From NCBI GenBank assembly GCA_047974565.1, contig JBKECN010000015.1:68142-132141 (forward strand): 64,000 nucleotides of DNA, read 5' to 3'. The notes below the pieces were generated by a model. That model had not been told where the DNA came from. It saw only the letters and a list, made by a program, of their open reading frames with translations, and ran no database searches. Below are positions 1 through 64,000 of the stretch, in pieces. The DNA is from Actinomycetales bacterium. Lineage in GTDB: Bacteria > Actinomycetota > Actinomycetes > Actinomycetales > CAWJMD01. How positions within the stretch are numbered: the stretch's first letter is position 1; each line of letters starts with the position of its first letter. Made by a program: the position numbers and the translations under genes.

Positions 1-177
1 CGCGTCTAGGCCCATCATCGCGGTCCGCACCGCCAGCTCGACCGTCTCCAAGCCGCCACCAGCCCCGGCATCGCCCCCGCTCTCGCCCTCGGCGACGAAC
101 GTGCGGGTGACCACCCGCGCCAGCTGTTCCACCTCGCCGGCCAGCAGGGCACCCAGATCGGTCTGCAACCGGCTCAC
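1..177 (-). CDS. 5' end of an ORF running off the window; possibly the second ORF (transposase) of an insertion sequence
   Basis: GTG at 177-175 overlaps (GTGA) the stop of the upstream small CxxC ORF. The frame VSRLQTDLGALLAGEVEQLARVV... stays open to position 1. No diagnostic transposase motif is visible in the 59 codons present. Confidence 0.3.
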   Translation of the reverse strand, partial: MSRLQTDLGALLAGEVEQLARVVTRTFVAEGESGGDAGAGGGLETVELAVRTAMMGLDA

Positions 178-563
178 GGCCCCCCTTTTTCGGCCTCTGT
201 CGAGGCCGTCGACGCCGGGCGCGCCAACCCCGGCGGCCGGGCCTCACAGATCGCCTCGTTCACCCGCACAATGTGATCCACGATCGCGGCGAACCTGTCA
301 TAGGCGGCCAGCTCGGCGCGGACCCTGTCCACCTCCCCAGCAGCCAGTTGCCGGCCCCGGGTCCGCCCTGCCGGCCCCGCCCGCGTCCACAAGAACCGAG
401 GCCCATGCCCACGCTCACCCTCACGAGCGCACCGACAGTTCGCCTTGCCACACCGGCGGTAGTTCTCACTGACCGACCCGCGACGAAAATCACCGGTCAA
501 GGCAAGCTCAGCGAACAACTCCGCCCGCCGGGCCTCCAACTCGGGCAACGACAGATCAGACAT
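174..563 (-). CDS. Small Cys-rich protein, DUF6788-like (often IS/recombinase-associated)
   Basis: Track ORF 174..620; the likely start is ATG 563 (MSDLSLPELEARRAELF). It contains the RRCGKANCRCA...GHGPRFLW motif that I recognise from DUF6788-type proteins. Confidence 0.5.
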   Translation of the reverse strand: MSDLSLPELEARRAELFAELALTGDFRRGSVSENYRRCGKANCRCAREGERGHGPRFLWTRAGPAGRTRGRQLAAGEVDRVRAELAAYDRFAAIVDHIVRVNEAICEARPPGLARPASTASTEAEKGGP

Positions 564-904
564 GACTACACCCTCCATCTGGCTGTACGACGTACAACCA
601 GACTGCCAGCCTACCTGCACAATCCCGCGTCACCTACATCCGTGTCGTGCACCCCCACCCACCCCGCCGAATAGGACGCGGATCTCGCACCCGATGACCT
701 GGCCCGGCGCCAGACCCCGCCGGTCGGGTCGGGTTCTTGATCGTCGTCACCCGCGTCGGAGTACTCCACACCCATCCCGAGGTGTCCCCGGTCGCCGCGC
801 CACCACCCTGCGCGGCATCGTCAGCGGCCGTTTGGACCGAGACGAGCAGATAGAGTGCGAGTACGCCAGTCCAGGCCGACCCGGGTGGTCATGTCAACCA
901 CCGA

Positions 905-2011
905 TCAGGGAACGACGACGAGTTTGCCCACATGTTGGCGTTCGGCGAGTTCGCGTTGGGCCACCGCGACCTCTTCCAGCCCGAACACCGCGGCGATGAT
1001 CGGGCGTACCGATCCACGCCGGGCCAGGTCGACGAGCAGGTCGAAGATTCGCGGAGTGTGCATGGTGGATCCGATCAGGCTCAGGTTGGCCAGATAGAGC
1101 CGGCGCACATCGAAGGTGAGGTCCCAGCCGTCCAGGCTTCCCGCCACCACCCAGCGGCCCCCAGGCTTCAACAGGTGCAGGCCATGGCTGAGCGCGGGCC
1201 CGGCGACGACGTCGATGACCACGTCATATCCATCTGGTGCGGCCTCGGCGGCATCGGCAACCACCCGGCCCCGGCCACGGTCCACGATGGCCCCCGCCCC
1301 GGCGGCGCGCACCGGATCGGCCTTGGCCAGGCTGCACACGGCTACAACCCGGGCTCCGCGTGCCCTGGCCAACTGCACGCCAGCCAATCCCACGCTGCCC
1401 GAGGCTCCGGTCACCAACACGGTCTGCCCGGCGGCCACCGAGCCTCGTTCCACCATGGACAAGGCGGTGCCATAGGCGATCGGCAGCGCGGCCAGCTCCA
1501 GATCGCTGAGCGGGGAGTCGTCGACCCGATGCGCACGGACCTGCGGCACCACCACATACTCGGCGAACCCGCCGTCGCGCTCGCTCCCCAGGACGTCGAC
1601 CGGCAGTGCGTCCTGCTGTGAGCCGCCGTAGTTGGCCGGGTCGACCAGGACTCGGGAACCAAGGAGGTCTGCGGCGACACCTGCGCCGCAACGCACCACC
1701 CGACCGACCACGTCGCCACCTTGGATCCGGGGAAAGTCCAAGGGCCCCAGCCAACCTCCCGGCTGTCCGGACTCCCCGCGTAGCCCGTACGTACCTTCCC
1801 GGGTCCACAGATCGGTGTTGTTGCACCCGGCCGCACTGACCCGGATCAACACCTCGTCCTCACCTGGCATCGGCAGTGGGACGTCCCGGACTTCGATCAC
1901 CTCCAAGCCCCCGTGCCCGGTGATCACGGCCGCGCGCGTCGTCGCAGGCAGATCGTACGCAGGCGAGGCTTCGCTGGCCGAAGGCATGAACTCAGACTGC
2001 CAGGTGGGCAC
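905..2011 (-). CDS. Zinc-type alcohol dehydrogenase / quinone oxidoreductase (MDR superfamily)
   Basis: 368-aa ORF. N-terminal GroES-like region (EVLIRVSAAGCNNTDLWTREG) and Rossmann motif VLVTGASGSVG. Alternative start ATG 1987. Confidence 0.85.
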   Translation of the reverse strand: MPTWQSEFMPSASEASPAYDLPATTRAAVITGHGGLEVIEVRDVPLPMPGEDEVLIRVSAAGCNNTDLWTREGTYGLRGESGQPGGWLGPLDFPRIQGGDVVGRVVRCGAGVAADLLGSRVLVDPANYGGSQQDALPVDVLGSERDGGFAEYVVVPQVRAHRVDDSPLSDLELAALPIAYGTALSMVERGSVAAGQTVLVTGASGSVGLAGVQLARARGARVVAVCSLAKADPVRAAGAGAIVDRGRGRVVADAAEAAPDGYDVVIDVVAGPALSHGLHLLKPGGRWVVAGSLDGWDLTFDVRRLYLANLSLIGSTMHTPRIFDLLVDLARRGSVRPIIAAVFGLEEVAVAQRELAERQHVGKLVVVP

Positions 2012-2107
2012 CCACTATGCGGGGGGTGAGGAGGTCTCACCTCGGGGTCATCCCTTCGCGGCGGGAGACTCAGTCGAAATAAGCGAAACGGCCGACATCG
2101 GTCGGAA

Positions 2108-2126
2108 GTGTCCCAATGTGGGACAC
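2108..2126. promoter_or_regulatory. 19-bp palindrome in the divergent spacer between the two dehydrogenase genes (candidate operator)
   Basis: GTGTCCCA-atg-TGGGACAC, perfect 8-bp arms, about 86 nt upstream of the 2212 start. Confidence 0.3.
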
Positions 2127-2211
2127 CGCACTGGCCTACGCCAGGCACATCCTGAACGGGTTAACTCGAAGTGTTGGCACAGTCTCGACAAGGGAGTTGG
2201 ACGTGGACGCA

Positions 2212-3264
2212 ATGCGCGCTTTCGTGATGGTCGATGTCGGCAAGACCGCGGTGGTGGAAAAACCCATCCCCGAGCCCGGGCCGGATGAGGTGATCGTGCG
2301 CACCACCCACGCGCTCATCTGCACGTCCGACATCCACACGGTCTCCGGGGCGATCCCGGTTGCCAATGGAGTCACCCTCGGGCATGAAGCGCTCGGGACG
2401 GTCCACGCGATCGGCTCCAATGTCACGGGTTTCACCGAGGGCCAGCGAGTCGCCGTCAACGCGATCACCCCCTGCTTCCGGTGCCGGTACTGCCAAACCG
2501 GATACACCAGCCAGTGCGGAGGCCCGCTCGGCGGCTACCAGTACACCGCCCAGCGCGACGGCAACATGGCCGAGTACTTCATGGTCCCGAATGCGATGGC
2601 GAACCTGGCCCCGATCCCCGACCAGATCACCGAAGAGGCAGCGGTGTATGCCTGCGACATGCTCTCCACGGGGTTCATGGGGGCCGAGCATTGCTATCTG
2701 AGGTTGGGTGACTCGGTGGCGATCTTCGCCCAGGGCGCGGTGGGACTGTCCGCCACGATCGGCGCCACCCTGCTGGGTGCGGCGAGAATCTTTGCGGTCG
2801 AGTCGATCCCGCAGCGGCAGGAACTCTCCCGGATATATGGTGCGACGGACATCATCGACTTCACCGCAGGAGACCCGGTCGAGCAGATCCTGGCTGCCAC
2901 CGCAGGTGAGGGGGTCGACGCCGCGATCGAGGCCTTCGGCTTCCCGCAGACCTGGGAGGCCTGCCTGCGGGTGACCAAGGCCGGCGGACGCGTCTCGAAC
3001 ATCGGCTACCACGGGGAGAACCCGAACCCCCTGCAGGTCCCGTTGGACGCCTTCGGTCTTGGCATGGCTGACAAGGCCATCCACACCGGCCTGTGCCCGG
3101 GAGGCAACGACCGGATGCAGCGACTCTTCGCCCTGATCGGCACCGGCCGGTTCGATCCGACTCGGATGACGACCCACACCTTCGACTTCGGCGAGGTCGA
3201 GCACGCCTTCGACATGATGAAGAACAAGGAGGACGGCATCATCAAGCCGCTCATCACCTTCTGA
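2212..3264 (+). CDS. Zn-dependent NAD(P) alcohol dehydrogenase
   Basis: Track ORF 2116..3264; the family-typical start is MRAFVM at ATG 2212. Catalytic and structural Zn motifs are present (CTSDIH, GHEALG, CFRCRYCQTGYTSQC). Confidence 0.85.
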   Translation: MRAFVMVDVGKTAVVEKPIPEPGPDEVIVRTTHALICTSDIHTVSGAIPVANGVTLGHEALGTVHAIGSNVTGFTEGQRVAVNAITPCFRCRYCQTGYTSQCGGPLGGYQYTAQRDGNMAEYFMVPNAMANLAPIPDQITEEAAVYACDMLSTGFMGAEHCYLRLGDSVAIFAQGAVGLSATIGATLLGAARIFAVESIPQRQELSRIYGATDIIDFTAGDPVEQILAATAGEGVDAAIEAFGFPQTWEACLRVTKAGGRVSNIGYHGENPNPLQVPLDAFGLGMADKAIHTGLCPGGNDRMQRLFALIGTGRFDPTRMTTHTFDFGEVEHAFDMMKNKEDGIIKPLITF

Positions 3265-3311
3265 GCCCGCGGGCACTGCGTCGTCCGCACGGGTTCTCCG
3301 CACCCCTGGGT

Positions 3312-4613
3312 TCAGCCGGTGGGGTCGCTCACCCGTCCGATGAACAGCGGGGTGGCAGTGGCTGGGTCGGTGTTGTCGTGGATGACGTAGATGAAGGGCC
3401 GGTCGACCCGGAGCACGTGATCGTCGGCTGGCGCGCTCACCTCGGCCATGACGACAGCGGTGGCCGCGGCTGCCTCGGTTCCCGCCTCGTCCACGGCGAT
3501 GAAGCCTTGGTGTTGCACGGCGTCGATGGCCAGGTCGGCGTCGACGGTCATCCGGGAAAAGTCTGCGCCGCTAAACGCGGTGGGCATTCCCAGCGCCTTG
3601 AGGCTCTGGCTCAGGTCGAGAGAACTGCGAGTGGTCCATCGCGGCAGACTGAGCGAGACTCGCCCCTGCCGGTCGGTCCCCGCGAGTGCGCCCAGCAGGG
3701 AGGTCAGCCAGGCTGAGTCGACGCTGTTCTCGATCTCGGTGAAGCGGCCAGGGTCGGGGACGATGACCGCCATAGCGAGTCGTCCGTCGGCGTAGGCAAG
3801 GTCGACCGCACTCCAGCCCGCCCCCTGGGCGAAGGTCGCCGGTACGGAGGCCTGCATCAGTGCGACGTCGATGACTGAGCCGTCGAGCCGGGTGAAAGGG
3901 CCGGAGGTGGTGCGCGCCGGGTCGAAGGGCTCGGACCACGGCGCGGCGAAGTAGACGGCATTGACCAGCACCAGGCGGGTCCCTTGGTCGATCACGCCGG
4001 TGGGTACGAGGTCCTCGATTCGATCGTTGGTCCGGTCGGCCACCCAGTCGTTGATGAGGACGCGCGATGCCTCCGGTTCGGCTGCGAAGTCTGTCGACAG
4101 CATCCCGGTGCCGAAGTCGCGGGCGAGCACGTCGAGGAAGGCAGGTTCCCAGGTCAGCCCAGCCTGACCCCACAGACTGTTCGCGATAGCCAAGGCGATC
4201 TCACCCACTGCGGCTGGGTCGGTGAACGTGCCCGCCCGCGAGGCCAACTGAAGATCCACCGTGTTGAGCCCCGCGGCCAGTGCCGCTGCGTCTTGGGCGT
4301 GCAGCACCGAGAGCATCTCGGTTGCCGTCGTCCCGGCGGCGCCCTGCACCGTCATCCCGAGCGCCTTGGCGACGGATAGTGGTGAGCAGACGATATTGCC
4401 TGCGTCCGCCACTGCCACCTGGTGGTAGAGGTCGAGGGTGAAGGCGGTCAGGGCAGGTTCGACTGCGAGACGAGCCTCGGGGTCGGCCTTCGCGCGAGTC
4501 GCGTCCGACCTGGTCACCGTCTGGGCGGCGCGGCGACCGCAGCCCGCCACGGCCAGCCCCAGCGCGGGGGCGAGAGCAAGCGTCATCAGCAACTGGCGTC
4601 GGGTGACCACCAA
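3312..4613 (-). CDS. Serpin-family protease inhibitor with Tat-type lipoprotein signal
   Basis: 433-aa ORF. N-terminus MVVTRRQLLMTLALAPALGLAVAGC has a twin-Arg motif plus a lipobox Cys. C-terminal serpin hinge/RCL is FIAVDEAGTEAAAATAVVMAEVS followed by RPFIYVIHD. Confidence 0.85.
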   Translation of the reverse strand: MVVTRRQLLMTLALAPALGLAVAGCGRRAAQTVTRSDATRAKADPEARLAVEPALTAFTLDLYHQVAVADAGNIVCSPLSVAKALGMTVQGAAGTTATEMLSVLHAQDAAALAAGLNTVDLQLASRAGTFTDPAAVGEIALAIANSLWGQAGLTWEPAFLDVLARDFGTGMLSTDFAAEPEASRVLINDWVADRTNDRIEDLVPTGVIDQGTRLVLVNAVYFAAPWSEPFDPARTTSGPFTRLDGSVIDVALMQASVPATFAQGAGWSAVDLAYADGRLAMAVIVPDPGRFTEIENSVDSAWLTSLLGALAGTDRQGRVSLSLPRWTTRSSLDLSQSLKALGMPTAFSGADFSRMTVDADLAIDAVQHQGFIAVDEAGTEAAAATAVVMAEVSAPADDHVLRVDRPFIYVIHDNTDPATATPLFIGRVSDPTG

Positions 4614-4722
4614 GGATGCGACGGACGGGGCAGCGGCCGGGTTCCCTGCGGGCGCTCCCCACCCCGGCTGACGGACCCGTTCGGGTCGTGAACCCCTCCG
4701 ATGAGGAGATTCTCATCGGGAT

Positions 4723-5142
4723 GTGGTGGTGGGTCGCCCCCGGGGCCTTCAAGATGGAGGAATGCGTGGTGGCCGAGTGCTCGTGATCGCCGGACTCTTG
4801 GCGGTGCTTGCCCTGCTGTCCCCGGTCGTGGCGGGTTCGGTATGGCAGCGGCTGAGTGTGCCGTCCGATCCCGGGGCAGTGGTGGACGGGCCACTGCGCC
4901 TGAGCCCCACGGCAGGGCTCGGCGGCGACACGACTCCCGCCACGGTGTCCGACCCGGCCACCGCTATCGATCCGTCGACCCCAGTCGAGCCATCCACCGA
5001 ACCCGCCGGCACGTCCTCCGCTCGCTCATCTAGCGCCGGATCCGGGCAGGCCCCCGTCGTCGTGCAACCCACCAAGGCCCATGAGGTGGACGACCACCCG
5101 ACCTCGTCATCCGACGACTCGGACGATGAACAGGATGACTGA
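4723..5142 (+). CDS. Hypothetical secreted Pro/Ser/Thr/Asp-rich protein preceding the sensor kinase
   Basis: ORF with good GC3. Hydrophobic signal-like segment RVLVIAGLLAVLALLSPVVAG. Its stop overlaps the kinase start by 8 nt. Exact start is uncertain (GTG 4723 or ATG 4762). Confidence 0.45.
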   Translation: MVVGRPRGLQDGGMRGGRVLVIAGLLAVLALLSPVVAGSVWQRLSVPSDPGAVVDGPLRLSPTAGLGGDTTPATVSDPATAIDPSTPVEPSTEPAGTSSARSSSAGSGQAPVVVQPTKAHEVDDHPTSSSDDSDDEQDD

Positions 5143-6721
5143 CCGCCCCGGTCGAATCGGGCGCCTCCTGGACGACGATCGGCGGACGACCTTCGGGGTG
5201 CGCGGCCGCATCGTGGCCACCGTCGTCATCCTCACCGCCATCGGGATGGGCCTGGCCGGTGGGGCTTTCATGATCTACGAGCGCCGGCAACTGGTCGACC
5301 AGGTCGACGTGGTGCTGCGCGGGGACGCCGAACAGTTCACCACCCACGGCACGGCCGCGCTCACCGACCCCAACGGCCCCACCACCTTCCCCGACCTGCT
5401 GAAATACCAGTTGAACGAGCACGTGGCCAGCAACGGTCAAGTGCTCCTCGCCCTCGAGGACGACACCCCCGTCTACGTCACCGCCGGGCCCTTCGACCTG
5501 CTCGCCGCTCCGGAGGTGCTCGATCAGGTCGCGACCCTGCCCCCGGACGCGCCCACCCAGATCCGCCAGGTCGACTCCACCGCCGCCGGACCCATCCGGT
5601 ACGTGATGATGCGCGTACACGTCGAGGGCTACCCGCAGACGGGCACCCTCATCTCAGCGGTCAGCCTGCAACCGGCGTTGCAGCGCCTGGCCTCCAGCGC
5701 CCGCTTCTACACCGAACTTTCGCTCGTGGCGCTGGCCCTCGTCGGGCTCGGCGCCTGGGTGGTGGCCGGCCGGCTACTCCGCCCGCTTCGGCTGCTACGC
5801 GAGGCCGCCGAGACCATCTCCCACACCGATCTGACCTCTCGGATCCCCGTCTCCGGCAACGACGACGTCACCGAACTCACCCGCACGGTGAACGCGATGT
5901 TCGACCGCCTGGAATCCGCCTTCGAAACCCAACAGCAGTTCCTCGACGACGCCGGACACGAACTACGCACCCCGATCACCATCGTCGGTGGTCACCTCGA
6001 GGTGCTCGACCCGGACGACGCCGGCGAGGTCCGTGCCACCCGCGCGCTCGTCCTGGACGAACTCGACCGGATGGCCGGGCTGGTCAACGACCTCATCGTC
6101 CTGGCCCAGGCGGGCCGGCCCGATTTCGTCAGCTTCGACGAGGTGGATGTCGACCAGTTGCTGCGGGACGTGCTGGACAAGGCCCAGGCCCTGGCCGAAC
6201 GCACCTGGGAGCTGGACTCGACCGTGCACGCCGTGGTGCTGGCCGACGGCCACCGACTCACCCAGGCGATGCTGCAACTCGCCGACAACGCCGTCAGGCA
6301 CACCACCACGACCGACACCATCGGCATCGGAGGCATCCGCGAAGGCACCGACTGCCGGCTCTGGGTTCGAGACACCGGCCCCGGAGTGGCACCCGACGAC
6401 GCGCACCGGATCTTCGAACGATTCGGCCGGGCGGGCGGATCCCGGGGGGACGGTGGCTCCGGGCTCGGCCTCTCGATCGTCGCCGGGATCGCCGCAGCAC
6501 ACGGCGGACGGGTTGACCTGGACCCGTCCTTCGGTGGCGCCGGTGCCAGGTTCAGTCTCGTCCTTCCGCTGGGGGTAGCTCGCTGGGAGGCCCCCTCCGG
6601 GCGCCGTGGACTCGGCGCAGACACCTGCGACGCTGAGCCGGGCTCGCCGCCCGAGGCCACCCGCAGGACACCGTCGGCACCGGTCGAGGTGCACAACCAC
6701 TCACCGCAGGTTCGACAGTGA
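5135..6721 (+). CDS. Sensor histidine kinase (TM-HAMP-HisKA-HATPase_c, OmpR-partner type)
   Basis: Track ORF 5081..6721. Two TM segments, H-box FLDDAGHELRTPIT, N/G boxes (LADNAVRHT, DTGPGV, GSGLGLSIV). Start ATG 5135 or 5126. Confidence 0.85.
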   Translation: MTDRPGRIGRLLDDDRRTTFGVRGRIVATVVILTAIGMGLAGGAFMIYERRQLVDQVDVVLRGDAEQFTTHGTAALTDPNGPTTFPDLLKYQLNEHVASNGQVLLALEDDTPVYVTAGPFDLLAAPEVLDQVATLPPDAPTQIRQVDSTAAGPIRYVMMRVHVEGYPQTGTLISAVSLQPALQRLASSARFYTELSLVALALVGLGAWVVAGRLLRPLRLLREAAETISHTDLTSRIPVSGNDDVTELTRTVNAMFDRLESAFETQQQFLDDAGHELRTPITIVGGHLEVLDPDDAGEVRATRALVLDELDRMAGLVNDLIVLAQAGRPDFVSFDEVDVDQLLRDVLDKAQALAERTWELDSTVHAVVLADGHRLTQAMLQLADNAVRHTTTTDTIGIGGIREGTDCRLWVRDTGPGVAPDDAHRIFERFGRAGGSRGDGGSGLGLSIVAGIAAAHGGRVDLDPSFGGAGARFSLVLPLGVARWEAPSGRRGLGADTCDAEPGSPPEATRRTPSAPVEVHNHSPQVRQ

Positions 6722-7398
6722 CCAGCATCCTCGTCGCCGAGGACGAGCAGCGGATCGCCTCATTCATCGACAAGGGACTGCGAGCCAATGGCTTCGGCGT
6801 CACCGTCGTCGGAGACGGTCAGGCGGCCTACCAGGCCGCCGTCTCCGGCGCCCATGACCTGCTCGTGCTGGACATAGGACTGCCCCTGCTGGACGGCTTC
6901 GCGGTGCTCGGTCGGCTGCGTCGGGCCGGTAGCGCCCTACCCGTCATCATCCTCACCGCCCGTACCGGGGTGGGTGACACGGTCGCCGGGCTGGAAAGCG
7001 GCGCTGACGATTACATGCCCAAACCATTTCGCTTCGAAGAACTTCTGGCCCGGATCCGGCTGAGGTTGCGGAGTCCGGCCTCGCCAGTCGAGCCGACGGT
7101 GCTGCGCTATGGCGACCTCGCCCTGGACACCACCACCCGCCGGGCGATCGCCCGGGCCCGCGAGGTCGACCTGTCGTCGCGGGAGTTCGCGTTGCTGGAG
7201 ATGCTGCTGCGCCATGCCGGCCAGGTGCTGAGCAGAGAGCAGATCCTCAGCCGGGTCTGGGGATACGACTTCGACCCGGGGTCGAACGTGGTGGACGTCT
7301 ACATCCGCTACCTGCGCCGCAAGGTGGGCAGCGATTGGATCGAGACCGTCCGCGGGGTCGGCTACCGGCTTCGTGACCCCGGCCGGCACCCGGCCTGA
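6718..7398 (+). CDS. OmpR/PhoB-family response regulator
   Basis: GTGA overlap with the kinase stop. Receiver domain (ILVAEDE...DLLVLDIGLP...MPKPF) plus winged-helix C-terminus (VDVYIRYLRRKV...TVRGVGYRL). Confidence 0.9.
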   Translation: MTSILVAEDEQRIASFIDKGLRANGFGVTVVGDGQAAYQAAVSGAHDLLVLDIGLPLLDGFAVLGRLRRAGSALPVIILTARTGVGDTVAGLESGADDYMPKPFRFEELLARIRLRLRSPASPVEPTVLRYGDLALDTTTRRAIARAREVDLSSREFALLEMLLRHAGQVLSREQILSRVWGYDFDPGSNVVDVYIRYLRRKVGSDWIETVRGVGYRLRDPGRHPA

Positions 7399-7537
7399 TC
7401 TGCCGCCCCGCAAGTCCCCGTTCCGCGCGCGAGTCCGGCCCGCCAGTCCTGGCCCGGACACTCCCAGCGCCCGGCCGTGGCGCCGCACCCCGATTGCCCG
7501 CCTTTGACCAGCCATCGCCGTTTCTGATCCGCGTCAT

Positions 7538-7555
7538 GATGAGAGGCCTCTCATC
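7538..7555. promoter_or_regulatory. Perfect 18-bp palindrome upstream of the coiled-coil protein genes (candidate operator)
   Basis: GATGAGAGGCCTCTCATC reads identically on both strands, about 80 nt upstream of ATG 7637. Confidence 0.3.
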
Positions 7556-7636
7556 CCGGTCTCACCGTCCCGCTCATCCAACGATTGCACTGTGGGTACT
7601 CAAGGTGCACGTCGACCGATGAGGAGAGCACCACAC

Positions 7637-8119
7637 ATGAAGCGATCTCAGCGCGTGGGCGCGACCGCCGCAACGGCCGTCGTCCTGCTCGGCGGGGCGG
7701 CCGGAGCGCTCGCCGTCACACCTGCAGGCCCGGACCCGGGGCAGGTGCAGGTGGCCGAGGAACCCGAACCCGCCCCGGTCACCTCGCCAGCCGATGAGCA
7801 GCTTGCCGCCTTAGATGCCGAGGTGAAGGCGCTTCGCGCCGAAGCGGACTCACTGCGCGGACAGGTCGCCACCGCCTCGTCCGCCGTGGACGCGGCGAAC
7901 GCTGCCAAGGCCCGGGCCGCCGCACAGGCCGCGGCCGCCCAGCAAGCCTCGACGCAGCAGGCCTCGCAGAGTCAATCCGCCAGCACCCGGCGCGGCGGCA
8001 CCTCGGCTCCCGCCACGCACACCACCACCGGGGCGAGCGGATCCTCCTCGGGGCACTCCGAGGATGACGACGAACACGAGGGCCGCGACCATTCCGAGGG
8101 AGAGGGCGACGATGACTGA
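7637..8119 (+). CDS. Secreted Ala-rich coiled-coil protein with acidic/His-rich tail (hypothetical)
   Basis: GAGGAG SD before ATG 7637. Signal-like MKRSQRVGATAATAVVLLGGAAGALA, then EQLAALDAEVKALRAEADSLRGQV. Confidence 0.5.
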   Translation: MKRSQRVGATAATAVVLLGGAAGALAVTPAGPDPGQVQVAEEPEPAPVTSPADEQLAALDAEVKALRAEADSLRGQVATASSAVDAANAAKARAAAQAAAAQQASTQQASQSQSASTRRGGTSAPATHTTTGASGSSSGHSEDDDEHEGRDHSEGEGDDD

Positions 8120-8576
8120 ACGATCACGCCAGGCGAGATGGACCACGGTCGCCGTGCTGGCGCCGATCACCGCCGCGATGCTCGCCGGGTCGACCGCGTG
8201 GGCCGCCGAGCATGACCCGCTGGCCGAGCAGAAGGCCGAGGCCGCGCGGGTCGAGCAACAGCGTGAACAGGCGCTGGCCGAACAGCAGCGACAGCACGAC
8301 GAGGCAGTGGCCACCCAGATCGCCGCGGAGACAGCCGAAGTGGCGAGGCTGCGGGAGGAGGTGACCACGCTGACGGCCCAGGTCGCCGATGTCCAGGCGC
8401 GGGCGGACAGCCAGCCCGCTGCCGCACCGGCCGCGTCCCGCCCGGCGGCCGGTGCGGTCTCAAGCGGGAGTCAACGATCCTCAGGGTCGGGGAGCCGGTC
8501 GTCCAGCACCAAGAAGTCATCGGCGCCGGCCAAGGCGCCGGCACCGGCCACCCACGCCAAGACGGGGGGATCGTGA
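8112..8576 (+). CDS. Secreted Ala/Gln-rich coiled-coil protein, paralogous in design to the preceding gene (hypothetical)
   Basis: ATG 8112 overlaps the upstream stop by 8 nt. Signal-like WTTVAVLAPITAAMLAGSTAWA, then EQKAEAARVEQQREQALAEQQRQ and a Ser-rich tail. Confidence 0.5.
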   Translation: MTERSRQARWTTVAVLAPITAAMLAGSTAWAAEHDPLAEQKAEAARVEQQREQALAEQQRQHDEAVATQIAAETAEVARLREEVTTLTAQVADVQARADSQPAAAPAASRPAAGAVSSGSQRSSGSGSRSSSTKKSSAPAKAPAPATHAKTGGS

Positions 8577-9676
8577 GTATCACCGACACGACCGGCCTGC
8601 GGCCCGGCACCGAATGGGAGCCCGACCCCGGACCGCCCAACACCATCCGCCCCGGGGGAGTGAGTGACGTTGCCGGTGAACCGGACTCGCGCTGCACCAT
8701 GACCTTCCGGTCGATGAACACCGACGTGCACATCGAGGTGGCCCAACCCACGGTGTCTGCGCCGCGGGCCATGGAACTGGCACGTCACGTGTTCTGCGAC
8801 ATCGAGGCAACCTGCACCCGCTTCGACCCGGACAGTGCGCTGATGCGCGCCAACGACGCCGGCCGGCAGTGGTTCGACGTGCCTGCGGTGTGCTACCTGG
8901 CCATCGCCGAGGCGCACGCCGCGCACCGCGAAACGGACGGCCTCTTCGATCCGCGCATCCTGCAGTCGCTGGTGAGCCTGGGCTACGACCGCACCCTGCC
9001 CTTCGATCGCGGCCCGGTCACCGTGGTGCCGAGCACCTCCCCGTCCCAGCCACCGACCCTGATAGCCGACCAGCACCACGTCGGCGCCGCACCGTGGATC
9101 CCCGGGCTCGACCCGACCCGGTCGGCCGTGCGGATCGGGCCGCAACCCATCGACCTGGGCGGTATCGGCAAGGGCCTGGCCGTTCGCCTGGCCGCGCGCG
9201 AGTTAGCGGGCGCGGGCGCAGCGGCGCTCGTCGAGGCGGGCGGAGACCTCGCCGTGCTGGGAGCCGGCCCGGACGGCACCGGGTGGATCGTCGGAGTGGA
9301 GGATCCGCTCGCCGAGGGGTCTGGCGGCTCCGGCGAGGAGCCCGTCGCGGTACTCAACCTCGTCGATACCTCCTGCGCCACATCGAGTCTGCGAAAGCGC
9401 ACCTGGACCGTGGCGGGCCAGCGCAGGCACCACCTGATCGATCCGCGCACCGGCGCGAGCTCGGACTCCGGCCTACGTTCGGTCACCGTCGTGATGCCCG
9501 ACGCCGCTCGCGCCGAGGTGTGGAGCAAGGCATTGCTCATCGCCGGCGCCGGCCGGATCGCCGCCCTGGCGCAGGAGCGGCAGTTGGCTGCCCTGTGGGT
9601 GGACGACGCGGGCCGCCACGCGATGTCGGCGGCGATGGTGCCGCTGGTCATCTGGAGGCGTACCGATGCGTGCTGA
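8573..9676 (+). CDS. apbE: FAD:protein FMN transferase (ApbE family)
   Basis: Motifs FRSMNTDVHIEV, IDLGGIGKGLAV, VEAGGDLAV, HHLIDPRTG. No obvious signal peptide. Alternative start ATG 8699. Confidence 0.85.
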   Translation: MSITDTTGLRPGTEWEPDPGPPNTIRPGGVSDVAGEPDSRCTMTFRSMNTDVHIEVAQPTVSAPRAMELARHVFCDIEATCTRFDPDSALMRANDAGRQWFDVPAVCYLAIAEAHAAHRETDGLFDPRILQSLVSLGYDRTLPFDRGPVTVVPSTSPSQPPTLIADQHHVGAAPWIPGLDPTRSAVRIGPQPIDLGGIGKGLAVRLAARELAGAGAAALVEAGGDLAVLGAGPDGTGWIVGVEDPLAEGSGGSGEEPVAVLNLVDTSCATSSLRKRTWTVAGQRRHHLIDPRTGASSDSGLRSVTVVMPDAARAEVWSKALLIAGAGRIAALAQERQLAALWVDDAGRHAMSAAMVPLVIWRRTDAC

Positions 9677-10442
9677 TCGTCGAGCTCACCGGCATTCGCC
9701 GGGCACCGCCCGCACGCCGGGCGGCGGAGCGGGCCGACTGGCAACCGTGCTGGTGGTCACTGCCGCCGCCGCGGGAACCGGATGGCTGCTCGGACAGGTT
9801 GTCACGGCGGTCTCGTTGGACCAGAACGCGCCGTGGATCATTGGCCGCGCCAGTGGACTGGCCGCCTACCTGCTCACCGTCGCCTTGGTAGTCCTGGGTC
9901 TGTTGCTATCCCATCCCTGGCGCACGCGGTGGAGCCGGCCCAGCACTGTCACCCGAATCAGGTTGCACATCGGGCTGGCCGTCTTCGCCGGGGCTGTGCT
10001 CGTCCTGCACGTGGTGGTGCTGGCCACCGACCGGTACGCCGACGTGGGCTGGTGGGGCGCCTTGCTCCCGATGGCCTCGGGATACCGCCCGGTTGCGGTG
10101 ACCCTCGGGGTGATCGCCGGCTACGCGGGCCTGGCGGCCGGGCTGACGGCCACCTTCGCCGGCAGCTGGGCCGCCAGACTCTGGTGGCCGGTGCACAAAG
10201 TCGCCGGCCTGGCACTGGTCGCCACCTGGGCGCACGCCGTCCTCGCCGGGTCGGACACCGGGTTTCTGCTGTGGGTGTACGTGGCGACGGCAGCCCTGGT
10301 GCTCGGGCTGGGTGCCTCCAGATACCTGGCCCGCACTCCGGCCGACCAGGCCGCCCGGCTGGGCGAACGGGCCCGAGCGGTGCGCTCGGACCCACCCGAT
10401 TCCGGCTCCTCCCGCACCGATCTCGCGGGACGTGCCCGGTGA
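9666..10442 (+). CDS. Ferric-reductase-like transmembrane domain protein
   Basis: 258-aa polytopic membrane ORF with conserved His in the TM helices (LHIGLAVFAGAVLVLHVVV, WAHAVLAG). Overlaps neighbours at both ends. Confidence 0.7.
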   Translation: MRADRRAHRHSPGTARTPGGGAGRLATVLVVTAAAAGTGWLLGQVVTAVSLDQNAPWIIGRASGLAAYLLTVALVVLGLLLSHPWRTRWSRPSTVTRIRLHIGLAVFAGAVLVLHVVVLATDRYADVGWWGALLPMASGYRPVAVTLGVIAGYAGLAAGLTATFAGSWAARLWWPVHKVAGLALVATWAHAVLAGSDTGFLLWVYVATAALVLGLGASRYLARTPADQAARLGERARAVRSDPPDSGSSRTDLAGRAR

Positions 10443-11914
10443 GCGGGTGGCCGATGGCGACGGCGCCCGGCTGTGTGGGCCGAGTCGGTCAGGGTGTCTT
10501 GCTGGGCGCCGAACTCATCTTCGACGCCGACACTCGCGCTCCCGTGCAGCCGGTTGCCGGTGACGATCTCGCCGATCATGTGGCAGTATTCGGCACTCGC
10601 CCGCCAACGATGGGGCACTCCCAGATCCTGGCCCGGGCCGAGCAGGCGGACCTGCGAGGCCGGGGCGGGGCGTTCTTCCCGATGGCGCGCAAGTGGCGGA
10701 CCGCACTGGCCGCGGCCGAGTCCGGTCGCGAGGTCGTCGTGGTGTGCAATGCCGCCGAGGGGGAACCCGCAAGTGTCAAGGACGTAGCCCTGCTGCTGCG
10801 CCGTCCACACCTGGCTCTCGACGGACTGCACTGTGCGGCAGAGGCTCTCGGGGCATCGACGGCCGTCGTGTGGATTCACCAGGGATCTGCCGCGCTCGCC
10901 GGTCTGCGGCGGGCTGTGGCCGAGCGGCGCGCGGCAGGATGGCTGGAGCCGCCGGTGCGGATCGTCACGGGTCCGCCCGGCTACCTCAGCGGGGAGGGTA
11001 CGGCCGTGGTTGGCGCCCTGAACGGCGGGCCGGCCGTGCCGGTGTTCCTGGGACGGCCGTCCGCTCAGGGTGGGCTGGATGGGCGCCCCACCGTGGTCCA
11101 GAACGTCGAGACGCTGGCCAGGTTGGCCCTGCTGGCCCGGTCCGCGAGTCCGGACGACCAGCCGGGGGTGCTGGTCAGCGTTCTGACCGCCGACCCGGCC
11201 GGGCGTCGACTGCTGGCTGCGCGAGAACTGCCCGGCACGGCAACCATCACTGCCGCGGTGACCGACGAACACTGGTCGCGTCAGCCGCTCCCCAGGGCGA
11301 TTCTGGTCGGCGGATTCGGCGGACGGTGGATGCGCTGGGACGCTGCTTCCGCGTTGACGTTGGGGGAGGTGACGCGCCCGGCGTCCGGCGACGCGGGGAC
11401 GGTGTCGATCGGCGCCGGGATCCTCGCCCCGATCCCGCGGGGACGATGCGGGGTCAGCGAGACGGCGGCGGTCATGTCGTATCTGGCCGAGGAGAGTGCT
11501 GGCCAGTGCGGTCCCTGCGTGTTCGGTACCCGGGCGCTTGCACAGATCTGGGCCCGGCTGGCTCGGGGCAAGGCCCACCGCTCGGATCTGGCGCGGCTGG
11601 CCGAACTCGAACCGGAGATGGCGGGCCGTGGAGCCTGCCGCCTGCCAGATGCCGCGGTGGGGATGAGCCGTTCTGCTCTAGAGGTTTTCGCCTTCGACGT
11701 GGGACGACATGCCACGGGGCTGACGTGTGCGGCCGACCCGGCTGAGGCGGCCCTGCCACTACCCGCAGTCCGGATGGCACACCCCTGGTCAGGGGGTCGG
11801 GTGGCGGCCCGAACGATTGCCGACCGGCCTACCGTGGGCCCGGTCGGGGCAAGCAGTCCTGCCTCATCACCGGCCGCGCGGACGCCGTGGCGCCCGGCCG
11901 TGAGGTGGACCTGA
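10439..11914 (+). CDS. NuoF-like protein (NADH-ubiquinone oxidoreductase-F iron-sulfur binding region domain)
   Basis: Real gene is the 3' part of track ORF 9782..11914. The GTG 10439 start forms a GTGA overlap with the upstream stop. Motifs RGRGGAFFP, NAAEGEPAS, ESAGQCGPC...GACRLP. Confidence 0.8.
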   Translation: MSGWPMATAPGCVGRVGQGVLLGAELIFDADTRAPVQPVAGDDLADHVAVFGTRPPTMGHSQILARAEQADLRGRGGAFFPMARKWRTALAAAESGREVVVVCNAAEGEPASVKDVALLLRRPHLALDGLHCAAEALGASTAVVWIHQGSAALAGLRRAVAERRAAGWLEPPVRIVTGPPGYLSGEGTAVVGALNGGPAVPVFLGRPSAQGGLDGRPTVVQNVETLARLALLARSASPDDQPGVLVSVLTADPAGRRLLAARELPGTATITAAVTDEHWSRQPLPRAILVGGFGGRWMRWDAASALTLGEVTRPASGDAGTVSIGAGILAPIPRGRCGVSETAAVMSYLAEESAGQCGPCVFGTRALAQIWARLARGKAHRSDLARLAELEPEMAGRGACRLPDAAVGMSRSALEVFAFDVGRHATGLTCAADPAEAALPLPAVRMAHPWSGGRVAARTIADRPTVGPVGASSPASSPAARTPWRPAVRWT

Positions 11915-12141
11915 TGGGGATCTTCCGGCGGCGTCCGGCCCGCCCCGACTCGGTCCGGCTGCGGGTCAACCCGATCGCCTGTGAGGGAATCGGCATGTGC
12001 GCGCACCTGGCTCCCGGGCTGGTCCGGGTGGATTCCTGGGGCTACCCCGTGATCCGCCCCGAGCCCCTTTCCGGACGTGACCTGGCTGCCGCCCGCGCGG
12101 GCGTGCGCGGCTGCCCTCGACGTGCCCTGTTCCTGGACTGA
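11914..12141 (+). CDS. Small ferredoxin (single Fe-S cluster type)
   Basis: ATG 11914 overlaps the upstream TGA by 1 nt. 75 aa with CEGIGMC...CP cysteine pattern. Confidence 0.7.
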   Translation: MGIFRRRPARPDSVRLRVNPIACEGIGMCAHLAPGLVRVDSWGYPVIRPEPLSGRDLAAARAGVRGCPRRALFLD

Positions 12142-12171
12142 GGGCTCGCGCGTGTAGACGCGATCACCGTA

Positions 12172-12205
12172 GAGCAAATCGGGCTAGAACGGTGATGCGG
12201 GCAAC
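12172..12205. terminator. Stem-loop between convergent genes (candidate bidirectional terminator)
   Basis: ATCACCGT...(18 nt)...ACGGTGAT, 8-bp arms, between the ferredoxin stop and the DoxX stop. No U-tract. Confidence 0.25.
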
Positions 12206-12294
12206 ACGACCCATTTCCGACGGAATGCGCGTCAGGAGATCGGGCGAGGACCACGGATGCCGAGGACGTTGATCCGCCGAGGCCTGCCCGCAGA

Positions 12295-12732
12295 TCACTC
12301 CAGCGTCGGAGCCGTTGACCCCACATCGCCCCGGTGCGGAGCGGACGGCGCAGCGGCCAGCACCAGCCCACCGAGCATCGCCGCGTTCTTGAGGAACTGG
12401 GTGCGCTGCTGCTTTCGGGCTGCCTCGTCCTGCACCGTCCAGAACGGGTGACCGACGAGGGTCGTCGGCACCAAGGAACCCACCAAGGCCAGTGCGGCCA
12501 AGCGGGGCGCCACGCCGAGGGCCAGTAGGCTGCCGGCCACCGTCTGGGCCCCGGCATTGATCCGCACCAACAGTTCGTCGTTCGGGATGAACGGTGCCTT
12601 CGCGCGCACTTTCGCCGTGGCCGGCGCGAGCAAGGAGGCTGCCGGGGCCGGGTTCTGCAGATTCTGATATCCCAGCACGGCGTAGGGGACCCCGCTGAGC
12701 AGCCGGGCCGTCTTGGTCGCTGCGCTTGTCAT
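12295..12732 (-). CDS. DoxX-family membrane protein
   Basis: 145-aa, four hydrophobic segments, family-like GAQTVAGSLLALGVAPRLAAL and FLKNAAMLGGLVL. Confidence 0.75.
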   Translation of the reverse strand: MTSAATKTARLLSGVPYAVLGYQNLQNPAPAASLLAPATAKVRAKAPFIPNDELLVRINAGAQTVAGSLLALGVAPRLAALALVGSLVPTTLVGHPFWTVQDEAARKQQRTQFLKNAAMLGGLVLAAAPSAPHRGDVGSTAPTLE

Positions 12733-12907
12733 GGCACTCCGTGGGTAAGGGTCTATCTGTCACGATCCACACGACGTCGTGTCCGATGCTGCGAGAGCAT
12801 CGAACTCGGGGTGAGCCGATGACATTTCGACATGGCCGCACCGGGTCGCCGCACGTCGGCGAGCCTACCCGGGTGGCCCGTGCGATGTCGGGTCGGGAAT
12901 CGGTGGA

Positions 12908-14176
12908 TCACCCTTGGATCAGTGTCTCTCGCTCGAAGCGCCGCCCGAGATTGCGCAGCCGGCTTTCGCACTCGGCTCGTGACGGGGCGCACGCCACCGC
13001 AACGGCGAGGAAGTCCGCCGAGCCGCTGGCCATCGGGATCACCTGGTCCGGCTGAGCGAAACACCAGTAGCGCTCCACCCACGGCTCGCCCGGTGCTTCG
13101 GGCAGCGCGTACACCCGGCCCGGCCGTTTCATCATGCTCACCTGCCCGGCCATCCGCCGGGGCTCGCGGCGCTCGTGCGCCAGCAACCGGGTCAGTTCGG
13201 CGGGTGCTTCCAGGCCGGCCTGGAGGCGCAGGGCGCAGTGCGCCAGGTTCACCCCGAACATGGCGTGGAAGACCTCTCGGGTCTTGGCTCCACCTGAGCG
13301 GCAGGCAACCTCGCAGATCACCAGCCGGTCGTCCTCGGTGTGGAAGATCTCCGCGTGGAAGGCATGATTGCGCAGACCGGAGGCCGGCCCACCCGCCTGG
13401 CGCAGCGCGGTGACCGCCTGTTGGGTGAGCGTGCGCAGCCGGGGCGTCAGCGGGTCACCCGGGTCCAGCGTGAGATCCACCCGGGCGCCCGGGTCGGCAC
13501 CGAAAGAGGCCAGGTCGTACTGGTACTGCGAGGGCCAGACCAACTCGACGGCGTCGCCCACGACGAGACCGTCCACGTGGCACATTCGGCCGCCGACGAA
13601 TCCTTCGACGATCAGATCATCGCGCTGGCTCCGCTCGCCGAACGCCTCGGCGAGCGCCGACTCCAGGCCGTCCGAGTCCACCAGGATCCGCAGCCCGATC
13701 GAGTTGAAGCCCGCTCGGTCCTTCAGGACGACGGGCAGGCCATGGTCGCGGGCGAAGTCCCGGACCGTGGTGGCGTCGGCCGCCAAGGCGTGCTCGGCCA
13801 CCTCGAGTCCGGCTTCGGCGAGGGTGCGCTTCATCACGAGCTTGTCCCGGAAGGGCAGCACCGCGCGAGGGCTCGCTCCGGGCAAGCCCAACTCGGCGCG
13901 CAGCTCGGCCGCCCGCTGCAGGTCCGCCTCGTGTTCGGCGATGAGTCGAGTGACACCTTGTTCCTGGACGATCGTTCGGGCGCGCTGGTCGACGGCCGGG
14001 GAGTCGAAGTCGTCGAAGACCTCGATCCTGGCGAAGGGGAGGTCGGGAGCACTTTCCCCGAACGCGCGAAGCTTGTCCGCTGCGGCCAGGATGAAGACGG
14101 GCTCGCGGACGTCCGCCAGCCAGCGCCGGTAGTCGAAGGGCTCGAAGGGGTTTCGATGCAGGATCAACAGGCTCAT
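12908..14176 (-). CDS. ATP-grasp carboxylate-amine (amino-acid) ligase-like enzyme
   Basis: 422 aa. Pre-ATP-grasp region then FRDKLVMKRTLAEAGLEVAEH...GLPVVLKDRAGFNSIG...EGFVGG...FHAEIF. ATGA overlap with the upstream gene. Confidence 0.8.
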   Translation of the reverse strand: MSLLILHRNPFEPFDYRRWLADVREPVFILAAADKLRAFGESAPDLPFARIEVFDDFDSPAVDQRARTIVQEQGVTRLIAEHEADLQRAAELRAELGLPGASPRAVLPFRDKLVMKRTLAEAGLEVAEHALAADATTVRDFARDHGLPVVLKDRAGFNSIGLRILVDSDGLESALAEAFGERSQRDDLIVEGFVGGRMCHVDGLVVGDAVELVWPSQYQYDLASFGADPGARVDLTLDPGDPLTPRLRTLTQQAVTALRQAGGPASGLRNHAFHAEIFHTEDDRLVICEVACRSGGAKTREVFHAMFGVNLAHCALRLQAGLEAPAELTRLLAHERREPRRMAGQVSMMKRPGRVYALPEAPGEPWVERYWCFAQPDQVIPMASGSADFLAVAVACAPSRAECESRLRNLGRRFERETLIQG

Positions 14177-15603
14177 GACACTTGCTCCAGGATTGACCGG
14201 GTGGACTCGGGGTGGGGGGTGAGCGAGACGACCTCTCGGGCGGCCAGGCGCTGGGCGGGTGATGAGTCAGGCCCAGAGTCGCCAAGTGGCCACGACCCGT
14301 CCAGGGCCCGGCCCAGCAGATCGGTGCCGATCGCCGGCTCGGCCAGTCGCGCGTGGCTGAGCCGCCCTTCGCTGGTGACGATCTCCACGCGCAGGTTCCG
14401 GGACAGCACGTCCGCAGCCTGCCGGTAGGCCGCGCTCGCGGTGCCGGCGCGCACGGCAAGCAGTCCGAGCCGGTCCCAGTTGTCCGCGAGCGGACGGACC
14501 GTCGCGCCCTCCTCGGTGGTCAACTGCCAGGTGATCACCCCTGGCTCGGCCCCCAGATCGCCGGAGCCGCAGATCCTGGCGACTCGGCCGGGCTCGCCCA
14601 CCAGGAACCGGGTACAGGCGCCGCCGCGTGGCCGCGGGGACTCGGCCAGGGCCGGTGCCAGCCCGAAGGGCCAGGCCAGGGACAGGCGGATGAGGTCCAC
14701 GTCGTAGGCGGCCCGCACCAGTGACGGGATGGCGTCTCCGGCGGGACGGTTGTGTCCCTCCACCACGCGCACGCCCGACGGCCCGACCTTGACCTCGGTG
14801 TGCGAGACGCCGTCCCGCAGGCCCATCGCGGTGAGGAAGTCCTGCACGGTTGCAGTCACCTCGGCGCGCTGGGCGGCGGCGATCCGGCCCGGGACCAGAT
14901 GCCCGAGCTCGGTGAAACTGCCAGGGGAGCAGAGCTTCTCGGTGACGGAGACGACGACATGCCGCCCAGCGAAGGAGAAGGCCTCGACGCTGTACTCCGG
15001 GCCCGGCAGGTACTCCTCGGCGACGAAGTCGCCGAGCACGAAGAGCGTGGAGACGCGGTCCGTGCGGCTTCCCCGGAGCCGGCGAATGTGCTGCCAGGCG
15101 TCCTCCAGATCATCCGGACTGTGGACGATCCGCACTCCCAGGCTGGCGGTTCCGTCGCTCGGCTTGACGATGAACGGGTACCCCAAGGCGTCTGGGCAGG
15201 CCCACAGGTCGGCCCGAGTGGTCACCGTGCGCGAGCGAACCGCCAGCCGCGGATCGTCGGCCAGGTGAGCCCGCATCGCCTGCTTGTCCCGGAACCGATG
15301 GGCCACCTGATAGCCGGTGCCACCGGTGCGGTACAGATCGTTCAGCCGTCCGGCATTCTCCAGGCCCGGCTCGGTGAGCGACAGGACGGCGTCGAAGCCG
15401 ACCTGACGCCACCAGTTCGCCGCGGCAGGTGCCACGTGCTGCCAGTCGACGAAATCGAGCACCTGGACCTGATGCGCGGCGTCACGTTGAACGTCGGTGA
15501 TCTTGCTCGGGTGTTGTAGAAGTAGTACGCGGATGCCCAGATCCGCTGCTGTGACGAGGGTTTCGTCAGTGCCGCCGACCAGGAGCAGGGTGGGATCAGA
15601 CAT
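14173..15603 (-). CDS. ATP-grasp carboxylate-amine (amino-acid) ligase-like enzyme
   Basis: 476 aa. FRDKQAMRAHL...GYPFIVKPSDGTASLGVRIV...EEYLPGPEYSVE...HTEVKV. Start overlaps the upstream stop by 8 nt. Confidence 0.8.
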   Translation of the reverse strand: MSDPTLLLVGGTDETLVTAADLGIRVLLLQHPSKITDVQRDAAHQVQVLDFVDWQHVAPAAANWWRQVGFDAVLSLTEPGLENAGRLNDLYRTGGTGYQVAHRFRDKQAMRAHLADDPRLAVRSRTVTTRADLWACPDALGYPFIVKPSDGTASLGVRIVHSPDDLEDAWQHIRRLRGSRTDRVSTLFVLGDFVAEEYLPGPEYSVEAFSFAGRHVVVSVTEKLCSPGSFTELGHLVPGRIAAAQRAEVTATVQDFLTAMGLRDGVSHTEVKVGPSGVRVVEGHNRPAGDAIPSLVRAAYDVDLIRLSLAWPFGLAPALAESPRPRGGACTRFLVGEPGRVARICGSGDLGAEPGVITWQLTTEEGATVRPLADNWDRLGLLAVRAGTASAAYRQAADVLSRNLRVEIVTSEGRLSHARLAEPAIGTDLLGRALDGSWPLGDSGPDSSPAQRLAAREVVSLTPHPESTRSILEQVS

Positions 15604-16576
15604 CGGCCTGCTCCTGGGTCCAGAGCGAGAGGTAGCGCTCCCCAGTGTCCGGCAGGATCGTTACCACGGTCTTGCCGATCAGGTGCGCTCGCGCCGCGAC
15701 GGTTCGTGCCGCCGCCATCGCGGCGCCCGAGGACACCCCCACCACCAGTGCGTGCTCCCGAGCGAGCGTGCGGGCGGCCTCTCTGGCCCGCGCGTCGGTC
15801 ACCGTGAGCACCTCGTCGATGAGATCGACGTCCGTGGTCGGGGCGACGAAGCCACCGTTGAGCCCAGCGATGGCATGGGTGCCGCCGACCCCGGTGCTCA
15901 ACACGGGAGACCCGTAGGGCTCCACGGCGACCACGTGCAGGTCGGGATTCTGTCGGCGCAGGTACCGGGCAGTGCCGCTGAGGGTGCCACCGGTGCCCAC
16001 TCCGGCGACCAGGACGTCCACCACGCCCTGGCAGTCCCGCCAGATCTCCGGGCCGGTGGTCTCCTCGTGGGCGCGGGGGTTGTCGGGGTTGAGGTGCTGG
16101 GCACAGAACCAGGAGTCCGGGGTGACCTCGCACAGGTGCAGGGCCGCGTCGATGGCTCCTTGCAAGCGCTGCGCCGCCGGCGTCAGCACCACCCGGGCCC
16201 CCAGCAGCCGGAGCATCGAGACTCGTTCGGGGGTAGCGGTATCCGGCATCACGACGATACAGCGGTAGCCGCGCACGGATGCCAGCGCAGCCAGTGCGAT
16301 GCCGGTGTTCCCGGAGGTGGCCTCCACCACCGTGCTTTTGCCCGGGACGAGCCGACCGGCGCGCTCGGCGCCGTCCAGCATGGCCACCGCCGCCCGGTCT
16401 TTGACGCTGGACAGAGGGTTGGCGGCCTCGACCTTGGCCAGCAGGCGGGCCCCAGGGTGCGAGGTGGCAGTGAGATCGATGAGCGGAGTGTTTCCGATCA
16501 GATCCTCCACGGACAGTGCGATCCGGGGGCGGGCTCGCAGGTCAGCGGGGGTGGCGGCAGCGATGTCGATGGTCAT
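15596..16576 (-). CDS. PLP-dependent cysteine-synthase-fold beta-replacement enzyme (CysK/SbnA-like)
   Basis: Track ORF 15596..16696; start ATG 16576 is preceded by GGAGA. Motifs IGNTPLIDL, PLSSVKDRAA (PLP Lys), TSGNTGIALA, GVGTGGTLSG. Confidence 0.85.
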   Translation of the reverse strand: MTIDIAAATPADLRARPRIALSVEDLIGNTPLIDLTATSHPGARLLAKVEAANPLSSVKDRAAVAMLDGAERAGRLVPGKSTVVEATSGNTGIALAALASVRGYRCIVVMPDTATPERVSMLRLLGARVVLTPAAQRLQGAIDAALHLCEVTPDSWFCAQHLNPDNPRAHEETTGPEIWRDCQGVVDVLVAGVGTGGTLSGTARYLRRQNPDLHVVAVEPYGSPVLSTGVGGTHAIAGLNGGFVAPTTDVDLIDEVLTVTDARAREAARTLAREHALVVGVSSGAAMAAARTVAARAHLIGKTVVTILPDTGERYLSLWTQEQADV

Positions 16577-16607
16577 GGGGTCTCCTGGTGGGATGGTCGG
16601 GGTGGTC

Positions 16608-17291
16608 TCAGGCGGCCACGGGCAGTTCGTCGCCGGAGCGACCGATGATGGTGTCGATCGCGTCGGCGAACGACCGGCCGGGTCCGAGCCCGGCATGGGC
16701 GGTGGGGCCGGCGGCGGGCGGCAGTGAAAGTACGCACCGGGCGCCGAGTCCCCGGGCCAGCGCCACGTCGCCGGCGGACGAACCCAGGACGACGACCTCC
16801 CGGGGTGTCAGGCCCAGCGCCCGCACTGCTCGCCCGCCCAGGTCGTCGACAGCCCGGCCGGGGCTAGTTCCGCGGCGTGCTACGACCACGTCCACTAGCT
16901 GGCTCAGGCGCGCGCGCTCCACGAGAATCTGCGCGACAGAGGCAAGCTCGTCGGCCACCACCGCGATCCGGATGCCTCGGGAGGCGAGCCGGGCCAGGCC
17001 GGCTCGTACCTGCATCGGGCAGGTCGGCGCGGCGCCGTCGACGGTCTGGCGCACCGCGTGTCGGCGATGCTCGGCCAGCACCAGGCGGGCCACGGTGGTC
17101 TGCACGTCGCTGCGCGCGTCGCCGGCAGCGATCTGCGGGACGGCTCCGGACAGGGCGGCGTGCAGGGGGACGGGCCGATGGTGGCCGGGCCCGGAGCCGA
17201 GCCGGACCTGCTGGCCGTGCGCGGTCTTCGCGGCGGTGCCGATCAGGGTCCGGTGTAGGTCAATCACAACGCCACGTACAGGGGTGCTCAT
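16608..17291 (-). CDS. HAD-superfamily hydrolase/phosphatase (IndB/MinC-like position)
   Basis: 3' 227 codons of track ORF 16608..17828. ATG 17291 is preceded by GAAGGAGG and lies 11 nt after the NRPS stop. N-terminal VVIDLHRTL in the HAD motif I position and a C-terminal VVVLGSSAGDV segment; the HAD call rests on these plus position and length, and the motif I Asp pair is not canonical. Confidence 0.7.
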   Translation of the reverse strand: MSTPVRGVVIDLHRTLIGTAAKTAHGQQVRLGSGPGHHRPVPLHAALSGAVPQIAAGDARSDVQTTVARLVLAEHRRHAVRQTVDGAAPTCPMQVRAGLARLASRGIRIAVVADELASVAQILVERARLSQLVDVVVARRGTSPGRAVDDLGGRAVRALGLTPREVVVLGSSAGDVALARGLGARCVLSLPPAAGPTAHAGLGPGRSFADAIDTIIGRSGDELPVAA

Positions 17292-17302
17292 GATGTCCTC
17301 CT

Positions 17303-17533
17303 TCACATCCGGTATTCGGGTTCCTTGCACAACAGATCGCGCTTGCCGGCGATCTCGGGGAGATAGACCTTCGCCCGCCAGTCGCTCTCGGGAACTTCCT
17401 CCAGGGCGATCGACACCGCACCGGGGGCGCAGCCAAGAGCGCTGCTGACCAGGCGGGTCATGTCGTGGGCCAATCGGGCGCGAAGTTCCGGGTCGAGTTG
17501 GACGGGGAAGTGTTTGACGCTGACGTGTGGCAT
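17303..17533 (-). other. PptA-type tautomerase (4-OT superfamily) unit, in frame with the NRPS but with its own SD and ATG-Pro start
   Basis: MPHVSVKHFPVQLDPELRARLAHDMTRLV...SIALEEVPESDWRAKVY...EPEYRM (76 aa). From memory this resembles E. coli PptA (MPHIDIKCFPRELDEQQK...). GAGGAG lies 5 nt upstream of ATG 17533. Confidence 0.75.
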
Positions 17534-20500
17534 GACGTCTCCTCGGGGGTGGGGGGTGCTGAGCAGCTGAGGCTGGGCGGGCTCGGATTCGTGGTGGGTG
17601 AACCCGCGATGGTGGGGTCTGGAAGGGGCCGGACGCCGGCCCGGGCTGGTGGACGGGACGGGCCTGGTAGATGGGCCCGGCCTGGTAGATGGGACCGGGC
17701 GGGTGGATGGGTGATGATCGTGGCCGCTTTCCAGGGCGGCGCCCACGGCCGTGATCAATCTGGCGACCTCCGGTGGGCGCAGCACCGAGTAGTGGTCCGA
17801 GGGCATCTGGACGGTGGTCGGGTCGCACACCGAGAAGCGTTGGCTGCCTTCGAGGAAGGAGTAGTCGTCGCCCTGAGCCTTGACCACCGTGATGGGGGCC
17901 CGCACGGTACGCCCGGTGAGTTCGTGGAAGGTATAGGTCGACTCGTAGGTGTGCTCCACCAGCCTGGTGACCCGAAGGATCAGCTCCTGGTCCAGTCCCG
18001 GCAGATGACGATCGAGGAAGTCGGCGAACGACTCGGCGTCGTGCACGGCGGCCCGGCAGTCGCGCAGGACCTGGCTGGCTGGCAGCTCGGCCAGGAAGAC
18101 CGACAGCAGGATCGTCAGGAAGTCCGGCGATCGGTAGTCGGCCTTGCCCGAAGGAGCACCGGCCCAGGGGCCTTGGGTACTGGGGGCTTTCGGCGCGCCG
18201 AGCAACGGTGAGCCGGGCGCGACCAGCACCAGTGCGCTCACCTGCGCTCCGGCCTGCTCAAGTTGGTACGCCGCCTCGAACGCCACCCGGGCGCCGAAGG
18301 AGTAGCCGAGGAGTGAGTACGGACCATCTGGTTGCCGCCGCCGGATCAGCTCGACGTCGGCGCTGGCCATCGAGGTGATGCCGTCGAGCACGGGTTCGCC
18401 GGGATTGATGCCGCTGGCCTGGATGCCGAGAACATCCCGGTCACTGGCCAGACCGTGAGCCAGCGGCGTCAGGTTCATCGGGAATCCGCCGAGCCCGGGC
18501 CAGCAGAACAGTGCATCGCCCGGCCGCGCACCCTTGCCCGGCGGCAACCCCTTTCCGGGGCTGGCAAGTCGTACCAGGCGGTTGGGCTTCTCGTCTGCCG
18601 GCTCGGAGTTGCCGGCCCGTCCGATTGGCACCGAGGCGGTGCCGGCTGGGTCGGTTGAGCCGCGCCGGTCGCCGTGAGCTGCTTCCTCGGGGTGGGTCGG
18701 TCCGCCTGTGGACGCCGCGGCACCGTCCAGCAGGCCTGCCAGCGCGCGTGGCGTGCTGTGCTCGAAGATCGCCTGCAGCGGCAATCTGGCCCCCAGGCGA
18801 TCGTTGAGCCGGTGGATGAGCTGGACGCTGGTGAGCGAGTCGCCACCGATGGCGAAGAAGTCGTCGACCACCGAGGCGCTGTGTGGCACCAGTTCTTGCC
18901 AGATGGACAACACCTGAGCCTCGCTGGGCGTTGCCGGGGGTACCGACTCCCGGTTCCGGGCAGTGTCGTCGGCGATTCGGCGCAAGGCCACCAGATCCGT
19001 CTTTCCTGTTGCGGTGGTGGGGATCTCGTCCAGGACGTGGATCTGCCGGGGCACCATGTAGCGGGGTAGCGTCCGGGCCAGTTCGTCGCGCAGGATCTCC
19101 GCCGGGCCTCGGCTGTGCACCCGGTCCTGGGCCATGTCACGGGCGGCGATCTGAGCCTGGGTGACGGGGCCCGCCAGCGCGAAGTAGGTCAACTCGTCGT
19201 GGCCGGTGAGTTCGCGGTACCGCGCGGCCGATGGAAGCGGCCTACCGGTCAGCGAGCTGTAGCCCGCCGACATCAGGCCGATTCCACCTCCGGCGGCCTG
19301 CAGGTGGTGCATCGCCCGCCCGAGTTGCACGAGGCCACGCCAGCCGTGTCCGGTCGAGGTGGTGAGCAGCACGCCGAAGGCCGCGTCGTCGTAGCTGGCC
19401 TGGTTGATGGCGATGACATCGCGGCGCCGGATCGTATCCGGTCCGAGGTGCTGCCACCGGGCACCGGCCCTGGTAAGCCCGGGTGCCAGGCCCGGCACCC
19501 GACGGGCGTGACCCTGCAGCAGGATGCCGACCTCGGCGGGCAGTGTGCGCGCCGGCCCCGGATGCACCCGCACCGCGGCCAAGGCCACCGCCTCGTCTCC
19601 GAGCCCCAGCAGATTCGCTGCCAATGCAGGGATCTCGGTGGTGCTCAGGCCGAGACCGGCCAGTGCGCGGTCCAGCGCACCCAACAGGTGTCCGGCCTCC
19701 AGATGCAGTACCTCATCGACGTTGGTCACATAGACGCTGGTGATCGCCGTCCGGATGCCGACCAGGTGCACCTCCAGCAGCGGTTCACCGGCCGGGCAGT
19801 CTGCCGGCGCAGCGAGATCGCCGAACAACGGCGTGGACGCCTCGACGTCGACCCGGTCCAGCCGGTGGGCGTACTGGTCGAAGTAGTAGAGACCATCGGG
19901 CAGCCCGGCGATTCCGGCGCACCGCAGGTAGAGCTGAGTGGCCACCAGGGCACCGGGGGAGGCGTAGGCGAACTTCGGCAGCAGCCGGTCCGGGCTCTCG
20001 AACGGTCCGAGCCAGCGCAGCAGCCGCCCCACCCCGTCCAGATCCGGCAGTCGTCCGGCCTCCGGGACGGGATCGTCAGTGACGCAAGGATTCTCAGGTG
20101 GTTGGCCGGCACGGGCCAGCCACTCGCGGATGGTGTCGGCGTCCACGCCGCTGCCTTCGAAGATCCGGTAGGTCTTGCGGGCGAAGACCTCTCGCACCTG
20201 CTCGAGGCTGGGTTCGGCGCCCGGCAATGGCAGGCCCGGGCCGGTCAGGTCGCGTCGGCGTCCGAGCTGGGCCAACTGAGCGCGGACCTGCACCCGCGAA
20301 CCCTTGGAGCTGTGGTGGCCGCCACCCTCACCCTGATCCATCAACGCGGCCTCCTCGGAGTCCAGCCCGACGAAGGCGACCAGGCCGGTGCATCCGGTGC
20401 TGGGATCCTCATGCGGCACCACCACTGCCTGACGGATCCAGCGGTGTTCCTCGACGGCGTTGCGGACCTCGTCCAGTTCGATCCGGTGGCCGTTGATCTT

Positions 20501-21811
20501 CACCTGGGTGTCGTCCCGGCCTACGAAGCACAACCCGGCCCGCTCATCCCAGCGCACCCGGTCACCGGTGCGGTAGGCGCGCACCTGCCGTCCTTGTGCG
20601 TTCGCCCGGGTGAGGAAGCGCGCCGCAGTCTGCTGCGGGTCTGCGACATATCCGCGGGCCACCTGCGGGCCAGTGATCACCAGTTCACCCACCTCGCCGG
20701 GCGCCACCGGGGCGAGATCGTCGTCCAGGACGGTGAGTTCGTGCCCGTCCACGGGATTGCCGATCGGCACGGTCGGGGTGTCGAGGGCGGCCGCGGAGTC
20801 GGCGGTGAGCACCTGCGCGGTGGCGTTGATGGTGGTCTCGGTCGGGCCGTAGAGGTTCACCAGGCGGGCCGTCGGCAGAGCGGCCAGGAGCCGCCTGGCC
20901 AGCGCGGTGGCCAGCACCTCCCCACCGCTGTACAGGTCGCTCAGGCTGGTGCAGTCGGCCAGTTCCGGGTGCGCGGCCAGCGCCGTCCACAGCGTCGGAA
21001 CGCACTGCACGGCGGTGATCTGCTGCTCCCGCACCAGCCGGAGCAGACGCTCCGGGTCCCGATTCGTGCCCGACTCGGCGACCACCACGGTGGCGCCGCA
21101 GGCACTGGCCAACAGTTCCCACTGGGCGGCGTCGAAGCCGATCGGGGTCTTGAACAGCAGCCGGGCCCGGGGGCGCAGCAGACCGCTGCCTCGCAGCCAC
21201 GCCAACTGATGCCCCAGACCGCCGTGCTCGACCATCACCCCTTTGGGGCGGCCGGTGCTGCCGGAGGTGTACACCACGTATGCCAGGGCATCCGGCGGGG
21301 GAGTGTTCGGGCCAGGCTGCCGGGGGGTATCCGTGCCGGACCGGGCGGCCAGGTCACGCACGGTGCTGAGCACCGCACGTGGTGCCACCTCCTCGGCTCG
21401 TCCGGCCAGGGCGGCGTCGACGACGAGCACCCGGACGCTCGCATCGCCGGCCATCAACTCCACTCGAGCGGTCGGCAACGACACCGGCAGCGGCACATAG
21501 CCTGCCCCCGCGAGCAGGACGCCCCAGGCGGCGACCACGAGGTCCACTCCAGGCTCCATGAACAGCCCGACCCGGTCCTGCGGGCGCACCCCGAGGGTGC
21601 GCAAGCCGGCGGCAACCCGGGTGGCGCCGGCCCACAGGTCGGCGACGGTGAGGATGCAGCCGGTGGCCGGCTCACACACGGCTGGTCGGCCGGGATCGGT
21701 GAGCAGCTCCTGGCGCAGCAGCTGCACGGGTGTGGGGCCGCTACCGTGGGGCGGGTGTGTGGGCGCGCTGGGGTGGGTGGCTGCGGGGGCCACCATCAGG
21801 TCGACGGTCAT
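17303..21811 (-). CDS. Single-module NRPS, A(Ox)-T-TE with in-frame C-terminal tautomerase (indigoidine-synthetase BpsA/IndC/MinA-type architecture)
   Basis: Track ORF 17303..21850; ATG 21811 lies 10 nt after the DsbA-like stop. A3 YTSGSTGRPKG, A5 NLYGPTE, A7 YRTGD, A8 GRDDTQVKINGHRIELDEV. About 460 aa are inserted before A9 LPRYMVP and A10 ATGKTD. T motif is FFAIGGDSL and TE motif is GYSFG. The last 76 aa are PptA-like. Confidence 0.9.
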   Translation of the reverse strand: MTVDLMVAPAATHPSAPTHPPHGSGPTPVQLLRQELLTDPGRPAVCEPATGCILTVADLWAGATRVAAGLRTLGVRPQDRVGLFMEPGVDLVVAAWGVLLAGAGYVPLPVSLPTARVELMAGDASVRVLVVDAALAGRAEEVAPRAVLSTVRDLAARSGTDTPRQPGPNTPPPDALAYVVYTSGSTGRPKGVMVEHGGLGHQLAWLRGSGLLRPRARLLFKTPIGFDAAQWELLASACGATVVVAESGTNRDPERLLRLVREQQITAVQCVPTLWTALAAHPELADCTSLSDLYSGGEVLATALARRLLAALPTARLVNLYGPTETTINATAQVLTADSAAALDTPTVPIGNPVDGHELTVLDDDLAPVAPGEVGELVITGPQVARGYVADPQQTAARFLTRANAQGRQVRAYRTGDRVRWDERAGLCFVGRDDTQVKINGHRIELDEVRNAVEEHRWIRQAVVVPHEDPSTGCTGLVAFVGLDSEEAALMDQGEGGGHHSSKGSRVQVRAQLAQLGRRRDLTGPGLPLPGAEPSLEQVREVFARKTYRIFEGSGVDADTIREWLARAGQPPENPCVTDDPVPEAGRLPDLDGVGRLLRWLGPFESPDRLLPKFAYASPGALVATQLYLRCAGIAGLPDGLYYFDQYAHRLDRVDVEASTPLFGDLAAPADCPAGEPLLEVHLVGIRTAITSVYVTNVDEVLHLEAGHLLGALDRALAGLGLSTTEIPALAANLLGLGDEAVALAAVRVHPGPARTLPAEVGILLQGHARRVPGLAPGLTRAGARWQHLGPDTIRRRDVIAINQASYDDAAFGVLLTTSTGHGWRGLVQLGRAMHHLQAAGGGIGLMSAGYSSLTGRPLPSAARYRELTGHDELTYFALAGPVTQAQIAARDMAQDRVHSRGPAEILRDELARTLPRYMVPRQIHVLDEIPTTATGKTDLVALRRIADDTARNRESVPPATPSEAQVLSIWQELVPHSASVVDDFFAIGGDSLTSVQLIHRLNDRLGARLPLQAIFEHSTPRALAGLLDGAAASTGGPTHPEEAAHGDRRGSTDPAGTASVPIGRAGNSEPADEKPNRLVRLASPGKGLPPGKGARPGDALFCWPGLGGFPMNLTPLAHGLASDRDVLGIQASGINPGEPVLDGITSMASADVELIRRRQPDGPYSLLGYSFGARVAFEAAYQLEQAGAQVSALVLVAPGSPLLGAPKAPSTQGPWAGAPSGKADYRSPDFLTILLSVFLAELPASQVLRDCRAAVHDAESFADFLDRHLPGLDQELILRVTRLVEHTYESTYTFHELTGRTVRAPITVVKAQGDDYSFLEGSQRFSVCDPTTVQMPSDHYSVLRPPEVARLITAVGAALESGHDHHPSTRPVPSTRPGPSTRPVPSTSPGRRPAPSRPHHRGFTHHESEPAQPQLLSTPHPRGDVMPHVSVKHFPVQLDPELRARLAHDMTRLVSSALGCAPGAVSIALEEVPESDWRAKVYLPEIAGKRDLLCKEPEYRM
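17726..18928 (-). other. Thiolation (PCP) and thioesterase domains of the NRPS
   Basis: GGDSLTSVQLIHRL (Ser attachment site). TE with LFCWPGLGG, GYSFGARVA and a C-terminal DH pair. Boundaries are approximate. Confidence 0.75.
19136..20233 (-). other. Ox (nitroreductase/SagB-like FMN oxidase) domain embedded between A8 and A9 of the NRPS
   Basis: Roughly residues 540-905 of the track ORF interrupt the adenylation domain (RKTYRIFEG...LPKFAYASPGALVATQLYL...AINQASYDDAAFGVLL...GLMSAGYSS). Boundaries are approximate. Confidence 0.7.
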
Positions 21812-21821
21812 GGTGCCCGCC

Positions 21822-22436
21822 TCAGCTGGTCTCGAGGTCGCCGCGGCCACGCTTGTACTCGACGAACTGCCGGTGCCTGGATAGGCGCACGACCGCGTCG
21901 AAGATGTCCACCGCGTCCTGACCGCGGGGGATGCCGGTGAGCACCGGCCCGAAGAAGGCCTCGCCCTCGACGTGGATGATCGGTGTGCCCACGTCCTCGC
22001 CCACCGGCTCCAGTGCCAACCTGGTCCTGGCCCGCAGTACCGCGTCCCAGGAGGGATCGTCGGCGGCGGCGTCCAAGCCTGCGTCCAGGCCGGCGACCCG
22101 CAGGGCGTCGGTAACCATCGCCCGGGTGTCCCGCCGGCCCTCGACGTGCCGCATCCGGCCGTAGGCGTCGTAGAAGGAATCGAACGAGCCGGTACGTGAC
22201 TGCAGGGCGGCGGCGACCCGGGCCGGGCCCCACGCCTGGTCGTTGAACTCGCGGTACCAGTCGTCCAACTCGCGTCCTTCGTTGATCACCGAGAGGCTGA
22301 CCAACTCCATCCGCACGGTCGCGGCTCCCTTGGCCATCACCTCCAGCAACCATCTCGAGGTGATCCAGGCGAACGGGCAGGACGGATCCACGAAGAGGGT
22401 CACGTCCGGGGTCGGGGTGTTATTCGGTTCTTTCAT
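21822..22436 (-). CDS. DsbA-like thioredoxin-fold protein
   Basis: 204 aa. VTLFVDPSCPFAW (CxxW-type thioredoxin motif position) and C-terminal GTPIIHVEGEAFFGPVL. First gene of the minus operon. Confidence 0.7.
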   Translation of the reverse strand: MKEPNNTPTPDVTLFVDPSCPFAWITSRWLLEVMAKGAATVRMELVSLSVINEGRELDDWYREFNDQAWGPARVAAALQSRTGSFDSFYDAYGRMRHVEGRRDTRAMVTDALRVAGLDAGLDAAADDPSWDAVLRARTRLALEPVGEDVGTPIIHVEGEAFFGPVLTGIPRGQDAVDIFDAVVRLSRHRQFVEYKRGRGDLETS

Positions 22437-22547
22437 GGGGACGACGCTATGGGCGTGAAATAGCCGGTTTCAATAGCCCGGAGAATAGTCGGGGATAGTG
22501 CATGGCGAGGGTGTGCGGGCCGCACCTGGCCACCGTGACATCCTCAC

Positions 22548-22655
22548 GGTTGAGCACGGCACGACCCCTGGTGAGCCGGTACGACCCCCTGCTGAGCACG
22601 GTGCGAACCGCTGGTGAGCAGGCAACCATGAATTTCTCATGGGTGGCGGGTGAGC
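22548..22655. repeat. Phased ~21-bp degenerate direct repeats (TGGTGAGCnCGGnACGACCCC) in the divergent promoter spacer
   Basis: TGAGC cores start at 22551, 22572, 22593, 22615 and 22651 (spacing 21, 21, 22, 36). Confidence 0.85.
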
Positions 22656-22760
22656 CAGGTGGATTGACCCTGCCGAGGGTCGGGCCTAGCGTTGTGGATA
22701 TCGAATTCACCTGAGGAGCGGCACCCGGATGAAGCGCATTCGGGATTCGGCCTCACTCAT

Positions 22761-22777
22761 TTCATAAAGAATATGAA
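22761..22777. promoter_or_regulatory. AT-rich inverted repeat in the divergent spacer (candidate operator or promoter element)
   Basis: TTCATA-aagaa-TATGAA, the most AT-rich spot of the spacer, about 70 nt upstream of GTG 22848. Confidence 0.3.
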
Positions 22778-22847
22778 TACCGCGGCCACAGCGATGACTT
22801 TTCAGCCTTGGCCCCTACCGATCCGATGTCGAGCCCTTGGAGGCGTC

Positions 22848-23975
22848 GTGCTCTTGTCCACCCGGTCCCAGCGAGATCACCCGGGCCGCTGCCTGCCCGG
22901 TGGGCCGTCGGGGAAGGTGTCCAGCAACGAAAGCCCGTACCCGCCCCTGGCCGCGGTGTCCGAGGCGATGACCGCCTGGAACCCGGCGCTCAACAGGTAC
23001 CCGGAGCGACACCCAGAGCGCCTGACTCTCGCCCTGGCGGCCCACCACCGGGTCAGCCCCCAGGAGATCACCGTGGGCACCGGCTCGGTGGCCGCCCTGC
23101 AGTACCTCGTCCAGGCGAGTGTGCCGGCCGGGGCCGAACTCGTCTACGGCTGGCGCAGCTATGAGACCTACCCGCGGCTGGCCCGGATCAACGCCGCCCA
23201 CGCGGTCCAGGTGCCATTGCGCCAGGAGTACCTGGATCTGGGCGCGATGGCCCGCGCGGTGACCTCACGCACGGCCGCGATCATCGTGTGCAACCCCAAC
23301 AACCCGTCCGGCACCCTGCACTCCACGGCCAGCCTGGACGACTTCCTGCGACAGGTGCCCCGGAACGTCCTGGTCATCCTCGACGAGGCGTATTGGGAGT
23401 TCACCGGAGTCCCCGAAGACGCCAGTGGGACGCGGCTGTACCGGAACCATCCCAACGTCGCCGTCGTGCGCACCTTCTCCAAGGCCTTCGGCCTGGCCGG
23501 CCTGCGGGTCGGCTATGTGATCGCCCGACCCGAACTCACCGCCTTGGCCCGGTTGTGCGCGGTCCCCTTCGGCGTCAGCGCCGGTGCCGAGGACGCCGCG
23601 CTCCGTGCACTCGAGCACCGCAGCGCGCTGCGGGAGCGGGTGGCGGGCATCGTCTCCGAACGCGAGCGGATGTGGAAGCACCTGACCGGCAACGGTTTCC
23701 ACGTCCCGCCGAGCAGATCGAACTTCCTGTGGCTGACCGGCCTCGCCGATCAACCCGGCCTCGTCAGTGCCTGCGCCGATGCCGGAATCACCGTGCGCGA
23801 CTTCCCGGGCGAAGGAGTCCGGGTCACCGTCGCCACCCCCGGTGTCAACGACCTCGTGTGCGCCATCGCCAGCCGGTTCGCTCCGGCTGACCCCGACCAC
23901 CGATCAGCGGCCGGCACCACCTGCAGAACCCGACCACGCGCCACGGCGCCCCTGCGGAGAGGACACCCGACATGA
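22848..23975 (+). CDS. Class-II (HisC-like) aromatic/histidinol-phosphate aminotransferase
   Basis: Track ORF 22692..23975. GC3 rises only after about 22845. GTG 22848 has GGAGG 4 nt upstream. Motifs SSNESPYPP, NPNNPSG, RTFSKAFGLAGLRVGY (PLP Lys). Confidence 0.85.
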   Translation: MLLSTRSQRDHPGRCLPGGPSGKVSSNESPYPPLAAVSEAMTAWNPALNRYPERHPERLTLALAAHHRVSPQEITVGTGSVAALQYLVQASVPAGAELVYGWRSYETYPRLARINAAHAVQVPLRQEYLDLGAMARAVTSRTAAIIVCNPNNPSGTLHSTASLDDFLRQVPRNVLVILDEAYWEFTGVPEDASGTRLYRNHPNVAVVRTFSKAFGLAGLRVGYVIARPELTALARLCAVPFGVSAGAEDAALRALEHRSALRERVAGIVSERERMWKHLTGNGFHVPPSRSNFLWLTGLADQPGLVSACADAGITVRDFPGEGVRVTVATPGVNDLVCAIASRFAPADPDHRSAAGTTCRTRPRATAPLRRGHPT

Positions 23976-26584
23976 CACACCTGGCAATCCTGGAGTCCAA
24001 CACCTCCGGGTCCGGCTTCGACACGATTCGCGCGGCCAAGCGGCTCGGCTGCCGGGTCACCTTCTTCACCTCCGGGCTGGACCGGTACCACGCCGCCCCC
24101 GGCGGACGCGCCTGCCTGGACGAGTGCGTTGACGAGATCGTGCTCTGCCCCACCCACGACCGGGTTGCCCTGACCCAGGCAGTCCGGGACGCGCATCGCA
24201 CCGATCCGTTCGACGGCTTCTGCTCGGTCGCCGAGTACGAGGTGGTGGACGCGGCCGCGATCGCCGAAGAACTCGGGCTGGCCTCCCCCGGCTCGACCGC
24301 AGTGGCCACGGCCCGCAACAAGATCCGGATGCGCCGCGTCTGCTCGGCCGCCGGCGTACCCACACCCCGCTTCGCTGCCGTGGCAGGTGTCGACCAGGTG
24401 GCCGAGGCAGTGGCGCACACCGGTCTGCCGTGCGTGGTCAAGCCCGCCGACGAGACCGCCAGCGCGCAGGTACGCCGCTGTGACACCGTCGACCAGGTCC
24501 ACGAGCATGTCGCCCGGGTGCTGAGCCAACCCCGCAACATCCGGGGACAGCGCCGCCACCCGGAGGTCCTCATCGAGGAGTTCCTGCCCGGCTTCGAGGT
24601 GAGCGTCGAGGTGCTGGTCACCGCCGACGGCGCCCGGGTGCTGGGTGTCACCGACAAGTGGGTGAGCGGCCACGGCAGCTTCGTCGAGCTCGGCCACACC
24701 TTCCCCAGCCAACTGCCGCCGGACGAGACCGCAGCTTGCGCCGCAGTCGCTGTCGACGCCGTGCAGGCGATCGGCCTGCAACTGGGACTGCATCACGTCG
24801 AGGTCCGCCAAAGCCGTTCCGGCCCCTGCCTTGTCGAGGTCAACCCGCGTCCGGCGGGCGACCGGATCCACGACCTGGTGGATCTCGCCCTTGGTGGCTT
24901 CTGCCTGGAGTTCGTGGTGCGGCAGAGCCTGGGGGAACCGGTCGAGCTCGACACCCCCGTGGTGGCGCGGCGCGCAGCCGCCATCCGGTACCTGATCAGC
25001 GCACCGGGAACCGTGACCGGGGTGCACGGCCTGGAGACCGCCGCGACCCTGCCCGGTGTGCAGGCCGCCGTTGCCGGGGTTCGCCCGGGCGACCAGGTGC
25101 AGCCGCTGAGCCGCAACGAGGACCGCACCGGCTACGTGCTGGCCACCGGAGCCGACGCCTTCACCGCCTCCCGGTGGGCCGAAGCCGCCGCGCTGCAGAT
25201 CGACATCCGCACCCAGGATGCCTCCGCAGAGCCGTCCGAACCACGTCAGGCGCATCACCAGTGCGGAGGTCCCGGCACCGCCTCAGTGCCCGCCACCAGG
25301 CAGTCGACCGGCCAGGCACCGGACTCGGCAGGCGTGCTCGTCATGGTGATGCCCTACCGGGCGTTCGTCGACAAGGCCACCGCCGCCGGTTATCGGGTGC
25401 ACGCCCTCTGGGACACCGCCGTCGCCGAACGGCTCTATCACCAGGACGCCGGGCGGTACCTCGACGAACTCGGCCAGGTCGCCGAGAGCCTGCAGTTCAC
25501 CGACTTCGACGACGAGGACGCCTACCAGGGCGCCCTGGACGAACTGGTGCTTCGCCACCGCCCAGACCGCCTCCTGCACTTCGGGTCCGAGGAGTCGATG
25601 CCGGTCGCCTACCGGGTGGCCCACCGTCATGGCCTGGAGTCCAACCCTCCCGAGGCGATCGCCTGCCTGAACGACAAGGCGGTCATGCGGCGGGCGCTCG
25701 CCGAGGCCGGGGTATCCCCGGTGCGAGCGGTGCTCGTCGACTCACCAGCGGACCTGGCCCACGTGCTCGCCGACACGACGTTGCCGGTCGTGGTCAAGCC
25801 GACCGGACTCTCCGGAAGCCGAGCAGTGCAGCGCATCGACGACCGGAGTCAGCTCCCCGGCTACCTCGACTCGCTGGCGCACTATGACTACACCGGGCCG
25901 TTGCTGGTGGAGGAGTACCTCGACGGGCCCGAGTTCAGCGTGGAGACGGTGAGCATCAACGGCCTGGCACATGTGGTCGGTGTGACCCGAAAGTCGGTCG
26001 GGCCGGCACCACTGTTCGTCGAGACCGGCCACGTGCACCCGGCCCCCGAGTCCGAGGCGGCGTTGGTTGCGGCCGAAGCGGTTCGGCTGCTCGAGGTGGC
26101 CGGCTACCAGTGGGGTCCCGCCCATACCGAGGTCCGGCTCACCCGCCACGGTCCGCGGATCATCGAGTCGCAGGCCCGCCTCGGCGGCGATCGGATCCCC
26201 CGGCTGGTGCACCTGGCCACCGGCATCGACCTCGAACGTGAGGTGACCTGCACCCTGTCCGGCAGCTGCGTCGGCCTTGTCCCGCAGCACCGGCGGGTCG
26301 CCGCCATCGACTATCTGGAACTACCGGTCGGAGTGGTTCTGGCGATCGACGGCCTCGCCGCGGTCCGCGAACTGGCCTACGTGGACGAACTGAAGGTGCC
26401 CTGGTCCGTCGGCGACCGGATCACCCCAGTGCTGGACACCTGGTCCCGGCACGGTCACGTGATCGTCAGCGCCGACGACCACGACACGCTGCAGGTGCGC
26501 CGCGATCAGGTCCGCGAGGCGATCCTCACCTGCTTCACCATCGACACCCAGGGCCAGGACGACGACTGGCGGGCCGCCTCATGA
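23972..26584 (+). CDS. Fused double ATP-grasp ligase (two complete ATP-grasp modules in one 870-aa protein)
   Basis: Module 1: ARNKIRMRRVCSAAGVPTPRF...LPCVVKPADETAS...EEFLPGFEVSVE...HHVEVR. Module 2: LNDKAVMRRALAEAGVSPV...LPVVVKPTGLSGS...EEYLDGPEFSVE...AHTEVRL. ATGA overlaps at both ends. Confidence 0.85.
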   Translation: MTHLAILESNTSGSGFDTIRAAKRLGCRVTFFTSGLDRYHAAPGGRACLDECVDEIVLCPTHDRVALTQAVRDAHRTDPFDGFCSVAEYEVVDAAAIAEELGLASPGSTAVATARNKIRMRRVCSAAGVPTPRFAAVAGVDQVAEAVAHTGLPCVVKPADETASAQVRRCDTVDQVHEHVARVLSQPRNIRGQRRHPEVLIEEFLPGFEVSVEVLVTADGARVLGVTDKWVSGHGSFVELGHTFPSQLPPDETAACAAVAVDAVQAIGLQLGLHHVEVRQSRSGPCLVEVNPRPAGDRIHDLVDLALGGFCLEFVVRQSLGEPVELDTPVVARRAAAIRYLISAPGTVTGVHGLETAATLPGVQAAVAGVRPGDQVQPLSRNEDRTGYVLATGADAFTASRWAEAAALQIDIRTQDASAEPSEPRQAHHQCGGPGTASVPATRQSTGQAPDSAGVLVMVMPYRAFVDKATAAGYRVHALWDTAVAERLYHQDAGRYLDELGQVAESLQFTDFDDEDAYQGALDELVLRHRPDRLLHFGSEESMPVAYRVAHRHGLESNPPEAIACLNDKAVMRRALAEAGVSPVRAVLVDSPADLAHVLADTTLPVVVKPTGLSGSRAVQRIDDRSQLPGYLDSLAHYDYTGPLLVEEYLDGPEFSVETVSINGLAHVVGVTRKSVGPAPLFVETGHVHPAPESEAALVAAEAVRLLEVAGYQWGPAHTEVRLTRHGPRIIESQARLGGDRIPRLVHLATGIDLEREVTCTLSGSCVGLVPQHRRVAAIDYLELPVGVVLAIDGLAAVRELAYVDELKVPWSVGDRITPVLDTWSRHGHVIVSADDHDTLQVRRDQVREAILTCFTIDTQGQDDDWRAAS

Positions 26585-28482
26585 GTACCACCCGCGCCGT
26601 GGAATCCGTTGTGACACCGGCCGAACCCTTACCCGGCCCGATCCGGCTCCGAATCGGGGTCAACTTCGTCCAGCGTCTGGTCGACTCGATGACCTTGGCG
26701 TTCATGGCCATTCACCTGGCCGGCCTATTCGGCGTCGCGGTGGCCGGGTTGATCACCACCGCTGTCATGGTGGTGGCCACCGTCGGCACCGTGGTCGGCG
26801 GCTCCGCAGCCCAGCGCTGGGGTAGGCGTCGCCCGTTGCTGGCCGCCGAAGCCCTGGTGGCCGTGTCCTTCCTGGCCATGTCCTTCGCCGACGCCAGCCG
26901 GCACGGGGCCCTGGTGCTGGCAGTCGGCTATGCCGCGAGCAAGTTCGGCGCCGGCTTGGCGGTCCCGGCCAACGAGGCGATGCTGGTCGACCTCAGCACC
27001 CCGCAGAATCGCACCCGGATGTACACGATCAACTACTGGGCGATCAACCTGGCGATCGCGATCGGGGCACTGGCCGGTGCCTACCTGTTCGGCCTGCACT
27101 TCCAGTGGGTGCTGGCCGGCGCGGCCCTGCTGATGGGCCTGGTCTTGTGCACCACCCTGATCTTCATCCCCGAGACCGCGCCGACCGGTACGTCAGCCGA
27201 CACCCCCGGGCGACCCCGCGCGTCCTACCGACGGGCGCTGGCGAACCGGCCCTTCATCTACCTCGCGCTCGCCGCGACCCTGCTGATGACGGTGGAGTTC
27301 CAACTCGTCAACTGGATCGCGGTGCACCTGGCCCAAGACTTCGGCCCGCAGAACCTCATCGCACTCGGCTCCCGGACGGTGACCGTGGACGGGGTGGAAC
27401 TGCTCGGCGTGCTGCGCGCGGAGAACACCGTCCTCGTCGTGGTGGGAGCCTTCGTGGTGGGCAGGCTGCTCGCCCGAGTGCCGCTGGGGGTGCGGATGAT
27501 CACCGGTGCAACCCTCTTCGTGGCCGGCTATGTGGGCTTGGCCCTGGGCGGCTCGATCTGGTTCCTGATCGGGGCCGTCGTCGTCTTCACGATCGGCGAA
27601 CTGACCGAGGCGCCCAGCCGCCAGGTACTGCTGGCCGAGCTCGTGCCCGAAGACGACCGGCCGCGTCACCTCGCGGTGTACGCGCTGCACATCCGGATCG
27701 CCCTGGTCCTTGCCGGGCTGAGCCTGACCGCCGGCGCCTTCGTGGGGCCACGGGTGATGGCCGCGGGGTTCGCCCTGCTCGGGGCGGCCGTGCTGCTGCT
27801 CTACCGGGCCGTGCTGTCCGGTAGAAACCGCCGCAGCCCGGGCCGGCCCCGGCACCGGGCACACCGTCGGACGCGGGTGTCCGGTTCTGTCGACGCGACG
27901 CGACGCGGTAGCACCGAACCCGCCGATCGCGTCGATCCCGCACCCAACGGCTCACGCCCGGAGGACGCCCACCGAGCCGGCGACCGCGTGAGCACCGCGG
28001 GAGGACAGCAGCAAGACGGTGTGGAACGCGCCGGTGCCGGCGAGCACGCCGCGTCGCCGGAGCACCGTTCAGGGAGTCCGGCTCCCAGCGCGCCGGCAGC
28101 GAATACTGCTCCCGCGCAGACCGTCTCGATCGAGATTCATCGACCGGGCGACAATGAGCTGGCCGAACTGCGCAGCATCCTGGACGGCATCGACGACTCG
28201 CTGATGCTGACGCTGGACGCGCGAATCCGCTGTTGTGTGCAGATCGCCTCGGTGAAATCCAGGTACGGCATCGCCATGATGCAGCCACACCGAATCGGTT
28301 TCGTCCACCGCCGAGCGGACGACTTCGCCGGCAACCATGACGTGGATGCTCGCTTCCTGCATCGCCTCTACGACCTCCTCATCGCCGAGACCTGCCGGGT
28401 GGAGGACGAGTTGATGTCCACCACCAACCCGGTCACACCCCCTCGCGTCCCCTCGTCCAGAGAACCGGTGAGCACCCCATGA
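26581..28482 (+). CDS. MFS transporter fused, via a ~110-aa Arg/Pro/Ala-rich linker, to a C-terminal AroQ-type chorismate-mutase-like domain
   Basis: Residues 1-412 hold about 12 hydrophobic helices. Residues ~525-612 read ELAELRSILDGIDDSLMLTLDARIRCCVQIASVKSRYGIAMMQPHRIGFVHRR...FLHRLYDLLIAETCRVE. There is no stop between the two parts. Confidence 0.8.
   Translation: MSTTRAVESVVTPAEPLPGPIRLRIGVNFVQRLVDSMTLAFMAIHLAGLFGVAVAGLITTAVMVVATVGTVVGGSAAQRWGRRRPLLAAEALVAVSFLAMSFADASRHGALVLAVGYAASKFGAGLAVPANEAMLVDLSTPQNRTRMYTINYWAINLAIAIGALAGAYLFGLHFQWVLAGAALLMGLVLCTTLIFIPETAPTGTSADTPGRPRASYRRALANRPFIYLALAATLLMTVEFQLVNWIAVHLAQDFGPQNLIALGSRTVTVDGVELLGVLRAENTVLVVVGAFVVGRLLARVPLGVRMITGATLFVAGYVGLALGGSIWFLIGAVVVFTIGELTEAPSRQVLLAELVPEDDRPRHLAVYALHIRIALVLAGLSLTAGAFVGPRVMAAGFALLGAAVLLLYRAVLSGRNRRSPGRPRHRAHRRTRVSGSVDATRRGSTEPADRVDPAPNGSRPEDAHRAGDRVSTAGGQQQDGVERAGAGEHAASPEHRSGSPAPSAPAANTAPAQTVSIEIHRPGDNELAELRSILDGIDDSLMLTLDARIRCCVQIASVKSRYGIAMMQPHRIGFVHRRADDFAGNHDVDARFLHRLYDLLIAETCRVEDELMSTTNPVTPPRVPSSREPVSTP
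28153..28416 (+). other. AroQ chorismate-mutase-like domain (PapB-like candidate: 4-amino-4-deoxychorismate mutase)
   Basis: Helical CM_2 pattern L..LR..LD.ID..L..LL..R......I...K. The only in-frame alternative start nearby is GTG 28021. Confidence 0.65.
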
Positions 28483-30605
28483 ACATCCTGCTGATCGACA
28501 ACTTCGACTCCTTCACCTACAACCTCAGCCAGTACCTCGCCGAGGTGAGCGGACAGGTCCCGACCGTGGTCACCAACACCACCCCGTTCGGCGACCTGGA
28601 CTGGCAACGGTTCGACGCCGTCGTCATCTCACCTGGACCTGGAAGGCCGGACCGGGCAGTCGATTTCGGGATCAGTGCCAGGGTTCTTCGGGAGACCGAG
28701 CTACCGGTGCTGGGAGTGTGCCTGGGGCACCAGGGCCTGGGCCACGTCTTCGGGGCGACGGTTCGGCATGCTCCCGAGCCGGTGCACGGGCGCAGTTGGG
28801 ACGTGCGTCACGACGGTCGAGAACTCTTCGCCGGCCTGCCCGACCCGCTGCAGGTCATCCGATACCACTCCCTGGCACTGACCGACCTGCCACCGGAGTT
28901 GGAGGTCACCGCCTGGACCCCGGAGGGAGTGGTGATGGGCATCCGGCACACCGAGCGGCCGATGTGGGGTGTGCAGTTCCATCCCGAGTCGATCGGCAGC
29001 GACGGTGGCCACCGGTTGCTGGGGAACTTCCTCGACCTCGCCACTGCTGCGGCTCACACAGATCGACCGCCCCGCGGGCGGGCGATCGACCTGGACCGTC
29101 GCTACCAGGCCCGGGTGCGAATCCTGCACCGCGACCTGGATTCGGAGACCGTCTTCAGCACGCTCTTCGCCGATCACGATCGCTCGTTCTGGCTGGACAG
29201 CAGCGCCGTCGAGCCGGGGGTGTCCCGGTTCTCGTTCATGGGCGCCCCGGACGGTCCGCTCGCCGAGACCGTCGAGTACGACGTGACCAACCGGCAGGTG
29301 AGCCTGACCCGAGCAGGCGCACCCGAGAGCGGCCCCGATTCGAGCGAGATCTTCGAGGTCGAGTCGGTCTTCGACTATCTCGACCGGCAACTGCGCTCCC
29401 GGGTGATCAGCGGCACCGACCGGGAACTGCCCTTCGAGTTCTGCGGCGGCTACGTGGGCTATCTCGGCTATGAGCTCAAGGCCGAGACCACCGGGCGCGC
29501 CGCCCACCGCAGCCCCACCCCTGACGCCTGCCTGATGTTCGTCGACAGATTCCTCGCCTTCGACCACGAAGAGCGGCTCGTCTACCTGGTGGCCTTGGAA
29601 CAAGCCGGTCACGCCGACGAGGTGGAACGCTGGTTCGAGAACACCATGCACCGGTTGCAACGGCTCCCCGGCCGCGCCGAGCCGTCTGGGCAACCAGGTC
29701 ACGACGTGCGCCTGCACGGAATGGACACCCCGGATCTGGCACTGGCCCCGCGCCACGACGAGGACGCCTACCTGGACCGGGTGGACGAATGCCTCGAGGA
29801 GATCGCCGATGGGGAGTCCTACGAGATCTGCCTCACCAACAGCGTTCAGGCACCCCCGGTGGAGTCGCCCTACCGCACCTACCAACAGCTCCGGACGATC
29901 GCTCCGGTGCCCTATGCGGCGTACCTGGCGACCCCCCACGTCCAGGTGCTCAGTGCCTCGCCCGAACGATTTCTGCGGGTCGACTCCACCGGTATCGTGG
30001 AGTCCAAGCCGATCAAGGGCACCCGGCCCCGGGGTGAGACGCCCCGAGAGGATCTCGACCTTCGGGTCGACCTGGCAGCCAACCCCAAGGACCGGGCCGA
30101 GAACCTGATGATCGTCGACCTGCTACGCAACGACCTCAACGTCGTCTGCGAACCGGGCTCGGTACACGTGCCCACACTCTTCGACGTGGAGACCTACGCC
30201 ACTGTGCACCAACTGGTCTCGACGATTCGCGGACGGCTGCGGCCGGAGGAGTCCGCTGTGTCCTGCGTGCGGGCCGCCTTCCCCGGCGGATCGATGACCG
30301 GAGCACCGAAGGTGCGTTCCATGGAGATCATCGATCGCCTGGAAGGCGGGCCTCGCGGGGTGTACTCCGGCGCCCTGGGCTGGTTCTCGCTCACCGGGGC
30401 CGCCGACCTCAACATCGTCATCCGGACCCTGGTGGTCACGCCTACCGAAACCACCTTCGGGGTCGGCGGAGCCATCATCGCCCTGTCCGACCCGCGCGAC
30501 GAACTGCAGGAGACAGTGGTGAAATCGCGTTCGGTGGTCAGCGCCATGGCCGCCACCGACGATGCCGGCATCTACACCGGCACCGGCCTGAGGTTGGCGT
30601 CATGA
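28479..30605 (+). CDS. pabAB: Fused PabA-PabB aminodeoxychorismate synthase (PapA/CmlB-like)
   Basis: N-terminal GATase1 (ILLIDNFDSFTYNL, GVCLGHQ, FHPES). C-terminal chorismate-binding domain (PIKGTRPRG, FPGGSMTGAPK, GVYSGALGW). Confidence 0.9.
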   Translation: MNILLIDNFDSFTYNLSQYLAEVSGQVPTVVTNTTPFGDLDWQRFDAVVISPGPGRPDRAVDFGISARVLRETELPVLGVCLGHQGLGHVFGATVRHAPEPVHGRSWDVRHDGRELFAGLPDPLQVIRYHSLALTDLPPELEVTAWTPEGVVMGIRHTERPMWGVQFHPESIGSDGGHRLLGNFLDLATAAAHTDRPPRGRAIDLDRRYQARVRILHRDLDSETVFSTLFADHDRSFWLDSSAVEPGVSRFSFMGAPDGPLAETVEYDVTNRQVSLTRAGAPESGPDSSEIFEVESVFDYLDRQLRSRVISGTDRELPFEFCGGYVGYLGYELKAETTGRAAHRSPTPDACLMFVDRFLAFDHEERLVYLVALEQAGHADEVERWFENTMHRLQRLPGRAEPSGQPGHDVRLHGMDTPDLALAPRHDEDAYLDRVDECLEEIADGESYEICLTNSVQAPPVESPYRTYQQLRTIAPVPYAAYLATPHVQVLSASPERFLRVDSTGIVESKPIKGTRPRGETPREDLDLRVDLAANPKDRAENLMIVDLLRNDLNVVCEPGSVHVPTLFDVETYATVHQLVSTIRGRLRPEESAVSCVRAAFPGGSMTGAPKVRSMEIIDRLEGGPRGVYSGALGWFSLTGAADLNIVIRTLVVTPTETTFGVGGAIIALSDPRDELQETVVKSRSVVSAMAATDDAGIYTGTGLRLAS

Positions 30606-31531
30606 GTGACTGGGCGGCAAGCGCCCGGCACGCCGTGGTGGTCGGCGCCGGAGCCGTCGGCGCTCTGTTCGCCCACGCGCTGGCCGGTGATGGTGTGCAG
30701 GTGACGATGCTCGATCGCACTGCCCATCCGTCGGGTCCCTTCCCGGTGATCGAATGCGATGCGACCTCGTTGACGGTTCGCGCGATCGCCCACCTGGATC
30801 GGGCAGACATCGTGGTGATGTCACTGCCGGAGAAGGTTTCGATCGCAGCCGTGAGCATCATCGCCTCCGCGGTCCGTCCCGATGCGCTCATCGTGGATAC
30901 CTCGTCCGTCAAGACGGGATTCGCCGACGAGGCCCGTCGGCTCCCGCCGGGGAGCGCCGAGATTGTCGGGGTGAACCCGATGTTCGCCCCGTCCCTGGGC
31001 TTCCAGGGTCGCCCGGTCGCTGTCGTGAGCATCCGGCCAGGCCCGCGGGGTACCGGTTTCACCGACCGGCTGCGCAGCTGGGGGAGTCAGGTCGTCGAGC
31101 TCACCGCCCAGGAACACGACGCTCTGACCGCCCAGACCCAGGCCCTGACGCATCTGAGCGTGCTCGCCTATGCGCTCACCCTGGCCCGGGCCGGCACGTC
31201 CGTCGGCGACCTGGTGGAAAGCGCCCCGCCGCCCTGCCGGAGCCTGCTCGCGCTGGCGGCACGCATCCTGGGCGGCAGCCCGGAGGTGTACTGGGACATC
31301 CAGATCCAGAATCCGGGTGCGGACGAACTCCGCCAAGGCCTCGCCGATTCGCTCGCCGAACTCTCGAAAATCATCGCCAACGATGACTTCTCGGCATTCG
31401 CTGACCTGCGAGCCGAGCTCATCGGCTACTTGGAACCGGAACTGGACACCCTCTCCGACGACTGTGCCCAGATGTTCACCGCCCAGATGTCCTCTGCCCA
31501 GCCGGTGCCCGGAGTCGCGGATCCTCACTGA
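30602..31531 (+). CDS. Prephenate/arogenate-dehydrogenase-family enzyme (PapC-like candidate)
   Basis: Rossmann VVVGAGAVGALFA, then VDTSSVK...GVNPMFAP...QEHDALTAQTQALTH typical of the TyrA family. ATGA overlap with pabAB. Confidence 0.8.
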   Translation: MSDWAASARHAVVVGAGAVGALFAHALAGDGVQVTMLDRTAHPSGPFPVIECDATSLTVRAIAHLDRADIVVMSLPEKVSIAAVSIIASAVRPDALIVDTSSVKTGFADEARRLPPGSAEIVGVNPMFAPSLGFQGRPVAVVSIRPGPRGTGFTDRLRSWGSQVVELTAQEHDALTAQTQALTHLSVLAYALTLARAGTSVGDLVESAPPPCRSLLALAARILGGSPEVYWDIQIQNPGADELRQGLADSLAELSKIIANDDFSAFADLRAELIGYLEPELDTLSDDCAQMFTAQMSSAQPVPGVADPH

Positions 31532-31657
31532 ACAGGCACCGCCAACGGCCAGCTCCCAGCAAAAAATGTCCATGCAACCGAAAGACTCGACCAGGCCGAG
31601 ACCTGACCTCCGTCATACCCAAGAAGCAAATCCGTCAGACCCACGAAAGGCATTGCC

Positions 31658-33340
31658 ATGCAGACCTTCACCACCACTGCCAGCAGTAGCGTCCTGGACG
31701 TCGAGTCCCGGAACCTGCTTGCCCTGGACGACAGTGTCGGCGGCGGAAGCATCGTCGCCTCCGCCCTCGCCTACAGCACCGACCCGACCACGCATTTCCT
31801 GCACAGTGCAACCCCCGTCGACCTGCCGGACGGGCGACGCTGCAGCGATCTGAGCCTGCATGATCTGGACCAGGCCACTCAGAGCTGGTCGGCCTGGTAC
31901 CTCGACCGGGGCGTGCGACCCCGAGACCGGGTGGCGGTCTTCATCGCCGACTCGTTCGCCTACTCCATCCACTTCTACGCGCTGGCCCAGATCGGGGCGA
32001 TCGCGGTGCTGATCAACAGCAACGCCTCCGCGCAGGTGGCTGGCTCGCTGCTCGAGCAGACCGAACCGGTGGGCCTGTACGCCGACCCCGAGCACCTGGC
32101 CCGGCTCGCCGAGGTGCCTGGTTCGCTGTGGGTGGTCACGTCCGAGCAGGTTCGCGCGCCCGCGCCGGCCACCCTGGCGGACGAGCACCGGTACAAGCAC
32201 GTGGGCGAGGACCCCGTCGTCATCCTGCATTCCTCCGGTACCACCGGACGACCCAAGCCGACGATCCACACCCATGCCTCGATCGTGGCCGGGCCCAAGT
32301 TCCGGCTGGTGGATCACCGCGAGGATCCCCACGCCACAACGATGACCGCACTACCGCAGTCACATCTGGGGTGCATTGCCTTCACCACCTACAGCGTCCT
32401 GGCCGGGGCGCCCCTGGTGGCCCTTCGGGACTGCCCCGGCCCCGTGCTGGCCGAATCGATCGACCGGTACCGTCCGACCGCGGTGATGTCCTTCGCCCAC
32501 GCGTACAGCGAACTCGCCGCCACCACCATCGAGCCTGGCACCCTCGACTCGGTGGGCACCTGGATCTCCATCGGCGACGCGGTGCACGAGGCGCACATCC
32601 GCCGGGTCCTGGACATGCGCAGCCCGTCGCTGCCGGCGGCGACCTTCCTGGACCGGCTGGGTACCACCGAGCTCGGCTGGGGCGTGCTGTTGCAGACGCA
32701 CACCACCGGTGCCGGGGTGGCCGCCCGCAGCGCCGGCCGTCCGGTCGGGGTGGCCGAGGTGCAGGTGCTGCGCGCCGACGGCACGCCGGCCGCACCCCAT
32801 GAGCCGGGCTTCCTCGGTGCGCGCGGCCCGGCGATCACGCCCGGCTACTGGGCCAACTCAGCGGTCACCTACTCCTCGCGGCTGGCCGGCTACTGGCTGA
32901 CCGGCGACGTGGCGGTGTGCGACGAGGGCGGCAACTACTACCTGATCGACCGCGTGGTGGATGCCATCGACACCCGCGACGCAGTGGGCTACTCCGTGGC
33001 GATGGAGGAGGCCTTGCTCGGCGGACTACCCGAGATCGAGGAGGTTGCCGTGGTGGCCGGCCGATACGACTCGCGGACCGTGGCAGTGGCCATGATCAAG
33101 CCGAGCCCCGGCGAGCACGACCCCGACCTGCTGGTGCGTCGGGTGAACGAGGTGCTCGTGCGCAACGCTCACCCGCCGATCGCCTTCGTCGAACTCATCG
33201 ACGCGCACGACGATCTGCCCACCGGGGTTACCGGCAAGGTGCTGAAAAGGCAACTGCGTGAGCGGTATGCGACGCTGCCGGTGCTGCCCGACGCCCGGCT
33301 GATCGCGGCCGATCCGCTCCTGGTCCCGATGGCCGGGTGA
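31658..33340 (+). CDS. Adenylate-forming enzyme (acyl/aryl-CoA ligase-like, ANL superfamily)
   Basis: 560 aa. ILHSSGTTGRPKP, GTTELG, WLTGDVAVCDEGGNYYLIDRVVD, TGKVLKRQLRE. Preceded by a 126-bp lower-GC spacer. Confidence 0.85.
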   Translation: MQTFTTTASSSVLDVESRNLLALDDSVGGGSIVASALAYSTDPTTHFLHSATPVDLPDGRRCSDLSLHDLDQATQSWSAWYLDRGVRPRDRVAVFIADSFAYSIHFYALAQIGAIAVLINSNASAQVAGSLLEQTEPVGLYADPEHLARLAEVPGSLWVVTSEQVRAPAPATLADEHRYKHVGEDPVVILHSSGTTGRPKPTIHTHASIVAGPKFRLVDHREDPHATTMTALPQSHLGCIAFTTYSVLAGAPLVALRDCPGPVLAESIDRYRPTAVMSFAHAYSELAATTIEPGTLDSVGTWISIGDAVHEAHIRRVLDMRSPSLPAATFLDRLGTTELGWGVLLQTHTTGAGVAARSAGRPVGVAEVQVLRADGTPAAPHEPGFLGARGPAITPGYWANSAVTYSSRLAGYWLTGDVAVCDEGGNYYLIDRVVDAIDTRDAVGYSVAMEEALLGGLPEIEEVAVVAGRYDSRTVAVAMIKPSPGEHDPDLLVRRVNEVLVRNAHPPIAFVELIDAHDDLPTGVTGKVLKRQLRERYATLPVLPDARLIAADPLLVPMAG

Positions 33341-33465
33341 GCTGGGCCGCCGGTCGAGCCGAGACGCGGGAAACCCGGCGCTGCTGCCCACGAAACGCGC
33401 CCGGTACGGGATGCACACTCACGAGTGTCCATTTCCCCGGTCTTGTCCGGAGATGCCTGGGCTGA
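33337..33465 (+). CDS. Candidate 42-aa Cys-containing small ORF (speculative RiPP-type precursor)
   Basis: Not in the track (<60 aa). GTG 33337 forms a GTGA overlap with the ligase stop. Translation is VSWAAGRAETRETRRCCPRNAPGTGCTLTSVHFPGLVRRCLG. GC3 is only about 29/42 with several rare codons, so coding status is doubtful. Confidence 0.15.
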   Translation: MSWAAGRAETRETRRCCPRNAPGTGCTLTSVHFPGLVRRCLG

Positions 33466-33500
33466 CAGACTCCCCGGGTCAGCGTCGGGGAGTCTGTCAG
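33462..33500 (+). promoter_or_regulatory. Perfect 15-bp-stem hairpin directly upstream of the YcaO gene
   Basis: CTGACAGACTCCCCG-ggtcagcgt-CGGGGAGTCTGTCAG. The 3' arm ends 10 nt before ATG 33511 and overlaps the first bases of the AGGAG SD (33499-33503). Confidence 0.6.
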
Positions 33501-33510
33501 GAGCCATCGC

Positions 33511-36012
33511 ATGCCGGTCAGGGACGCCGATCCACCCGTGGGGCTTCGCCCCGGGGTGACCTTCTCCACCCTGGCGGACGGGCGACGCGCGTTGCACGCA
33601 GAGGGCCTGATGCTCAACCTGCCCGACCAGGCGGCGAGCCTCGCCCTGCCACTGCTGGCCGGTCATCTCAGCCCCACGCAGATCGCCCAGCGGTTGGACG
33701 GTCTGGTCGGCGGTGCCGAGGCGGCTGCCCTCATCGCCGACCTCTGGCAACGAGGACTCCTCGTCCAGGGCGTGCCGCAGCCACCGGGGCGAGTCTTCGT
33801 GGACGACTCCGCCCTGCCGTCACCGCCAGCCCCCGCACGGGCCCGGTACAAGGAGCAGGTTGGCAACAGTCAGGAGGCTGTAAAACGTTCCGGCAGAACC
33901 GTCCTCGACGGCGTCCCGCTCGAGGGCAGCGCCGGTACCGGCGAGACCGAGCAAGCCGGCGAGAGTGGGGGAGAGCCCGCGGCGTGGGTGGCCCGGCTAA
34001 TCGCCGACTGCGGGCTACACCCCAGCGGGCCCGCCGAGGCCGACGCGGCGATCGTGCTGTGTGCGGACTACCTGCAGACCGCGCTGATCGAGGCCGCCGA
34101 GCGACTCCGCAGCCAGGCAACCGCCTGGCTCCCGGTGCGGGTGAGCGCCACCGCGGTCTGGCTCGGGCCGTGGGTCGAGGAGAACCTGTGTTGGGACTGC
34201 GTCCGGGCCCGGCTGCGCGCGCACGATCCACGCCCCGACAGCGTCGTCGACGCCTCCGCCGAGAACGGACACCACGTCGGCACCCATGACCAGCGGACCT
34301 CGCTCGACCACGGCGGCGCATGGCAGCTCACCGACCAAGCCGGGGATGAGCGGACCGTCGATCTTCGTCACGTCGATGAACAAGGGGGCCACGACCTCGC
34401 GTCGCCCGACCTGACGCTGGTCGGGATGGGTGCCGCCGCGCGCCTGACTCGCGACCGCCTGACTCGCGATCGACTGGCCCAGCACACCACGACGGCATCC
34501 GGGCGAGCCGCGCCACCAGCCGGGGACCTCGATCCGGGGCAGCGCCCGGAGCCGGGACGGGGTCGGCTGCTCTGCATCGACGCCGACACGATGAGCCAGA
34601 GCGAGCATGTCGTGCTGGCCAGGCCCGAGTGCCCACGATGCGGCACGGGCGAAGCGATGGCCGCCAGGATGGACACTCGTCCCGCCCTGGCCCCGCAGGA
34701 GACCGCAGAACGTGGCGCCACCGGCCACCGGGCCCGCAACGCCGAGGACACCTGGCGGCGGTACCGCCACCTCGTCTCGCCGGTGAGCGGGCCGGTGGCC
34801 CGGGTGGACCCCGACCGGCGCCTACCGCCGGGCCTGCACGCCTACCTGGCCGGCAGCAACCTCGCCGGCGGACTGGTGCCGGGCCGGCGCAGCGTCCTGC
34901 GCTGGGATTGCGGAGGCAAGGGGGCGACCGCTGCGGCAGCCCGAACCAGTGCTCTGTGCGAGGCGCTGGAGCGGACCAGCAGCAGCTGGCACGGCGACGA
35001 GCGCCGCATTCTCGCCCGGTACGCCGATCTGGAGGAGGCTATCCCGGCCCGGGACCTGCAGCTCTTCGGCGACGAACAGTTCGCCGGGCGCACCGGGTGG
35101 AACAGCCGTCACTCGGCCTTTCAGCGTGTCCCCGAACCTGTCTCGGACGACGACGAACTCGAGTGGACCCCCGCGTGGCCGCTGGACGGCGGACCCAGGA
35201 CCCTCATCCCGACCGGCCTGTGCCTGCTCGGCGGCCCGGACGCCCACCGGCTCGCGGGAGACTCCAACGGATGCGCCGCCGGTAGTACCCTCACCGACGC
35301 CGTGCTGCAGGGGCTACTCGAGGTCATCGAACGCGACGCCGTGGGCATCTGGTGGTACAACCGGTTGCCGCAGCCCGACATTGACCTGGACGGCCTGAGG
35401 GAGCCCTATCTGGACGACGTCCGTCAGGTCTACCACGATCTCGGGCGCGACCTGTGGGCGCTGGAGGTGACCAGTGACCTCGGAATCCCCGTCGTCGCAG
35501 CGGTTTCCCGGCTGCGGGACGCAGCGCGGGAGAGCATCATCTTCGGCTTCGGCGCCCATCTCGACCCGCGGGTCGCCGTCCTACGCGCGGTCCTGGAGAT
35601 GAACCAGTTCCTGGCCACCGCGCTAACCGTCGACCCCGAGCAGTGGTGGGATCAGGATCCGGACTTCGCCCGCTGGATGACTACCGCGACCCTGGACGCC
35701 CATCCCTACCTGGCCCCACACCCGCAGGTGCCCCGGGTGCCCGACCAGATCCCCGAGCCGAGGCAGCTGGGCTTGCTGCCCGCGGTGGACGCCGTCCGGG
35801 ACCGGCTCGAGATCGCCGGATTACGCGCCTATCTCGTCGATCTGACCCGGGCAGACCTTGGCTTGCCGGTGGTCAAGGTGCTCGTTCCCGGAGCGCGACA
35901 CTGCTGGCTGCGCACTGCGCCCGGCCGGCTGTTCGAGGTGCCGGTGCGTCTGGGTCGGCTGAAGCACCAACACGGCGTGGCCGACCTCAACCCCGATCCG
36001 ATCTTCCTGTGA
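33511..36012 (+). CDS. Fused E1-like (C-protein, with N-terminal RRE-like winged helix) / YcaO (D-protein) azoline-forming cyclodehydratase
   Basis: 833 aa. E1-like half has the CWDC (227-230) and CPRC (374-377) zinc pair and WLPVRVSATAVWLGPW. YcaO half has RYRHLVSPVSGPV, SNGCAAGSTLTDAVLQGLLEVIERDAVGIWWYN and a Pro-containing C-terminus NPDPIFL. Confidence 0.9.
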   Translation: MPVRDADPPVGLRPGVTFSTLADGRRALHAEGLMLNLPDQAASLALPLLAGHLSPTQIAQRLDGLVGGAEAAALIADLWQRGLLVQGVPQPPGRVFVDDSALPSPPAPARARYKEQVGNSQEAVKRSGRTVLDGVPLEGSAGTGETEQAGESGGEPAAWVARLIADCGLHPSGPAEADAAIVLCADYLQTALIEAAERLRSQATAWLPVRVSATAVWLGPWVEENLCWDCVRARLRAHDPRPDSVVDASAENGHHVGTHDQRTSLDHGGAWQLTDQAGDERTVDLRHVDEQGGHDLASPDLTLVGMGAAARLTRDRLTRDRLAQHTTTASGRAAPPAGDLDPGQRPEPGRGRLLCIDADTMSQSEHVVLARPECPRCGTGEAMAARMDTRPALAPQETAERGATGHRARNAEDTWRRYRHLVSPVSGPVARVDPDRRLPPGLHAYLAGSNLAGGLVPGRRSVLRWDCGGKGATAAAARTSALCEALERTSSSWHGDERRILARYADLEEAIPARDLQLFGDEQFAGRTGWNSRHSAFQRVPEPVSDDDELEWTPAWPLDGGPRTLIPTGLCLLGGPDAHRLAGDSNGCAAGSTLTDAVLQGLLEVIERDAVGIWWYNRLPQPDIDLDGLREPYLDDVRQVYHDLGRDLWALEVTSDLGIPVVAAVSRLRDAARESIIFGFGAHLDPRVAVLRAVLEMNQFLATALTVDPEQWWDQDPDFARWMTTATLDAHPYLAPHPQVPRVPDQIPEPRQLGLLPAVDAVRDRLEIAGLRAYLVDLTRADLGLPVVKVLVPGARHCWLRTAPGRLFEVPVRLGRLKHQHGVADLNPDPIFL

Positions 36013-38015
36013 CCGCGACCTCTGGTAGCTCGGGCATCTCGGGGACCGCGGGTATCTCGGAGACGAGTCCTTCGGGCGCGGCCCCGGACGCCCGGCGACG
36101 GGAGTGGTTGCGGCGTCGGACGTTGCAGGGCTGGGCCCTTCAGGTGGCAGCCGCCGCCTACCTGCTCGTCGACCTGCTGCGCATCGTCGACCGGCACCTC
36201 GGCTGGGTCCCGACTCTGGTCGCCGCCGCCCTGCTGAGCCTGATGTGGTGGCTCTTCGCGGTCCGCCAGACCCGCCATGCGTTCCGGCCGATGACCCCGG
36301 TGGCCTGGGCGACCCTGCTGGCACAGGCTCTCGTCACGCTGGCCCCGACGGCCGTCTTCGGCCTCGACTGGCTGGGCGTCTGGGCACTGCTCGGCGGTGC
36401 GCTGCTGACCCTTACCCCGTTCGCGGTCGGGCTGACCGGCGCGCTCGCGGTGGCCGGCGGAGCGGGTGCGCTGATCTGGCAGGAAGTGGGTAGCCCGGCG
36501 GCCGCCGTCCTGGGTGGGGTGGGGGTACTCGCGGCGTCCGCGGCCTTCTTCGGCCTCGTGCTGCTCGCCTCGGCCAGCGACGAATTGGCCCGTGCGCAGG
36601 GCGAACTCGTCCAGGCGGCAGTGCTTCGCGAGCGCGCGCGCTTCCACGAGCGGATCGCCAGCACGCTCAAGGCCAATCTGCGCCAGATCCGCGAACTGGC
36701 CCACCGCCCGCTTGGGAGTCAGCTCCCGGCTGCGGCCGGGACCCAGGGGCAAGACGACGCCGGAGAAGGGCTCGCCCAGGCCAGCCGGGCCATCTCGGCC
36801 ATCGCCCGGTCGTCCCTGCTGGACAGCCGGAAGCTGGCCCATGCGCTGCCATCACAAGATCTCGACCCGGCTCTCTCGCCGACCCTGACCGGTGCGCGTT
36901 TCGCCGCGGTGCCCGGGTGGGCACTGCGCGGGCATCTGGCCGGCGCCATCCTGTCGGTGGTGCTGGTGCTGCGGGGCCTGGACGTGCTGCTGGCGGCCGC
37001 GGCACCGCTGCGAACATCGCCGATGACGCCCGGGTTCCTCCTCGGTGCAGCGCTGCTGGCGGCCTGCATCGGCCTGCAACTGGTGGTGCTTGCCCAAGCC
37101 GCTCGGGAGGTGAGCCAGCGGATGGCGGCCTCGCTCTGGGGCGCTCAGCTGCTGGTGACCGTGGGGCTGACGGTGTGTCTACCGCCCAACGGCGCGGCCA
37201 TGCTGGGCCTGCCCGCCGCCTCGGCGGTGTTGCTCTTCGGGATCGTCCCCGGGGGGTGGATGGCGTTGGCTCTCCTGCTGGTGGCGGGGGCGCTGCTCGC
37301 CGATCCGACCTCCCTGACGGGGCTCGGCTACGGCTTCCTCACCAGCTTGAACACCTTCGTCTTCGCCTACGCCCTCACCGAACTGAGCGTCCAGCTATCC
37401 CGCGTGCTGGCGGCGCAGGCCGAGATGGTCACCCTCGCGGTGATCGGCGAGAAGGGCCGGCAGGGCCGGGACCTGCACGACATCCTCGGGCCGACCATGT
37501 CTGCGCTGGCGTTGAAGTCGTCCCTGGCCGCCAAGCTGGTCGACCGCGATCCCGACCGCGCCCGAGCTGAGCTCGGGGAGATCGACGAGGTGGCCCGGCG
37601 TGCCATCGCCGAACTCGACCAGGTCCGCGACGCAGCCTTCGCCACCTCGGTGGATCGTGAAGTGGAAGCCTGCCGGTCGCTGCTCGCCGTCGCCGGGATC
37701 TCGGTGTCGCTGACCAGGAGCGGACCGGCCCCGCCTCAGGAGCACGTGGTCCCGCTCGCCGGATGCCTGCGCGAAGGGGCGAACAACGTCCTGCGGCACT
37801 CCGACGCCACCCGATGCACCATTCGGCTCACCTGCACCCCGGCCGTCTCGACTCTGCGGATAGCCAATGACGGGCTGCGCAATGGGCAGGCGGACTCACC
37901 GGGACGGGGACTGTCGAACCTGGCGGAACGGGCCGGTGACCTGGGTGGGCAGGCGCGGGCCTGGACAGCCGACGGCTGGCACTTCCTGGAGTTGACCCTG
38001 CCCGTGCACAGGTGA
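36009..38015 (+). CDS. Polytopic HisKA_3-type sensor histidine kinase with duplicated TM-DHp module
   Basis: 3' part of track ORF 35643..38015. GTG 36009 forms a GTGA overlap with the YcaO stop. First H-box-like is RERARFHERIASTL, second is GRDLHDILGPTMSAL. A single HATPase_c (NNVLRHS...GRGLSNLAERA). Confidence 0.85.
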   Translation: MTATSGSSGISGTAGISETSPSGAAPDARRREWLRRRTLQGWALQVAAAAYLLVDLLRIVDRHLGWVPTLVAAALLSLMWWLFAVRQTRHAFRPMTPVAWATLLAQALVTLAPTAVFGLDWLGVWALLGGALLTLTPFAVGLTGALAVAGGAGALIWQEVGSPAAAVLGGVGVLAASAAFFGLVLLASASDELARAQGELVQAAVLRERARFHERIASTLKANLRQIRELAHRPLGSQLPAAAGTQGQDDAGEGLAQASRAISAIARSSLLDSRKLAHALPSQDLDPALSPTLTGARFAAVPGWALRGHLAGAILSVVLVLRGLDVLLAAAAPLRTSPMTPGFLLGAALLAACIGLQLVVLAQAAREVSQRMAASLWGAQLLVTVGLTVCLPPNGAAMLGLPAASAVLLFGIVPGGWMALALLLVAGALLADPTSLTGLGYGFLTSLNTFVFAYALTELSVQLSRVLAAQAEMVTLAVIGEKGRQGRDLHDILGPTMSALALKSSLAAKLVDRDPDRARAELGEIDEVARRAIAELDQVRDAAFATSVDREVEACRSLLAVAGISVSLTRSGPAPPQEHVVPLAGCLREGANNVLRHSDATRCTIRLTCTPAVSTLRIANDGLRNGQADSPGRGLSNLAERAGDLGGQARAWTADGWHFLELTLPVHR

Positions 38016-38695
38016 CCCGCGGGCTCGCGGGCTCGTGGCAGGCAGAGTCATCCCGAGCGGACAATTCCGTCGGACGCTACGATTCCAACGTGATTCGGGT
38101 GCTGCTGGCGGAGGACGTGCACATGGTCCGCGGGGCCCTTGTCGCGTTGCTGGACCTCGAGGACGACATCGAGGTTGTCGCCACCTCCTCCGACGGCACC
38201 GATGTGCTCGAGTTGGTGCAGGCGCACACCCCGGACGTGGCCGTCCTCGACATCGACCTCGCCGGGGCTGATGGCATCGATCTGGCCCGCGCCATCCAAG
38301 AGGATCATCCGGGCGTGCGAGTGCTGTTGCTCACCAGCATGTCCACCCCCGCCACCGTCCAGCGGGCACTCTCGGCCCAGGTCGACGGCTTCCTCCTCAA
38401 GGACGAACAGCCCGAACAACTCGCCCAGGCCGTGCGGGACATCGCTCGCGGCCGCAAGGTCGTCGATGGGGACCTGGTGTTGAACGCGATGAGTGTGGGC
38501 CCCTGCCCGCTCAGCCCCCGCGAGTTGGAGGTGCTGCGGGCGGCTGCGGATGGTCAGGAGCCAGGCGAGATCGCGAAGAAACTCTTCCTGTCGATCGGCA
38601 CCGTCCGCAACCATCTCACCGCGGCGATGGCCAAACTGTCGGCGCGAAACCGGGTGGACGCGGTGCGCAAGGCCACTGATTCAGGCTGGATCTGA
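38012..38695 (+). CDS. NarL/LuxR-family response regulator
   Basis: GTGA overlap with the kinase stop (alternative start GTG 38090, VIRVLLAEDV). Receiver domain plus HTH LSPRELEVLRAAADGQEPGEIAKKLFLSIGTVRNH. Confidence 0.9.
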   Translation: MTRGLAGSWQAESSRADNSVGRYDSNVIRVLLAEDVHMVRGALVALLDLEDDIEVVATSSDGTDVLELVQAHTPDVAVLDIDLAGADGIDLARAIQEDHPGVRVLLLTSMSTPATVQRALSAQVDGFLLKDEQPEQLAQAVRDIARGRKVVDGDLVLNAMSVGPCPLSPRELEVLRAAADGQEPGEIAKKLFLSIGTVRNHLTAAMAKLSARNRVDAVRKATDSGWI

Positions 38696-38760
38696 CGGGC
38701 TCAGGCTGGATCTAACTGGCTGAGGCTGGATCTGACGGACTGAGGCTGGAGCTGAGGGCT
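38681..38760. repeat. 4 tandem copies of a 20-bp unit (TCAGGCTGGATCTGACGGGC) starting inside the last codons of the response regulator
   Basis: Units at 38681, 38701, 38721 and 38741 with 1-4 substitutions each. Confidence 0.9.
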
Positions 38761-38859
38761 CCTACCCGTCCGCAGCCAACCGGGGTGGTCGGCGGCTGAG
38801 CCACGCCGAGCGGACGAACGGCTGGTCGACGGTGAGGCCGCGCCGCGCTGTTCAACGGT

Positions 38860-39018
38860 TCAGATCAGTCCGGGCTCGACGGCGACCCGGGTGAAGCACC
38901 AGGGAATGACGACCTCGTCCTGGTCGGCGTCGTCGAACCGAGACCAGATGACACTCGGCTTCTCCGCAGCCTTCTCGGCGAGAGCGGCCAGGGTGGCGAA
39001 GGGGTTCTTGATGTCCAT
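38860..39018 (-). CDS. 52-aa small protein of unknown function
   Basis: Not in the track (<60 aa). ATG 39018 is preceded by GGAGAAAAGAC. GC3 is about 46/52. Translation is MDIKNPFATLAALAEKAAEKPSVIWSRFDDADQDEVVIPWCFTRVAVEPGLI. Confidence 0.5.
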   Translation of the reverse strand: MDIKNPFATLAALAEKAAEKPSVIWSRFDDADQDEVVIPWCFTRVAVEPGLI

Positions 39019-39706
39019 GTCTTTTCTCCAGACGTGAGGTTCTCGGTGGTCTTTACGTCATGAAGTCTTGCCGGTTTCGGGGGCGTGGCGCCAGAGTTCA
39101 GACCCATGAAGAATTCCTGATTCCGGTGTGCCCTAGCCACGGGACGCGGTGGTCGACGTCGTGACCATCGGGAACCGGCTTGAGCCCCACCGGGTGCCAT
39201 CGCCGCTGGCGGCACCGTGGGATTCGGCTGTAAATCATTAACGCACAATGAGTTTCGACTATGTGAGGAGATGCATAGTCATCGATGTCCGGTCCCTGGG
39301 GCATCGCCCCTCGCACATCGCGGTGGCCACCGGCCCGCAGGACGCCCGGTGTCTGCGCGGACCGCTGTCCAGCTGCGTGAGCGGTTGGTCGGGGATTGTG
39401 GATTGGCTCAGGAGACAGCCGTGCCGAAACGTGGCGAGCAACAGGCCGGTGTCGCGTGGGTATTGCTTCCTGCGCATTGAGAACTCGGTGCAGGACGAGG
39501 ACCACGAATCTGGACGCCACAATCCAGACCCGCGGATCGGAATCCAATGGCGTGGGGGCGGGAGGCGACCGGGTATTGAGCGACGCTCTGGCCGATCCTG
39601 CATCCTGGGGCCGCCACGACCATGACCCGGCACGTCAACGCCGTCCAGCAGGGGTGGCCGATGGCCGCGAAGGATTCCGGCGTGCCGGTCGACTCCCTGC
39701 GAGCTT

Positions 39707-39752
39707 GAGGCTCAGAAGTGACGGGTGAGGCTCAGAAGTGACGGGTGAGGCG
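39707..39752. repeat. 2.3 tandem copies of a 20-bp unit (TGAGGCTCAGAAGTGACGGG) spanning the stop codon of the DUF1992 gene
   Basis: Identical units at 39707-39726 and 39727-39746, partial third copy to 39752. The gene's stop (39732-39734) sits in copy 2. Confidence 0.9.
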
Positions 39753-40313
39753 ACGCCACCAGGACTCGGGTTGCGCCGCGTCGCTGGCGGGCGCCGACCG
39801 GTCGGTGGGGGCGGGGGTCGGCTCCGGGGGTGGGGCGCCCCGTCGCCCGTCGGCTTCGTCTGGGGCGGCGATGTCCTGCCGGATCTCGACCTCGGTGACC
39901 TGCGCCGGCTCGGGCTCCGGCTGCGGCCTGTACTCGGCGCTCCATCGCGCGGTGAGTTCATCCACGTCCACCACGTGGGCGATCACGGGGTGGCCTGCGC
40001 CGGTAGCGGGTCGGGCGATCTCCCGGCGGACCGCGGCGTTGTACGCCTCGAGCACCTCACGTACCGCGGTCTCGTCCGGCAGCCCGGCCAGCGAGTCGGG
40101 AAAACCGTCCGCTTGCTTGCGCAGGGCCAGCATTGGGGGCAGGGCCTCGGCCAGACTCAATCTCTCGCGTTCGGCGAACCGTCGGATCCACCAGTTGGGA
40201 TCATCGGCATCGGACAGGTCGAGCGGCTTTCCGGCACCTGGCAGATTGTCGAACTCACCCCGCGCCTGGGCATCGGAGATCTCCCGCTCCACATTGGGCC
40301 AACTCATGTGCAC
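39732..40313 (-). CDS. DUF1992 (DnaJC28-like) domain protein
   Basis: N-terminus ISDAQARGEFDNLPGAGKPLDL...NWWIRRF is typical of DUF1992. Pro/Glu-rich tail. Confidence 0.7.
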   Translation of the reverse strand: MHMSWPNVEREISDAQARGEFDNLPGAGKPLDLSDADDPNWWIRRFAERERLSLAEALPPMLALRKQADGFPDSLAGLPDETAVREVLEAYNAAVRREIARPATGAGHPVIAHVVDVDELTARWSAEYRPQPEPEPAQVTEVEIRQDIAAPDEADGRRGAPPPEPTPAPTDRSAPASDAAQPESWWRRLTRHF

Positions 40314-40918
40314 ACCTCAGATCGGCATCGGCGCGGCCTCGCGTCCGCCGGTGACCCCCGTCCCGGCCGCCGGAAGGCGCCGGCTCGGCGAGGCGCTACC
40401 ACTCCACGGTAGCCCGTGCCTGCGGGCCAGACACCCCGTAGGAGGCAACCGACTCGCAGGAGAGGGATCGGCTGGCGTTCCCGGGACGGCTTCTCGCGGC
40501 CACCGCCTAGGCCGAGGGCTCATCTCGTGGACCAGGTGGTGCCGTGTCCATGGCCATGCCGTCGGCCAGATCGGGACAGCCTCTCGTCGTGGCGCTGGCA
40601 GGGCATTCGGTCGTCAGCTCGCGCCCTCAGAGCCCGGTCTACAGCGCGGCAGTGCACGCCCGCACCCGGCCCGACCCGCCGTGACCAGGTGGTCGGCCGA
40701 ACGGTGGCATCGCCGGTATGGACTGAAAAACCTGAAACGGGCTACTCGGTCTCGACAATGCTACGTAAGGTCACGGGCTTGTGACGCTCGCAACATCCTC
40801 GTGCTCACGGCCACGTTACGAGTTGGACACGATCGCGTGTCCTTGGGCAGGCTGACGTTGAAGTTGTGCTGCGCGCGGGGGCTCGTGGCAATCGTCGACC
40901 GGAAAGGCACTGCCACTC

Positions 40919-41542
40919 GTGAAGTCCCTGTCGTCCCGACGCTCGGGCATGCTCGCCCGCCGGGCTGCCCCCTTTGCCCTGGCTGTCGCCGCGGTAGGCG
41001 TGATCGGTGCCACCGCCGCTCAGTCTGCCGCCGAGCCGGTGTGGGCCCAGACCCTGCCCGCGCCGGTCCCGGCCGCCGCCAAGGCGGCTGCGGATGCGCA
41101 GACTCAGGCTGACCAGGCGGACCGCGCCGCCATCGACGGCATCGTCTGGCGGGCCCAGGAGTTGGATCGCCAGCGCGCCGCCGAGGCGGCCGCCGCAGCG
41201 GCGGCTGAGGCCGCCCGCGCTCAGGAGCAGGCCGAGGCTCTCGCCGACCCCCGCGCGGTCGCGGCGCGCCTGGCCGCCGAGCGGGGTTGGGGCGCGGAGC
41301 AGTTCTCCTGCCTCAACAAGTTGTGGACACGCGAGTCCCAGTGGCAGTACACGGCGGACAACCCCACGTCCTCGGCCTATGGCATCCCGCAGGCGCTGCC
41401 CGGTAAGAAGATGGCCAGCGCAGGCGCGGACTGGGAGACCAACCCGGCCACCCAGATCCGCTGGGGGCTGAACTACATCGGCGACGTCTACGGCACCCCA
41501 TGCGGAGCCTGGGCGCACAGCGAGTCCCACAACTGGTACTGA
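40919..41542 (+). CDS. Secreted lytic-transglycosylase-like cell-wall protein
   Basis: GTG start, signal peptide RRAAPFALAVAAVGVIGATAAQSAA, Ala-rich coiled coil. C-terminal domain is FSCLNKLWTRESQWQYTADNPTSSAYGIPQALPGKKM...GTPCGAWAHSESHNWY. Confidence 0.7.
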   Translation: MKSLSSRRSGMLARRAAPFALAVAAVGVIGATAAQSAAEPVWAQTLPAPVPAAAKAAADAQTQADQADRAAIDGIVWRAQELDRQRAAEAAAAAAAEAARAQEQAEALADPRAVAARLAAERGWGAEQFSCLNKLWTRESQWQYTADNPTSSAYGIPQALPGKKMASAGADWETNPATQIRWGLNYIGDVYGTPCGAWAHSESHNWY

Positions 41543-41560
41543 GCCGTTGACGGCCGGTTC

Positions 41561-41720
41561 GGGCCGCTGGCCAGTGCTGGGCCGTTGGCAGCGCTGAGCC
41601 GCTCGGCATACCGGGCCGATGAGCGTCTGGGCCGATGAGCGTCTGGGCCGATGAGCACCCGGGCCGATGAGCACCTGGGCCGATGAGCAGCAGGGCCGTT
41701 GGCAGCAGGGCCGGTGGGCG
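41561..41720. repeat. About 10 tandem 15-18-nt units (GGGCCGATGAGCnnnn and variants) in the intergenic spacer
   Basis: Five exact-core copies at 41613, 41629, 41645, 41661 and 41677, with degenerate flanking copies. Confidence 0.9.
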
Positions 41721-41907
41721 GTGCCGGGCGGCTGACTGTCGGCAGAACCGGCTCCCGGCCAATCCTGATCCTCCTCGACGCGCCGATGGAACCGTCCGGG
41801 GTCCGTCCGGTGCGTCGAGGTTGGGCACCCGCCGCGAAGGTGAGGTAGCGTCGCGGCGCGTGACCTCGGCACCGCGACCGGCCCCCCAGTGCACCGACGG
41901 CTGACCA

Positions 41908-42477
41908 GTGGTGCCTGACTCTGGCTCACCTGACTCAGGCCCACCCGATTCTGGCCCACCTGACTCTGGCCCACCCGACTCAGGCCCACCCGACTCAGGC
42001 CTACCGGAGTCTGGCCCACCCGACTCGACCCCATCCGGCCCTGCCCGGGTTGACCCGGCATCTGGGCCGTCCTGCTCGGTGGTGGTTGTGGTCGACGCGG
42101 CGAATGTCGTCGGGTCGGTGCCCGACGGGTGGTGGCGCGATCGCCTCGGCGCGGCGAACAGGCTCGTGCGTCGAGTGGGCAGCCTCGCCACGGCCGGGGT
42201 GAGCGATGAACGTCTGGGCACCGGCATCCGCCACCCTGAGTGGATCGTCGTCGTCGAGGGCAAGGCCGCGCGGGCCCAGCCCGTCGACGGGGTCCGGGTG
42301 GTCTCCGCCTCCGGCTCCGGGGACGACGCCATCGTCGAGGTAGCCACCGGTGAGCGTTCCCGGGACGCTCAGGTGTGGGTGGTCACCAGTGACCGCGGGT
42401 TGCGCGCTCGGCTGGCGGACGTCGACGTCGCCGCAGTCGGTACCCGGTGGCTGACCAGCAGGCTCCCGGTGGCTTGA
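41908..42477 (+). CDS. NYN/PIN-like (YacP-like) domain protein with N-terminal PDSGP pentapeptide repeats
   Basis: C-terminal part VVVVVDAANVVGSVPDGWWRDR...WIVVVEGKA...VVTSDRGLRARL. The N-terminal 40 aa derive from a 15-nt repeat, so the start is uncertain. Confidence 0.5.
   Translation: MVPDSGSPDSGPPDSGPPDSGPPDSGPPDSGLPESGPPDSTPSGPARVDPASGPSCSVVVVVDAANVVGSVPDGWWRDRLGAANRLVRRVGSLATAGVSDERLGTGIRHPEWIVVVEGKAARAQPVDGVRVVSASGSGDDAIVEVATGERSRDAQVWVVTSDRGLRARLADVDVAAVGTRWLTSRLPVA
41914..42033 (+). repeat. 8 tandem 15-nt units (CCCGACTCAGGCCCA) encoding (PDSGP)n
   Basis: Units every 15 nt from 41914, in frame with the 41908 ORF. Confidence 0.9.
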
Positions 42478-42552
42478 CCTTCCCCGCCGCGGGTTGCTCC
42501 GGCTGGTCGGCCGAGCAGCATCGCCTGATCCAGGATTCGTCGGTCGCGGGTG

Positions 42553-43437
42553 TTACCCAGCGTCTGAGGCGATACCGCGCCGCAACACGGCCGGAGGACG
42601 GTCCCCGGCGATGCTGCGCACCATGTCCAGGGTGCGCCGGGTAGCGAGCGGGTCGTGGGTGCGGAACACGGTGCAGCCCATCCAACTCGCCAGCGCGGTG
42701 GCCGCCAGCGTCCCCTCGAGCCGGTCCTGCACCGGCAGGTCCAGGGTCTCCCCGACGAAGTCCTTGCGGGAGATCGCCTGTAGCACCGGATATCCCAGCG
42801 AGACGATCTCCGGCGTGTGGCGCAGCAGGGTGAGCGAATGCAACGTGTTCTTCCCGAAGTCCAAGGTCGGGTCGACCAGGATGCGCTCGGGCCGCACGCC
42901 CGCCGCAGTGGCCCGCTCGGCCCCGGCAGCCAAGTCGGCCAGCACCGCGCGCACCACGCCGTCCGGCTCCGGGTCGTATCGAGGCGCCACCGGGTCAGTA
43001 CGAGGAGGAAGCCCACCGGTGTGCGAGACCACATATCCGGCATCGAGATCGGCAGCCACCCCCACCAACTCGGGGTCCGCACCGGCCCACGTGTCGTTGA
43101 TCAGCTCAGGATGACCCCAGGCCAGGCGTCGGGCTACCTCACTGCGCCAGGTGTCGATGCTCAAGACCACCCCGTCCAGGCGTTCACGCAGGCCCGAGAC
43201 GAAGGGAGCCAGGGCGTCATACTCCTGGGTCGCCGACACCGGCGGACCTTCCTGTCCGGCCCGTACCGCCCCGACGTCCACGATGTCCGCGCCCTGGGCG
43301 ACCGCCTCCTCGGCAGCGGCCAGCGCTTGGCTGAGCTCCGGGTGGCGTCCGGCCGCGTAGAACGAGTTCCTGGTCCGGTTGACGATGCACATCACCGCGG
43401 GCCGGCGTGGGCCGAAGACCTGACCGCCGAGGTGCAA
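42553..43437 (-). CDS. folP: Dihydropteroate synthase
   Basis: 3' part of track ORF 42553..43917. Family alignment begins near PAVMCIVNRTRNSFY, with a candidate TTG start at 43437. Motifs DIVDVGA, SIDTW, INDTWAG, LDPTLDFGK, SRKDF. Confidence 0.8.
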   Translation of the reverse strand: MHLGGQVFGPRRPAVMCIVNRTRNSFYAAGRHPELSQALAAAEEAVAQGADIVDVGAVRAGQEGPPVSATQEYDALAPFVSGLRERLDGVVLSIDTWRSEVARRLAWGHPELINDTWAGADPELVGVAADLDAGYVVSHTGGLPPRTDPVAPRYDPEPDGVVRAVLADLAAGAERATAAGVRPERILVDPTLDFGKNTLHSLTLLRHTPEIVSLGYPVLQAISRKDFVGETLDLPVQDRLEGTLAATALASWMGCTVFRTHDPLATRRTLDMVRSIAGDRPPAVLRRGIASDAG

Positions 43438-43858
43438 CTCGTGGGGCCGAGTGTCAGTTCCCCCCGAGCACGTCGACTCGGCGTGGTCCGGATCCTGCCC
43501 GCTGCGCCTCAACGTGCCCTCCCGTGCGTTCGTGGGTGCCTCTGGCCCATTGTCTCCCGAGCAGGCGAACCACGCCCGACAGACCGGGCGCCTACTCGGA
43601 ACACTGTCCGCAATGAAGTGTTCGTTTAACGTGACCCACGATGGTCCCGCGAGCGGGGCATCGTTCACCGAGTGGCAATCCGCGACCTTCGACAACTCGC
43701 CGGGGTGAGCGTCGTCAAGTCCCGCGGGCGGCACCCGGGTACCGCAACTTCCGCCCCGCGCGAGGACTCGCCTGGCAGGCACTGGTCGCCAGGTCGACCG
43801 AGGCATCGTGCGCTCGCGCTCGCTCCGACGGGACGCCTCGTCCAGGCGGGTGGTGAGC

Positions 43859-44623
43859 TCAACCACGCAGCCTGATCGACAGGCACGTGACACACCCCTC
43901 CAACTTCTCGAACTCACTGATGTCCACCGACACGATGCGATAACCCTCGCCTTCCAACAGTTCTCGCGTCCGCGGTGCGGACGCGGCGAGCAATACCGTC
44001 GTCGCGTCGAGGAGCACCACGTGGGCCCCCGGCTCCTCGGGGACGGCCCGGAAGCCGGGCCACCAGCCGGGATCGTCCACGACGGGAGGCCAGCCCACGA
44101 TGGTGCCGTCCGGCAATGCCGTCACCGCCGACTTCAGGTGCAGGGCCTTGGTGACCGGGACGCCGATCACCTCGGCACCCCTGGTGGACAGCACCTCGCG
44201 CAACTGGGCGACGCCGGCCGCGTTGGTCCTGCCGCCCAGCCCCACCCAGACCGTTCCGCCGTGTTTGAGGACGTCGCCACCATCCAGCGTGCCCGGTGCC
44301 TCGATCCGGGCGATCCGGTATCCGGCCTCGCGCAGGGCCACCTCCACCGCCTCGGTCTCCGGACGACGTTGCTGGGCTCCCGATCGCGCGATCACGGCCA
44401 CGTCCGCGTAGACGACCGCGGTGTCCTCGATGAAGACGCTGTCCGGGCAGTCGGACGGTGCGGGCGGCACCTCGATCGTCCGCCAACCGTGGGTGGCCAG
44501 GGCCTCGACATAGGCGTGCCACTGACGATCCGCAGCGTCCAGATCCACCTCACTGCGGCAGATGTGGGTGATCAGACCCTCGGCCAGCCGGGGACCCGGA
44601 CGGCGCACCAGCACGGCAGTCAT
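43859..44623 (-). CDS. Dimethylarginine dimethylaminohydrolase-like amidinotransferase-fold enzyme
   Basis: 254 aa. PDSVFIEDTAVV, GTLDGGDVL, ALHLKSAVTAL, and C-terminal catalytic Cys context LEGCVTCLSIRL. Confidence 0.8.
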   Translation of the reverse strand: MTAVLVRRPGPRLAEGLITHICRSEVDLDAADRQWHAYVEALATHGWRTIEVPPAPSDCPDSVFIEDTAVVYADVAVIARSGAQQRRPETEAVEVALREAGYRIARIEAPGTLDGGDVLKHGGTVWVGLGGRTNAAGVAQLREVLSTRGAEVIGVPVTKALHLKSAVTALPDGTIVGWPPVVDDPGWWPGFRAVPEEPGAHVVLLDATTVLLAASAPRTRELLEGEGYRIVSVDISEFEKLEGCVTCLSIRLRG

Positions 44624-44659
44624 GGCGTGATCATGCCAGCACGCAGACCCTCAGGCACC

Positions 44660-44760
44660 GCACCCGACATGACCCGCACCCGACATGACCCGCACCCGAC
44701 ATGACCCGCACGACGACATGACCCGAACCCGACATGACCCGCACCCGACATGACCCGCAC
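44660..44760. repeat. About 6.5 tandem 16-nt units (GCACCCGACATGACCC) in the intergenic spacer
   Basis: Copies at 44660, 44676, 44692, 44708 (17 nt), 44725 and 44741, then a partial copy. Confidence 0.9.
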
Positions 44761-44888
44761 GAGCAGACGGCGGAGGTCGGCGTGGCGTCGTGCCGTCACC
44801 ATGGGTGCTGATTCAGCCGCGCGGCGACCCCGTCCGGTCATGGCCGGGGAAGGCCAACCGTGCCTGGTCAGGGTCGCCGCGACATCGG

Positions 44889-46268
44889 TCAGGCCCCGGG
44901 GATCGCCGGCAGTCGGGTCAGTGCCTCGTCCACCGCGGCGCGCAGGTCGTCGTCGGCGATGGTGTGATCGACCACCTGACCGGTGAGGTAGGCGTGATAC
45001 GCGGGCAGATCGAGATGGCCGTGGCCGCACAGGGCGGTGAGGATCACCTTGCTCTCACCGGACTCCTTGCACCGCAAGGCCTCGGCGACGGTCTCGGCCA
45101 GCGCGTGGGTGGGCTCGGGGGCCGGGACGATGCCCTCGGTCCGGGCGAACTGCACTCCGGCGGCGAAGCACTCGGTCTGTGGGATCGCGGCCGCTTCGAT
45201 CAGGCCCTGGTCGTAGACGTGCGAGATGAGCGGGGCCATGCCGTGGTACCGCAGACCGCCGGCGTGGATCGGGTCCGGGATGAAGTCGTGCCCGAGGGTG
45301 TGCATCTTCATCAGCGGAGTCATCCCCGCGGTGTCGCCGAAGTCGTAGGCGTAGGTGCCCTGCGTCAGGGTCGGGCAGGCCGCCGGTTCGACCGCGCGGA
45401 TCACCGGATTCATTCTGCCGTGCAGCTTCTCGCGCAGGAAGGGGAAGGCCAGGCCGCCGAAGTTCGAACCACCGCCGGTACAGCCGACGATGAGGTCGGG
45501 CTGTTCGTGGATCGAGGACAGTTGCTTGAGGGCCTCCTCGCCGATGATCGTCTGGTGCAAGAGCACGTGGTTGAGGACGCTGCCGAGGGCGTATTTGACC
45601 CCCTCGTCCTGAGCGGCCATCTCGACCGCTTCACTGATCGCGATCCCGAGCGAGCCGGGCGAGTCCGGGTGCTCGGCGAGGATCGCGCGGCCGGCGTTGG
45701 TCAGCTCCGAGGGGCTGGGGTGAACCGTGCCCCCGAAGGTCTCGATCATCAGTCGCCGATAGGGCTTGGAGTCGTAGGAAGCTCGGACCTGCCATACCTG
45801 GCATTCCAACCCGAACTGGGCGCAGGCGAAGGCCAACGCGGTGCCCCACTGACCCGCGCCGGTTTCGGTGGTGAGCCGGGTGATTCCATTGATCTTGTTG
45901 TAATAAGCCTGCGGCACAGCGGTGTTCGGCTTGTGAGAGCCGGCTGGCGAGACGCCCTCGTACTTGTAGTAGATGCGTGCTGGGGTGTCGAGAGCCTGCT
46001 CGAGCCGGTGTGCCCGATACAGCGGCGACGGACGCCAGAGTCGGTAGACGTCCAGCACCTCACCCGGAATGTCGATGTATCGCTCGGTGCTCATCTCCTG
46101 CGCGATGAGTTCCGGGGGGAAGAGAGCGGCCAGATCGTCGGCCACCACCGGCAAGCCGGTGCCCGGATGCAGCGGGGGCGGGGGAGGCGTCGGCAGGTCC
46201 GCGAGGATGTTGTACCAAGCGGTCGGCATCTCGGTCTCGTCGAGCAGGATCTTGTGATGGTTGGGCAA
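44889..46268 (-). CDS. TrpB2-type tryptophan synthase beta-like PLP enzyme
   Basis: 459 aa. [52 protein letters not shown]. Confidence 0.9.
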
Positions 46269-46427
46269 CCCGGCGTCCTTTCCGCGTCGGCCCGCACCGG
46301 CGCGGGCACCCGGTCACCCTACGCCGCCGCGCCCACGTGGATGCGCAGTTTCACCACGACTCCGCCGGTCACGGTCGGCCCGGGGTTCGCGGCCGGCGGG
46401 ATTGCCGCAGGAGAGCGTCGCCGATGG

Positions 46428-46910
46428 CTACTGTCGCAGGTCCTGTCGAAGGTCGGCCGATGCGAGTCCGGCTGGGCTGGAACCGTTTCGAGGCCAGGTC
46501 CAGGCGGTACGCAGGATGAAGGCCAGGATCAGCACCTCGAGCCCGATCGAGAGGGCATAGAAGTAGGTCCAGGATTCGCCCACCGCGTTGAACATCGCGT
46601 AGGGGATGCTCAGCGACGCCACGGCGAGATTGAGAGTGCGGTTCGCACGGGCCGGCAGCGTCATCGACAGCAGGATCATGAAACTCGTCACCGCCACTGA
46701 CGCGAGGAATCCCGTCAGCAACGCTTGGCTGATGTCGAACTCGAAAACCCTTCCGGCGCGGATGTTGTCGAGGACGCCGGGCTTGTGTAGTTGCAGATAA
46801 TCCACATAGATGTACAGGAACATGAAACTCGTCCAGGCGGCGGCGAGCTTGCCCTGCACGGGAATCGGCGGAGTGACGAACTGCTTCGTGGTCTGGCTTG
46901 CGATGGTCAT
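46428..46910 (-). CDS. Small integral membrane protein (hypothetical)
   Basis: 160 aa, four hydrophobic helices, visibly lower GC than its neighbours. Confidence 0.55.
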   Translation of the reverse strand: MTIASQTTKQFVTPPIPVQGKLAAAWTSFMFLYIYVDYLQLHKPGVLDNIRAGRVFEFDISQALLTGFLASVAVTSFMILLSMTLPARANRTLNLAVASLSIPYAMFNAVGESWTYFYALSIGLEVLILAFILRTAWTWPRNGSSPAGLASADLRQDLRQ

Positions 46911-46995
46911 CGGTTTCCTTCGACAGGAGTGGTCCGTCCGCCGGGCCGGCGGTGGTCTGGGTGTGGGGCGCGGGTGGGTGGTGTCGTCGGTGCGC

Positions 46996-48036
46996 TCAGG
47001 TGGTGACGACGACCTTGCCTCGGGTGTGCCCGGTCGCCACGTGGTGGAACGCCTCGGCCGCTTGGTCGAGGGGATAGATGCGGTCGATGACGGGCACGAC
47101 CTGCCCGGTGGCGAGCAGGTCGGCCAGGGCGAGCAGATCCTGGCGCCGGGCGAGCGAGGTGAAGGGCCTCAGGTGCGCAGGGGTGAATCCGGACAGCATG
47201 CGGGCTCTGGCGATCCGAGGGAGGGGCCCCAGCCAGCGGCCACCGTGTCCGCTGTTGGGGATGAGGGTGCCGGAGGGCGTCAGCGCTCGGCGGACTGCCG
47301 TCAGGGGCTGGGCCTCCACGTTGTCGAGGATGACGTCGTAGCGCGCGCGGGTACTGGTGAAGTCGGTCGTGGTGTAGTCCACGACGTGGTCGGCGCCCAG
47401 GGATCGCACCAGTTCGACGTTGCCGGTGCTGCACACCCCCGTCACCTCGGCACCGAAGGCCTTGGCGATCTGAACGGCGAAGGAGCCGACGCCCCCCGAC
47501 GCGCCCGTGACCAGTACCGTCTGGCCGGGTCGGACGTGCGCGATATCTCGTAGGGCCTGCAAGGCCGTCATGGCTGAGGTGGGCACTGCTGCGGCCTGCG
47601 CCACCGACAGGGCGTCCGGCACCGGCACGAGGTTGTCCGCCGGGACACAGGCGTACTCCGCGAGCGCCCCTGCGGTGCCCCAGCCGAACACCTGATCGCC
47701 AGGGCGCACAGCGGTGACATCCTTCCCGACCCTGGCCACCACCCCGGCGAGGTCCTGGCCGGGGATGGCGTGGCGGGGCCGACGGAGCCCAAACACCAGG
47801 CGCACCACATACGGCGTCCCGGTCAGGATGAAGTAGTCACCCGGGTGCACCGAGGCCGCGCCCACCTGGACGAGCACCTCGTCACGGCCAGGTTTCGGTA
47901 GTGCGAGTTCGCCAGACTCGAGCACCGAGGGTGGACCGTAGCGGTGTCGGACGACGGCCCGCATCGTCGCCGACCCGGGCGCAATCACCTCCGGCACCGG
48001 ACCTACTCCGCCAGCTGACCGCTGTTCGATTCCCAT
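46996..48036 (-). CDS. NADPH:quinone-reductase-like MDR oxidoreductase
   Basis: 3' part of track ORF 46996..48327. ATG 48036 is preceded by GGGGAGG. VLVTGASGGVGSFAVQIAK, C-terminal GHTRGKVVV. Confidence 0.85.
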   Translation of the reverse strand: MGIEQRSAGGVGPVPEVIAPGSATMRAVVRHRYGPPSVLESGELALPKPGRDEVLVQVGAASVHPGDYFILTGTPYVVRLVFGLRRPRHAIPGQDLAGVVARVGKDVTAVRPGDQVFGWGTAGALAEYACVPADNLVPVPDALSVAQAAAVPTSAMTALQALRDIAHVRPGQTVLVTGASGGVGSFAVQIAKAFGAEVTGVCSTGNVELVRSLGADHVVDYTTTDFTSTRARYDVILDNVEAQPLTAVRRALTPSGTLIPNSGHGGRWLGPLPRIARARMLSGFTPAHLRPFTSLARRQDLLALADLLATGQVVPVIDRIYPLDQAAEAFHHVATGHTRGKVVVTT

Positions 48037-48116
48037 CTGAGCCTCCCCACCTGCCAGCCGCGACCCTCGCGGCCTCGTCCATCGCGCCTCGTACATCTGG
48101 TCTCGAACGCCCGGCC

Positions 48117-48161
48117 TCGTACGTCGTACGTCGTACGCTGTACGACAATCGTACGCTGTAC
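48117..48161. promoter_or_regulatory. GTACG-rich repeat/palindrome cluster between the divergent TetR and quinone-reductase genes (candidate TetR operator)
   Basis: TCGTACG x3 in tandem from 48117. Inverted repeat GTACGA-caa-TCGTAC at 48140-48154. Direct repeat CGTACGCTGTA at 48132 and 48150. Confidence 0.45.
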
Positions 48162-48214
48162 TATGAGCGCGCGCTGAGTGAATGTCAAGCGGTGTCGAGT
48201 GAGCGAGGAGAGTT

Positions 48215-48877
48215 GTGCCTGCGAGAGGAAGACGCCAGGTCGGCTCGGACGCGGGACTGAGCAAGGAACGTGTGGTGAGCGAGGCGATCCGGCTCGCCGA
48301 CCGGGAGGGCATCGAGGCGCTGAGCATGCGCCGGCTGGGCGGCGCGCTCGATGCGGGTGCGATGTCGCTCTATCACTACGTGTCGGGCAAGGAGGAGGTC
48401 CTGGACGCCATGATCGACAGCGTGTTCGAGGAGATCGAGCTCCCGGCCGACGGGACCGACTGGCAGTCGGCGATGCGCCGGCGGGCGATTTCCGCCCGGC
48501 AGGCCCTGGCGCGCCACCCGTGGGCGATCGGTCTGATGGAGTCGCGGACATCGCCGGGACCGGCGAACCTGCGCCACCATGAAGCGGTCACCGCCTGCCT
48601 GCGCAGGGCCGGTTTCCCTGTCCTGATGGCCACGCACGCCAACTGGTTGCTCGACAGCTATGTCTACGGCTTCGCCCTGCAGGAAGCGGGCCTGCCGTTC
48701 GACACCGCCGATGAGCTCGGGGACGTCTACCTTCCCCACCTGCCTGCCGACGAGTTCCCCTATCTCCATGAATCCGCTGCGGAGCTGGTCGCTTCCGGCT
48801 ACGACCCAGCGCAGGAGTTCAGCTTCGGCCTCGACCTCGTCCTGGCTGCGCTCGAGCCCTTGAGAGCCTCGGGGTAG
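48215..48877 (+). CDS. TetR/AcrR-family transcriptional regulator
   Basis: HTH LSMRRLGGALDAGAMSLYHYVSGKEEVL and a long TetR-type C-terminal domain. Confidence 0.85.
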   Translation: MPARGRRQVGSDAGLSKERVVSEAIRLADREGIEALSMRRLGGALDAGAMSLYHYVSGKEEVLDAMIDSVFEEIELPADGTDWQSAMRRRAISARQALARHPWAIGLMESRTSPGPANLRHHEAVTACLRRAGFPVLMATHANWLLDSYVYGFALQEAGLPFDTADELGDVYLPHLPADEFPYLHESAAELVASGYDPAQEFSFGLDLVLAALEPLRASG

Positions 48878-50004
48878 GAGCGTTCAGGGCCGGTGTCGCC
48901 TTCCCAGCCGTGCCTTCTGGTGAGTTGCCGGGGCCGTGCGCTGGGCTGGGGAGGCGCAATGTCGTCCATCGCCGCGCCGATGAGGGGGCCACGCCTGCGG
49001 CGTAGCGACTCCCCTCGCCGATCACTCGGTCACAGCACCTGCCATCGGGTCTGACGACTCGACGTGCGAATGTGTTGATTGGAACCCCGCAGACCGACCG
49101 GACGTTGGCCGATACCGTGACGTTCTTCTCGCGGGCAGGACGCCCGGGGGCAGGCCTGGGCCGATGACCCGGTGGCTGGGCTGTCCGAGTCCGATCCTGT
49201 CCATCGCTCTGCCGTCGCGGCCGCCGCCCGTGCCGCTCGGGCGGGGATGGCCCGCACCCCGCTCGGCCGTCGAGGAGCACCCGCTTCTGGGATTCGCCCT
49301 CGCCCGGTTCGTGCTCCACTGATGGGCACCGGATCCGGCGGCGGCCTCGGAATCGGTGGCGTCGTCGCGCGGACCAGGCCCTCCAGTACCGGGCCGACCG
49401 TCACTTTCTCCCTGGCGCGCCGGTCTCGGCTCCGGTCCGCACGCGCCAAGTCGGTGCGCCTGGCACCTGCGAGAGCAGCTGTGACTCGCTCACGATTGAA
49501 GCGCCGGCGGACACTGCACGCGTCGGCCACCCGGCACGGGTCTGGTGTGCTCGACGCGATTGCTCCAGGGAACCTCAGCAGCTCCGCCGCGCTGCAGGGG
49601 GCGGCTTCCTCTGGCCGGCCCGAGCGCGGCCAGCGAATGCGCACGGTCCGGGTCGGGGTCCTGCGGAAATCACGGGCTGCCTCTCGCGTGCCGATTGCAC
49701 CGGCATCCTCCTCGTCCTGCCTGTCATCGACGCGCACGCCGGCTTCGAGGGTCTGGCTACGGCGAACGGGTGTGACTGCCGGGGAACGGCTTGGGTCAGG
49801 CCCGGCGAAAGCCGATGCCTTTGCCATGGTCGACTTCGCACTGCGCCACGCCACGGACTTCATCAGCATCGTCGCCGAACTGCGCTACGGCGGCCCGCGC
49901 AAGTCTCGTCGGCAGATCTGAGGAACCTGCTGCGCGGGCGAGACCGGGTGTAGGTTCGTGCGCGATCAGTCAGTCGCGTACCGCTCTGACTTGCAGGTTC
50001 TCGC

Positions 50005-50220
50005 TTAGGAAGCCGTTGACCCCTTGAAGCGCACTGGGGGCTCGAGATCCCATCCGGGCCAGGTAGCCCAGGTCTCGGGAGAGTCAGTTGCTGCATCCAC
50101 AGCTTCTCGGACGGCTTCTGCGACATGACGGCCCAGTCCAGGCTCTCGGTCCTCATACCAACCGACGTCGGCGTCAGCCTCAGCGTTAGCGTCCGGGTGG
50201 AACTCGAAAGCCAGGCTCAT
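50005..50220 (-). pseudogene. Short RelE/ParE-family toxin gene, probably C-terminally truncated
   Basis: MSLAFEFHPDANAEADADVGWYEDREPGLGRHVAEAVREAVDAATDSPETWATWPG matches the family N-terminal two-thirds. The frame stops where the conserved RFPY-type strand is expected. Confidence 0.4.
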
Positions 50221-50420
50221 GCGTTGCGTGCGGCCTCGCGGGCGGCAAGGCGTGCCTCGATGTCGGCAAACACCTTCTCGCCTGGGACGGTCTCCACACG
50301 GCCGTTCAGGATGTCGCCCACCGTGACGAGATCTCCCGGGTCCAGGCCTCGTCAACCTGCTGCTGGTCGACGACCTCCACGGAATCAAGTAGATGCAGGG
50401 CGACCCAACCTGCGAACCGT
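50217..50420 (-). pseudogene. Remnant of a ParD-like antitoxin (frame-disrupted)
   Basis: C-terminal frame ...VGDILNGRVETVPGEKVFADIEARLAAREAARNA ends in an ATGA overlap with the toxin start but is closed by an upstream TGA at about 50352. Possible N-terminal fragments lie in another frame. Confidence 0.3.
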
Positions 50421-50707
50421 TGGTCGCCGACCAGAACATCTCCGCGCAACTGCGCCCGCCCTGGTGATGCCGCACCCGGCGCACCGGCCGCCCAGCGGCC
50501 ACATGACGGGCGTCCACTCCCGCCATCGTCGTCGCCGCCTCGCCACCAACTTCGTCGAGGTAGCGCACCTTGACCGAGTTCAAGGCCACGGTTCGAGGTG
50601 AACCGAGCGACACGCAGAACGCGACAACTGACACGCCACCGACAGGTGAACGCGAAACCGACGACATCCGTAACGCGAACCACAGCGCTGGGACTAGGAT
50701 TAGCGGG

Positions 50708-51673
50708 ATGACCAACTCCCGGCCCGCCGACCGGCTCAGTCCCGTCAATCGGCTCAGTGAGGTCCTGGCGGGTCGTCCGGCCCTATTCGATGGTGGCTAC
50801 GGATGGCTGCTCCAGGAACGCGGGTTGCCCCCGGGTGAGGTGGCCGAGGTATGGAACGTCGACAATCCGGAGGCCGTGGAGGCCTTGCATGAGGAGTACG
50901 CGGCGGCCGGTGCCAGCATCCTGACCACGAACACCTTCGGCGGTACCCGGCCACGCCTGGATATGAACGGGCTGGGGGCTCGCTGCGCCGAACTGAACAC
51001 GGCCGGTGCCCAACGCGCTCGGGCAGTGGCCGACCGGCACAACGCCCTGGTGGCTGGGGACGTGGGTCCCACAGGTGAACTCCTGGAGCCTCTCGGCACC
51101 CTGAGCACCGACGGCGCCCTGGCGCTGTTCGCTGAGCAGATTCACGCACTCGTCGCCGGTGGCATCGACCTCATCCTGATCGAGACGATGAGCGACCTGA
51201 CCGAGGTGCAGGCAGCGATCGCGGCGGCCGAGACGGTTGCACCCGACCTGCCCATCGTCGCCACCCTGAGCTTCGACACGAATCTGCGCACGATGATGGG
51301 AGTGGACCCGGCCGCCGCCGTGCAGGCACTCGCCCGCGCCGGCGTGGACGCGGTCGGCGCCAACTGCGGCAGGGGTCCTGCCGAGATGACTCAGATCGCG
51401 GCTCAATTGCACGCTGCGCGTGGGGATCTCGGCCCGGATCACGACCACCTGCTGATCGTGGCGCAATCCAATGCGGGCCTGCCGCAACTGTCCGGCGACC
51501 AGTTTGAGTACACCGTCGACCCGCGCGAGATGGCCGAGCACGCCATCGAACTGCGTGATCTCGGTGTCGACGTCATCGGCGCCTGTTGCGGATCCTCACC
51601 CGAGCACATCCGTGCCATCGCGCAAGCCTGGTCGGGCCTTCCTGACCCGCGTGCTCGGCCATTCACCGGGTGA
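50708..51673 (+). CDS. Homocysteine S-methyltransferase domain protein
   Basis: 3' part of track ORF 50570..51673, ATG 50708. LFDGGYGWLLQERG, ILTTNTFGG, IETMSDL, GANCG, GACCGSSPEHI (Zn-binding Cys). Confidence 0.85.
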   Translation: MTNSRPADRLSPVNRLSEVLAGRPALFDGGYGWLLQERGLPPGEVAEVWNVDNPEAVEALHEEYAAAGASILTTNTFGGTRPRLDMNGLGARCAELNTAGAQRARAVADRHNALVAGDVGPTGELLEPLGTLSTDGALALFAEQIHALVAGGIDLILIETMSDLTEVQAAIAAAETVAPDLPIVATLSFDTNLRTMMGVDPAAAVQALARAGVDAVGANCGRGPAEMTQIAAQLHAARGDLGPDHDHLLIVAQSNAGLPQLSGDQFEYTVDPREMAEHAIELRDLGVDVIGACCGSSPEHIRAIAQAWSGLPDPRARPFTG

Positions 51674-51769
51674 GACCGGGGTCTGGTCATGGGTGGCGAC
51701 GCCGGGACGTGGCTCACCTCGCCAACCGCTGCGCGGTGCTCCCACCGACCAGGTCGGCGCACGGGCACC

Positions 51770-52285
51770 TCATTCCCCGGTCTGACCGTCCACGGCCTCA
51801 CGCAGTAGGTCGGCATGGCCCAGGTGGCGGGCATACTCCTGGATCAGGTGCAGCAGGATCCACCGCAGGCTGACCGGTCGGCCGTCCAGTTGCCGGACGG
51901 CCAGGTCGTCGGGGGAACGGCCTTGGCAGAGTCGGCGTGAGGCGTCGACCGAGGTGTTCCACAAGCTGCGCAGTTCCTCGGGTGAGTCCTGGGCCGCGGA
52001 GTGCCACTCCCAGTCATCGTCGTCGTCCCAGGGAGCCGTTCGCCAGGGCTCGGCCGGTTCGTGTCCGGCCAGCACGTATCCGAACCAGTAGTCCTCGACG
52101 AAGGCCAGGTGCTTGAGCAGCCCGGCCAAGGTCATCGTGGTGGGATGGAGTGCGGCGCGCAGGCCCTGCTCGTCGAGACCGTCGGTCCGCCATTGCACAG
52201 TGGCCCGCAGCCAGTCCAGAAAGCCTGTCGCGGTTGCCAGTTCGTCGGCGACCTGCGGCGGGTCCGGACGCTCGGGGCCGGTCAA
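51770..52285 (-). CDS. DinB/DUF664-family (mycothiol-transferase-like) protein
   Basis: 3' part of track ORF 51770..52408. TTG 52285 forms a TTGA overlap with the fumarase stop. [12 protein letters not shown] and [16 protein letters not shown]. Confidence 0.7.
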
Positions 52286-53976
52286 CTGTCGATGTCCGGT
52301 CGAGTGGAGATGGTCATCACCGTGGGCTTGGAGGTCTCGGCGAAGAAGTCGTGGCCCTTGTCGTCCACGACGATGAAGGCCGGGAAATCCTTCACCTCGA
52401 TCCGCCACACCGCTTCCATCCCGAGTTCGGGGTACTCCAGTACCTCGACCTTGGTGATGCAGTCCTTGGCCAATCGGGCCGCCGGCCCACCGATCGAGCC
52501 GAGGTAGAAACCGCCGTGCGCCTGACAGGCATCGGTGACCTGATTGGAGCGATTCCCCTTGGCAAGCATCACCATCGAGCCGCCGGCGCTCTGGAACTGC
52601 TCGACGTAGGAGTCCATCCGCCCTGCGGTGGTGGGTCCGAACGAGCCCGAGGCGTAACCCTGCGGGGTCTTGGCCGGGCCTGCGTAGTAGACGGCGTGAT
52701 CCTTCAGGTAGTCCGGCATCGGCTTGCCGGCGTCCAGTCGCTCCTTGATCTTGGCATGCGCGATATCGCGGGCCACTACCAGCGGCCCGGTCAGCGAAAG
52801 CCGGGTTTTGACAGGGTGTTTGGTCAACTCGGCGAGTACCTGAGGCATCGGCAGATTGAGGTCGATGGCCACCGCGTCCTGCTCAGTGCCGACGTGGTCG
52901 TCGGTGGTGTCGGGCAGGAAGCGAGCCGGGTCGGTCTCCAGTTGCTCCAGGAAGACGCCCTCGGCGGTGATCTTGGCCTTGGCCTGCCGGTCTGCCGAGC
53001 AGGAGACCGCGATCGCCACCGGGCATGAGGCGCCATGCCTCGGCAGGCGCACCACCCGTACGTCGTGGCAGAAGTACTTCCCACCGAACTGGGCGCCGAT
53101 GCCGAACTCGCGGGTGAGCTGGTGCACCTTCTCCTCCAGTTCGACATCGCGGAAGGCGTGGCCGCTGGGCGAACCGGTGGTGGGCAACTCGTCGAGGTAC
53201 TTGGCCGAGGCGTACTTCGCTGTGCGTAGGGCGAACTCGGCGCTGGTACCGCCCACGACGATGGCCAGGTGATAGGGCGGGCAGGCCGAGGTGCCCAGCG
53301 AGCGCAATTTCTCGTCCAGGAAGCGCATCATCGACTCGGGATTCAGCACGGCCTTGGTCTCCTGGTACAGGAAGGACTTGTTCGCCGAGCCTCCGCCCTT
53401 GGCCATGAAGAGGAACTCGTACTGATTCTCGTGGCCCGCCTTGGTGTCGGCGTACAACTCGATCTGCGCCGGCAGGTTGGATCCGGTGTTCTTCTCCTCC
53501 CACATGGTCAGCGGCGCCATCTGCGAGTAGCGAAGATTGAGCCGGTGATAGGCGTCGAAGATGCCCCGGGACAGGGCCTCGTCGTCGGTGCCGTACGGGT
53601 CTTCGAGTGGACGCAGCACCTGCCCGCCCCGCTTGGCCGAGACGATCGCGGTGCCGGTGTCCTGGCACATCGGCAGTACCCCGGCGGCGGCGATGTTGGC
53701 GTTCTTCAGCAGGTCGAGGGCGACGAAGGCGTCGTTGTTCGAGGCGTCTGGATCGTCGATGATGCGGCGCAACTGGGCCAGGTGGGCGGGACGCAGGTAA
53801 TGCGAGATGTCGTGGATGGCCGTCTCGGCGAGCACCCGCAGGGCCTCGCCGCTGACTTCGAGGAAAGTGCGTCCGTCCGGGCCGGTCACGGTGCGCACAC
53901 CCTCGGTGGTCAGCAGCCGGTAGGGAGTCTCGTCCGGTCCGGTGGGCAGCAGCGGGGTGTAGTCGAAGTCAGCCAC
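52282..53976 (-). CDS. Class I (Fe-S dependent) fumarate hydratase
   Basis: 564 aa. [43 protein letters not shown]-terminal GPTTAGRMD...MLAKGNRS. Confidence 0.92.
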
Positions 53977-54079
53977 GGGGTCAGGCTACTCGTCGCCCGA
54001 GTTGCCCCGTGGGCTGGCATCGGTTCGCCGACGGGCGATGGAGACGGGCGATGGAGACGACGCGACCGACCCCGCGACT

Positions 54080-54463
54080 CGGTGTACGGAAAATGGGTGC
54101 CAGGGACGTGGAATTGTTCACTGGGTTGGTCGCGCGGGTGCGCGGGCCACTCGGTGTACGGAAATGGGTGCCACAGACGCGGAAGTGTTCACTGGGTTGG
54201 CCGCGCGGGTGCTGCGCCGGGTGCCGAGGTGGTGCGGTGTACGGAAATGGGTGCCACGGACGTGGAAGTGTTCACTGGGTTGGTCTCGCTGGCGCGCGGG
54301 CGGTGCGGTGTACGGAAATGGGTGCCACAGACGCGGAAGTGTTCACTGGGTTGGTCTCGCTGGTGCGCGGGTGGTGCGGTGTACGGAAATGGGTGCCACG
54401 GACGCGGAAGTGTTCACTGGGTTGGTCTCGCGGGTGCCGGGGTGGTGCGGTAGGTGGAGATGG
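54080..54463. repeat. 5.2 tandem copies of a 71-83-bp unit in the fumarase / sugar-kinase spacer
   Basis: Conserved ~51-nt core CGGTGTACGGAAATGGGTGCCACnGACGnGGAAGTGTTCACTGGGTTGGTC starts at 54080, 54152, 54235, 54306 and 54377, with a partial copy at 54448. It is separated by related GC-rich 20-32-nt segments. Confidence 0.9.
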
Positions 54464-54473
54464 CCGACTGGAC

Positions 54474-55454
54474 TCAGTCGCGAGCCCCCTGGGCCTGCCG
54501 CGGGTAGACCTCGTGACGCCAGGGGGTATCGGCACCGGCGCGGCTGACGGTCACGGCGGCGAGTCGTGCTGCGTGCTCCATGATCGCCTTCGCCGCCCCC
54601 AGGCTCACCCCGTGCAGCGCCTCGCGGTTGGCGGCTCCGAGTAGGCCCGCATAGGCCAATCCGTCGATGAGCCCGGCGCTGAAGGTGTCGCCCGCCCCGA
54701 CGGTGTCAACCACCGAGATGGGTTTCGAGGCGATCTCCACCCGCCCTTCGCCGGTGAAGCCCACCGCGCCCTCGCCGCCACGGGTCACGATGACCAGAGC
54801 CGGGCCTCGGGACTGCCAGCGCGTGGCGATCTCCTCGGGATCGACTCCCGGCTCGTACCAGGCGGCGTCCTCGTCCGACATCTTCACCACGTCGGCCAGG
54901 GCCACCAGGGCCTCCACCCGGTCACGTACCGCCTCGGGACTGCCCATGATCGCCGGACGCAGGTTCGGGTCATACGAGATCGTCACCGCATCCCGATGGG
55001 TACGCACCAGGCCCTCCACCTGGTCGCCCCCCGGGGACAGGGTGGTGGCGATCGACCCGGTGTGCAGGCAACTGGTGCCTTCCGGCAGCGACGGCAACGG
55101 GTCGGGCAGCCGCCAGTTGAGGTCGAACTCGTACCTGGCGGTTCCCGCGGCATCGAGGTGCGCGGCCGCTGTCGACGTGGTCGCCTGGGGATCGATCGAG
55201 CCCTCCACCAGGTGCACGTGGGACCCGGCCAAGTGCTCCGCGATCCGTCGGCCACGAGCGTCCTGGCCGAGGTGGGCCAGCAGATGCGAATGGTGCCCGA
55301 GTCTGCCCAAGGTCAGGGCCACGTTGGCCGGGGATCCGCCGACATGCTCCTGGGTGGCGGACGAGCCCTCCCGGTCGATGATGTCGACCAGTGCCTCGCC
55401 CACGACGAGGACGGTGTGTTCGGTGCTGGCGCGCTCGCTGGCGGTCTCACTCAT
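54474..55454 (-). CDS. PfkB-family sugar kinase (fructokinase-like)
   Basis: 326 aa. VGEALVDII, GGSPANVA, C-terminal VDTVGAGDTFSAG. Confidence 0.85.
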   Translation of the reverse strand: MSETASERASTEHTVLVVGEALVDIIDREGSSATQEHVGGSPANVALTLGRLGHHSHLLAHLGQDARGRRIAEHLAGSHVHLVEGSIDPQATTSTAAAHLDAAGTARYEFDLNWRLPDPLPSLPEGTSCLHTGSIATTLSPGGDQVEGLVRTHRDAVTISYDPNLRPAIMGSPEAVRDRVEALVALADVVKMSDEDAAWYEPGVDPEEIATRWQSRGPALVIVTRGGEGAVGFTGEGRVEIASKPISVVDTVGAGDTFSAGLIDGLAYAGLLGAANREALHGVSLGAAKAIMEHAARLAAVTVSRAGADTPWRHEVYPRQAQGARD

Positions 55455-55713
55455 GTGCTGGGCCCCTCTCCGGCTTGGCCAACACCCTATTGGCCCGCGG
55501 GGCGGAATGGCCGACTGTGCTCACGCGGCATCCTCGATCGATCCGCACGGCTGACTGTTCAGCGTCTTCGGGGGGATTCCCCTCACTCGAAGTTGTTCAA
55601 GCCTGTCGCGAGCGGCCGCTGGCCGAGCGGGCGGCACGGCGGACGAGCGAGCGTGTGGTGGGAGCCAGGTCGAGCCGAGGACAACCTAGTCTCGTGCCGT
55701 TTCCTCAAACGCG

Positions 55714-56290
55714 ACGTTTCCCGAGTGGCACATGAATGTGAGGATCGAGCGGCCGAGCAGCACGGGTACATCATCACTCGCGATGTCCGGGATCTCGGCA
55801 TCGACCGCAGTTGCGGATCATGTCCTCCCGCGGCCGGCTGGAACGAGTCGGCCGCGGCATCTTCCGCGTGCCTCTGTTGCCCTTCACTCAGCACGACGGG
55901 TTGGCCGAAGCCGTCGCCTGGACGTTGGGACGTGGCGTGGTCTCAGATGAATTCGCCCTGGTCTTGTGTGGCCTGTCGGACGTGAGCCCTTCGCGTATCC
56001 ACCTCACGGCGCCTCGCGACAACCATCCTCGGGCTGCAGGTGGCGAGCTTTACCGCCTGCACCGTCGCAACCTCGGGGCAACCGATGTGACCGAGGTCGA
56101 TGGCATCCCGGTCACCGTTGTCGGCCGGACCGTCCGTGACTGTTTGCACGGTGGCGCCGATCCCCTACCATCTCGGGATCGCGGTCGATCAAGGCGAGGC
56201 GCGGGGACTACTGCGACGGACCCAGGCCGAGGAACTGCGGACTCTGATCGACGCAAGTGGGCCGTTCGCCCCTCGCCGAGCAGTCTGCGT
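55714..56290 (+). pseudogene. AbiEi-type antitoxin-like gene broken by two frameshifts; no AbiEii partner
   Basis: Fragments sit in three successive frames. These are AAEQHGYIITRDVRDLGIDRS, then LRIMSSRGRLERVGRGIFRV...VDGIPVTVVGRTVRDCL, then YHLGIAVDQGEARGLLRRTQAEELRTLI. Confidence 0.45.
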
Positions 56291-56410
56291 GCCCTGCGTG
56301 ATCGGTTTTGAGGAAGGTACGCGCGAGCATCCCGTCCCTGGCGTCAATTGACCACCTTCGCTTTCGGTGTCACAAGGCTTCATCGCCCTTGCCGATGACC
56401 TGACGTGTCA

Positions 56411-57676
56411 CTACAAGTGCTCGTCAGCGCCGAGGATGTGGTCGGGCAGGGCCACGATCCGGCGAGCCTTGAGTGCGAGGTGAAGCAATAGGCGGTCACT
56501 GCCGTGCTGCAGATGGAGGCCGGTGAGCTTCTCGATGCGGGACAGCCGGTAGTAGAACGTGGAACGGTGGATGCGGAGGCGTTCGGCGGCACGGCCGCTG
56601 TCGCCGGCGCAGTCGAGGTAGGTCTCGGCGGTGTCGAGCAGGTCGGCGTGCCCCGCAAGCCGTCGGACGGCGGGTGTCCAGAGATTCTGGGAGAGCTGCT
56701 CGGCCGGTAGCTGCATGAGTAGGGCGTAGACGCCGAGGTCCTGCCAGCGGGCGACGCCGCCGAGGTCGGGGAGCAGTTCGGCGGCGCGGAGCGCGACACC
56801 GGCTTCCTCGGCGGCGCGGGACGCGTTCTCGAGTCCGGAGTAGGGGCTGCTGATCCCGACCGCGGTCATCTTGAGGGCGCCGAGTCTGCCGGCGGTGCGG
56901 TCGATGGTCGAGGCGTCTGCGAGCACGACGAGGCGGCGGCCGGCGAACATGGCCATGAGGGTGCCCGGCTTGTCGGTCCGCAGCAGAGGTTCCGTGGTGG
57001 TGCGGAACGCGAGCAGGTCGGCTTCGTCGACCGGTGGGGGAGCAAGTGCCTGGAGCAGAGCCAGCGGTTGCGCGGTGCTCAGCAGTGACTCCTCGTCGAT
57101 CTCGCGGGCGGCGCTTGCGCGGGCGACCGGGTCGCTGGAGATGAGGTCGCGCAGCAGTGACTCCTCGCGGCGGGACTCCCACTCCCGAAGCACGAGTTTC
57201 CGGTAGAGCGTCACGCCTGCGACGTCGGCGGCTTGCGCGGCGCGTTCGATCGCTGGGGCCGGCAGTGTGTCCGCTTCGCCGATGAGGCACAGGTAGCCGA
57301 GCGCGAGATCGTTGCACAGAATTGGGATGAACAGGCGGGTCGCGAGCTCGAGATCCGTACGCCCTTGCACCCAGAACGGCTCCCCGTCGTGCGCCGCCCT
57401 GTGGGCGGAGCAGGCCTGGAGGAGGTAGTCGACGGTCTCTTGGTCGAGGCCGCGGGCGACGAGTGCTCGCAGGCGGGCGGGGTCCTCGTCGCCGTAGTGG
57501 GCGCTGACGGCGAGCAGCCGCATATTCACGTCGTCGATGGCCACCGACCGCCCGACGTCCGCGGCGCAGGCGTCCACAAGCTGCTGCAGTTCCCCGCTCA
57601 GCGCGTTGACCGTCGGTGCCCGCGCCCGCCGTCCGTGTCCGACGTCCGCCACGAGGCCCTCCGTCCATGGCGGCAT
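56411..57676 (-). CDS. PucR/CdaR-family transcriptional regulator
   Basis: C-terminal HTH LLDTAETYLDCAGDSGRAAERLRIHRSTFYYRLSRIEKLTG. Confidence 0.8.
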   Translation of the reverse strand: MPPWTEGLVADVGHGRRARAPTVNALSGELQQLVDACAADVGRSVAIDDVNMRLLAVSAHYGDEDPARLRALVARGLDQETVDYLLQACSAHRAAHDGEPFWVQGRTDLELATRLFIPILCNDLALGYLCLIGEADTLPAPAIERAAQAADVAGVTLYRKLVLREWESRREESLLRDLISSDPVARASAAREIDEESLLSTAQPLALLQALAPPPVDEADLLAFRTTTEPLLRTDKPGTLMAMFAGRRLVVLADASTIDRTAGRLGALKMTAVGISSPYSGLENASRAAEEAGVALRAAELLPDLGGVARWQDLGVYALLMQLPAEQLSQNLWTPAVRRLAGHADLLDTAETYLDCAGDSGRAAERLRIHRSTFYYRLSRIEKLTGLHLQHGSDRLLLHLALKARRIVALPDHILGADEHL

Positions 57677-57801
57677 CCAGCCTCGTCGCTCATTGCGATC
57701 TTCGTACGACGTGAGGAACTGGAGCCACCAATATCGTACGGCTTGACGATGCCTCTCCTATGCGTTGTCGTCGACACTTCACCCGAAGCGCGCTGTGAGC
57801 G

Positions 57802-58749
57802 GTGAGCGCGACCGGCGTGAGGTTGGAGGCTGTGGTGACGTATCGTCCGTCGATCGGGTTCGTCGGTCTGGGGAACATGGGCGGCCCGATGTGCCTGCGG
57901 CTGGTCGCCGCAGGCTATGCGGTGACTGCCTTCGACCGGGACCCGCGGGCGCTCGCTGTGGCGGTCGCGGCCGGTGCCAAGCCCGGGGCCTCTGTCGTGG
58001 ACTGTGCCGCGGCGGACCTGCTGCTGACGTCGCTGCCGCGCCCGGACCACGTGCGTGCGGTGATGGTCGAGGCGGGTGCCCTGGCGGCGATGCAACCGGG
58101 CTCGGTGTGGGTGGACCTGACGACCAACCGCCGCGATTTCGTCCTGGAGTTGGCGGCCGCCGCGCCAGGCGGAGTGACCGTTGTCGACTCCCCGGTCACC
58201 GGCGCGGTCGACGGGGCCCGCAGCGGTCGGCTCACCCTGTTCGTCGGCGGGGCTCCGGCGGACGTTGAGCGGGTCACGCCGGTACTGAGCCACCTCGGCG
58301 AGGTGGTCGCGTGTGGGGCGCTTGGGACCGGGAACGTCGTCAAGCTCGTGACGAACCAGCTGTGGTTCATCGGCGCGGCCGCGCTCGGCGAGGGCTTCGC
58401 CGTGGGGGTCGTGAACGGGGTCGAGCTCGGCACGCTCTGGCACGCGATCAAGAACAGTGTTGGGGACAGTTTCGTCGTCCGGCACGACGCGCCGTCCATC
58501 TTCGCCGGGCACTACGACCCGTCGTTCACGCTCGACCTATGCCGAAAGGACCTGGGCCTCATCGGCGAGCTCGCGGAACCGATCGGCGCGGAACTGCCGA
58601 TGACCCAGGCCGCCACCGCCGCGTTTGCCGCGGCCGCAGAACGCTACGGCGACGCGGCGGCCGAGCTGCATGTCGTCCGTCGGATCGAGGATGACGCCGG
58701 GCTCAGCTTCCGCCTCGACGGCGACTGGACCCCGCCATGGCAGCAGTAA
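57802..58749 (+). CDS. Beta-hydroxyacid (3-hydroxyisobutyrate-type) NAD(P) dehydrogenase
   Basis: IGFVGLGNMGGPM Rossmann motif, DSPVTG, VKLVTNQL. The likely true start is GTG 57832/57835 after GGAGG. Confidence 0.85.
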   Translation: MSATGVRLEAVVTYRPSIGFVGLGNMGGPMCLRLVAAGYAVTAFDRDPRALAVAVAAGAKPGASVVDCAAADLLLTSLPRPDHVRAVMVEAGALAAMQPGSVWVDLTTNRRDFVLELAAAAPGGVTVVDSPVTGAVDGARSGRLTLFVGGAPADVERVTPVLSHLGEVVACGALGTGNVVKLVTNQLWFIGAAALGEGFAVGVVNGVELGTLWHAIKNSVGDSFVVRHDAPSIFAGHYDPSFTLDLCRKDLGLIGELAEPIGAELPMTQAATAAFAAAAERYGDAAAELHVVRRIEDDAGLSFRLDGDWTPPWQQ

Positions 58750-59065
58750 CCAACTCGGAGGCCGGTCGGCGGCACCGGCGGACCGGGTGCCGAGCCCCGC
58801 AGCACGTCCACGTCGACAAGGCTGGACCTGTGGCCCGCCCTCAGCTCGCTGACCGCGCGGACGTTCGAGCTCCCGGTCGAGCCGGTGGCCTGGATTTCAG
58901 CGGAGGCCGCGCCTGACCCCACTCCTGACACCCAAACCCGGCTTGGCCGGATGCTTCTTGCGCGCCCGTGGCTCAAGTTCATTCTCGGACTGGGTGTTCG
59001 ACGGACCCGGGTGTTCGACGGACTGGCAGATCGCGGGGCCGGCGCCGGGCTGAGACAATGCCCGG

Positions 59066-59623
59066 GTGACACAGGTCGACCAGGCGCGCTCCAGCAGAGA
59101 CATCGCCCGAAAGAACGCGCTCGACATGGTGCGCTCGCTGGCGGTGATCGGCGCGGTCGTCGTGGTGATCTACCTCCTGGTGCCCCGCCCGTCAGCGACC
59201 TTCGTGCCCAGCGCCGACGTCACCGCGGCGGCCGCCGCGGCGGAGTCGATTGGCGGGGTGCAGGTGATCGTCCCGGAGGTTCCCGACGACTGGCAGGTGA
59301 CGAGTGCGCGCCGGGAGGGGGCCGTCGACGGGATGCCGGTGAGCTGGCACATCGGGTACCTCACCGGGTCGGGCGAGTACGCCGGGATGAAGATCACCGA
59401 CGAGGCCAACGACCTCTGGGTCGCGGACGCGACCCTCGATGGCAGCGACGTGCGTAGCCCCCTCGATATCGAGGGCCGGCAGTGGCAGACCTGGGTGGCC
59501 GAGCAGGACGGCCGGATCAGCCTGGTGCAGGGTTCGCTCGGTGGGCCGATGGTCGTGGTCAGCGGTACCGCCGATCATGGCGAACTCGTCGAACTCGCGA
59601 CGGCGATCGACTCGGCGCAGTGA
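59066..59623 (+). CDS. DUF4245-like membrane-anchored protein
   Basis: 185 aa, single N-terminal TM (MVRSLAVIGAVVVVIYLLV). Position next to xseB is as in many actinobacteria. Confidence 0.65.
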   Translation: MTQVDQARSSRDIARKNALDMVRSLAVIGAVVVVIYLLVPRPSATFVPSADVTAAAAAAESIGGVQVIVPEVPDDWQVTSARREGAVDGMPVSWHIGYLTGSGEYAGMKITDEANDLWVADATLDGSDVRSPLDIEGRQWQTWVAEQDGRISLVQGSLGGPMVVVSGTADHGELVELATAIDSAQ

Positions 59624-59696
59624 CCTCACGCTCCCGAGTGAACCTGGGGGCGACTCCAAGGGTCTCGGGAAGGGCGATCCAGGGATGGGTCGAACG

Positions 59697-59942
59697 CTAC
59701 GAGGACGTGGCCGACCCGGCCGCACCCTCGGGCGTGGACGCGCCGGCCAGTCGCGCGCGGGCCTGGTCCAGCCACACCTGACAGCGCTGGGCCAGGGCTT
59801 CGCCGCGTTCCCACAGCGCCAATGACTCTTCCAAAGTCGCCCCACCGGACTCGAGTCGGTTGACCACCGCAATCATCTCGTCTCGGGCTTGCTCGTAGCC
59901 CAGCTCCGAGGGATCGGTGTGGCTGGGGTCGGCAGCAGACAT
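59697..59942 (-). CDS. xseB: Exodeoxyribonuclease VII small subunit
   Basis: 81 aa. [46 protein letters not shown]. Confidence 0.85.
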
Positions 59943-60395
59943 GACGGCACCTTATCGGCCGGTTCCGGCAGCCGCTCGGATGCCAACCACCCCACGGCGC
60001 ACCTGGGTGATCCGGGCGCTGGGGCCGGCATCCGCGGGTGGACCGGCACGATCGGATGGGCGTAACACGTGCAGACGGACATGCATACCCACCGACACGG
60101 CCTCGTCGCCGAGCACAGAGCTCGCCGCCAGGCAGTCCGATGGCATGTCCGTGTGCAGCAGATTCCCTGTCCACCAACAGCAACAGGGCTCGAGCATCCC
60201 TACGCCGCAAGCGCGCCGGACGTCACAAGGCCCGGGCCGGGGTCACACTGCCCGAATCGGCCCGGGCCTTCTGGTGATGCGCTGGTGATGGACCTCGCAG
60301 CCGCGATGTCCGGCGAATCCGCGCCGGCCGGGCCCGGGACCGCCGTGGGCGATCCCGGGCCCGCGATGGGGGCCGGATTCGATGGTGGAGGCTGG

Positions 60396-61727
60396 TCAGC
60401 CGCGAGCCGACGAGCGAACCCGGGCGAGCCGGGCCAGCAGCAGGGCCGGGTTGAAGCCGACCGCCGAGGACTCGAACGACTTGGCCGAGTCCATGAGCGA
60501 TTCCAGCTGAACGGTGCCGTCTTCGAGGGCCGAGTCCAGCAGCGGAAGGTACTCGTCGAAGTGGCTCTCGACCTTGTTGCGCTCGATCAGCGCACGCCAG
60601 GCGGTGGCCAGACGCTGAATGCGCTCGAAGGCCATCCGAGCGTCTTCAAGATCGCCGGCCATCTGCTTGGTGGTGGCGATGTTCGCGTCGAGCCGCTCGG
60701 CGAGGTCCTGCAGCTGGGTGGTCAGGGTGCCGGTGAGCGCGGCGCTGGTCGGCTCGGCGTCCACCCGGTCCTCCTTGCCGTCCATCACACCCGCGATGTA
60801 GCGGCCGAGGGTCTCGGACTGCAGGGCGCACAGCGCGACGGTGAAGCGCAGCTCGGCGCGGTTGGACAGTACGCCGTCGACCTGGCGGTGCAGACTCTGC
60901 AGCGCATCCTTGACCTTGGTGCACTGCACGTGCATCGGGCCGGCGCTGCTGGCCAGCACCGGAGCCCGGTCGGCGAGCCGCTCGGCGGTGAGCCGGGCCT
61001 CGTTGATCGCGGTGTCCAGCGACTCCACGACGCCGTGTGAGGAGAGCACCCGGTCATCAAGGGTCGACGCCAGTTCCTGGAAGGACGCCAGATCCCCGAA
61101 GAGGGCGCGGATCTGTGAGTCGATCTGCCGGACACCGGCGTACATCTCACCGTACTGGCCGTCCGATCGGCGGGCGGGCAGCTCCGAGGCGAGCTTGGCG
61201 CGGGCCTCGACCTCGGCCGGCAGCGCGTGCAACTGGAAGGTCTCGTAGGAGTCGAAGCCGGCCTCGGCGAGCGACTTGGCCAGAGAGTCGGCCCCGTTGG
61301 CTGCCGCCGCGGCTGCGGAGACGCCACCGCGCTCCAGTTCGGAGTCTCGTGCCGTGTGGTACATCCGCTCGACCTGGTCGAGCACGTCCTGACGGCAGGG
61401 CAGGCTGCGTACCGACAGGTAGCCGCCGTCGACCGGGGTGATGGTGGCGAACGCCCAGTAGGCGCTGCCGTCCGCACCGAGGTTCTTCACGTAGGCGCAG
61501 GTGGGCTTCTGGTCACCGATCCGGTCCCAGATGATCTTGAAGGCGCCGCCGGGCATGTCCGGGTGGCGGATGACGTTGTGCGGTGCGCCGATGAGCTTGT
61601 TGAGCGGGTAGCGCGACATGTCGACGAAGACGCTGTTTGCCAGCTGGATGCGACCCTTGAGGTCCGTCGTCGAGAAGAAGAGCTCGTTGACGTGCACCTC
61701 GTGCATGGCGCCGGTCGGCTGTGGCAT
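60396..61727 (-). CDS. PAS-domain protein with long C-terminal coiled coil
   Basis: N-terminal Aer-type PAS (FFSTTDLKGRIQLANSVFVDMSRY...GAPHNVIRHPDMPGGAFKIIWD...YVKNLGADGSAYWAF). The remainder is helical. AGGAGG upstream of ATG 61727. Confidence 0.7.
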   Translation of the reverse strand: MPQPTGAMHEVHVNELFFSTTDLKGRIQLANSVFVDMSRYPLNKLIGAPHNVIRHPDMPGGAFKIIWDRIGDQKPTCAYVKNLGADGSAYWAFATITPVDGGYLSVRSLPCRQDVLDQVERMYHTARDSELERGGVSAAAAAANGADSLAKSLAEAGFDSYETFQLHALPAEVEARAKLASELPARRSDGQYGEMYAGVRQIDSQIRALFGDLASFQELASTLDDRVLSSHGVVESLDTAINEARLTAERLADRAPVLASSAGPMHVQCTKVKDALQSLHRQVDGVLSNRAELRFTVALCALQSETLGRYIAGVMDGKEDRVDAEPTSAALTGTLTTQLQDLAERLDANIATTKQMAGDLEDARMAFERIQRLATAWRALIERNKVESHFDEYLPLLDSALEDGTVQLESLMDSAKSFESSAVGFNPALLLARLARVRSSARG

Positions 61728-61826
61728 GTTGGGGAGACCTCCTTGGTCGGTGCATCCCTCAGGGCCCGGGATGCTTCTTCATCAGCACTTGTCGGTTGCC
61801 GGATCGCCCATCTGTAGACATCCTTT

Positions 61827-61844
61827 CTTGCGAATTCTCGCAAG
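61827..61844. promoter_or_regulatory. Inverted repeat upstream of the PAS gene (candidate operator or 5'-UTR hairpin)
   Basis: CTTGCGA-attc-TCGCAAG, 7-bp arms, about 100 nt upstream of the 61727 start in a lower-GC spacer. Confidence 0.3.
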
Positions 61845-62191
61845 TGTGCAGAAGCGTTATGACGCATGCAGGCTGAATCGCGCCAGCCGCGAAACTATCC
61901 GGAACGCGTCGAACTCATTGCCGGACAGTGGTTTACGGCTACAGATGCGACATCGCCGGGGGAGCGTGGCGCGGACGCTGCGAGTCTTGCGGGACCACCG
62001 AGTTCAGTGAGTCAGGAGGGATCTCGGATGCATTCCGGGACGTGTGCTTTACCAAGAACGGAAATGACGGGATATCTCCGGAAGCGGGTGACTGACCGGT
62101 TTATCGGGGACGCCGACGAAGGGCGGCCGGCGGCGCAGGCACTGCCCGGTCGATGCCAGATCCGCCCAGCGCGGGGATGTGCGCCGAGAGT

Positions 62192-62929
62192 TCAGTCGCG
62201 GGCGTAACGGCGGCAGAAGGCCCGCAGAATCACCTGGGCGTACTCGACGTCGGCCGCCGCCGCCATCGCCTTGAGCGCAGCCGCCTCGCTCGGGTGGAAG
62301 TACCCGTGGTGGGCGTAGGCGTCCACCCGGGTGGCCAGGCCTTCGGCGTCCAACTCGGGGTGGTACTGGGTTGCGTACACATTGCGGCCCACCCGGAATG
62401 CCTGGACCGGGCACGCAGCCGACCCGGCCAGCCGGACGGCGCTGGGTGGCAGGACGCTGATCGCCTCCTTGTGGCCGACGAAGGCGCGAAAGCTCGCCGG
62501 CGCCTCGGCGAAGAGGGCGTCCTGGCGTCCGGCATCGGTCAGGGTGATGGTCACCGCGGACACCGGCTCGCCGTAGCGCCTGTCTACCGTCCCGCCCTGG
62601 TGCGTGCCCACCGATCCGACGCCGTAACACGCTCCCAGCAAAGGGAAGTCGCGCGCGATCACCACGTCCAGCAGGCGGGCCATGTCGCTTTCGACCCGCA
62701 ACTGGACAGCGGACTTGGTCGTCTGCGGGTCGGAGTTGTTGAAAGGGCTCCCGCCCAGGATCACCCCGGAGTAGCGGTCGAGATCCAGGTCCGCGGGCAG
62801 GGGCACCGCCTCGAGCCGATGCCGGACCAACTCCTCGCCCTGGAGCCCCCCATAGCGCAGCATGGCCGCATACTCGCTGTCCGCCGGGGCATCCTCGGCG
62901 CGGGTCGCCAGCAGCAGGAACGGTCGCAC
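62192..62929 (-). CDS. Class-I glutamine amidotransferase-like protein
   Basis: 245 aa. PLLGACYGVG (nucleophile Cys) and ATQYHPE (His/Glu). Confidence 0.8.
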   Translation of the reverse strand: MRPFLLLATRAEDAPADSEYAAMLRYGGLQGEELVRHRLEAVPLPADLDLDRYSGVILGGSPFNNSDPQTTKSAVQLRVESDMARLLDVVIARDFPLLGACYGVGSVGTHQGGTVDRRYGEPVSAVTITLTDAGRQDALFAEAPASFRAFVGHKEAISVLPPSAVRLAGSAACPVQAFRVGRNVYATQYHPELDAEGLATRVDAYAHHGYFHPSEAAALKAMAAAADVEYAQVILRAFCRRYARD

Positions 62930-63265
62930 GGCAGGACAACGTAGCGGACGCGCGGGGGTTCACACTTCTGCGCGGGGCGGGCTGGGGTCGGATCCCGGTG
63001 CGGCGGTAGCGAGGTTGCCCCCTACGCGAGGCGTGCTGCGGGGGTCGGATCCCTGTGAGGCGGCGACTGCCACGTTCCCGCGCGGGCGAACCCGCAGCTC
63101 ATCGACCGGAGCCAGCCGTCCACCGGGACGCCGCCCGCGAGCGGGGGTCCCGTCCGACTCGTGCGAACCGGCTCGGATATCGCCCAGAAGGAGGACATGA
63201 CACCATCTCACCGCCCGAGCCAGTCGATTCGGCTCATCTCGGACCGGTAACCGCAGTACCTTCCG

Positions 63266-64000
63266 ATGATGGACCGCGCCACGCGCAGGCCGGACCCGCT
63301 CTGGCAGCGGCTGTTACCGGGGCTGGCGGTGCTGCGTGACTATCGACGGTCCTGGTTGCGGGGCGACCTGCTTGCCGGGCTCACCGTCGCGGCCTACCTC
63401 ATCCCGCAGGTGATGGCTTACGCCGAGGTCGCCGGCCTGCCTGCCGTCACCGGGCTCTGGGCGTGTCTGGCCCCGCTGCTGGTGTACGCACTCGCCGGCT
63501 CCTCGCGGAGGCTGTCGATCGGGCCCGAGTCCACCACTGCACTGATGACGGCGGTGGCGGTGGCTGCCTTGGTGGACGCCGCTGGCCCTGGCCGGTACGC
63601 AGAGGTGGCCGCCGTCCTGGCCATCGCGGTCGGGGTGGTCTGCGTCCTCGGACGCCTGGCTCGGCTCGGCTTCCTGGCCGACCTGCTCTCTCGTCCGGTG
63701 CTCATCGGGTACATGGCAGGCATCGCTGTGTTGATGATCGCCTCGCAGATCGGCAAGGTCACCGGTCGCCCGGTGCTCAGCAAGGAGCCACTGCCGCAGA
63801 TCTGGGAGGGGCTCACCCACCTCAGCCAGGCACACCTGCCCACGCTGTTGCTCGCCCTGGCAGTGCTGACCGCGCTCTTCGGGCTGGCCCGGTTCGCACC
63901 GTCCTGGCCGGGACCCCTTCTGGCCATGCTGGCGGCGGCCGCGGTAGTAGCCGGCCTGCACCTGCAGGAGCGGGGGATCGCTGTGGTGGGTGCGGTGCCC
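63266..64000 (+). CDS. SulP-family anion permease (5' part, runs off the window)
   Basis: Not in the track because there is no stop in the window. The frame is open from ATG 63266. DLLAGLTVAAYLIPQVMAYAEVAGLPAVTGLWACLAPLLVYALAGSSRRLSIGPEST. Confidence 0.85.
   Translation, partial: MMDRATRRPDPLWQRLLPGLAVLRDYRRSWLRGDLLAGLTVAAYLIPQVMAYAEVAGLPAVTGLWACLAPLLVYALAGSSRRLSIGPESTTALMTAVAVAALVDAAGPGRYAEVAAVLAIAVGVVCVLGRLARLGFLADLLSRPVLIGYMAGIAVLMIASQIGKVTGRPVLSKEPLPQIWEGLTHLSQAHLPTLLLALAVLTALFGLARFAPSWPGPLLAMLAAAAVVAGLHLQERGIAVVGAVP

Follow-up and report, generated by a model that had tools for sequence, protein, structure and literature searches.

What does an actinomycete gain from two ATP-grasp ligases in a single polypeptide? 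The question is raised by an open reading frame in the 64,000-nucleotide stretch of Actinomycetales DNA analysed here (the window), which encodes a fused two-module ATP-grasp ligase of the L-amino-acid-ligase (LAL) type, 870 aa long (23972-26584, + strand; NCBI MAG protein MFV0457624.1). Our reading, to which we assign a probability of roughly 60%, is that the fusion would perform two consecutive ATP-dependent amide ligations on a residue derived from p-aminophenylalanine (PAPA), a proposal drawn from sequence comparison.

The reading frame starts with ATG, contains no internal stops and keeps a coding-type GC3 of 0.78-0.96 throughout. Pfam places ATPgrasp_N at residues 20-103 and finds ATP-grasp_4 twice (E 5.7e-36) and LAL_C2 (PF18603) twice (E 1.2e-31; 109 bits against a cut-off of 29.4), far beyond chance. 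In the AlphaFold2 model (mean pLDDT 84.5), residues 1-417 and 452-861 form two separate ATP-grasp units, both confident and each with its own Rossmann-like N-domain, and the three-domain fold (N, central, C) is found in each module by Pfam, AlphaFold2 and Foldseek. The two complete modules that a preliminary description of this DNA had read from the letters are thus borne out. Module M1 (residues 1-417; 23972-25222, +) and module M2 (residues 452-870; 25325-26581, +) are joined by a low-complexity, disordered linker (residues 418-451; 25223-25324, +; pLDDT <50). Their relative orientation is uncertain in the model (pTM 0.52), which makes channelling between the sites speculative.

Both modules find BL00235 (3VOT) as their best match in the PDB (E 7e-24 for M1, 4e-21 for M2), followed by BacD, RizA and 30VH, whereas PurT and biotin carboxylase reach E values of 6e-4 and 5.6e-4; 3VOT is also the best Foldseek match per module (TM 0.88, rmsd 2.9 Å). 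In sequence, M1 and M2 lie nearer to characterised LALs than to ATP-grasp enzymes of primary metabolism. The two further ATP-grasp genes reported at 12908-15603 are likewise present and intact. One, AGB (14173-15603, -), encodes a single-module LAL-type ligase of 476 aa (ATP-grasp_4 83.9 bits, LAL_C2 52.6 bits) and overlaps both flanking genes. The other, AGA (12908-14176, -), encodes a divergent LAL-type ligase of 422 aa whose ATP-grasp_4 and LAL_C2 scores, 26.4 and 20.9 bits, fall slightly below the Pfam thresholds and whose nearest relative is RizA (4WD3, E 2.8e-9). BL00235, BacD and RizA are the best solved relatives of all four modules, and models for PurT, PurK, biotin carboxylase and CPS give much weaker scores, well short of their own cut-offs. 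On sequence grounds we place M1, M2, AGB and AGA in the LAL branch of the ATP-grasp superfamily, as the preliminary description had proposed. BL00235, BacD/YwfE (3VMM) and RizA share with them the three-domain fold, LAL_C2 and the catalytic pattern, and each module finds its best matches in sequence and structure among them, at an identity of only ~15-24%; known LALs, however, consist of one module in 410-470 aa, and the present protein carries two non-identical ones on a single chain.

The neighbouring genes point to a substrate. A HisC-like class I/II aminotransferase (22848-23975, +), which likely catalyses the final step of PAPA synthesis, has a stop codon that overlaps the start of the ligase, and the ligase stop in turn overlaps the start of a single ORF fusing an MFS transporter to a PapB-like mutase domain (26581-28482, +; CM_2 40 bits, TIGR01803 60.6 bits). 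Downstream lie a PapA-like fused GATase/aminodeoxychorismate synthase (28479-30605, +; TIGR00553 pabB 357.7 bits against a cut-off of 328.4) and a PapC-like enzyme of the prephenate-dehydrogenase family (30602-31531, +; PDH_N, PDH_C). With ADC synthase, ADC mutase (CM_2), prephenate-dehydrogenase-like enzyme and aminotransferase clustered, a full predicted PAPA pathway adjoins the ligase gene, in agreement with the preliminary description. That description had missed a diazotase homologue, a CysK-like enzyme and a YcaO gene, which change the chemistry to be expected.

The diazotase homologue (31658-33340, +) is a putative member of the CreM/AvaA6/CmaA6 family of ATP-dependent diazotases. It scores 344 bits with the AvaA6 model NF058622, below the equivalog cut-off of 975, against at most 160 for any CoA-ligase model. 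Its PDB matches are 9XB8 (650 bits), 8ZTZ (283 bits) and 9BQ0/8TF7 (259 bits), where ordinary CoA ligases do not exceed 100 bits; 8ZTZ and 9BQ0/8TF7, annotated as AMP-binding proteins, we take to be CmaA6 and Tri17. A fused E1-like/YcaO (SagD-type) cyclodehydratase homologue follows (33511-36012, +). The M1/M2 pair occurs with a diazotase homologue, an Rv2466c-like gene and an MFS gene in nearly all 54 loci examined. As in the ANS nitrite pathway, the diazotase homologue of related loci co-occurs with CreE-like and nitrosuccinate-lyase (CreD-like) genes (nitrosuccinate lyase 539 bits). Other related loci, such as that of M. corallina, carry a nitrate-reductase-like set in their place. The 64-kb window itself holds no CreE or CreD homologue for nitrite supply. 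Known diazotases differ in that they act on acids derived from 3-amino-4-hydroxybenzoate and produced by way of type II PKS or related genes, and reviews of the described diazotase pathways yielded none with ATP-grasp ligases or PAPA.

By analogy with other ATP-grasp ligases and LALs, from which we infer the mechanism, each module would bind ATP-Mg and convert a free carboxylate to an acyl-phosphate, which an amine would then attack to give an amide, ADP and Pi. We also infer substrates, step order and product: the two active sites would carry a pathway-specific non-proteinogenic amino acid through two consecutive ligations, the resulting di- or tripeptide would leave the cell through the adjacent MFS pump, and the substrate in this window would most likely be p-aminophenylalanine or its diazotised derivative. 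Fusion would supply both activities in equal amounts and in close proximity. The gene cluster as a whole probably builds a small peptide around p-aminophenylalanine with a diazotised aromatic amine. Amycolatopsis-type clusters have M1/M2 and lack PapB and PapC homologues, so that the family's common substrate may be something other than PAPA. Fusions of M1 to a CysK-like enzyme are frequent and suggest that, in the clusters concerned, M1 takes a beta-substituted alanine. The evidence for the window's own M1-M2 fusion, moreover, comes from one metagenome dataset.

The alternative that survives best, which we nonetheless regard as unlikely, is that M1/M2 acylate a diazotase-derived nitrogen, giving for example an aryl-hydrazide akin to the agaritine-type gamma-glutamyl arylhydrazides, or ligate a carboxylate that is not an amino acid. 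The tight linkage of M1/M2 to the diazotase homologue and CreE/CreD-like nitrite genes would suit such a role, as would the Rv2466c-like thiol reductase, which could reduce a diazonium, and LAL-family enzymes accept unusual partners. Yet sequence and fold are nearest to genuine dipeptide ligases, translational coupling links the ligase to the aminotransferase that would make an alpha-amino acid, and the hydrazine-forming step is itself only putative.

Consecutive amino-acid ligation also accords with the origin of the gene, which is a fusion of two different amino-acid ligases encoded by separate neighbouring genes in nearly all relatives. With just 34% identity between M1 and M2, the protein is not a duplication. 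The ATP-grasp half of ATP-grasp-CysK fusions is ~50% identical to M1, and M2 shares 45% identity with a stand-alone LAL encoded directly downstream of the Streptomyces canus ATP-grasp-CysK fusion gene. In ~38 related genomes the two genes lie side by side, separated by a short gap or, often, overlapping at ATGA, and they remain intact ORFs where they are split. Fusion of M1 to M2 is rare (three cases, in three separate clades) and arose three times independently; M2-AGB and M1-PALP fusions occur elsewhere. The phrase 'tandem double', taken as a duplicated module, therefore misdescribes what are distinct partner ligases. The 34-aa linker falls in an alignment gap against P0001 and P0002 and has no homologue that we could find in related loci. 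With its flat codon-position GC (0.75/0.70/0.72) and no in-frame stop, it was probably once an intergenic or tail region and is now read through.

The same linker invites the suspicion of an artefact of assembly or sequencing, for instance a 1-nt indel, behind which the organism would have two genes, like its relatives. The source is a MAG, the linker lacks coding periodicity, and frame +1 has a TGA at 25347, exactly over the start of M2, which is how M1 ends in some split loci, L010 among them. We judge such an artefact very unlikely, however: the Logan assembly of SRR30067260, made independently, contains the identical sequence, no stretch of 4 or more identical bases occurs in the linker, two other loci (L002 and L003) have fused genes, each with a different junction, and it is improbable that one mistake would both delete a stop and bring the frame back.

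As judged from alignment, both modules keep the ATP, Mg and catalytic residues. In M1 these are K117, K157 (VVKP), E202/E203, H275-x-E277 and E289-x-N291-x-R293-x-x-G296; in M2 they are K569, K609 (VVKP), E647/E648, H718-x-E720 and E732-x-x-x-R736-x-G738-G739. The VVKP and EE(F/Y)L.G.E(F/V)SVE motifs quoted in the preliminary description are present in both, as CVVKP (154-158) and IEEFLPGFEVSVE (201-213) in M1 and as VVVKP (606-610) and VEEYLDGPEFSVE (646-658) in M2. AGB and AGA share with M1 and M2 the Lys, His-x-Glu and Glu-x-x-x-Arg-x-Gly-Gly positions. Neither a grouping with primary-metabolism enzymes nor a loss of catalytic residues, which the preliminary description had named as grounds against its own proposal, emerged from model scores or the motif check. 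That one module has lost catalysis and serves as a scaffold or specificity subunit, leaving a single active site, is a possibility to which we give little weight. Tandem enzymes sometimes keep a degenerate half, and M2 has Gln for the Asn of the E-x-N-x-R motif, but the same Asn is absent in the active LAL BL00235 (EVGAR). Moreover, the ATP-binding lysines, Mg2+-binding Glu and catalytic Arg are invariant at the M1 and M2 positions of all three fused proteins, VVKP and E-x-x-x-R-x-G recur in the split M1 orthologues and stand-alone M2-like Microbispora genes of other loci, and M1 and M2 both stay intact ORFs when separate.

A role for the 870-aa protein as a tandem ATP-grasp enzyme of primary metabolism (CPS, PurK/PurT or biotin carboxylase) can be set aside: CPS large subunits lead the Foldseek results by E-value, a rank that reflects their own two ATP-grasp halves, and JGI auto-annotation calls homologues 'biotin carboxylase', but the CPS alignments have TM 0.28-0.34, rmsd ~26 Å and 13% identity, LAL_C2 is present twice, the gene sits in a secondary-metabolite cluster, and the models themselves refute the identity (CPS TIGR01369 44.9 bits against a cut-off of 1027, with CPSase_L_D2 at 30 bits in one module only; purT 54 against 502; biotin carboxylase 40 against 768). 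Nor does the protein show the set of CPS traits, which comprises the large-subunit signature, the oligomerisation and allosteric domains and a glutaminase partner. The CPS large subunit is still the textbook example of a single chain with two homologous ATP-grasp units that catalyse different ATP-dependent steps. It differs in having arisen by internal duplication, whereas already diverged partners fused here, in showing no real sequence relationship, and in phosphorylating bicarbonate and carbamate, where M1/M2 would ligate amides.

AGB and AGA belong to a divergent operon and would probably act on the product of a CysK-like enzyme together with an IndC-like heterocycle synthase. The former is a PLP-dependent beta-replacement enzyme (15596-16696, -; PALP 246.7 bits, TIGR01136 350 bits), and it shares 59% identity with the PALP part of the ATP-grasp-PALP fusion from S. 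canus. Next come a small HAD-like hydrolase (16608-17261, -; weak match), an NRPS (17303-21811, -) and the Rv2466c-like protein (21822-22436, -), of the DsbA-fold, mycothiol-dependent reductase family, which is kept beside M1/M2 in related clusters. The NRPS is of the indigoidine-synthase/MinA type, A(Ox)-T-TE-Tau: its A domain carries a ~430-aa insert matching the SagB family (E 7.5e-9), T and TE follow, a PptA-like tautomerase (72.8 bits) closes the chain, and no C domain was found in it. The A-Ox-T-TE(-Tau) architecture has been described (PMC6908994). Indigoidine synthase and MinA, which have it, cyclise and oxidise L-Gln to a pyridinedione. Domain order, A-embedded oxidase and C-terminal tautomerase are shared with BpsA/IndC and MinA; differences are the weak SagB-type oxidase match (35 bits) and the absence here of the IndA/MinB C-glycosynthase. 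The putative A-domain code, DAWQYGLINK, read by hand against a GrsA reference, may resemble the Gln code of BpsA. By architecture the NRPS would be a heterocycle maker and is unlikely to add a peptide residue. The preliminary description had called it a single-module NRPS and, counting four ligases and one NRPS, allowed up to about five residues, an estimate that loses its foundation. Of its stepwise-ligase logic, the LAL family and the intact sites stand; the residue count does not.

Several known systems offer precedents. In dapdiamide biosynthesis, two ATP-dependent ligases, DdaG and DdaF, act in sequence to turn a warhead amino acid into an exported tripeptide. Rhizocticin biosynthesis likewise uses two LALs one after the other, RhiM and RhiC (PMC13579937). 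The likeness to both pairs lies in sequential ligases that extend a warhead amino acid to an exported tripeptide; both consist of separate proteins, however, and their warheads are a phosphonate or fumaramoyl-DAP, in contrast to the aromatic amine or diazo residue proposed here. The relationship of M2 to DdaF is distant (76.7 bits against a model cut-off of 840). Closer at hand are the ATP-grasp-CysK (PALP) clusters (for example S. canus protein P0036, locus L004), which have an A-T-TE NRPS 42% identical to that of the window and an MFS gene; they differ in having an M1-PALP rather than an M1-M2 fusion and in lacking the diazotase and the PAPA genes. Our literature search found no published function for ATP-grasp-CysK (PALP) fusion proteins, and no paper on proteins of the M1 or M2 clades, their substrates or their products.

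We tentatively suggest that the M1/M2 pair forms an NRPS-independent core for diazotised or N-N-modified aromatic peptides, and that in this cluster a PAPA-derived aryl diazonium might also couple to the electron-rich pyridinedione that the IndC-like enzyme would make, to give an azo- or hydrazone-linked peptide; such a coupling would resemble the diazonium-mediated coupling of the tasikamides. If this is true, the M1/M2 pair would be the core of widespread, undescribed short-peptide pathways of actinomycetes.

Judged from its sequence, the 870-aa protein encoded at 23972-26584(+) carries two intact active sites of the L-amino-acid-ligase (LAL) type in one chain, in modules that form a conserved partner pair. 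The reading frame begins with ATG, contains no internal stop and has coding-type GC3 throughout, in a window of about 70% G+C; the protein is MFV0457624.1 at NCBI, from a metagenome-assembled genome (MAG) labelled 'Actinomycetales bacterium'. The Pfam models ATP-grasp_4 (E 5.7e-36) and LAL_C2 (E 1.2e-31) each match twice, with ATPgrasp_N at residues 20-103, and the AlphaFold2 model (mean pLDDT 84.5) comprises two independent three-domain ATP-grasp units, residues 1-417 (M1) and 452-861 (the bulk of M2). Residues 418-451 between them are disordered (pLDDT <50), and the placement of one module relative to the other is undefined in the model (pTM 0.52). The Pfam doublets and the two-unit fold bear out the preliminary description, which had read two complete ATP-grasp modules in this frame; the motifs that it quoted occur in both halves, and the two further ATP-grasp genes that it placed at 12908-15603 are real, encoding AGB (476 aa) and AGA (422 aa).

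The ligase gene lies in a plus-strand operon, translationally coupled to a HisC-like aminotransferase gene upstream (22848-23975) and an exporter gene downstream (26581-28482). The exporter gene is a single 633-aa ORF in which an MFS transporter and a PapB-like CM_2 domain (4-amino-4-deoxychorismate-mutase type) are separated by a long low-complexity linker, and an independent Logan annotation likewise calls a single gene. That would make an unusual, membrane-anchored mutase, the alternative being an internal start giving a separate PapB. Further along are genes for a PapA-like ADC synthase (28479-30605), a PapC-like dehydrogenase (30602-31531), an AMP-binding protein (31658-33340), an E1-like/YcaO fusion (33511-36012), and a HisKA_3 kinase with a LuxR-type regulator. 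The YcaO fusion, directly after the AMP-binding gene, joins an E1-like domain (TOMM leader-binding, TIGR03882) to a SagD-type YcaO domain. A search of the 170-nt gap upstream for a precursor peptide gave just spurious-looking short ORFs, and the substrate might be a ligase-made small peptide instead of a ribosomal precursor. The sole SagB-like dehydrogenase near this gene is a domain embedded in the cluster's non-ribosomal peptide synthetase (NRPS).

The minus-strand operon encodes an Rv2466c-like protein (21822-22436), the NRPS (17303-21811), a weak HAD-like hydrolase (16608-17261), a CysK-like PLP enzyme (PALP, 15596-16696), AGB (14173-15603), AGA (12908-14176) and a DoxX protein. The HAD-like ORF fills the gap between NRPS and PALP and is reminiscent of IndB beside IndC. 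From PALP, the upstream member, through AGB to AGA the genes overlap by 8 and 4 nt, which indicates a single operon. PALP scores slightly over the cysKM cut-off and shares 59% identity with the PALP portion of ATP-grasp-PALP fusions, a likeness that suggests synthesis of a beta-substituted alanine. Just beyond the left end of the cluster lie genes for an ApbE-like flavin transferase and a Nuo51-like FMN/4Fe-4S protein (8267-11914(+)), candidate redox partners. Elsewhere in the window are a bacterial serpin gene (3312-4712(-), Pfam Serpin 303.8 bits) that adjoins a two-component system and is unrelated to the cluster, and, beside a TetR regulator, genes for an ADI/amidinotransferase-like protein, a 474-aa PALP enzyme and a zinc-type dehydrogenase (43859-48369(-)).

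By its profile scores, the AMP-binding protein is a homologue of the CreM/AvaA6/CmaA6-family diazotases: the AvaA6 diazotase model gives 344 bits, against at most 160 bits for any CoA-ligase model. It also matches PDB entries 8ZTZ (283 bits) and 9BQ0/8TF7 (259 bits), which we take to be CmaA6 and Tri17, their database label being just AMP-binding proteins. The closest solved structure, 9XB8/9XBS (650 bits, ~60% identity), is labelled only 'Fatty-acid-CoA ligase FadD'; 9XB8 is 100% identical to the product of a Microbispora corallina NBRC 16416 gene that lies in a related cluster (locus L058, 545-2164). A literature search on 9XB8/9XBS, or on M. corallina with diazotisation, found no publication, and the deposition hints at ongoing work on a related Microbispora pathway. 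Homologues of CreE and CreD were sought within the 64-kb window and none was found. M. corallina has other genes in place of CreE and CreD (L058 3601-8656): one resembling molybdopterin nitrate reductases, one for an NAD(P)H reductase subunit of the Pyr_redox_2/BFD kind, and one for an MFS transporter. This set suggests that in Microbispora clusters the nitrite for diazotisation derives from nitrate. As the nitrite genes differ among loci, nitrite can have different sources, and the absence of CreE and CreD from the window is therefore compatible with diazotase function.

On the established ATP-grasp mechanism, each module would convert a free carboxylate and ATP to an acyl-phosphate, which an amine would then attack. 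M1 and M2 would perform two consecutive ligations that take a pathway-specific aromatic amino acid to a di- or tripeptide; in the window cluster this residue would be p-aminophenylalanine (PAPA), to whose pathway PapA, PapB and PapC belong, or a diazotised derivative. On the branch derived from CysK and IndC, AGB and AGA would form or add further amide bonds. Genomic context points to this scheme, and precedent for two LALs in succession comes from RhiM/RhiC (PMC13579937). We give this model, in which the activities are predicted, a probability of about 0.6. Its strongest competitor, formation of a non-peptide amide or hydrazide on a diazotase-derived nitrogen, seems to us rather unlikely.

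The NRPS is unlikely to be a peptide-elongating module, a role rejected on its domain architecture. Its A domain is split between the A8 and A10 motifs by an insert of ~430 aa that matches the SagB-family dehydrogenases, and is followed by T, TE and, after a Pro/Ser-rich repeat linker, a C-terminal PptA-like tautomerase, with no C domain. The A-domain code, derived by hand against the GrsA sequence, presumably reads DAWQYGLINK. The window cluster's only NRPS is of the indigoidine-synthase/MinA type, A(Ox)-T-TE-Tau, a domain order common to MinA and IndC, which convert L-Gln to the indigoidine monomer (PMC6908994). Its relatives, 42-45% identical, lie beside ATP-grasp-CysK fusions in Streptomyces canus (L004) and beside AGB/AGA homologues in locus L034. 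The earlier proposal that four ligases and a single-module NRPS could give a product of up to about five residues loses its basis with this architecture; a count of ligase domains plus any NRPS gene is no predictor of peptide length.

Presence/absence mapping over 58 loci, with gene-order maps, places the M1/M2 pair nearly always with a diazotase homologue (47-52% identity), an Rv2466c-like gene and an MFS gene. The Rv2466c-like gene, of the mycothiol-dependent reductase family, lies directly beside M1/M2 in almost all related clusters (in L002 at 9378-9983), and its product could serve in diazonium reduction or self-protection. Clusters of the Amycolatopsis/Mycobacterium type add a DAHP synthase, a CreE-like flavoenzyme, a CreD-like nitrosuccinate lyase (NF052556, 539 bits), an aminotransferase resembling IlvE, and a chorismate-binding enzyme together with its GATase. 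In most loci of the Amycolatopsis type there are three extra conserved genes (for example L002 13746-16954), encoding a protein of 447 aa that hits no Pfam model, an arylformamidase-like Cyclase and a DUF362 protein, which may stand in for PapB and PapC in aromatic amine synthesis. A second type, found in Amycolatopsis xylanica, Amycolatopsis sp. NPDC059657 and Microbispora, has PapA/PapC-like genes, a closer diazotase (55-58%), a DAHP synthase, a stand-alone M2-like LAL and an MFS gene, with CreE/CreD in some loci (L042). The S. canus type contains an IndC-like NRPS (42%), a hexapeptide acyltransferase, an M1-PALP fusion, M2, a third LAL and an MFS gene, and lacks the diazotase. The window and L034 combine the themes of the S. 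canus and diazotase types.

The 870-aa protein is, on sequence comparison, a fusion of distinct partner ligases and not a duplicated module. M1 and M2 are 34% identical to each other; M1 shares ~50% identity with the N-terminal, ATP-grasp half of many ATP-grasp-CysK(PALP) fusions, such as S. canus P0036, and M2 shares 45% with a stand-alone LAL encoded directly downstream of that fusion gene. When 185,579 genomes were scanned (one per species, so that counts are species counts), 54 loci emerged, ~38 of which contain both M1 and M2, in Amycolatopsis, Mycobacterium/Mycolicibacterium, Geodermatophilus, Pseudonocardia and MAGs. ORF tracing shows two genes in these ~38 loci. The split M1 (415-427 aa) ends with TGA in nearly all of them, and M2, frequently in a different frame, overlaps it at ATGA or follows within ~130 nt (762 nt in L034), its product beginning 'M(A)NLVMVMPY...'. 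A word-indexed protein search, which under-reports homologues by comparison with the genome scan, gave just two full-length ones and pointed to extreme rarity. Widespread fusion, the reading that ~40 'full-length' scan matches invited, was discarded, as these proved on ORF tracing to be adjacent gene pairs.

Fused M1-M2 genes occur only in the window, in L002 (P0001, 823 aa) and in L003 (P0002, 837 aa), with differing junctions. An assembly artefact in the window is very unlikely. Coding periodicity is absent from the inter-module linker whichever frame is read (0.75/0.70/0.72), and frame +1 reaches a TGA at 25347, directly over the start of M2; in principle, a fusion could thus arise from an erroneous 1-nt indel. 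However, SRR30067260 as assembled independently by Logan contains an identical gene, homopolymers of four or more bases are missing from the linker, and the other two fusions are natural. In a tree of M1, the three fused genes fall in three separate clades, each nearest to unfused neighbours, and fusion therefore occurred at least three times. The same enzyme set includes many M1-PALP fusions and the M2-AGB fusions P0069 (861 aa) and P0070 (831 aa), and ~17 of the best 150 cluster representatives are two-module LALs of 800-860 aa. These repeated fusions are good evidence that M1, M2, AGB and the CysK-like enzyme share one pathway.

Loss of activity in one of the two modules is highly improbable. 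When the four modules of the locus are aligned with the L-amino-acid ligase BL00235 (3VOT), both lysines (R/N-N/D-K and V-V-K-P) and the H-x-E and E-x-x-x-R-x-G-G motifs are kept in all four, and the E-E-[FY] hinge is present, as an E-G-F variant in AGA. Active-site positions of M1 and M2 are invariant among the three fused proteins, and VVKP and E-x-x-x-R-x-G recur in orthologues of M1 encoded separately and in the M2-like genes that stand alone in Microbispora. BL00235 is also the best solved relative of M1 (E 7e-24) and M2 (E 4e-21), followed by BacD, RizA and another LAL (30VH), with weak matches to D-Ala-D-Ala ligase, GAR synthetase, PurT and biotin carboxylase; AGB has the same pattern (3VOT E 4.6e-18, BacD 2.5e-13) and AGA matches RizA (E 2.8e-9). 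Per module, the best Foldseek fit is again 3VOT (TM 0.88, rmsd 2.9 A), then BacD and RizA. Carbamoyl-phosphate synthetase (CPS) tops the Foldseek ranking by E-value because it too has two ATP-grasp halves; the likeness goes no further (TM 0.28-0.34, rmsd ~26 A, identity 13%), and the HMM scores also exclude CPS as nearest relative. That the protein is a primary-metabolism enzyme is scarcely credible, the NCBIfam purT, purK, CPS and biotin carboxylase models giving 40-65 bits against cut-offs of 300-1000. The modules therefore neither group with primary-metabolism ATP-grasp enzymes nor lose catalytic residues, the two signs that the preliminary description had set against its own ligase assignment. 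On every sequence and structure criterion tested, the protein belongs to the LAL branch of ATP-grasp ligases, a placement for which HMM and PDB scores were ranked, and it is predicted to work as such a ligase. Unlike any characterised LAL, it has two non-identical modules per chain, and its genomic link to a diazotase homologue also sets it apart.

Literature searches found no paper joining ATP-grasp ligases with diazotases or PAPA, none on tandem or fused ATP-grasp proteins or tandem LALs, and nothing on a diazotase with aminophenylalanine, ATP-grasp-cysteine synthase fusions, or indigoidine with ATP-grasp. LAL-type ligases are useful biocatalysts and give simple access, without an NRPS, to bioactive and 'Trojan-horse' peptides. 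The interest, moderate overall, lies less in the fusion itself than in the cluster family: more than 40 actinomycete species (Amycolatopsis, Mycobacterium, Geodermatophilus, Pseudonocardia) conserve the M1/M2 pair next to nitrite-forming genes and a diazotase homologue. Recurrent fusion and the conserved pair mark out an entire cluster family that has no product assigned to it. Should that product prove to be a peptide bearing a diazo, hydrazine or azo group, the family would supply in M1-M2 a ready two-step ligase for tripeptides with unnatural aromatic residues, and would join ATP-grasp peptide assembly to enzymatic N-N bond formation, which to our knowledge have so far been treated apart.

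Follow-up and report, generated by a model that had tools for sequence, protein, structure and literature searches.

Organization of the ligase/YcaO junction

The junction described here lies in a 64-kb stretch of a metagenome-assembled genome (the window, by which we mean the whole of the DNA that was analyzed) and consists of a non-coding spacer of 170 nt (33341 to 33510, forward strand) between an AMP-binding 'ligase' gene (31658 to 33340, forward strand) and a YcaO gene (33511 to 36012, forward strand). The ligase matches Pfam PF00501 and NCBIfam NF058622 (E 1.4e-102, 344 bits); it is closest in kind to the ATP-dependent aromatic-amine diazotases of the AvaA6 type, with a score under the 975-bit equivalog cut-off of NF058622, and it is the final gene of a conserved PapB-PapA-PapC-ligase cassette whose order is kept in loci L060, L061 and L062. 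The YcaO protein, of 833 aa, has a leader-peptide-binding (E1-like) domain fused to a YcaO cyclodehydratase; it matches PF02624, as well as TIGR03604 and TIGR03882, each above its own cut-off. Because alignments with homologues begin at query residue 2 (L035), the ATG at 33511 is supported as its start, and a Shine-Dalgarno sequence, AGGAG (33499 to 33503, forward strand), stands 7 nt from this ATG. A HisKA_3 histidine kinase gene (36009 to 38015, forward strand), the start of which overlaps the YcaO stop, and a gene for a LuxR/NarL-type response regulator (38012 to 38695, forward strand), 47-55% identical to regulators found 3' of related YcaO genes, follow. Overlaps of 4 nt join real operon genes at 28479/28482, 30602/30605, 36009/36012 and 38012/38015.

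The genes on the two sides of the spacer have different relatives. Those of the ligase are at most 61% identical, and the best homologues are found in CM_2-PapA-PapC-ligase cassettes, never with YcaO after them. Copies of the YcaO protein, all of them identical, occur in two further assemblies (L049 and L050), and the next relatives are at most 47% identical; these relatives keep the order peptide-YcaO(-HK-RR), without pap or ligase genes, and HK homologues are found 3' of YcaO in Lentzea, Herbidospora, Kineosporiaceae and Streptomyces loci. Judged from these comparisons, each cassette is conserved without the other, and the spacer is the boundary between the PapB-PapA-PapC-ligase and the YcaO-kinase-regulator cassettes. 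The GC content of the spacer, 0.69, is flat over codon positions in all six frames, a motif scan found no TANNNT motif in it, and a blastn search against the other sequences of the analysis returned no similarity.

The 42-codon frame in the spacer

The initial annotation had drawn attention to a tiny open frame of 42 codons, GTG to TGA, at the start of the spacer (33337 to 33465, forward strand; translation VSWAAGRAETRETRRCCPRNAPGTGCTLTSVHFPGLVRRCLG). Its layout holds when read directly in the sequence and translated: GTG 33337-33339 overlaps the ligase TGA 33338-33340 (GTGA) and the frame stops at 33463-33465. It shares its reading frame with YcaO, and its TGA sits in the 5' arm of the hairpin described below. 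The reservations first entered against it are also borne out. GC3 was put at about 69 percent and is 0.69 when computed, and the codons listed as rare are used sparingly in the genome (AGA 1.3, ACA 2.7, AGT 3.8, CTT 3.9 and CGA 9.8 per thousand). The three codon positions of the frame have GC contents of 0.64/0.74/0.69, as against ~0.72/0.50/0.85 in the genes of the window, and its codon log-odds are -0.21 bits per codon, a value so low that only 2.1% of true in-frame 42-codon windows reach it. High-GC DNA does, as had been cautioned, yield chance ORFs easily: with a stop-codon frequency of ~2% per codon, calculated from base composition, the probability of a 42-codon open frame is ~0.4, and 144 ORFs of at least 30 aa occur in 14 kb. 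The frame was not called as a gene, including in L049. A search among 5.8 billion proteins found no homologue of the peptide, nor even the peptide itself, and an NCBIfam search with it gave no match at E <=0.01, whereas peptides of related loci do find families (the Herbidospora peptide matches TIGR04351, and that of L036 matches TIGR03798). Composition, codon score, gene calls, and protein and family searches thus agree that the frame is non-coding in character; it is almost certainly a chance open frame and not a gene.

A perfect hairpin abuts the YcaO ribosome-binding site

The hairpin (33462 to 33500, forward strand) is perfect, as first described. Its arms, CTGACAGACTCCCCG (33462-33476) and CGGGGAGTCTGTCAG (33486-33500), are 100% complementary and 9 nt apart, giving a stem of 15 bp with a 9-nt loop, or of 16 bp with a 7-nt loop when a G-U closing pair is included. 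It begins 122 nt past the ligase stop and ends 10 nt 5' of the YcaO ATG, inside AGGAG; the final two pairs of the stem take in the first two bases of that motif. No other perfect inverted repeat with a short loop in the 64 kb is as long, and of 500 dinucleotide-shuffled versions of the window only 2 contained a perfect stem of 15 bp or more. The folding energy is -31 to -32.4 kcal/mol. The hairpin is non-random. Moreover, L049 and L050, which come from separate sequencing runs, carry it unchanged, which makes an assembly artefact unlikely. A comparable hairpin was found 5' of YcaO in none of 48 related loci, where the best perfect stems are of 4-8 bp, so the hairpin belongs to this particular junction and not to the YcaO family.

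The hairpin has the stable GC-containing stem-loop 3' of a stop codon that is typical of a canonical intrinsic terminator, but not the U-tract, the 8 nt 3' of the stem (GAGCCATC) containing one T; a terminator scan did not report the site. A known RNA family or riboswitch was rejected, as Rfam 15 gave no match at gathering thresholds across the window, and chance-level matches only (E >=0.3) for 33250-33600. We also rejected a repeated or mobile element, the arm being unique in the window and the blastn search with the spacer empty. An exact scan of metagenome contigs found three unrelated hairpins, of 44-54% GC and with no flanking similarity.

The hairpin as a proposed RNA element at the seam of two operon modules

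We put at about an even chance the reading in which a chance frame in a non-coding spacer is followed by a hairpin that acts at the RNA level, at the seam of two operon modules, most likely by creating a 3' end. Upstream of the seam lie the p-aminophenylalanine cassette (PapB-PapA-PapC) and the diazotase-like ligase, and downstream the YcaO-kinase-regulator cassette. Once transcribed, this 16-bp stem (-31 to -32 kcal/mol, without a U-tract) would give rise to a 3' end, whether by acting as a leaky terminator that needs no U-tract or by blocking 3' exonucleases. In both cases the mRNA of the ligase would persist, and the genes for YcaO, kinase and regulator would depend on read-through for a lower level of expression. 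That the hairpin itself terminates or attenuates transcription is the part that we infer. The initial annotation had allowed that the hairpin, taken alone, could be a terminator/attenuator or could occlude the YcaO ribosome-binding site; the evidence favors this interpretation, short of proof, with partial masking of the YcaO ribosome site as a secondary possibility beside a terminator/attenuator or RNA-stability element.

Three observations point to U-less hairpins as markers of operon ends among these organisms. The orthologous ligase gene of L062 is the last before a convergent gene and is followed by a perfect U-less hairpin of ~24 bp. T-runs are likewise missing from two hairpins that lie between convergent genes of the window (60226-60270 and 60319-60363). 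Finally, in Term-seq of Streptomyces clavuligerus, 353 of 535 highly structured 3' ends (< -23 kcal/mol) had fewer than 3 U among the 8 nt that follow; read-through at such U-poor structured ends is intermediate, and non-terminal ones occur inside biosynthetic operons (PMC8269248). With -31 to -32.4 kcal/mol and one U, the hairpin at 33462 to 33500 falls within both numerical limits of this U-lacking class. It resembles the U-lacking 'I-shaped' terminators of S. clavuligerus (PMC8269248) in its strong GC-containing stem, the single U in 8 nt and its intergenic position in a same-strand cluster, and partial read-through is expected here as in that class. Unlike the members of the class, which have mapped 3' ends, it is known from its sequence, and its stem is unusually long and perfect and abuts the next ribosome-binding site.

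Two other kinds of element bear comparison. Like the attenuators of RiPP clusters (btmD-btmE of bottromycin, and lantibiotic and microcin operons; PMC7113386), the stem-loop lies directly 5' of a gene for a modifying enzyme and could lower the enzyme transcripts; unlike in those clusters, the upstream gene codes for an enzyme (the ligase) and not for a precursor, the putative precursor frame being non-coding in character. The hairpin shares with the stabilizers of puf and malEFG a stable stem between cistrons, which could shield the upstream segment from 3' exonucleases and lead to unequal expression within one operon. Intercistronic hairpins of that kind confer segmental mRNA stability, as in Rhodobacter puf and in the REP sequences of E. 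coli malEFG. The junction hairpin differs from malEFG REP in not being a repeated element, its arm being unique in the window. With mycobacterial RNA polymerase in vitro, U-less hairpins reportedly terminate poorly; this and the missing U-tract suggest that the 3' end may come from processing or protection rather than from termination. No recognizable promoter was found between the hairpin and YcaO, so that full termination would silence the cassette and leakiness has to be assumed.

The p-aminophenylalanine/diazotase cassette and the peptide-YcaO-two-component cassette have been joined at the hairpin. A leaky stop between gene cassettes would be an ordinary feature of high-GC actinobacterial clusters, and the current understanding of RiPP biosynthesis and of transcription termination is unchanged. 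In refactoring or heterologous expression of either half, however, a strong stem directly 5' of the YcaO ribosome-binding site is something that matters.

Other roles for the hairpin and the frame

The position of the hairpin, 10 nt from the ATG and with a 2-nt overlap with the ribosome-binding site, fits translational control equally, and we counted this against an attenuator. In that case the stem, possibly with additional pairing of its flanks (33441-33461 with 33504-33523), would mask part of the YcaO ribosome-binding site and the AUG, and translation would be lowered or made conditional on melting. The 3' arm does take in the first two bases of AGGAG, and the flanking helix pairs the A and U of the start codon with a probability of ~0.98-0.99 in the MFE and ensemble folds. 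However, the extended helix that buries the AUG, although present in the fold, is no better than in shuffled flanks (-20.7 kcal/mol, against -16.2 +/- 3.5; p = 0.10) and was rejected. Moreover, the GAG core of AGGAG stays largely unpaired (0.99/0.77/0.54; the unpaired probabilities along the whole motif are 0.24, 0.48, 0.99, 0.77 and 0.54), and an equivalent structure is absent in relatives. Control of YcaO translation by the stem seems unlikely.

The frame could also act in cis, its peptide being irrelevant. Ribosomes would re-initiate at the GTGA, translate the 42 codons, stop at TGA 33463-33465 and melt the hairpin, which would couple read-through and/or translation of YcaO to translation of the ligase. 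The 4-nt GTGA overlap is the type of junction found between real genes in the operon, the 5' arm of the hairpin includes the stop codon, and a cis-acting uORF needs no gene-like codon usage, so that composition and codon scores are no argument against it. Yet the GTG is not preceded by a Shine-Dalgarno sequence, the location of the stop in the arm is a post hoc observation with an estimated chance of a few percent, a comparable arrangement is found in no relative, and translation of the frame is without direct evidence. We regard such coupling as quite improbable; if it did operate, expression of the YcaO-kinase-regulator genes would depend on translation of the diazotase-like ligase, and two independently evolved cassettes would have been wired together after their fusion.

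Alternatively, the palindrome could act as DNA, binding a dimeric regulator, for example the LuxR-type response regulator of the cassette, over a weak promoter (TTGTCC-N17-CAGACT, 33443-33471). This sole -35/-10-like arrangement in the spacer has its -10 in the left arm, and autoregulation is common among two-component operons. The promoter match is poor, however, a consensus scan having found none; perfect 15-bp arms 9 bp apart probably exceed typical half-sites; the window contains the arm motif only here; and a search for a shared operator found no such motif 5' of YcaO in the loci whose regulators are 47-55% identical. An operator at this site is very doubtful.

Candidate precursors of the YcaO enzyme

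In the initial annotation the frame was proposed to code for the RiPP precursor of the YcaO enzyme, a Cys-rich peptide of 42 aa, with the hairpin as an attenuator that keeps the precursor in excess over the enzyme. The expectation of a precursor directly 5' of YcaO was well founded: relatives of this YcaO have a precursor gene of 54-79 aa there, on the same strand, whereas here the slot is filled by the non-coding spacer. There are 4 Cys, 4 Thr and 2 Ser in the peptide, and RiPP clusters are known in which an attenuator follows the precursor gene (PMC7113386). Adjacency to the enzyme and a core with Cys, Ser and Thr are indeed found, the frame ending 45 nt 5' of YcaO on the same strand, but this is weak evidence, since any open frame in the spacer would have the position. 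The known precursors of fused E1-like/YcaO cyclodehydratases belong to the NHLP clan (TIGR04351) in Herbidospora and to the Nif11 type (TIGR03798) in L036 and L043, or are unclassified peptides of 54-71 aa in Amycolatopsis, Streptomyces, Lentzea and Kineosporiaceae. The tiny frame is like these in its location and in containing Cys; it is unlike them in its length, its distance from the YcaO start, its basic character and the lack of a coding signature and of any NHLP, Nif11 or other leader family. The peptide has 7 Arg and a net charge of ~+5; by a hand count on printed sequences, those related precursors that were examined are acidic or close to neutral. The GC3 of genuine relatives is 0.80-0.86 where measured. 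Smith-Waterman comparison with 7 related precursors gave p = 0.34-0.97, although genuine precursors of the family are often not significantly similar to each other either. The proposed order of precursor, stem-loop and enzyme is also contradicted by the related clusters, in which it was not found: where coordinates were read (L054-L058), the precursor gene and the YcaO gene overlap, stop on start, with no space between them for a hairpin, and none follows. With a frame that is non-coding by composition and codon usage, uncalled and without homologue, and with a far better coding small gene adjoining the cassette, the proposal is left with next to no probability. In genome mining of high-GC DNA, a Cys-containing open frame 5' of YcaO is not evidence of a precursor.

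Two related ideas were rejected. The spacer shows no similarity in any frame that would make it the remnant of an ancestral precursor gene. A fusion of the frame with YcaO through selenocysteine or read-through (the TGA and 15 codons lie between them, the hairpin is at the TGA and its loop begins GGUC) is at odds with the non-coding statistics of the frame. Bacterial SECIS models also have a distance from UGA to loop of roughly 16-37 nt, as against only ~12 nt here.

A more credible precursor candidate lies 5 kb off, on the opposite strand. This gene of 52 aa (MDIKNPFATLAALAEKAAEKPSVIWSRFDDADQDEVVIPWCFTRVAVEPGLI; 38860 to 39018, reverse strand) is convergent with the regulator gene and was picked up by gene calling; no other small ORF in the neighborhood of the cassette is strongly coding. 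Its GC1/2/3 is 0.62/0.43/0.87, GGAG stands 7 nt 5' of its ATG, and its codon score of +0.54 is reached by 0.25% of non-coding frames. An exhaustive HMMER search returned only the protein itself and spurious eukaryotic zinc-finger and BRCA2 repeat proteins; in comparisons with related precursors, a mixed-family HMM was not significant and pairwise alignments gave p = 0.18 at best. The gene is thus a better precursor candidate than the 42-codon frame, with homology unproven. By eye, and as a lead only, SVIWSRFDD-10 aa-PWCFTRVA in the 52-aa protein resembles LAIDRLDG-10 aa-RLCYTWVA in the Amycolatopsis peptide.

The junction between the ligase and YcaO genes

The ligase gene (31658-33340, + strand) and the gene for a fused E1-like/YcaO protein (33511-36012, + strand) are separated by a 170-nt spacer (33341-33510), and re-reading of the sequence bore out all the coordinates that the initial annotation gave for an open frame, a hairpin, the AGGAG and the YcaO start. 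The GTG at 33337 shares a GTGA overlap with the TGA of the upstream gene, and the frame that it opens (33337-33465, + strand; here the tiny frame) has 42 codons and ends with the TGA at 33463-33465. The hairpin arms (33462-33476 and 33486-33500) pair without a mismatch around a 9-nt loop, and an additional G-U pair would extend the structure to 16 bp with a 7-nt loop. YcaO has its AGGAG at 33499-33503 and its ATG at 33511; since alignments with homologues begin at residue 2 of the protein (as in L035, one of the loci compared), and since reading the sequence from the upstream stop to 33511 revealed no other in-frame start, both this start and the length of the spacer are secure. Moreover, the spacer is identical in two further assemblies from independent sequencing runs, which makes an assembly artefact unlikely, though copies without a difference offer nothing for comparison. 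The tiny frame and YcaO lie in one reading frame, with only the TGA at 33463-33465 and 15 sense codons between them, and the hairpin loop starts with GGUC; a selenocysteine or read-through fusion of the two was considered and rejected.

The genes upstream of the spacer encode ATP-grasp L-amino-acid ligases, an A-T-TE NRPS-like protein, an aminotransferase, an MFS-chorismate-mutase fusion, a PapA-like aminodeoxychorismate synthase, a PapC-like dehydrogenase and the AMP-binding 'ligase', and they include a PapB-PapA-PapC-ligase cassette in which the ligase is last (26581-31531 and 31658-33340). By far the best family for the ligase is that of the AvaA6-type ATP-dependent aromatic-amine diazotase (NF058622, E 1.4e-102), with 344 bits; this is under the equivalog cut-off of 975 bits, and the match is thus a resemblance and no assignment. 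The three best ligase homologues with inspected contigs (59-61% identity; L060, L061 and L062) all show the order CM_2-PapA-PapC-ligase, with no YcaO gene after any of them; in L062 the ligase is last before a convergent gene. Candidate nitrite-supplying genes adjoin the cassette in L060 (a molybdopterin oxidoreductase and a NirB-like reductase) and in L062 (a fumarate-lyase-family enzyme, Lyase_1/ADSL_C). All this suggests a diazotised p-aminophenylalanine-based product, which would be built by the ATP-grasp amino-acid ligases.

Downstream of the spacer, the YcaO protein (833 aa) fuses a leader-peptide-binding domain with a YcaO cyclodehydratase (TIGR03882 and TIGR03604, both above their cut-offs) and is followed by a HisKA_3 kinase and a LuxR-type regulator, the YcaO/kinase and kinase/regulator junctions being 4-nt overlaps. 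Its relatives are at most 47% identical; those examined never occur with pap or ligase genes, and kinase and regulator are retained beside many of them. Since the pap-ligase and YcaO cassettes each occur without the other, the spacer is the seam of two independently conserved modules. A small hypervariable peptide, a fused E1-like/YcaO protein, a HisKA_3 kinase and a LuxR-type regulator form a recurrent actinobacterial cassette, seen in the window (33511-38695), in L054-L058, L031, L001-L003, L007 and L014, and in Herbidospora loci; a literature text search surfaced no description of it. The cassette lies beside other biosynthetic genes (SARP regulator, PKS parts) in L057 and L058, Herbidospora has an extra ThcOx/SagB-type oxidase between YcaO and kinase, and the kinases of Lentzea and Herbidospora each contain two HisKA_3 stretches.

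The tiny frame and the position of precursors

As an ORF, the tiny frame is no more than chance. At 69.4% GC, stop codons make up about 2% of codons, as calculated from base composition, so that a frame of 42 codons would stay open with a probability of about 0.4; the surrounding 14 kb contain 144 ORFs of 30 aa or more. By codon position, GC is 0.64/0.74/0.69 in the tiny frame, equally flat in all six spacer frames, and roughly 0.72/0.50/0.85 in genuine genes of the window. When codon log-odds are trained on 25 window genes, the frame scores -0.21 bits per codon, and true in-frame windows of 42 codons have a mean of +0.39 (sd 0.22), only 2.1% of them scoring as low. The frame is absent from the gene calls of the Logan assembly and matches no NCBIfam family. 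No protein in a collection of 5.8 billion has even three 5-residue words in common with it, and the sequence itself is therefore missing from that collection. Alignment with seven representative precursors from related loci was no better than with shuffled sequence (Smith-Waterman p = 0.34-0.97), and tblastn of related precursors against the spacer found nothing. The peptide would carry 7 Arg and 2 Glu, as is typical when GC-rich non-coding DNA is translated; a count of residues showed the related precursors that were examined to be acidic or close to neutral. The proposal of the initial annotation that this frame encodes a RiPP precursor is left unsupported by composition, codon score, gene calls, homology and precursor similarity alike, and we consider it very improbable.

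The expected position of a precursor, upstream of YcaO, was right for the family. Small genes of 56-60 aa in Amycolatopsis (L054, L056) and of 54-71 aa in Streptomyces and a JGI contig (L055, L058 and L057) overlap the YcaO start with their stop, as read in these loci with called coordinates; upstream small genes of 55 aa in Kineosporiaceae (L031), of 59-62 aa in five Lentzea loci and of 79 aa in Herbidospora (NHLP-clan, TIGR04351, E 2e-15) complete the set. All are on the same strand as YcaO, and the Herbidospora gene is immediately 5' of it in most loci, the distance in L017 and L026 being about 0.8-1.3 kb; two proteobacterial-type loci instead have a Nif11-type precursor directly downstream. 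Where measured, related precursors have a gene-like GC3 of 0.80-0.86. The precursor-hairpin-enzyme layout, however, is not that of the family: besides the stop/start overlaps in L054-L058, no perfect stem of more than 8 bp occurs within 200 nt before YcaO in any of 48 related loci.

The hairpin

The hairpin (33462-33500) exceeds chance expectation. No other perfect inverted repeat with a short loop in the 64 kb is as long; its energy is -31 to -32.4 kcal/mol, and among 500 dinucleotide shuffles only 2 produced a perfect stem of 15 bp or more. Its arm sequence has no second copy within the window, Rfam gave no match, and an exact-pattern scan of metagenome contigs returned only three hairpins, unrelated and low in GC. 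Because only one T occurs in the 8 nt 3' of the stem (GAGCCATC), it is not a canonical intrinsic terminator; it is an ordinary U-less intercistronic hairpin of high-GC actinobacterial gene clusters.

The fallback of the initial annotation, an attenuator or occluder, is the reading that our analysis favours. Judging from sequence, we give an even chance to an element that acts on the RNA and generates a 3' end where the cassettes meet; as a leaky terminator lacking a U-tract, or as a barrier to exonucleases, it would set the ligase transcript above the YcaO-kinase-regulator transcript. The location at the boundary of two cassettes favours this role, as do U-less hairpins between convergent genes elsewhere in the window. 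It is also favoured by the perfect hairpin of about 24 bp, without a U-tract, that directly follows the orthologous ligase of Streptomyces triticagri (L062, 9715-9775), between convergent genes, and that lends itself well to comparison with U-less terminators of such clusters. Leakiness must be assumed, because there is no recognisable promoter 3' of the stem or 5' of it. How efficiently U-less hairpins terminate is disputed. Term-seq in S. clavuligerus adds support: of the highly structured 3' ends, two thirds have no U-tract, and these show intermediate read-through and occur within biosynthetic operons (PMC8269248).

Alternatively, the stem may mask the YcaO start and control translation: the first two bases of AGGAG sit in the stem and the AU of the YcaO AUG is paired in a flanking helix, although this helix is no better than chance (p = 0.10). 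With the stop codon of the tiny frame inside the 5' arm, a ribosome terminating there could melt the stem, but such a bridging uORF is improbable. A DNA operator overlapping a weak promoter is a weak alternative.

A candidate precursor gene and tandem repeats

The sole strongly coding small ORF near the YcaO cassette is a 52-aa orphan gene at 38860-39018 (- strand), convergent with the response-regulator gene and called in two data sources. It has a good ribosome-binding site (GGAG 7 nt 5' of its ATG), GC by codon position of 0.62/0.43/0.87 and a codon score of +0.54, equalled by only 0.25% of non-coding frames. The peptide is acidic, and its one Cys lies in an aromatic/hydrophobic C-terminal stretch, PWCFTRVA, resembling by eye RLCYTWVA of an Amycolatopsis peptide. 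Pairwise similarity to related precursors is not significant (p = 0.18), the family HMM does not hit the peptide, and an exhaustive HMMER search yielded nothing beyond spurious matches to eukaryotic repeat proteins; among related precursors, the mutual similarity of true positional orthologues is often no higher. A relocated precursor is plausible, and the chance that the peptide is the YcaO substrate seems to us slightly short of even.

An array of four tandem 20-bp units (TCAGGCTGGATCTGACGGGC; 38681-38761) starts in the last response-regulator codons and occupies part of the spacer before the 52-aa gene, with a stop-codon triplet (TGA or TAA) in the copies read. A 22-bp unit repeated 3.3 times (22551-22620) lies in the region of the divergent promoters of the NRPS-like gene and the aminotransferase operon, and its spacing may recall direct-repeat binding sites of pathway regulators. 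Further tandem arrays occur at 39706-39751 (20 bp x2.3), 41613-41713 (16 bp x6.4), 41914-42026 (15 bp x7.3), 44658-44760 (16 bp x6.4) and 54080-54451 (71 bp x5.1).

Follow-up and report, generated by a model that had tools for sequence, protein, structure and literature searches.

The closest described relatives of the enzyme analyzed here are the cyanobactin heterocyclases PatD, TruD and LynD and the muscoride enzyme MusD (PDB 4BS9, 4V1T and 7U58), in which an RRE, an E1-like domain with a zinc tetrathiolate and a YcaO domain follow one another in a single chain. These heterocyclases carry no dehydrogenase of their own, so their products are azolines. In LAP/TOMM clusters of the microcin B17 and streptolysin S types, a YcaO cyclodehydratase acts with an E1-like partner on a leader-bearing ribosomal peptide. 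A widespread actinobacterial family of YcaO RiPPs is represented by the streptamidine-type clusters, with a stand-alone YcaO (AmiD) and an E1-like protein (AmiB); it was found via short peptides near YcaO genes, and fused proteins were left out of that study (PMC8442711). A proline-containing C terminus is a mark of azoline-forming YcaOs, and as of 2021 nothing indicated that actinobacterial YcaO proteins also act outside RiPPs (PMC8442711).

Here we describe a fused protein of this kind from an actinomycete. The window, by which we mean the whole 64-kb stretch of DNA that was analyzed, comes from a contig that measures at least 134 kb. Our main reading, to which we assign a probability of about 0.6, is that the heterocyclase heads a reduced, stand-alone RiPP module, independent of the nonribosomal peptide synthetase (NRPS) cluster beside it, and that its likeliest substrate is a 52-aa peptide encoded just past the module. 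The identity of the enzyme is well supported; the weak step is which peptide it modifies.

The heterocyclase and its operon

The features of the enzyme and its surroundings are as follows.

33511-36012, + strand: PatD/LynD-type fused heterocyclase, 833 aa (Pfam/NCBIfam, alignment, profile, model)
33511-33774, + strand: RRE/winged-helix domain, aa 1-88 (family profile, model)
33775-33978, + strand: lineage-specific insertion 1, between the RRE and E1-like domains, aa 89-156 (alignment gaps, pLDDT)
33979-34800, + strand: E1-like domain, aa 157-430 (zinc cysteines C227, C230, C374 and C377)
34225-34557, + strand: lineage-specific insertion 2, between the two CxxC motifs, aa 239-349 (alignment gaps, model)
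34915-36012, + strand: YcaO domain, aa 469-833 (Pfam, TIGR03604, alignment)
36009-38015, + strand: tandem membrane HisKA_3 sensor kinase, 668 aa (domain matches, 4-nt overlap)
38012-38695, + strand: NarL/LuxR-type response regulator, 227 aa (domain match, 4-nt overlap)
33462-33500, no strand: 14-bp perfect inverted repeat, CTGACAGACTCCCC-N11-GGGGAGTCTGTCAG (read directly; sole copy in the window)
38681-38761, no strand: 4.1 tandem copies of a 20-nt repeat, extending from the end of the regulator gene into the convergent intergenic region

The sequence-only reading had recognized in this protein an N-terminal winged-helix-like region, an E1-like half with a CWDC...CPRC zinc pair and a full YcaO half with a proline-containing C terminus, and all three were borne out. 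The Pfam YcaO family matched aa 469 to 796 (E 5.9e-90), TIGR03604 (SagD) scored 224 bits, above its cutoff of 219, and TIGR03882 (leader-peptide-binding/E1-like) matched two separate stretches (E 3.6e-22). Both cysteine pairs, C227/C230 (CWDC) and C374/C377 (CPRC), were invariant in an alignment of 13 homologous sequences. The ATP/Mg motifs S-x3-E-x2-E-R (SALCEALER), DSNGxAAG and E-x2-E-R-D were likewise invariant and could also be aligned to LynD, and the loss of ATP-binding residues that had been considered as a sign of an inactive YcaO was not observed. The protein ends in LNPDPIFL, the homologues following the pattern LNPxPxF/I.

A family profile matched LynD, TruD and MusD collinearly over their full lengths (E 1e-267 to 1e-251) and also matched MccB; the window protein alone as the query gave an E value of 3e-108. 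The AlphaFold model superimposed on LynD with a TM score of 0.72, normalized to the target. In that model the region from aa 10 to 86 forms strands and three helices (pLDDT 52 to 82), and position 10 of the family profile aligns with residue 3 of LynD; with the window protein as a single-sequence query, LynD domain 1 gave a weak match of 6.7 bits. The N-terminal domain is thus predicted, from profile and model, to be a leader-peptide-binding RRE. As judged from its sequence, the product of 33511-36012 is a real and apparently active three-domain peptide heterocyclase of the PatD/TruD/LynD type. Its nearest homologue is just 47 to 48% identical, which leaves no orthologous locus for an analysis of small-ORF conservation, and the best relative found in metagenomes was 42% identical. 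A start at Val16, after an ORF (33425-33559) that ends in GTGA at this codon, was discarded; because the homologues retain the strand preceding Val16, the ATG at 33511, which has an AGGAG before it, is preferred.

Both insertions are absent from all 12 homologues aligned and are predicted to be disordered (insertion 1 with pLDDT values below 50); together they amount to about 180 aa. Insertion 2, of 111 aa, splits the zinc CxxC pairs; within it, 15 nt are perfectly duplicated (34441-34469), so that RLTRD is encoded twice. A frameshift origin was rejected, since coding-type GC3 is kept in frame through both insertions and the same 833-aa product is called in independent assemblies. With so much disordered sequence in its E1-like half, the heterocyclase may have reduced function or be decaying.

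The stop codon of the YcaO gene and the start codon of the kinase gene share 4 nt, GTGA, within CTGTGACC at 36007-36014, in agreement with the coupling noted from the sequence alone, and a second GTGA is shared by the kinase stop and the regulator start. Because 4-nt overlaps are present at both junctions, the heterocyclase, the tandem HisKA_3 kinase and the LuxR-type regulator constitute a translationally coupled three-gene operon. Unit 1 of the kinase has the membrane and DHp-like parts without an ATPase domain, unit 2 is complete, and the protein aligns with both units of a Lentzea tandem kinase. SARP regulator, SagB N-domain, protease and transporter genes are absent from the module.

Upstream, an ANL-superfamily gene on the same strand is separated from the YcaO gene by a gap of 170 nt. 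The 3' arm of the inverted repeat in this gap lies directly against, or overlaps, the AGGAG of the YcaO ribosome-binding site, and the repeat could be the terminator of the upstream operon or else an operator or translational hairpin. At the other end of the operon, the 20-nt tandem repeat varies in length among strains. No regulator-binding motif common to the regions upstream of the YcaO gene and of the peptide gene was found.

Related loci in actinomycetes

Eighty-two genomic loci with a related fused YcaO (L001 to L082), 76 of them high-GC, were compared with the window. The hosts include Lentzea, Umezawaea, Amycolatopsis, Streptomyces and Kitasatospora, among others, and the YcaO proteins are 33 to 48% identical to that of the window. 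In the high-GC loci the neighbors were a SARP regulator (54/76), a kinase and a regulator (52/76 each, the pair co-occurring with YcaO in 52/76) and SagB (40/76). A short ORF upstream of or overlapping the YcaO start was present in 33 of the 82 loci (35 ORFs), with an L-x-I-D-E-F/L-D leader followed by a short Cys-containing core. At least eight further loci had a similar ORF 5 to 8 kb away, located directly upstream of the regulator gene in the loci checked (L007, L022 and L037). Wherever a precursor was detected, it lay within approximately 8 kb of YcaO or beside the regulator. Overall, most loci have a small precursor gene, either immediately before YcaO or beside the regulator. The typical layout of the family brings together genes for a SARP regulator and a short precursor, that for the fused YcaO, optionally one for a SagB dehydrogenase, and those for the kinase and the regulator. 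No description of a RiPP family that combines YcaO with a two-component system was found in searches of the literature.

The window shares with this family the fused YcaO and the adjoining HisKA_3 kinase, including its tandem form, and LuxR regulator, and dehydrogenase-less variants like it are common there. It differs in having neither a SARP nor a SagB N-domain gene and no L-x-I-D-E-F/L-D precursor immediately before YcaO, in the truncation of kinase unit 1 and in having a candidate precursor that is convergent and not recognizably homologous. We read the window operon as a pared-down version of a small RiPP module that is widespread in actinomycetes.

The lack of a stand-alone SagB had been singled out as unusual. 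A tblastn search of the window with family SagB proteins matched only the insert in an NRPS adenylation domain (19565-20263, − strand), which agrees with the earlier view that this Ox insert is the only nitroreductase fold present. However, the nitroreductase catalytic domain is missing in 35 of the 82 related loci, including the nearest relatives (L021, L009, L003, L006 and L040; L021 is from Lentzea nigeriaca and has an unambiguous precursor). The absence of SagB is common in the family, which weakens the view of it as an oddity.

The candidate precursor and alternative substrates

The sequence-only reading saw no precursor-like ORF near the YcaO gene and left three options: a tiny precursor overlooked at 33337-33465 or 38860-39018, a precursor encoded elsewhere, or action of the YcaO on the product of the neighboring ligases. 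Upstream of the gene its negative observation stands, no L-x-I-D-E-F/L-D ORF being found in the 170-nt gap, where the ORFs are noncoding in composition. Two of them were rejected as precursors, 33337-33465 (GC by codon position 0.63/0.74/0.67) and 33425-33559, both of which also lack the family motif. Downstream it may not hold, since the following ORF looks like a real gene.

38860-39018, − strand: candidate precursor peptide, 52 aa, MDIKNPFATLAALAEKAAEKPSVIWSRFDDADQDEVVIPWCFTRVAVEPGLI (composition, ribosome-binding site, strain conservation; putative substrate)

This ORF has a ribosome-binding site (GGAGA) 6 nt before its ATG, shows a coding-like GC distribution by codon position (0.62/0.43/0.87) and has been annotated as a gene by NCBI and in six assemblies. 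Compared with a 96.8%-identical strain, it has one synonymous change in 159 nt, versus 30 in the 707 nt of noncoding DNA on its flanks (Fisher p = 0.03). Among the intergenic ORFs of 25 to 120 aa between 30 and 42 kb, just this one and a 28-aa ORF carry a coding signature. It is convergent to the operon, just past the regulator gene, rather than upstream. In strain L084 the peptide gene has a different upstream neighbor, which was dismissed as a module boundary on finding that it is an IS30-like transposase insertion. The peptide itself shows an acidic leader containing VIWSRFD and a single cysteine (C41), beside aromatic residues, in a hydrophobic C-terminal part; the spacing from FD to this cysteine is 12 residues, compared with approximately 9 to 17 in the family.

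For its part, similarity to the family precursors was not significant. The 52-aa ORF was the top match of a first precursor profile in the six-frame translation of the window, but with 7 bits and an E value of 0.36, a score at which about one match per window is expected from the background matches in related loci. It was not ranked by a second profile, derived from the "DQW" subgroup, and phmmer with the peptide as the query recovered no precursor. A word-indexed search retrieved the peptide alone, an exhaustive HMMER search of 1.84 billion representatives returned eukaryotic BED-finger/BRC repeat proteins, judged to be chance matches, and a scan of metagenome contigs found no relatives. When the NCBIfam precursor families were compared with the window peptide and eight family precursors, the sole match was a weak one, of a Streptomyces NHLP-like precursor to TIGR04351. 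The 52-aa peptide is nevertheless the best precursor candidate found.

According to the main reading, a ribosomal peptide would bind the N-terminal RRE through an acidic leader β-strand, and the YcaO domain would use ATP to activate the amide before the cysteine, closing a thiazoline that, with no dehydrogenase, would remain an azoline. The membrane kinase and the regulator would regulate the module or react to what it makes. With the 52-aa peptide as the substrate, a single thiazoline would be expected at Trp40-Cys41.

It is also conceivable, although we consider it unlikely, that this is a genuine RiPP heterocyclase/two-component unit whose substrate gene lies at another place in the genome; the 52-aa ORF would then encode an unrelated small protein. 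The lack of significant similarity between that ORF and the family precursors points this way, as do the several related loci with a precursor 5 to 8 kb from YcaO, which indicate that distance is tolerated, and the fact that the window covers only part of its contig. Yet no family precursor was detected beyond the range given above, and a conserved, coding-like ORF with a precursor-like layout lies exactly at such a spot. Decay offers another, rather improbable, explanation: the precursor, SARP and dehydrogenase genes would have been lost, and the heterocyclase would be left without a substrate or be kept through its coupling to a useful two-component system. While the genes missing relative to the closest relatives, the disordered inserts with their internal duplication and the lost ATPase domain of kinase unit 1 are all consistent with such a remnant, the 833-codon ORF is intact, with normal coding composition even in the inserts, all the ATP/Mg, zinc and C-terminal motifs are retained, and both 4-nt overlaps are preserved.

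Little probability remains for tailoring of the p-aminophenylalanine-containing nonribosomal peptide of the adjacent ATP-grasp ligases and NRPS, whereby the fused YcaO would introduce an azoline, amidine or thioamide into a leaderless small peptide. The YcaO gene does follow the last gene of that cluster closely on the same strand, the canonical upstream precursor is absent, and genes for a CysK/SbnA-like enzyme and for an NRPS whose Ox domain could oxidize an azoline lie in the divergent arm. However, PapA, PapC or ATP-grasp neighbors were found in none of the 82 related loci, and the ANL-superfamily genes near some of them, at most 28% identical to that of the window, are not its orthologues and vary in position. 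Because no such neighbors occur, whereas the kinase, regulator, SARP, precursor and SagB are conserved partners, the evolutionary independence of the module from the adjacent cluster is well supported. In addition, the enzyme appears, from sequence and model, to keep its RRE, the two clusters are set apart by a strong hairpin and by a ribosome-binding site of the YcaO gene's own, and a literature search found no report of an actinobacterial YcaO acting outside RiPPs, in line with the 2021 position (PMC8442711). Physical adjacency to a nonribosomal cluster is a poor guide to function here. A true case would mean an actinomycete YcaO working outside ribosomal peptides. The p-aminophenylalanine cluster, with its diazotase-like ligase, may itself be the more interesting object in the window. 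Equally remote is a different YcaO reaction on a ribosomal peptide, either amidine formation or the ATP-dependent backbone cleavage reported for MusD. MusD is one of the three closest relatives with a solved structure (7U58, "YcaO-mediated ATP-dependent peptidase activity"), and peptide cleavage by the YcaO would explain why the module has no protease gene; but the plain heterocyclases LynD and TruD are equally close, the candidate core has its cysteine in the usual position, and the sequence discriminates neither way.

If the main reading is correct, the locus holds little new chemistry, with one thiazoline in a short peptide. In a milder alternative, the thiazoline-bearing 52-aa peptide may be the signal sensed by the co-conserved tandem kinase, which would amount to a RiPP-based sensing circuit common to many actinomycetes. 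For genome mining, the actinomycete fused PatD/LynD-like heterocyclases form a large and apparently uncharacterized family. They are constantly accompanied by a SARP regulator and by a HisKA_3/LuxR two-component system in which the kinase is often duplicated, and the family precursors share an L-x-I-D-E-F/L-D leader missed by current curated models.

Comparison with known systems

The enzyme is of a known type, and the locus is a new, stripped-down and rather ordinary member of a family widespread among actinomycetes.

Compared with the streptamidine-type clusters, the window enzyme has in common a proline-rich YcaO C terminus and an actinobacterial setting, but the streptamidine YcaOs are unfused and act with a different precursor family in amidine chemistry; membership of that family was rejected, since its YcaOs are stand-alone. 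Its resemblance to the LAP/TOMM systems extends to a score above the SagD threshold, although the C and D components are fused, no SagB/McbC dehydrogenase is present, and the candidate core has one cysteine where the LAP/TOMM peptides have a Cys/Ser/Thr-rich tract.

The closest likeness is to PatD, TruD, LynD and MusD, with which the enzyme is collinear throughout, sharing the domain order, the ATP/Mg motifs, the proline-containing C terminus and the lack of a dehydrogenase, although identity is just about 28% and the two inserts lie in or before the E1-like domain. Unlike those enzymes, it comes from an actinomycete, and its gene shows translational coupling to a two-component system. No PatA/PatG-type subtilisin-like protease or macrocyclase and no multicassette PatE-like precursor appears among the genes mapped in the window. 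Because these are missing, the locus has the enzyme type in common with the cyanobactin systems, but not the pathway class.

The fused heterocyclase

33511-36012 (+): fused YcaO ORF, 833 aa
aa 89-156 (+): insert 1, without counterpart in homologues, predicted disordered
aa 239-349 (+): insert 2, without counterpart in homologues, predicted disordered

The product of the fused gene is a complete heterocyclase of the PatD/LynD type. Pfam placed its YcaO domain at aa 469-796 (E 5.9e-90), and among the NCBIfam models TIGR03604 (SagD family) scored 224 bits, exceeding its cutoff, while TIGR03882 (TOMM leader-peptide-binding/E1-like) matched in two stretches. When the protein was aligned with its 12 database homologues, the cysteines of CWDC...CPRC (C227, C230, C374 and C377) were invariant, as were the YcaO nucleotide/Mg motifs SALCEALER, DSNGCAAG and EVIERD. 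A profile of the 13 sequences matched LynD, TruD and MusD over about their full length (positions 10-758; E 1e-267 to 1e-251), and the window protein alone matched LynD with an E value of 3e-108. In the AlphaFold model (mean pLDDT, 68), aa 10-86 form a strand-plus-three-helix N-terminal domain, alongside an E1-like domain and a confident YcaO domain; the model superposed on LynD with a target-normalised TM score of 0.72.

The intact motifs and the LynD-type profile and model matches thus bear out what the sequence-only reading had said of the enzyme: the zinc pair and a full YcaO half are present, the Pro-containing C terminus (LNPDPIFL) fits the family pattern LNPxPxF, and the winged-helix-like region would correspond to the predicted domain at aa 10-86. 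An inactive YcaO, also considered there, is contradicted by retention of the ATP-binding residues on alignment.

The window has ∼70% G+C, and an identical protein is annotated on a 134-kb contig of an Actinomycetales MAG. Codon-position composition disfavoured a frameshift artefact as the source of the two inserts, and an identical YcaO product was called in independent assemblies. Insert 2 (aa 239-349), in the E1-like domain and predicted disordered, carries a perfect 15-nt tandem duplication (34441-34469), giving RLTRD twice.

The azoline dehydrogenase SagB was surveyed by tblastn with the two halves of one family SagB protein. Among 82 loci with related fused YcaO genes, 47 had a nitroreductase domain, 12 had only the N-terminal domain of ∼220 aa as a separate gene, including the nearest relatives (Lentzea and Umezawaea), and the remainder showed neither half. 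The separate, non-nitroreductase gene directly follows YcaO (11826-12470 in L006, ∼11953-12540 in L021, and 10 other loci), and its survival alone suggests that the domain has an independent role. The window itself gave no match but the Ox insert of the NRPS, in agreement with the earlier statement that no stand-alone SagB is present. Loci without SagB are common in the fused-YcaO family, and its absence is in keeping with TruD/LynD-type enzymes, whose chemistry is azoline-only.

The operon and the neighbouring cluster

36009-38015 (+): sensor kinase with two membrane-plus-DHp units in tandem, ATPase domain missing from unit 1
22692-33340 (+) and 12908-21850 (-): arms of the p-aminophenylalanine/ATP-grasp cluster
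31658-33340 (+): ANL enzyme, best curated match AvaA6 aromatic-amine diazotase
33462-33500: inverted repeat, 14 bp perfect with 11-nt loop, abutting the YcaO ribosome-binding site, unique in the window

The YcaO gene is the first of a translationally coupled trio. Its stop codon overlaps the GTG of the gene for a 668-aa membrane HisKA_3 kinase, a coupling already noted from the sequence, and a second stop-GTG overlap joins the kinase gene to that of a LuxR-type response regulator. The Lentzea and Umezawaea kinase orthologues (∼780 aa) contain two complete kinase units per polypeptide; both halves of the Lentzea post-YcaO tandem kinase align with the window kinase, whose first unit has lost its ATPase domain.

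At 38681-38761, 4.1 copies of a 20-nt unit, TCAGGCTGGATCTGACGGGC, are repeated in tandem across the regulator stop and the convergent intergenic region; one strain variant (L086) has a 10-nt insertion in this repeat. A second tandem repeat of 20 nt, a perfect one (2.3 copies, 39706-39751), reaches from the 3' end (39732) of a minus-strand DJC28-like gene (39732-40313) into the sequence immediately downstream.

Upstream of the YcaO gene and on the same strand lie genes for an aminotransferase, a double ATP-grasp L-amino-acid ligase, an MFS::chorismate-mutase fusion and a fused aminodeoxychorismate synthase (PabAB), and a prephenate-dehydrogenase-like gene completes the p-aminophenylalanine pathway. 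The ANL gene does precede YcaO, as had been described, and its product matched the AvaA6 diazotase over its full length (344 bits; next family, 160 bits). The 170-nt gap between the two genes holds the inverted repeat, which might terminate the Pap/ANL operon or act as a translational hairpin. The divergent arm encodes two further ATP-grasp ligases (four ligase units in the cluster), a CysK/SbnA-like enzyme and an NRPS of layout A(Ox insert)-T-TE-tautomerase, the Ox insert in the adenylation domain being SagB-like. The window showed no nitrite genes of the CreD/CreE type, and a literature search found no paper joining diazotase with aminophenylalanine. A full-length bacterial serpin is encoded at 3312-4613 (-) (Pfam Serpin, E 2e-90).

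The YcaO operon is evolutionarily independent of this cluster. The window proteins were searched against 80 loci that encode related fused YcaOs at 33-48% identity, and against two more obtained by exact look-up, and PapA, PapC or ATP-grasp neighbours were found in none of the 82; ANL-superfamily genes near some of them showed at most 28% identity to the window ANL, at varying positions. When clustered coding-like ORFs within 8 kb of YcaO were counted in 76 high-GC loci, the partners were a SARP regulator (54 loci), a HisKA_3 kinase (52), a LuxR regulator (52) and a SagB-family dehydrogenase (TIGR03605; 40, usually directly downstream of YcaO). The missing neighbours, the recurrent kinase and regulator and the tandem-kinase alignment mark YcaO, kinase and regulator as an inherited unit that merely adjoins the non-ribosomal cluster.

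The candidate precursor

39018-38860 (-): candidate precursor MDIKNPFATLAALAEKAAEKPSVIWSRFDDADQDEVVIPWCFTRVAVEPGLI, convergent with the regulator gene

A short ORF adjoins the YcaO start, upstream or overlapping, in 33 of the 82 loci (35 ORFs in total), with leaders of the type L-V-I-D-E-F/L-D(-Q-W-x-N-P) and cores of 10 to 25 residues, usually with one or two Cys. The precursor-like ORFs often show a C-terminal ...E-x-L-A-A and a stop codon overlapping the YcaO start, and those of Streptomyces have long NHLP-like leaders. Curated NCBIfam models did not recognise these peptides. A precursor profile detected further members in loci outside its training set; at least eight further members lay 5 to 8 kb from YcaO and, in the loci checked (L007, L022 and L037), just upstream of a regulator gene.

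The ANL-YcaO gap held nothing like these precursors, and both 33337-33465 and an overlapping 44-aa ORF were discarded for their non-coding composition. The top profile match in the six-frame window was the 52-aa ORF at 39018-38860 (-), the other small ORF named in the sequence-only reading; this match was not significant (7 bits, E 0.36), about one at that level being expected per window from background matches in the loci. The peptide was unranked by a subgroup profile, phmmer from it found no precursor, and exhaustive searches found no homologue. From 30 to 42 kb, however, no other intergenic small ORF except one of 28 aa shows a clear coding signature; GC by codon position in the 52-aa ORF is 0.62/0.43/0.87. 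GGAGA stands 6 nt before its ATG, and both NCBI and six metagenome assemblies annotate the ORF as a gene. In a 96.8%-identical strain it differs by one change, synonymous, in 159 nt, versus 30 changes in 707 nt of flanking non-coding DNA (Fisher p = 0.03). Its layout is precursor-like: the amphipathic N terminus is followed by a strand of hydrophobic-polar-F-D pattern (VIWSRFD), then an acidic stretch and, 12 residues on, a single aromatic-flanked Cys.

In strain variant L084, an IS30-like transposase gene (HTH_38 + rve; L084 1-951) lies ∼360 nt upstream of the ORF (breakpoint, ∼39380), with the peptide and two-component genes intact.

The proposal of an unannotated tiny precursor survives in part: 33337-33465 falls away, and the 52-aa peptide is the most probable substrate, with odds of about one in two.

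Proposed mechanism, alternatives and known systems

The RRE domain would bind a leader-bearing peptide, in which the YcaO domain would use ATP to close a thiazoline at Trp40-Cys41, the ring then staying unoxidised; the intramembrane-type kinase and the regulator may control the product or respond to it.

Competing with the 52-aa peptide is a precursor encoded elsewhere; the non-significant profile match and the distant family members favour that reading, and the coding signature and strain conservation favour the peptide. A decaying module is another rival, with the reduced kinase speaking for it and the invariant catalytic motifs against it, and MusD-like peptidase chemistry is a third, MusD having been matched along with LynD and TruD. 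Action of YcaO on the non-ribosomal peptide of the neighbouring ligases, raised by the sequence-only reading, is the least supported, since none of the 82 related loci has PapA, PapC or ATP-grasp neighbours.

By sequence and predicted structure, the enzyme belongs with the PatD/TruD/LynD heterocyclases. The locus is not a cyanobactin cluster, being without PatA/PatG, nor a canonical azole-forming TOMM cluster, being without SagB. It fits the large family of actinomycete fused-YcaO/two-component modules, of which no description was found in the searchable literature, and is a divergent, reduced member of that family.
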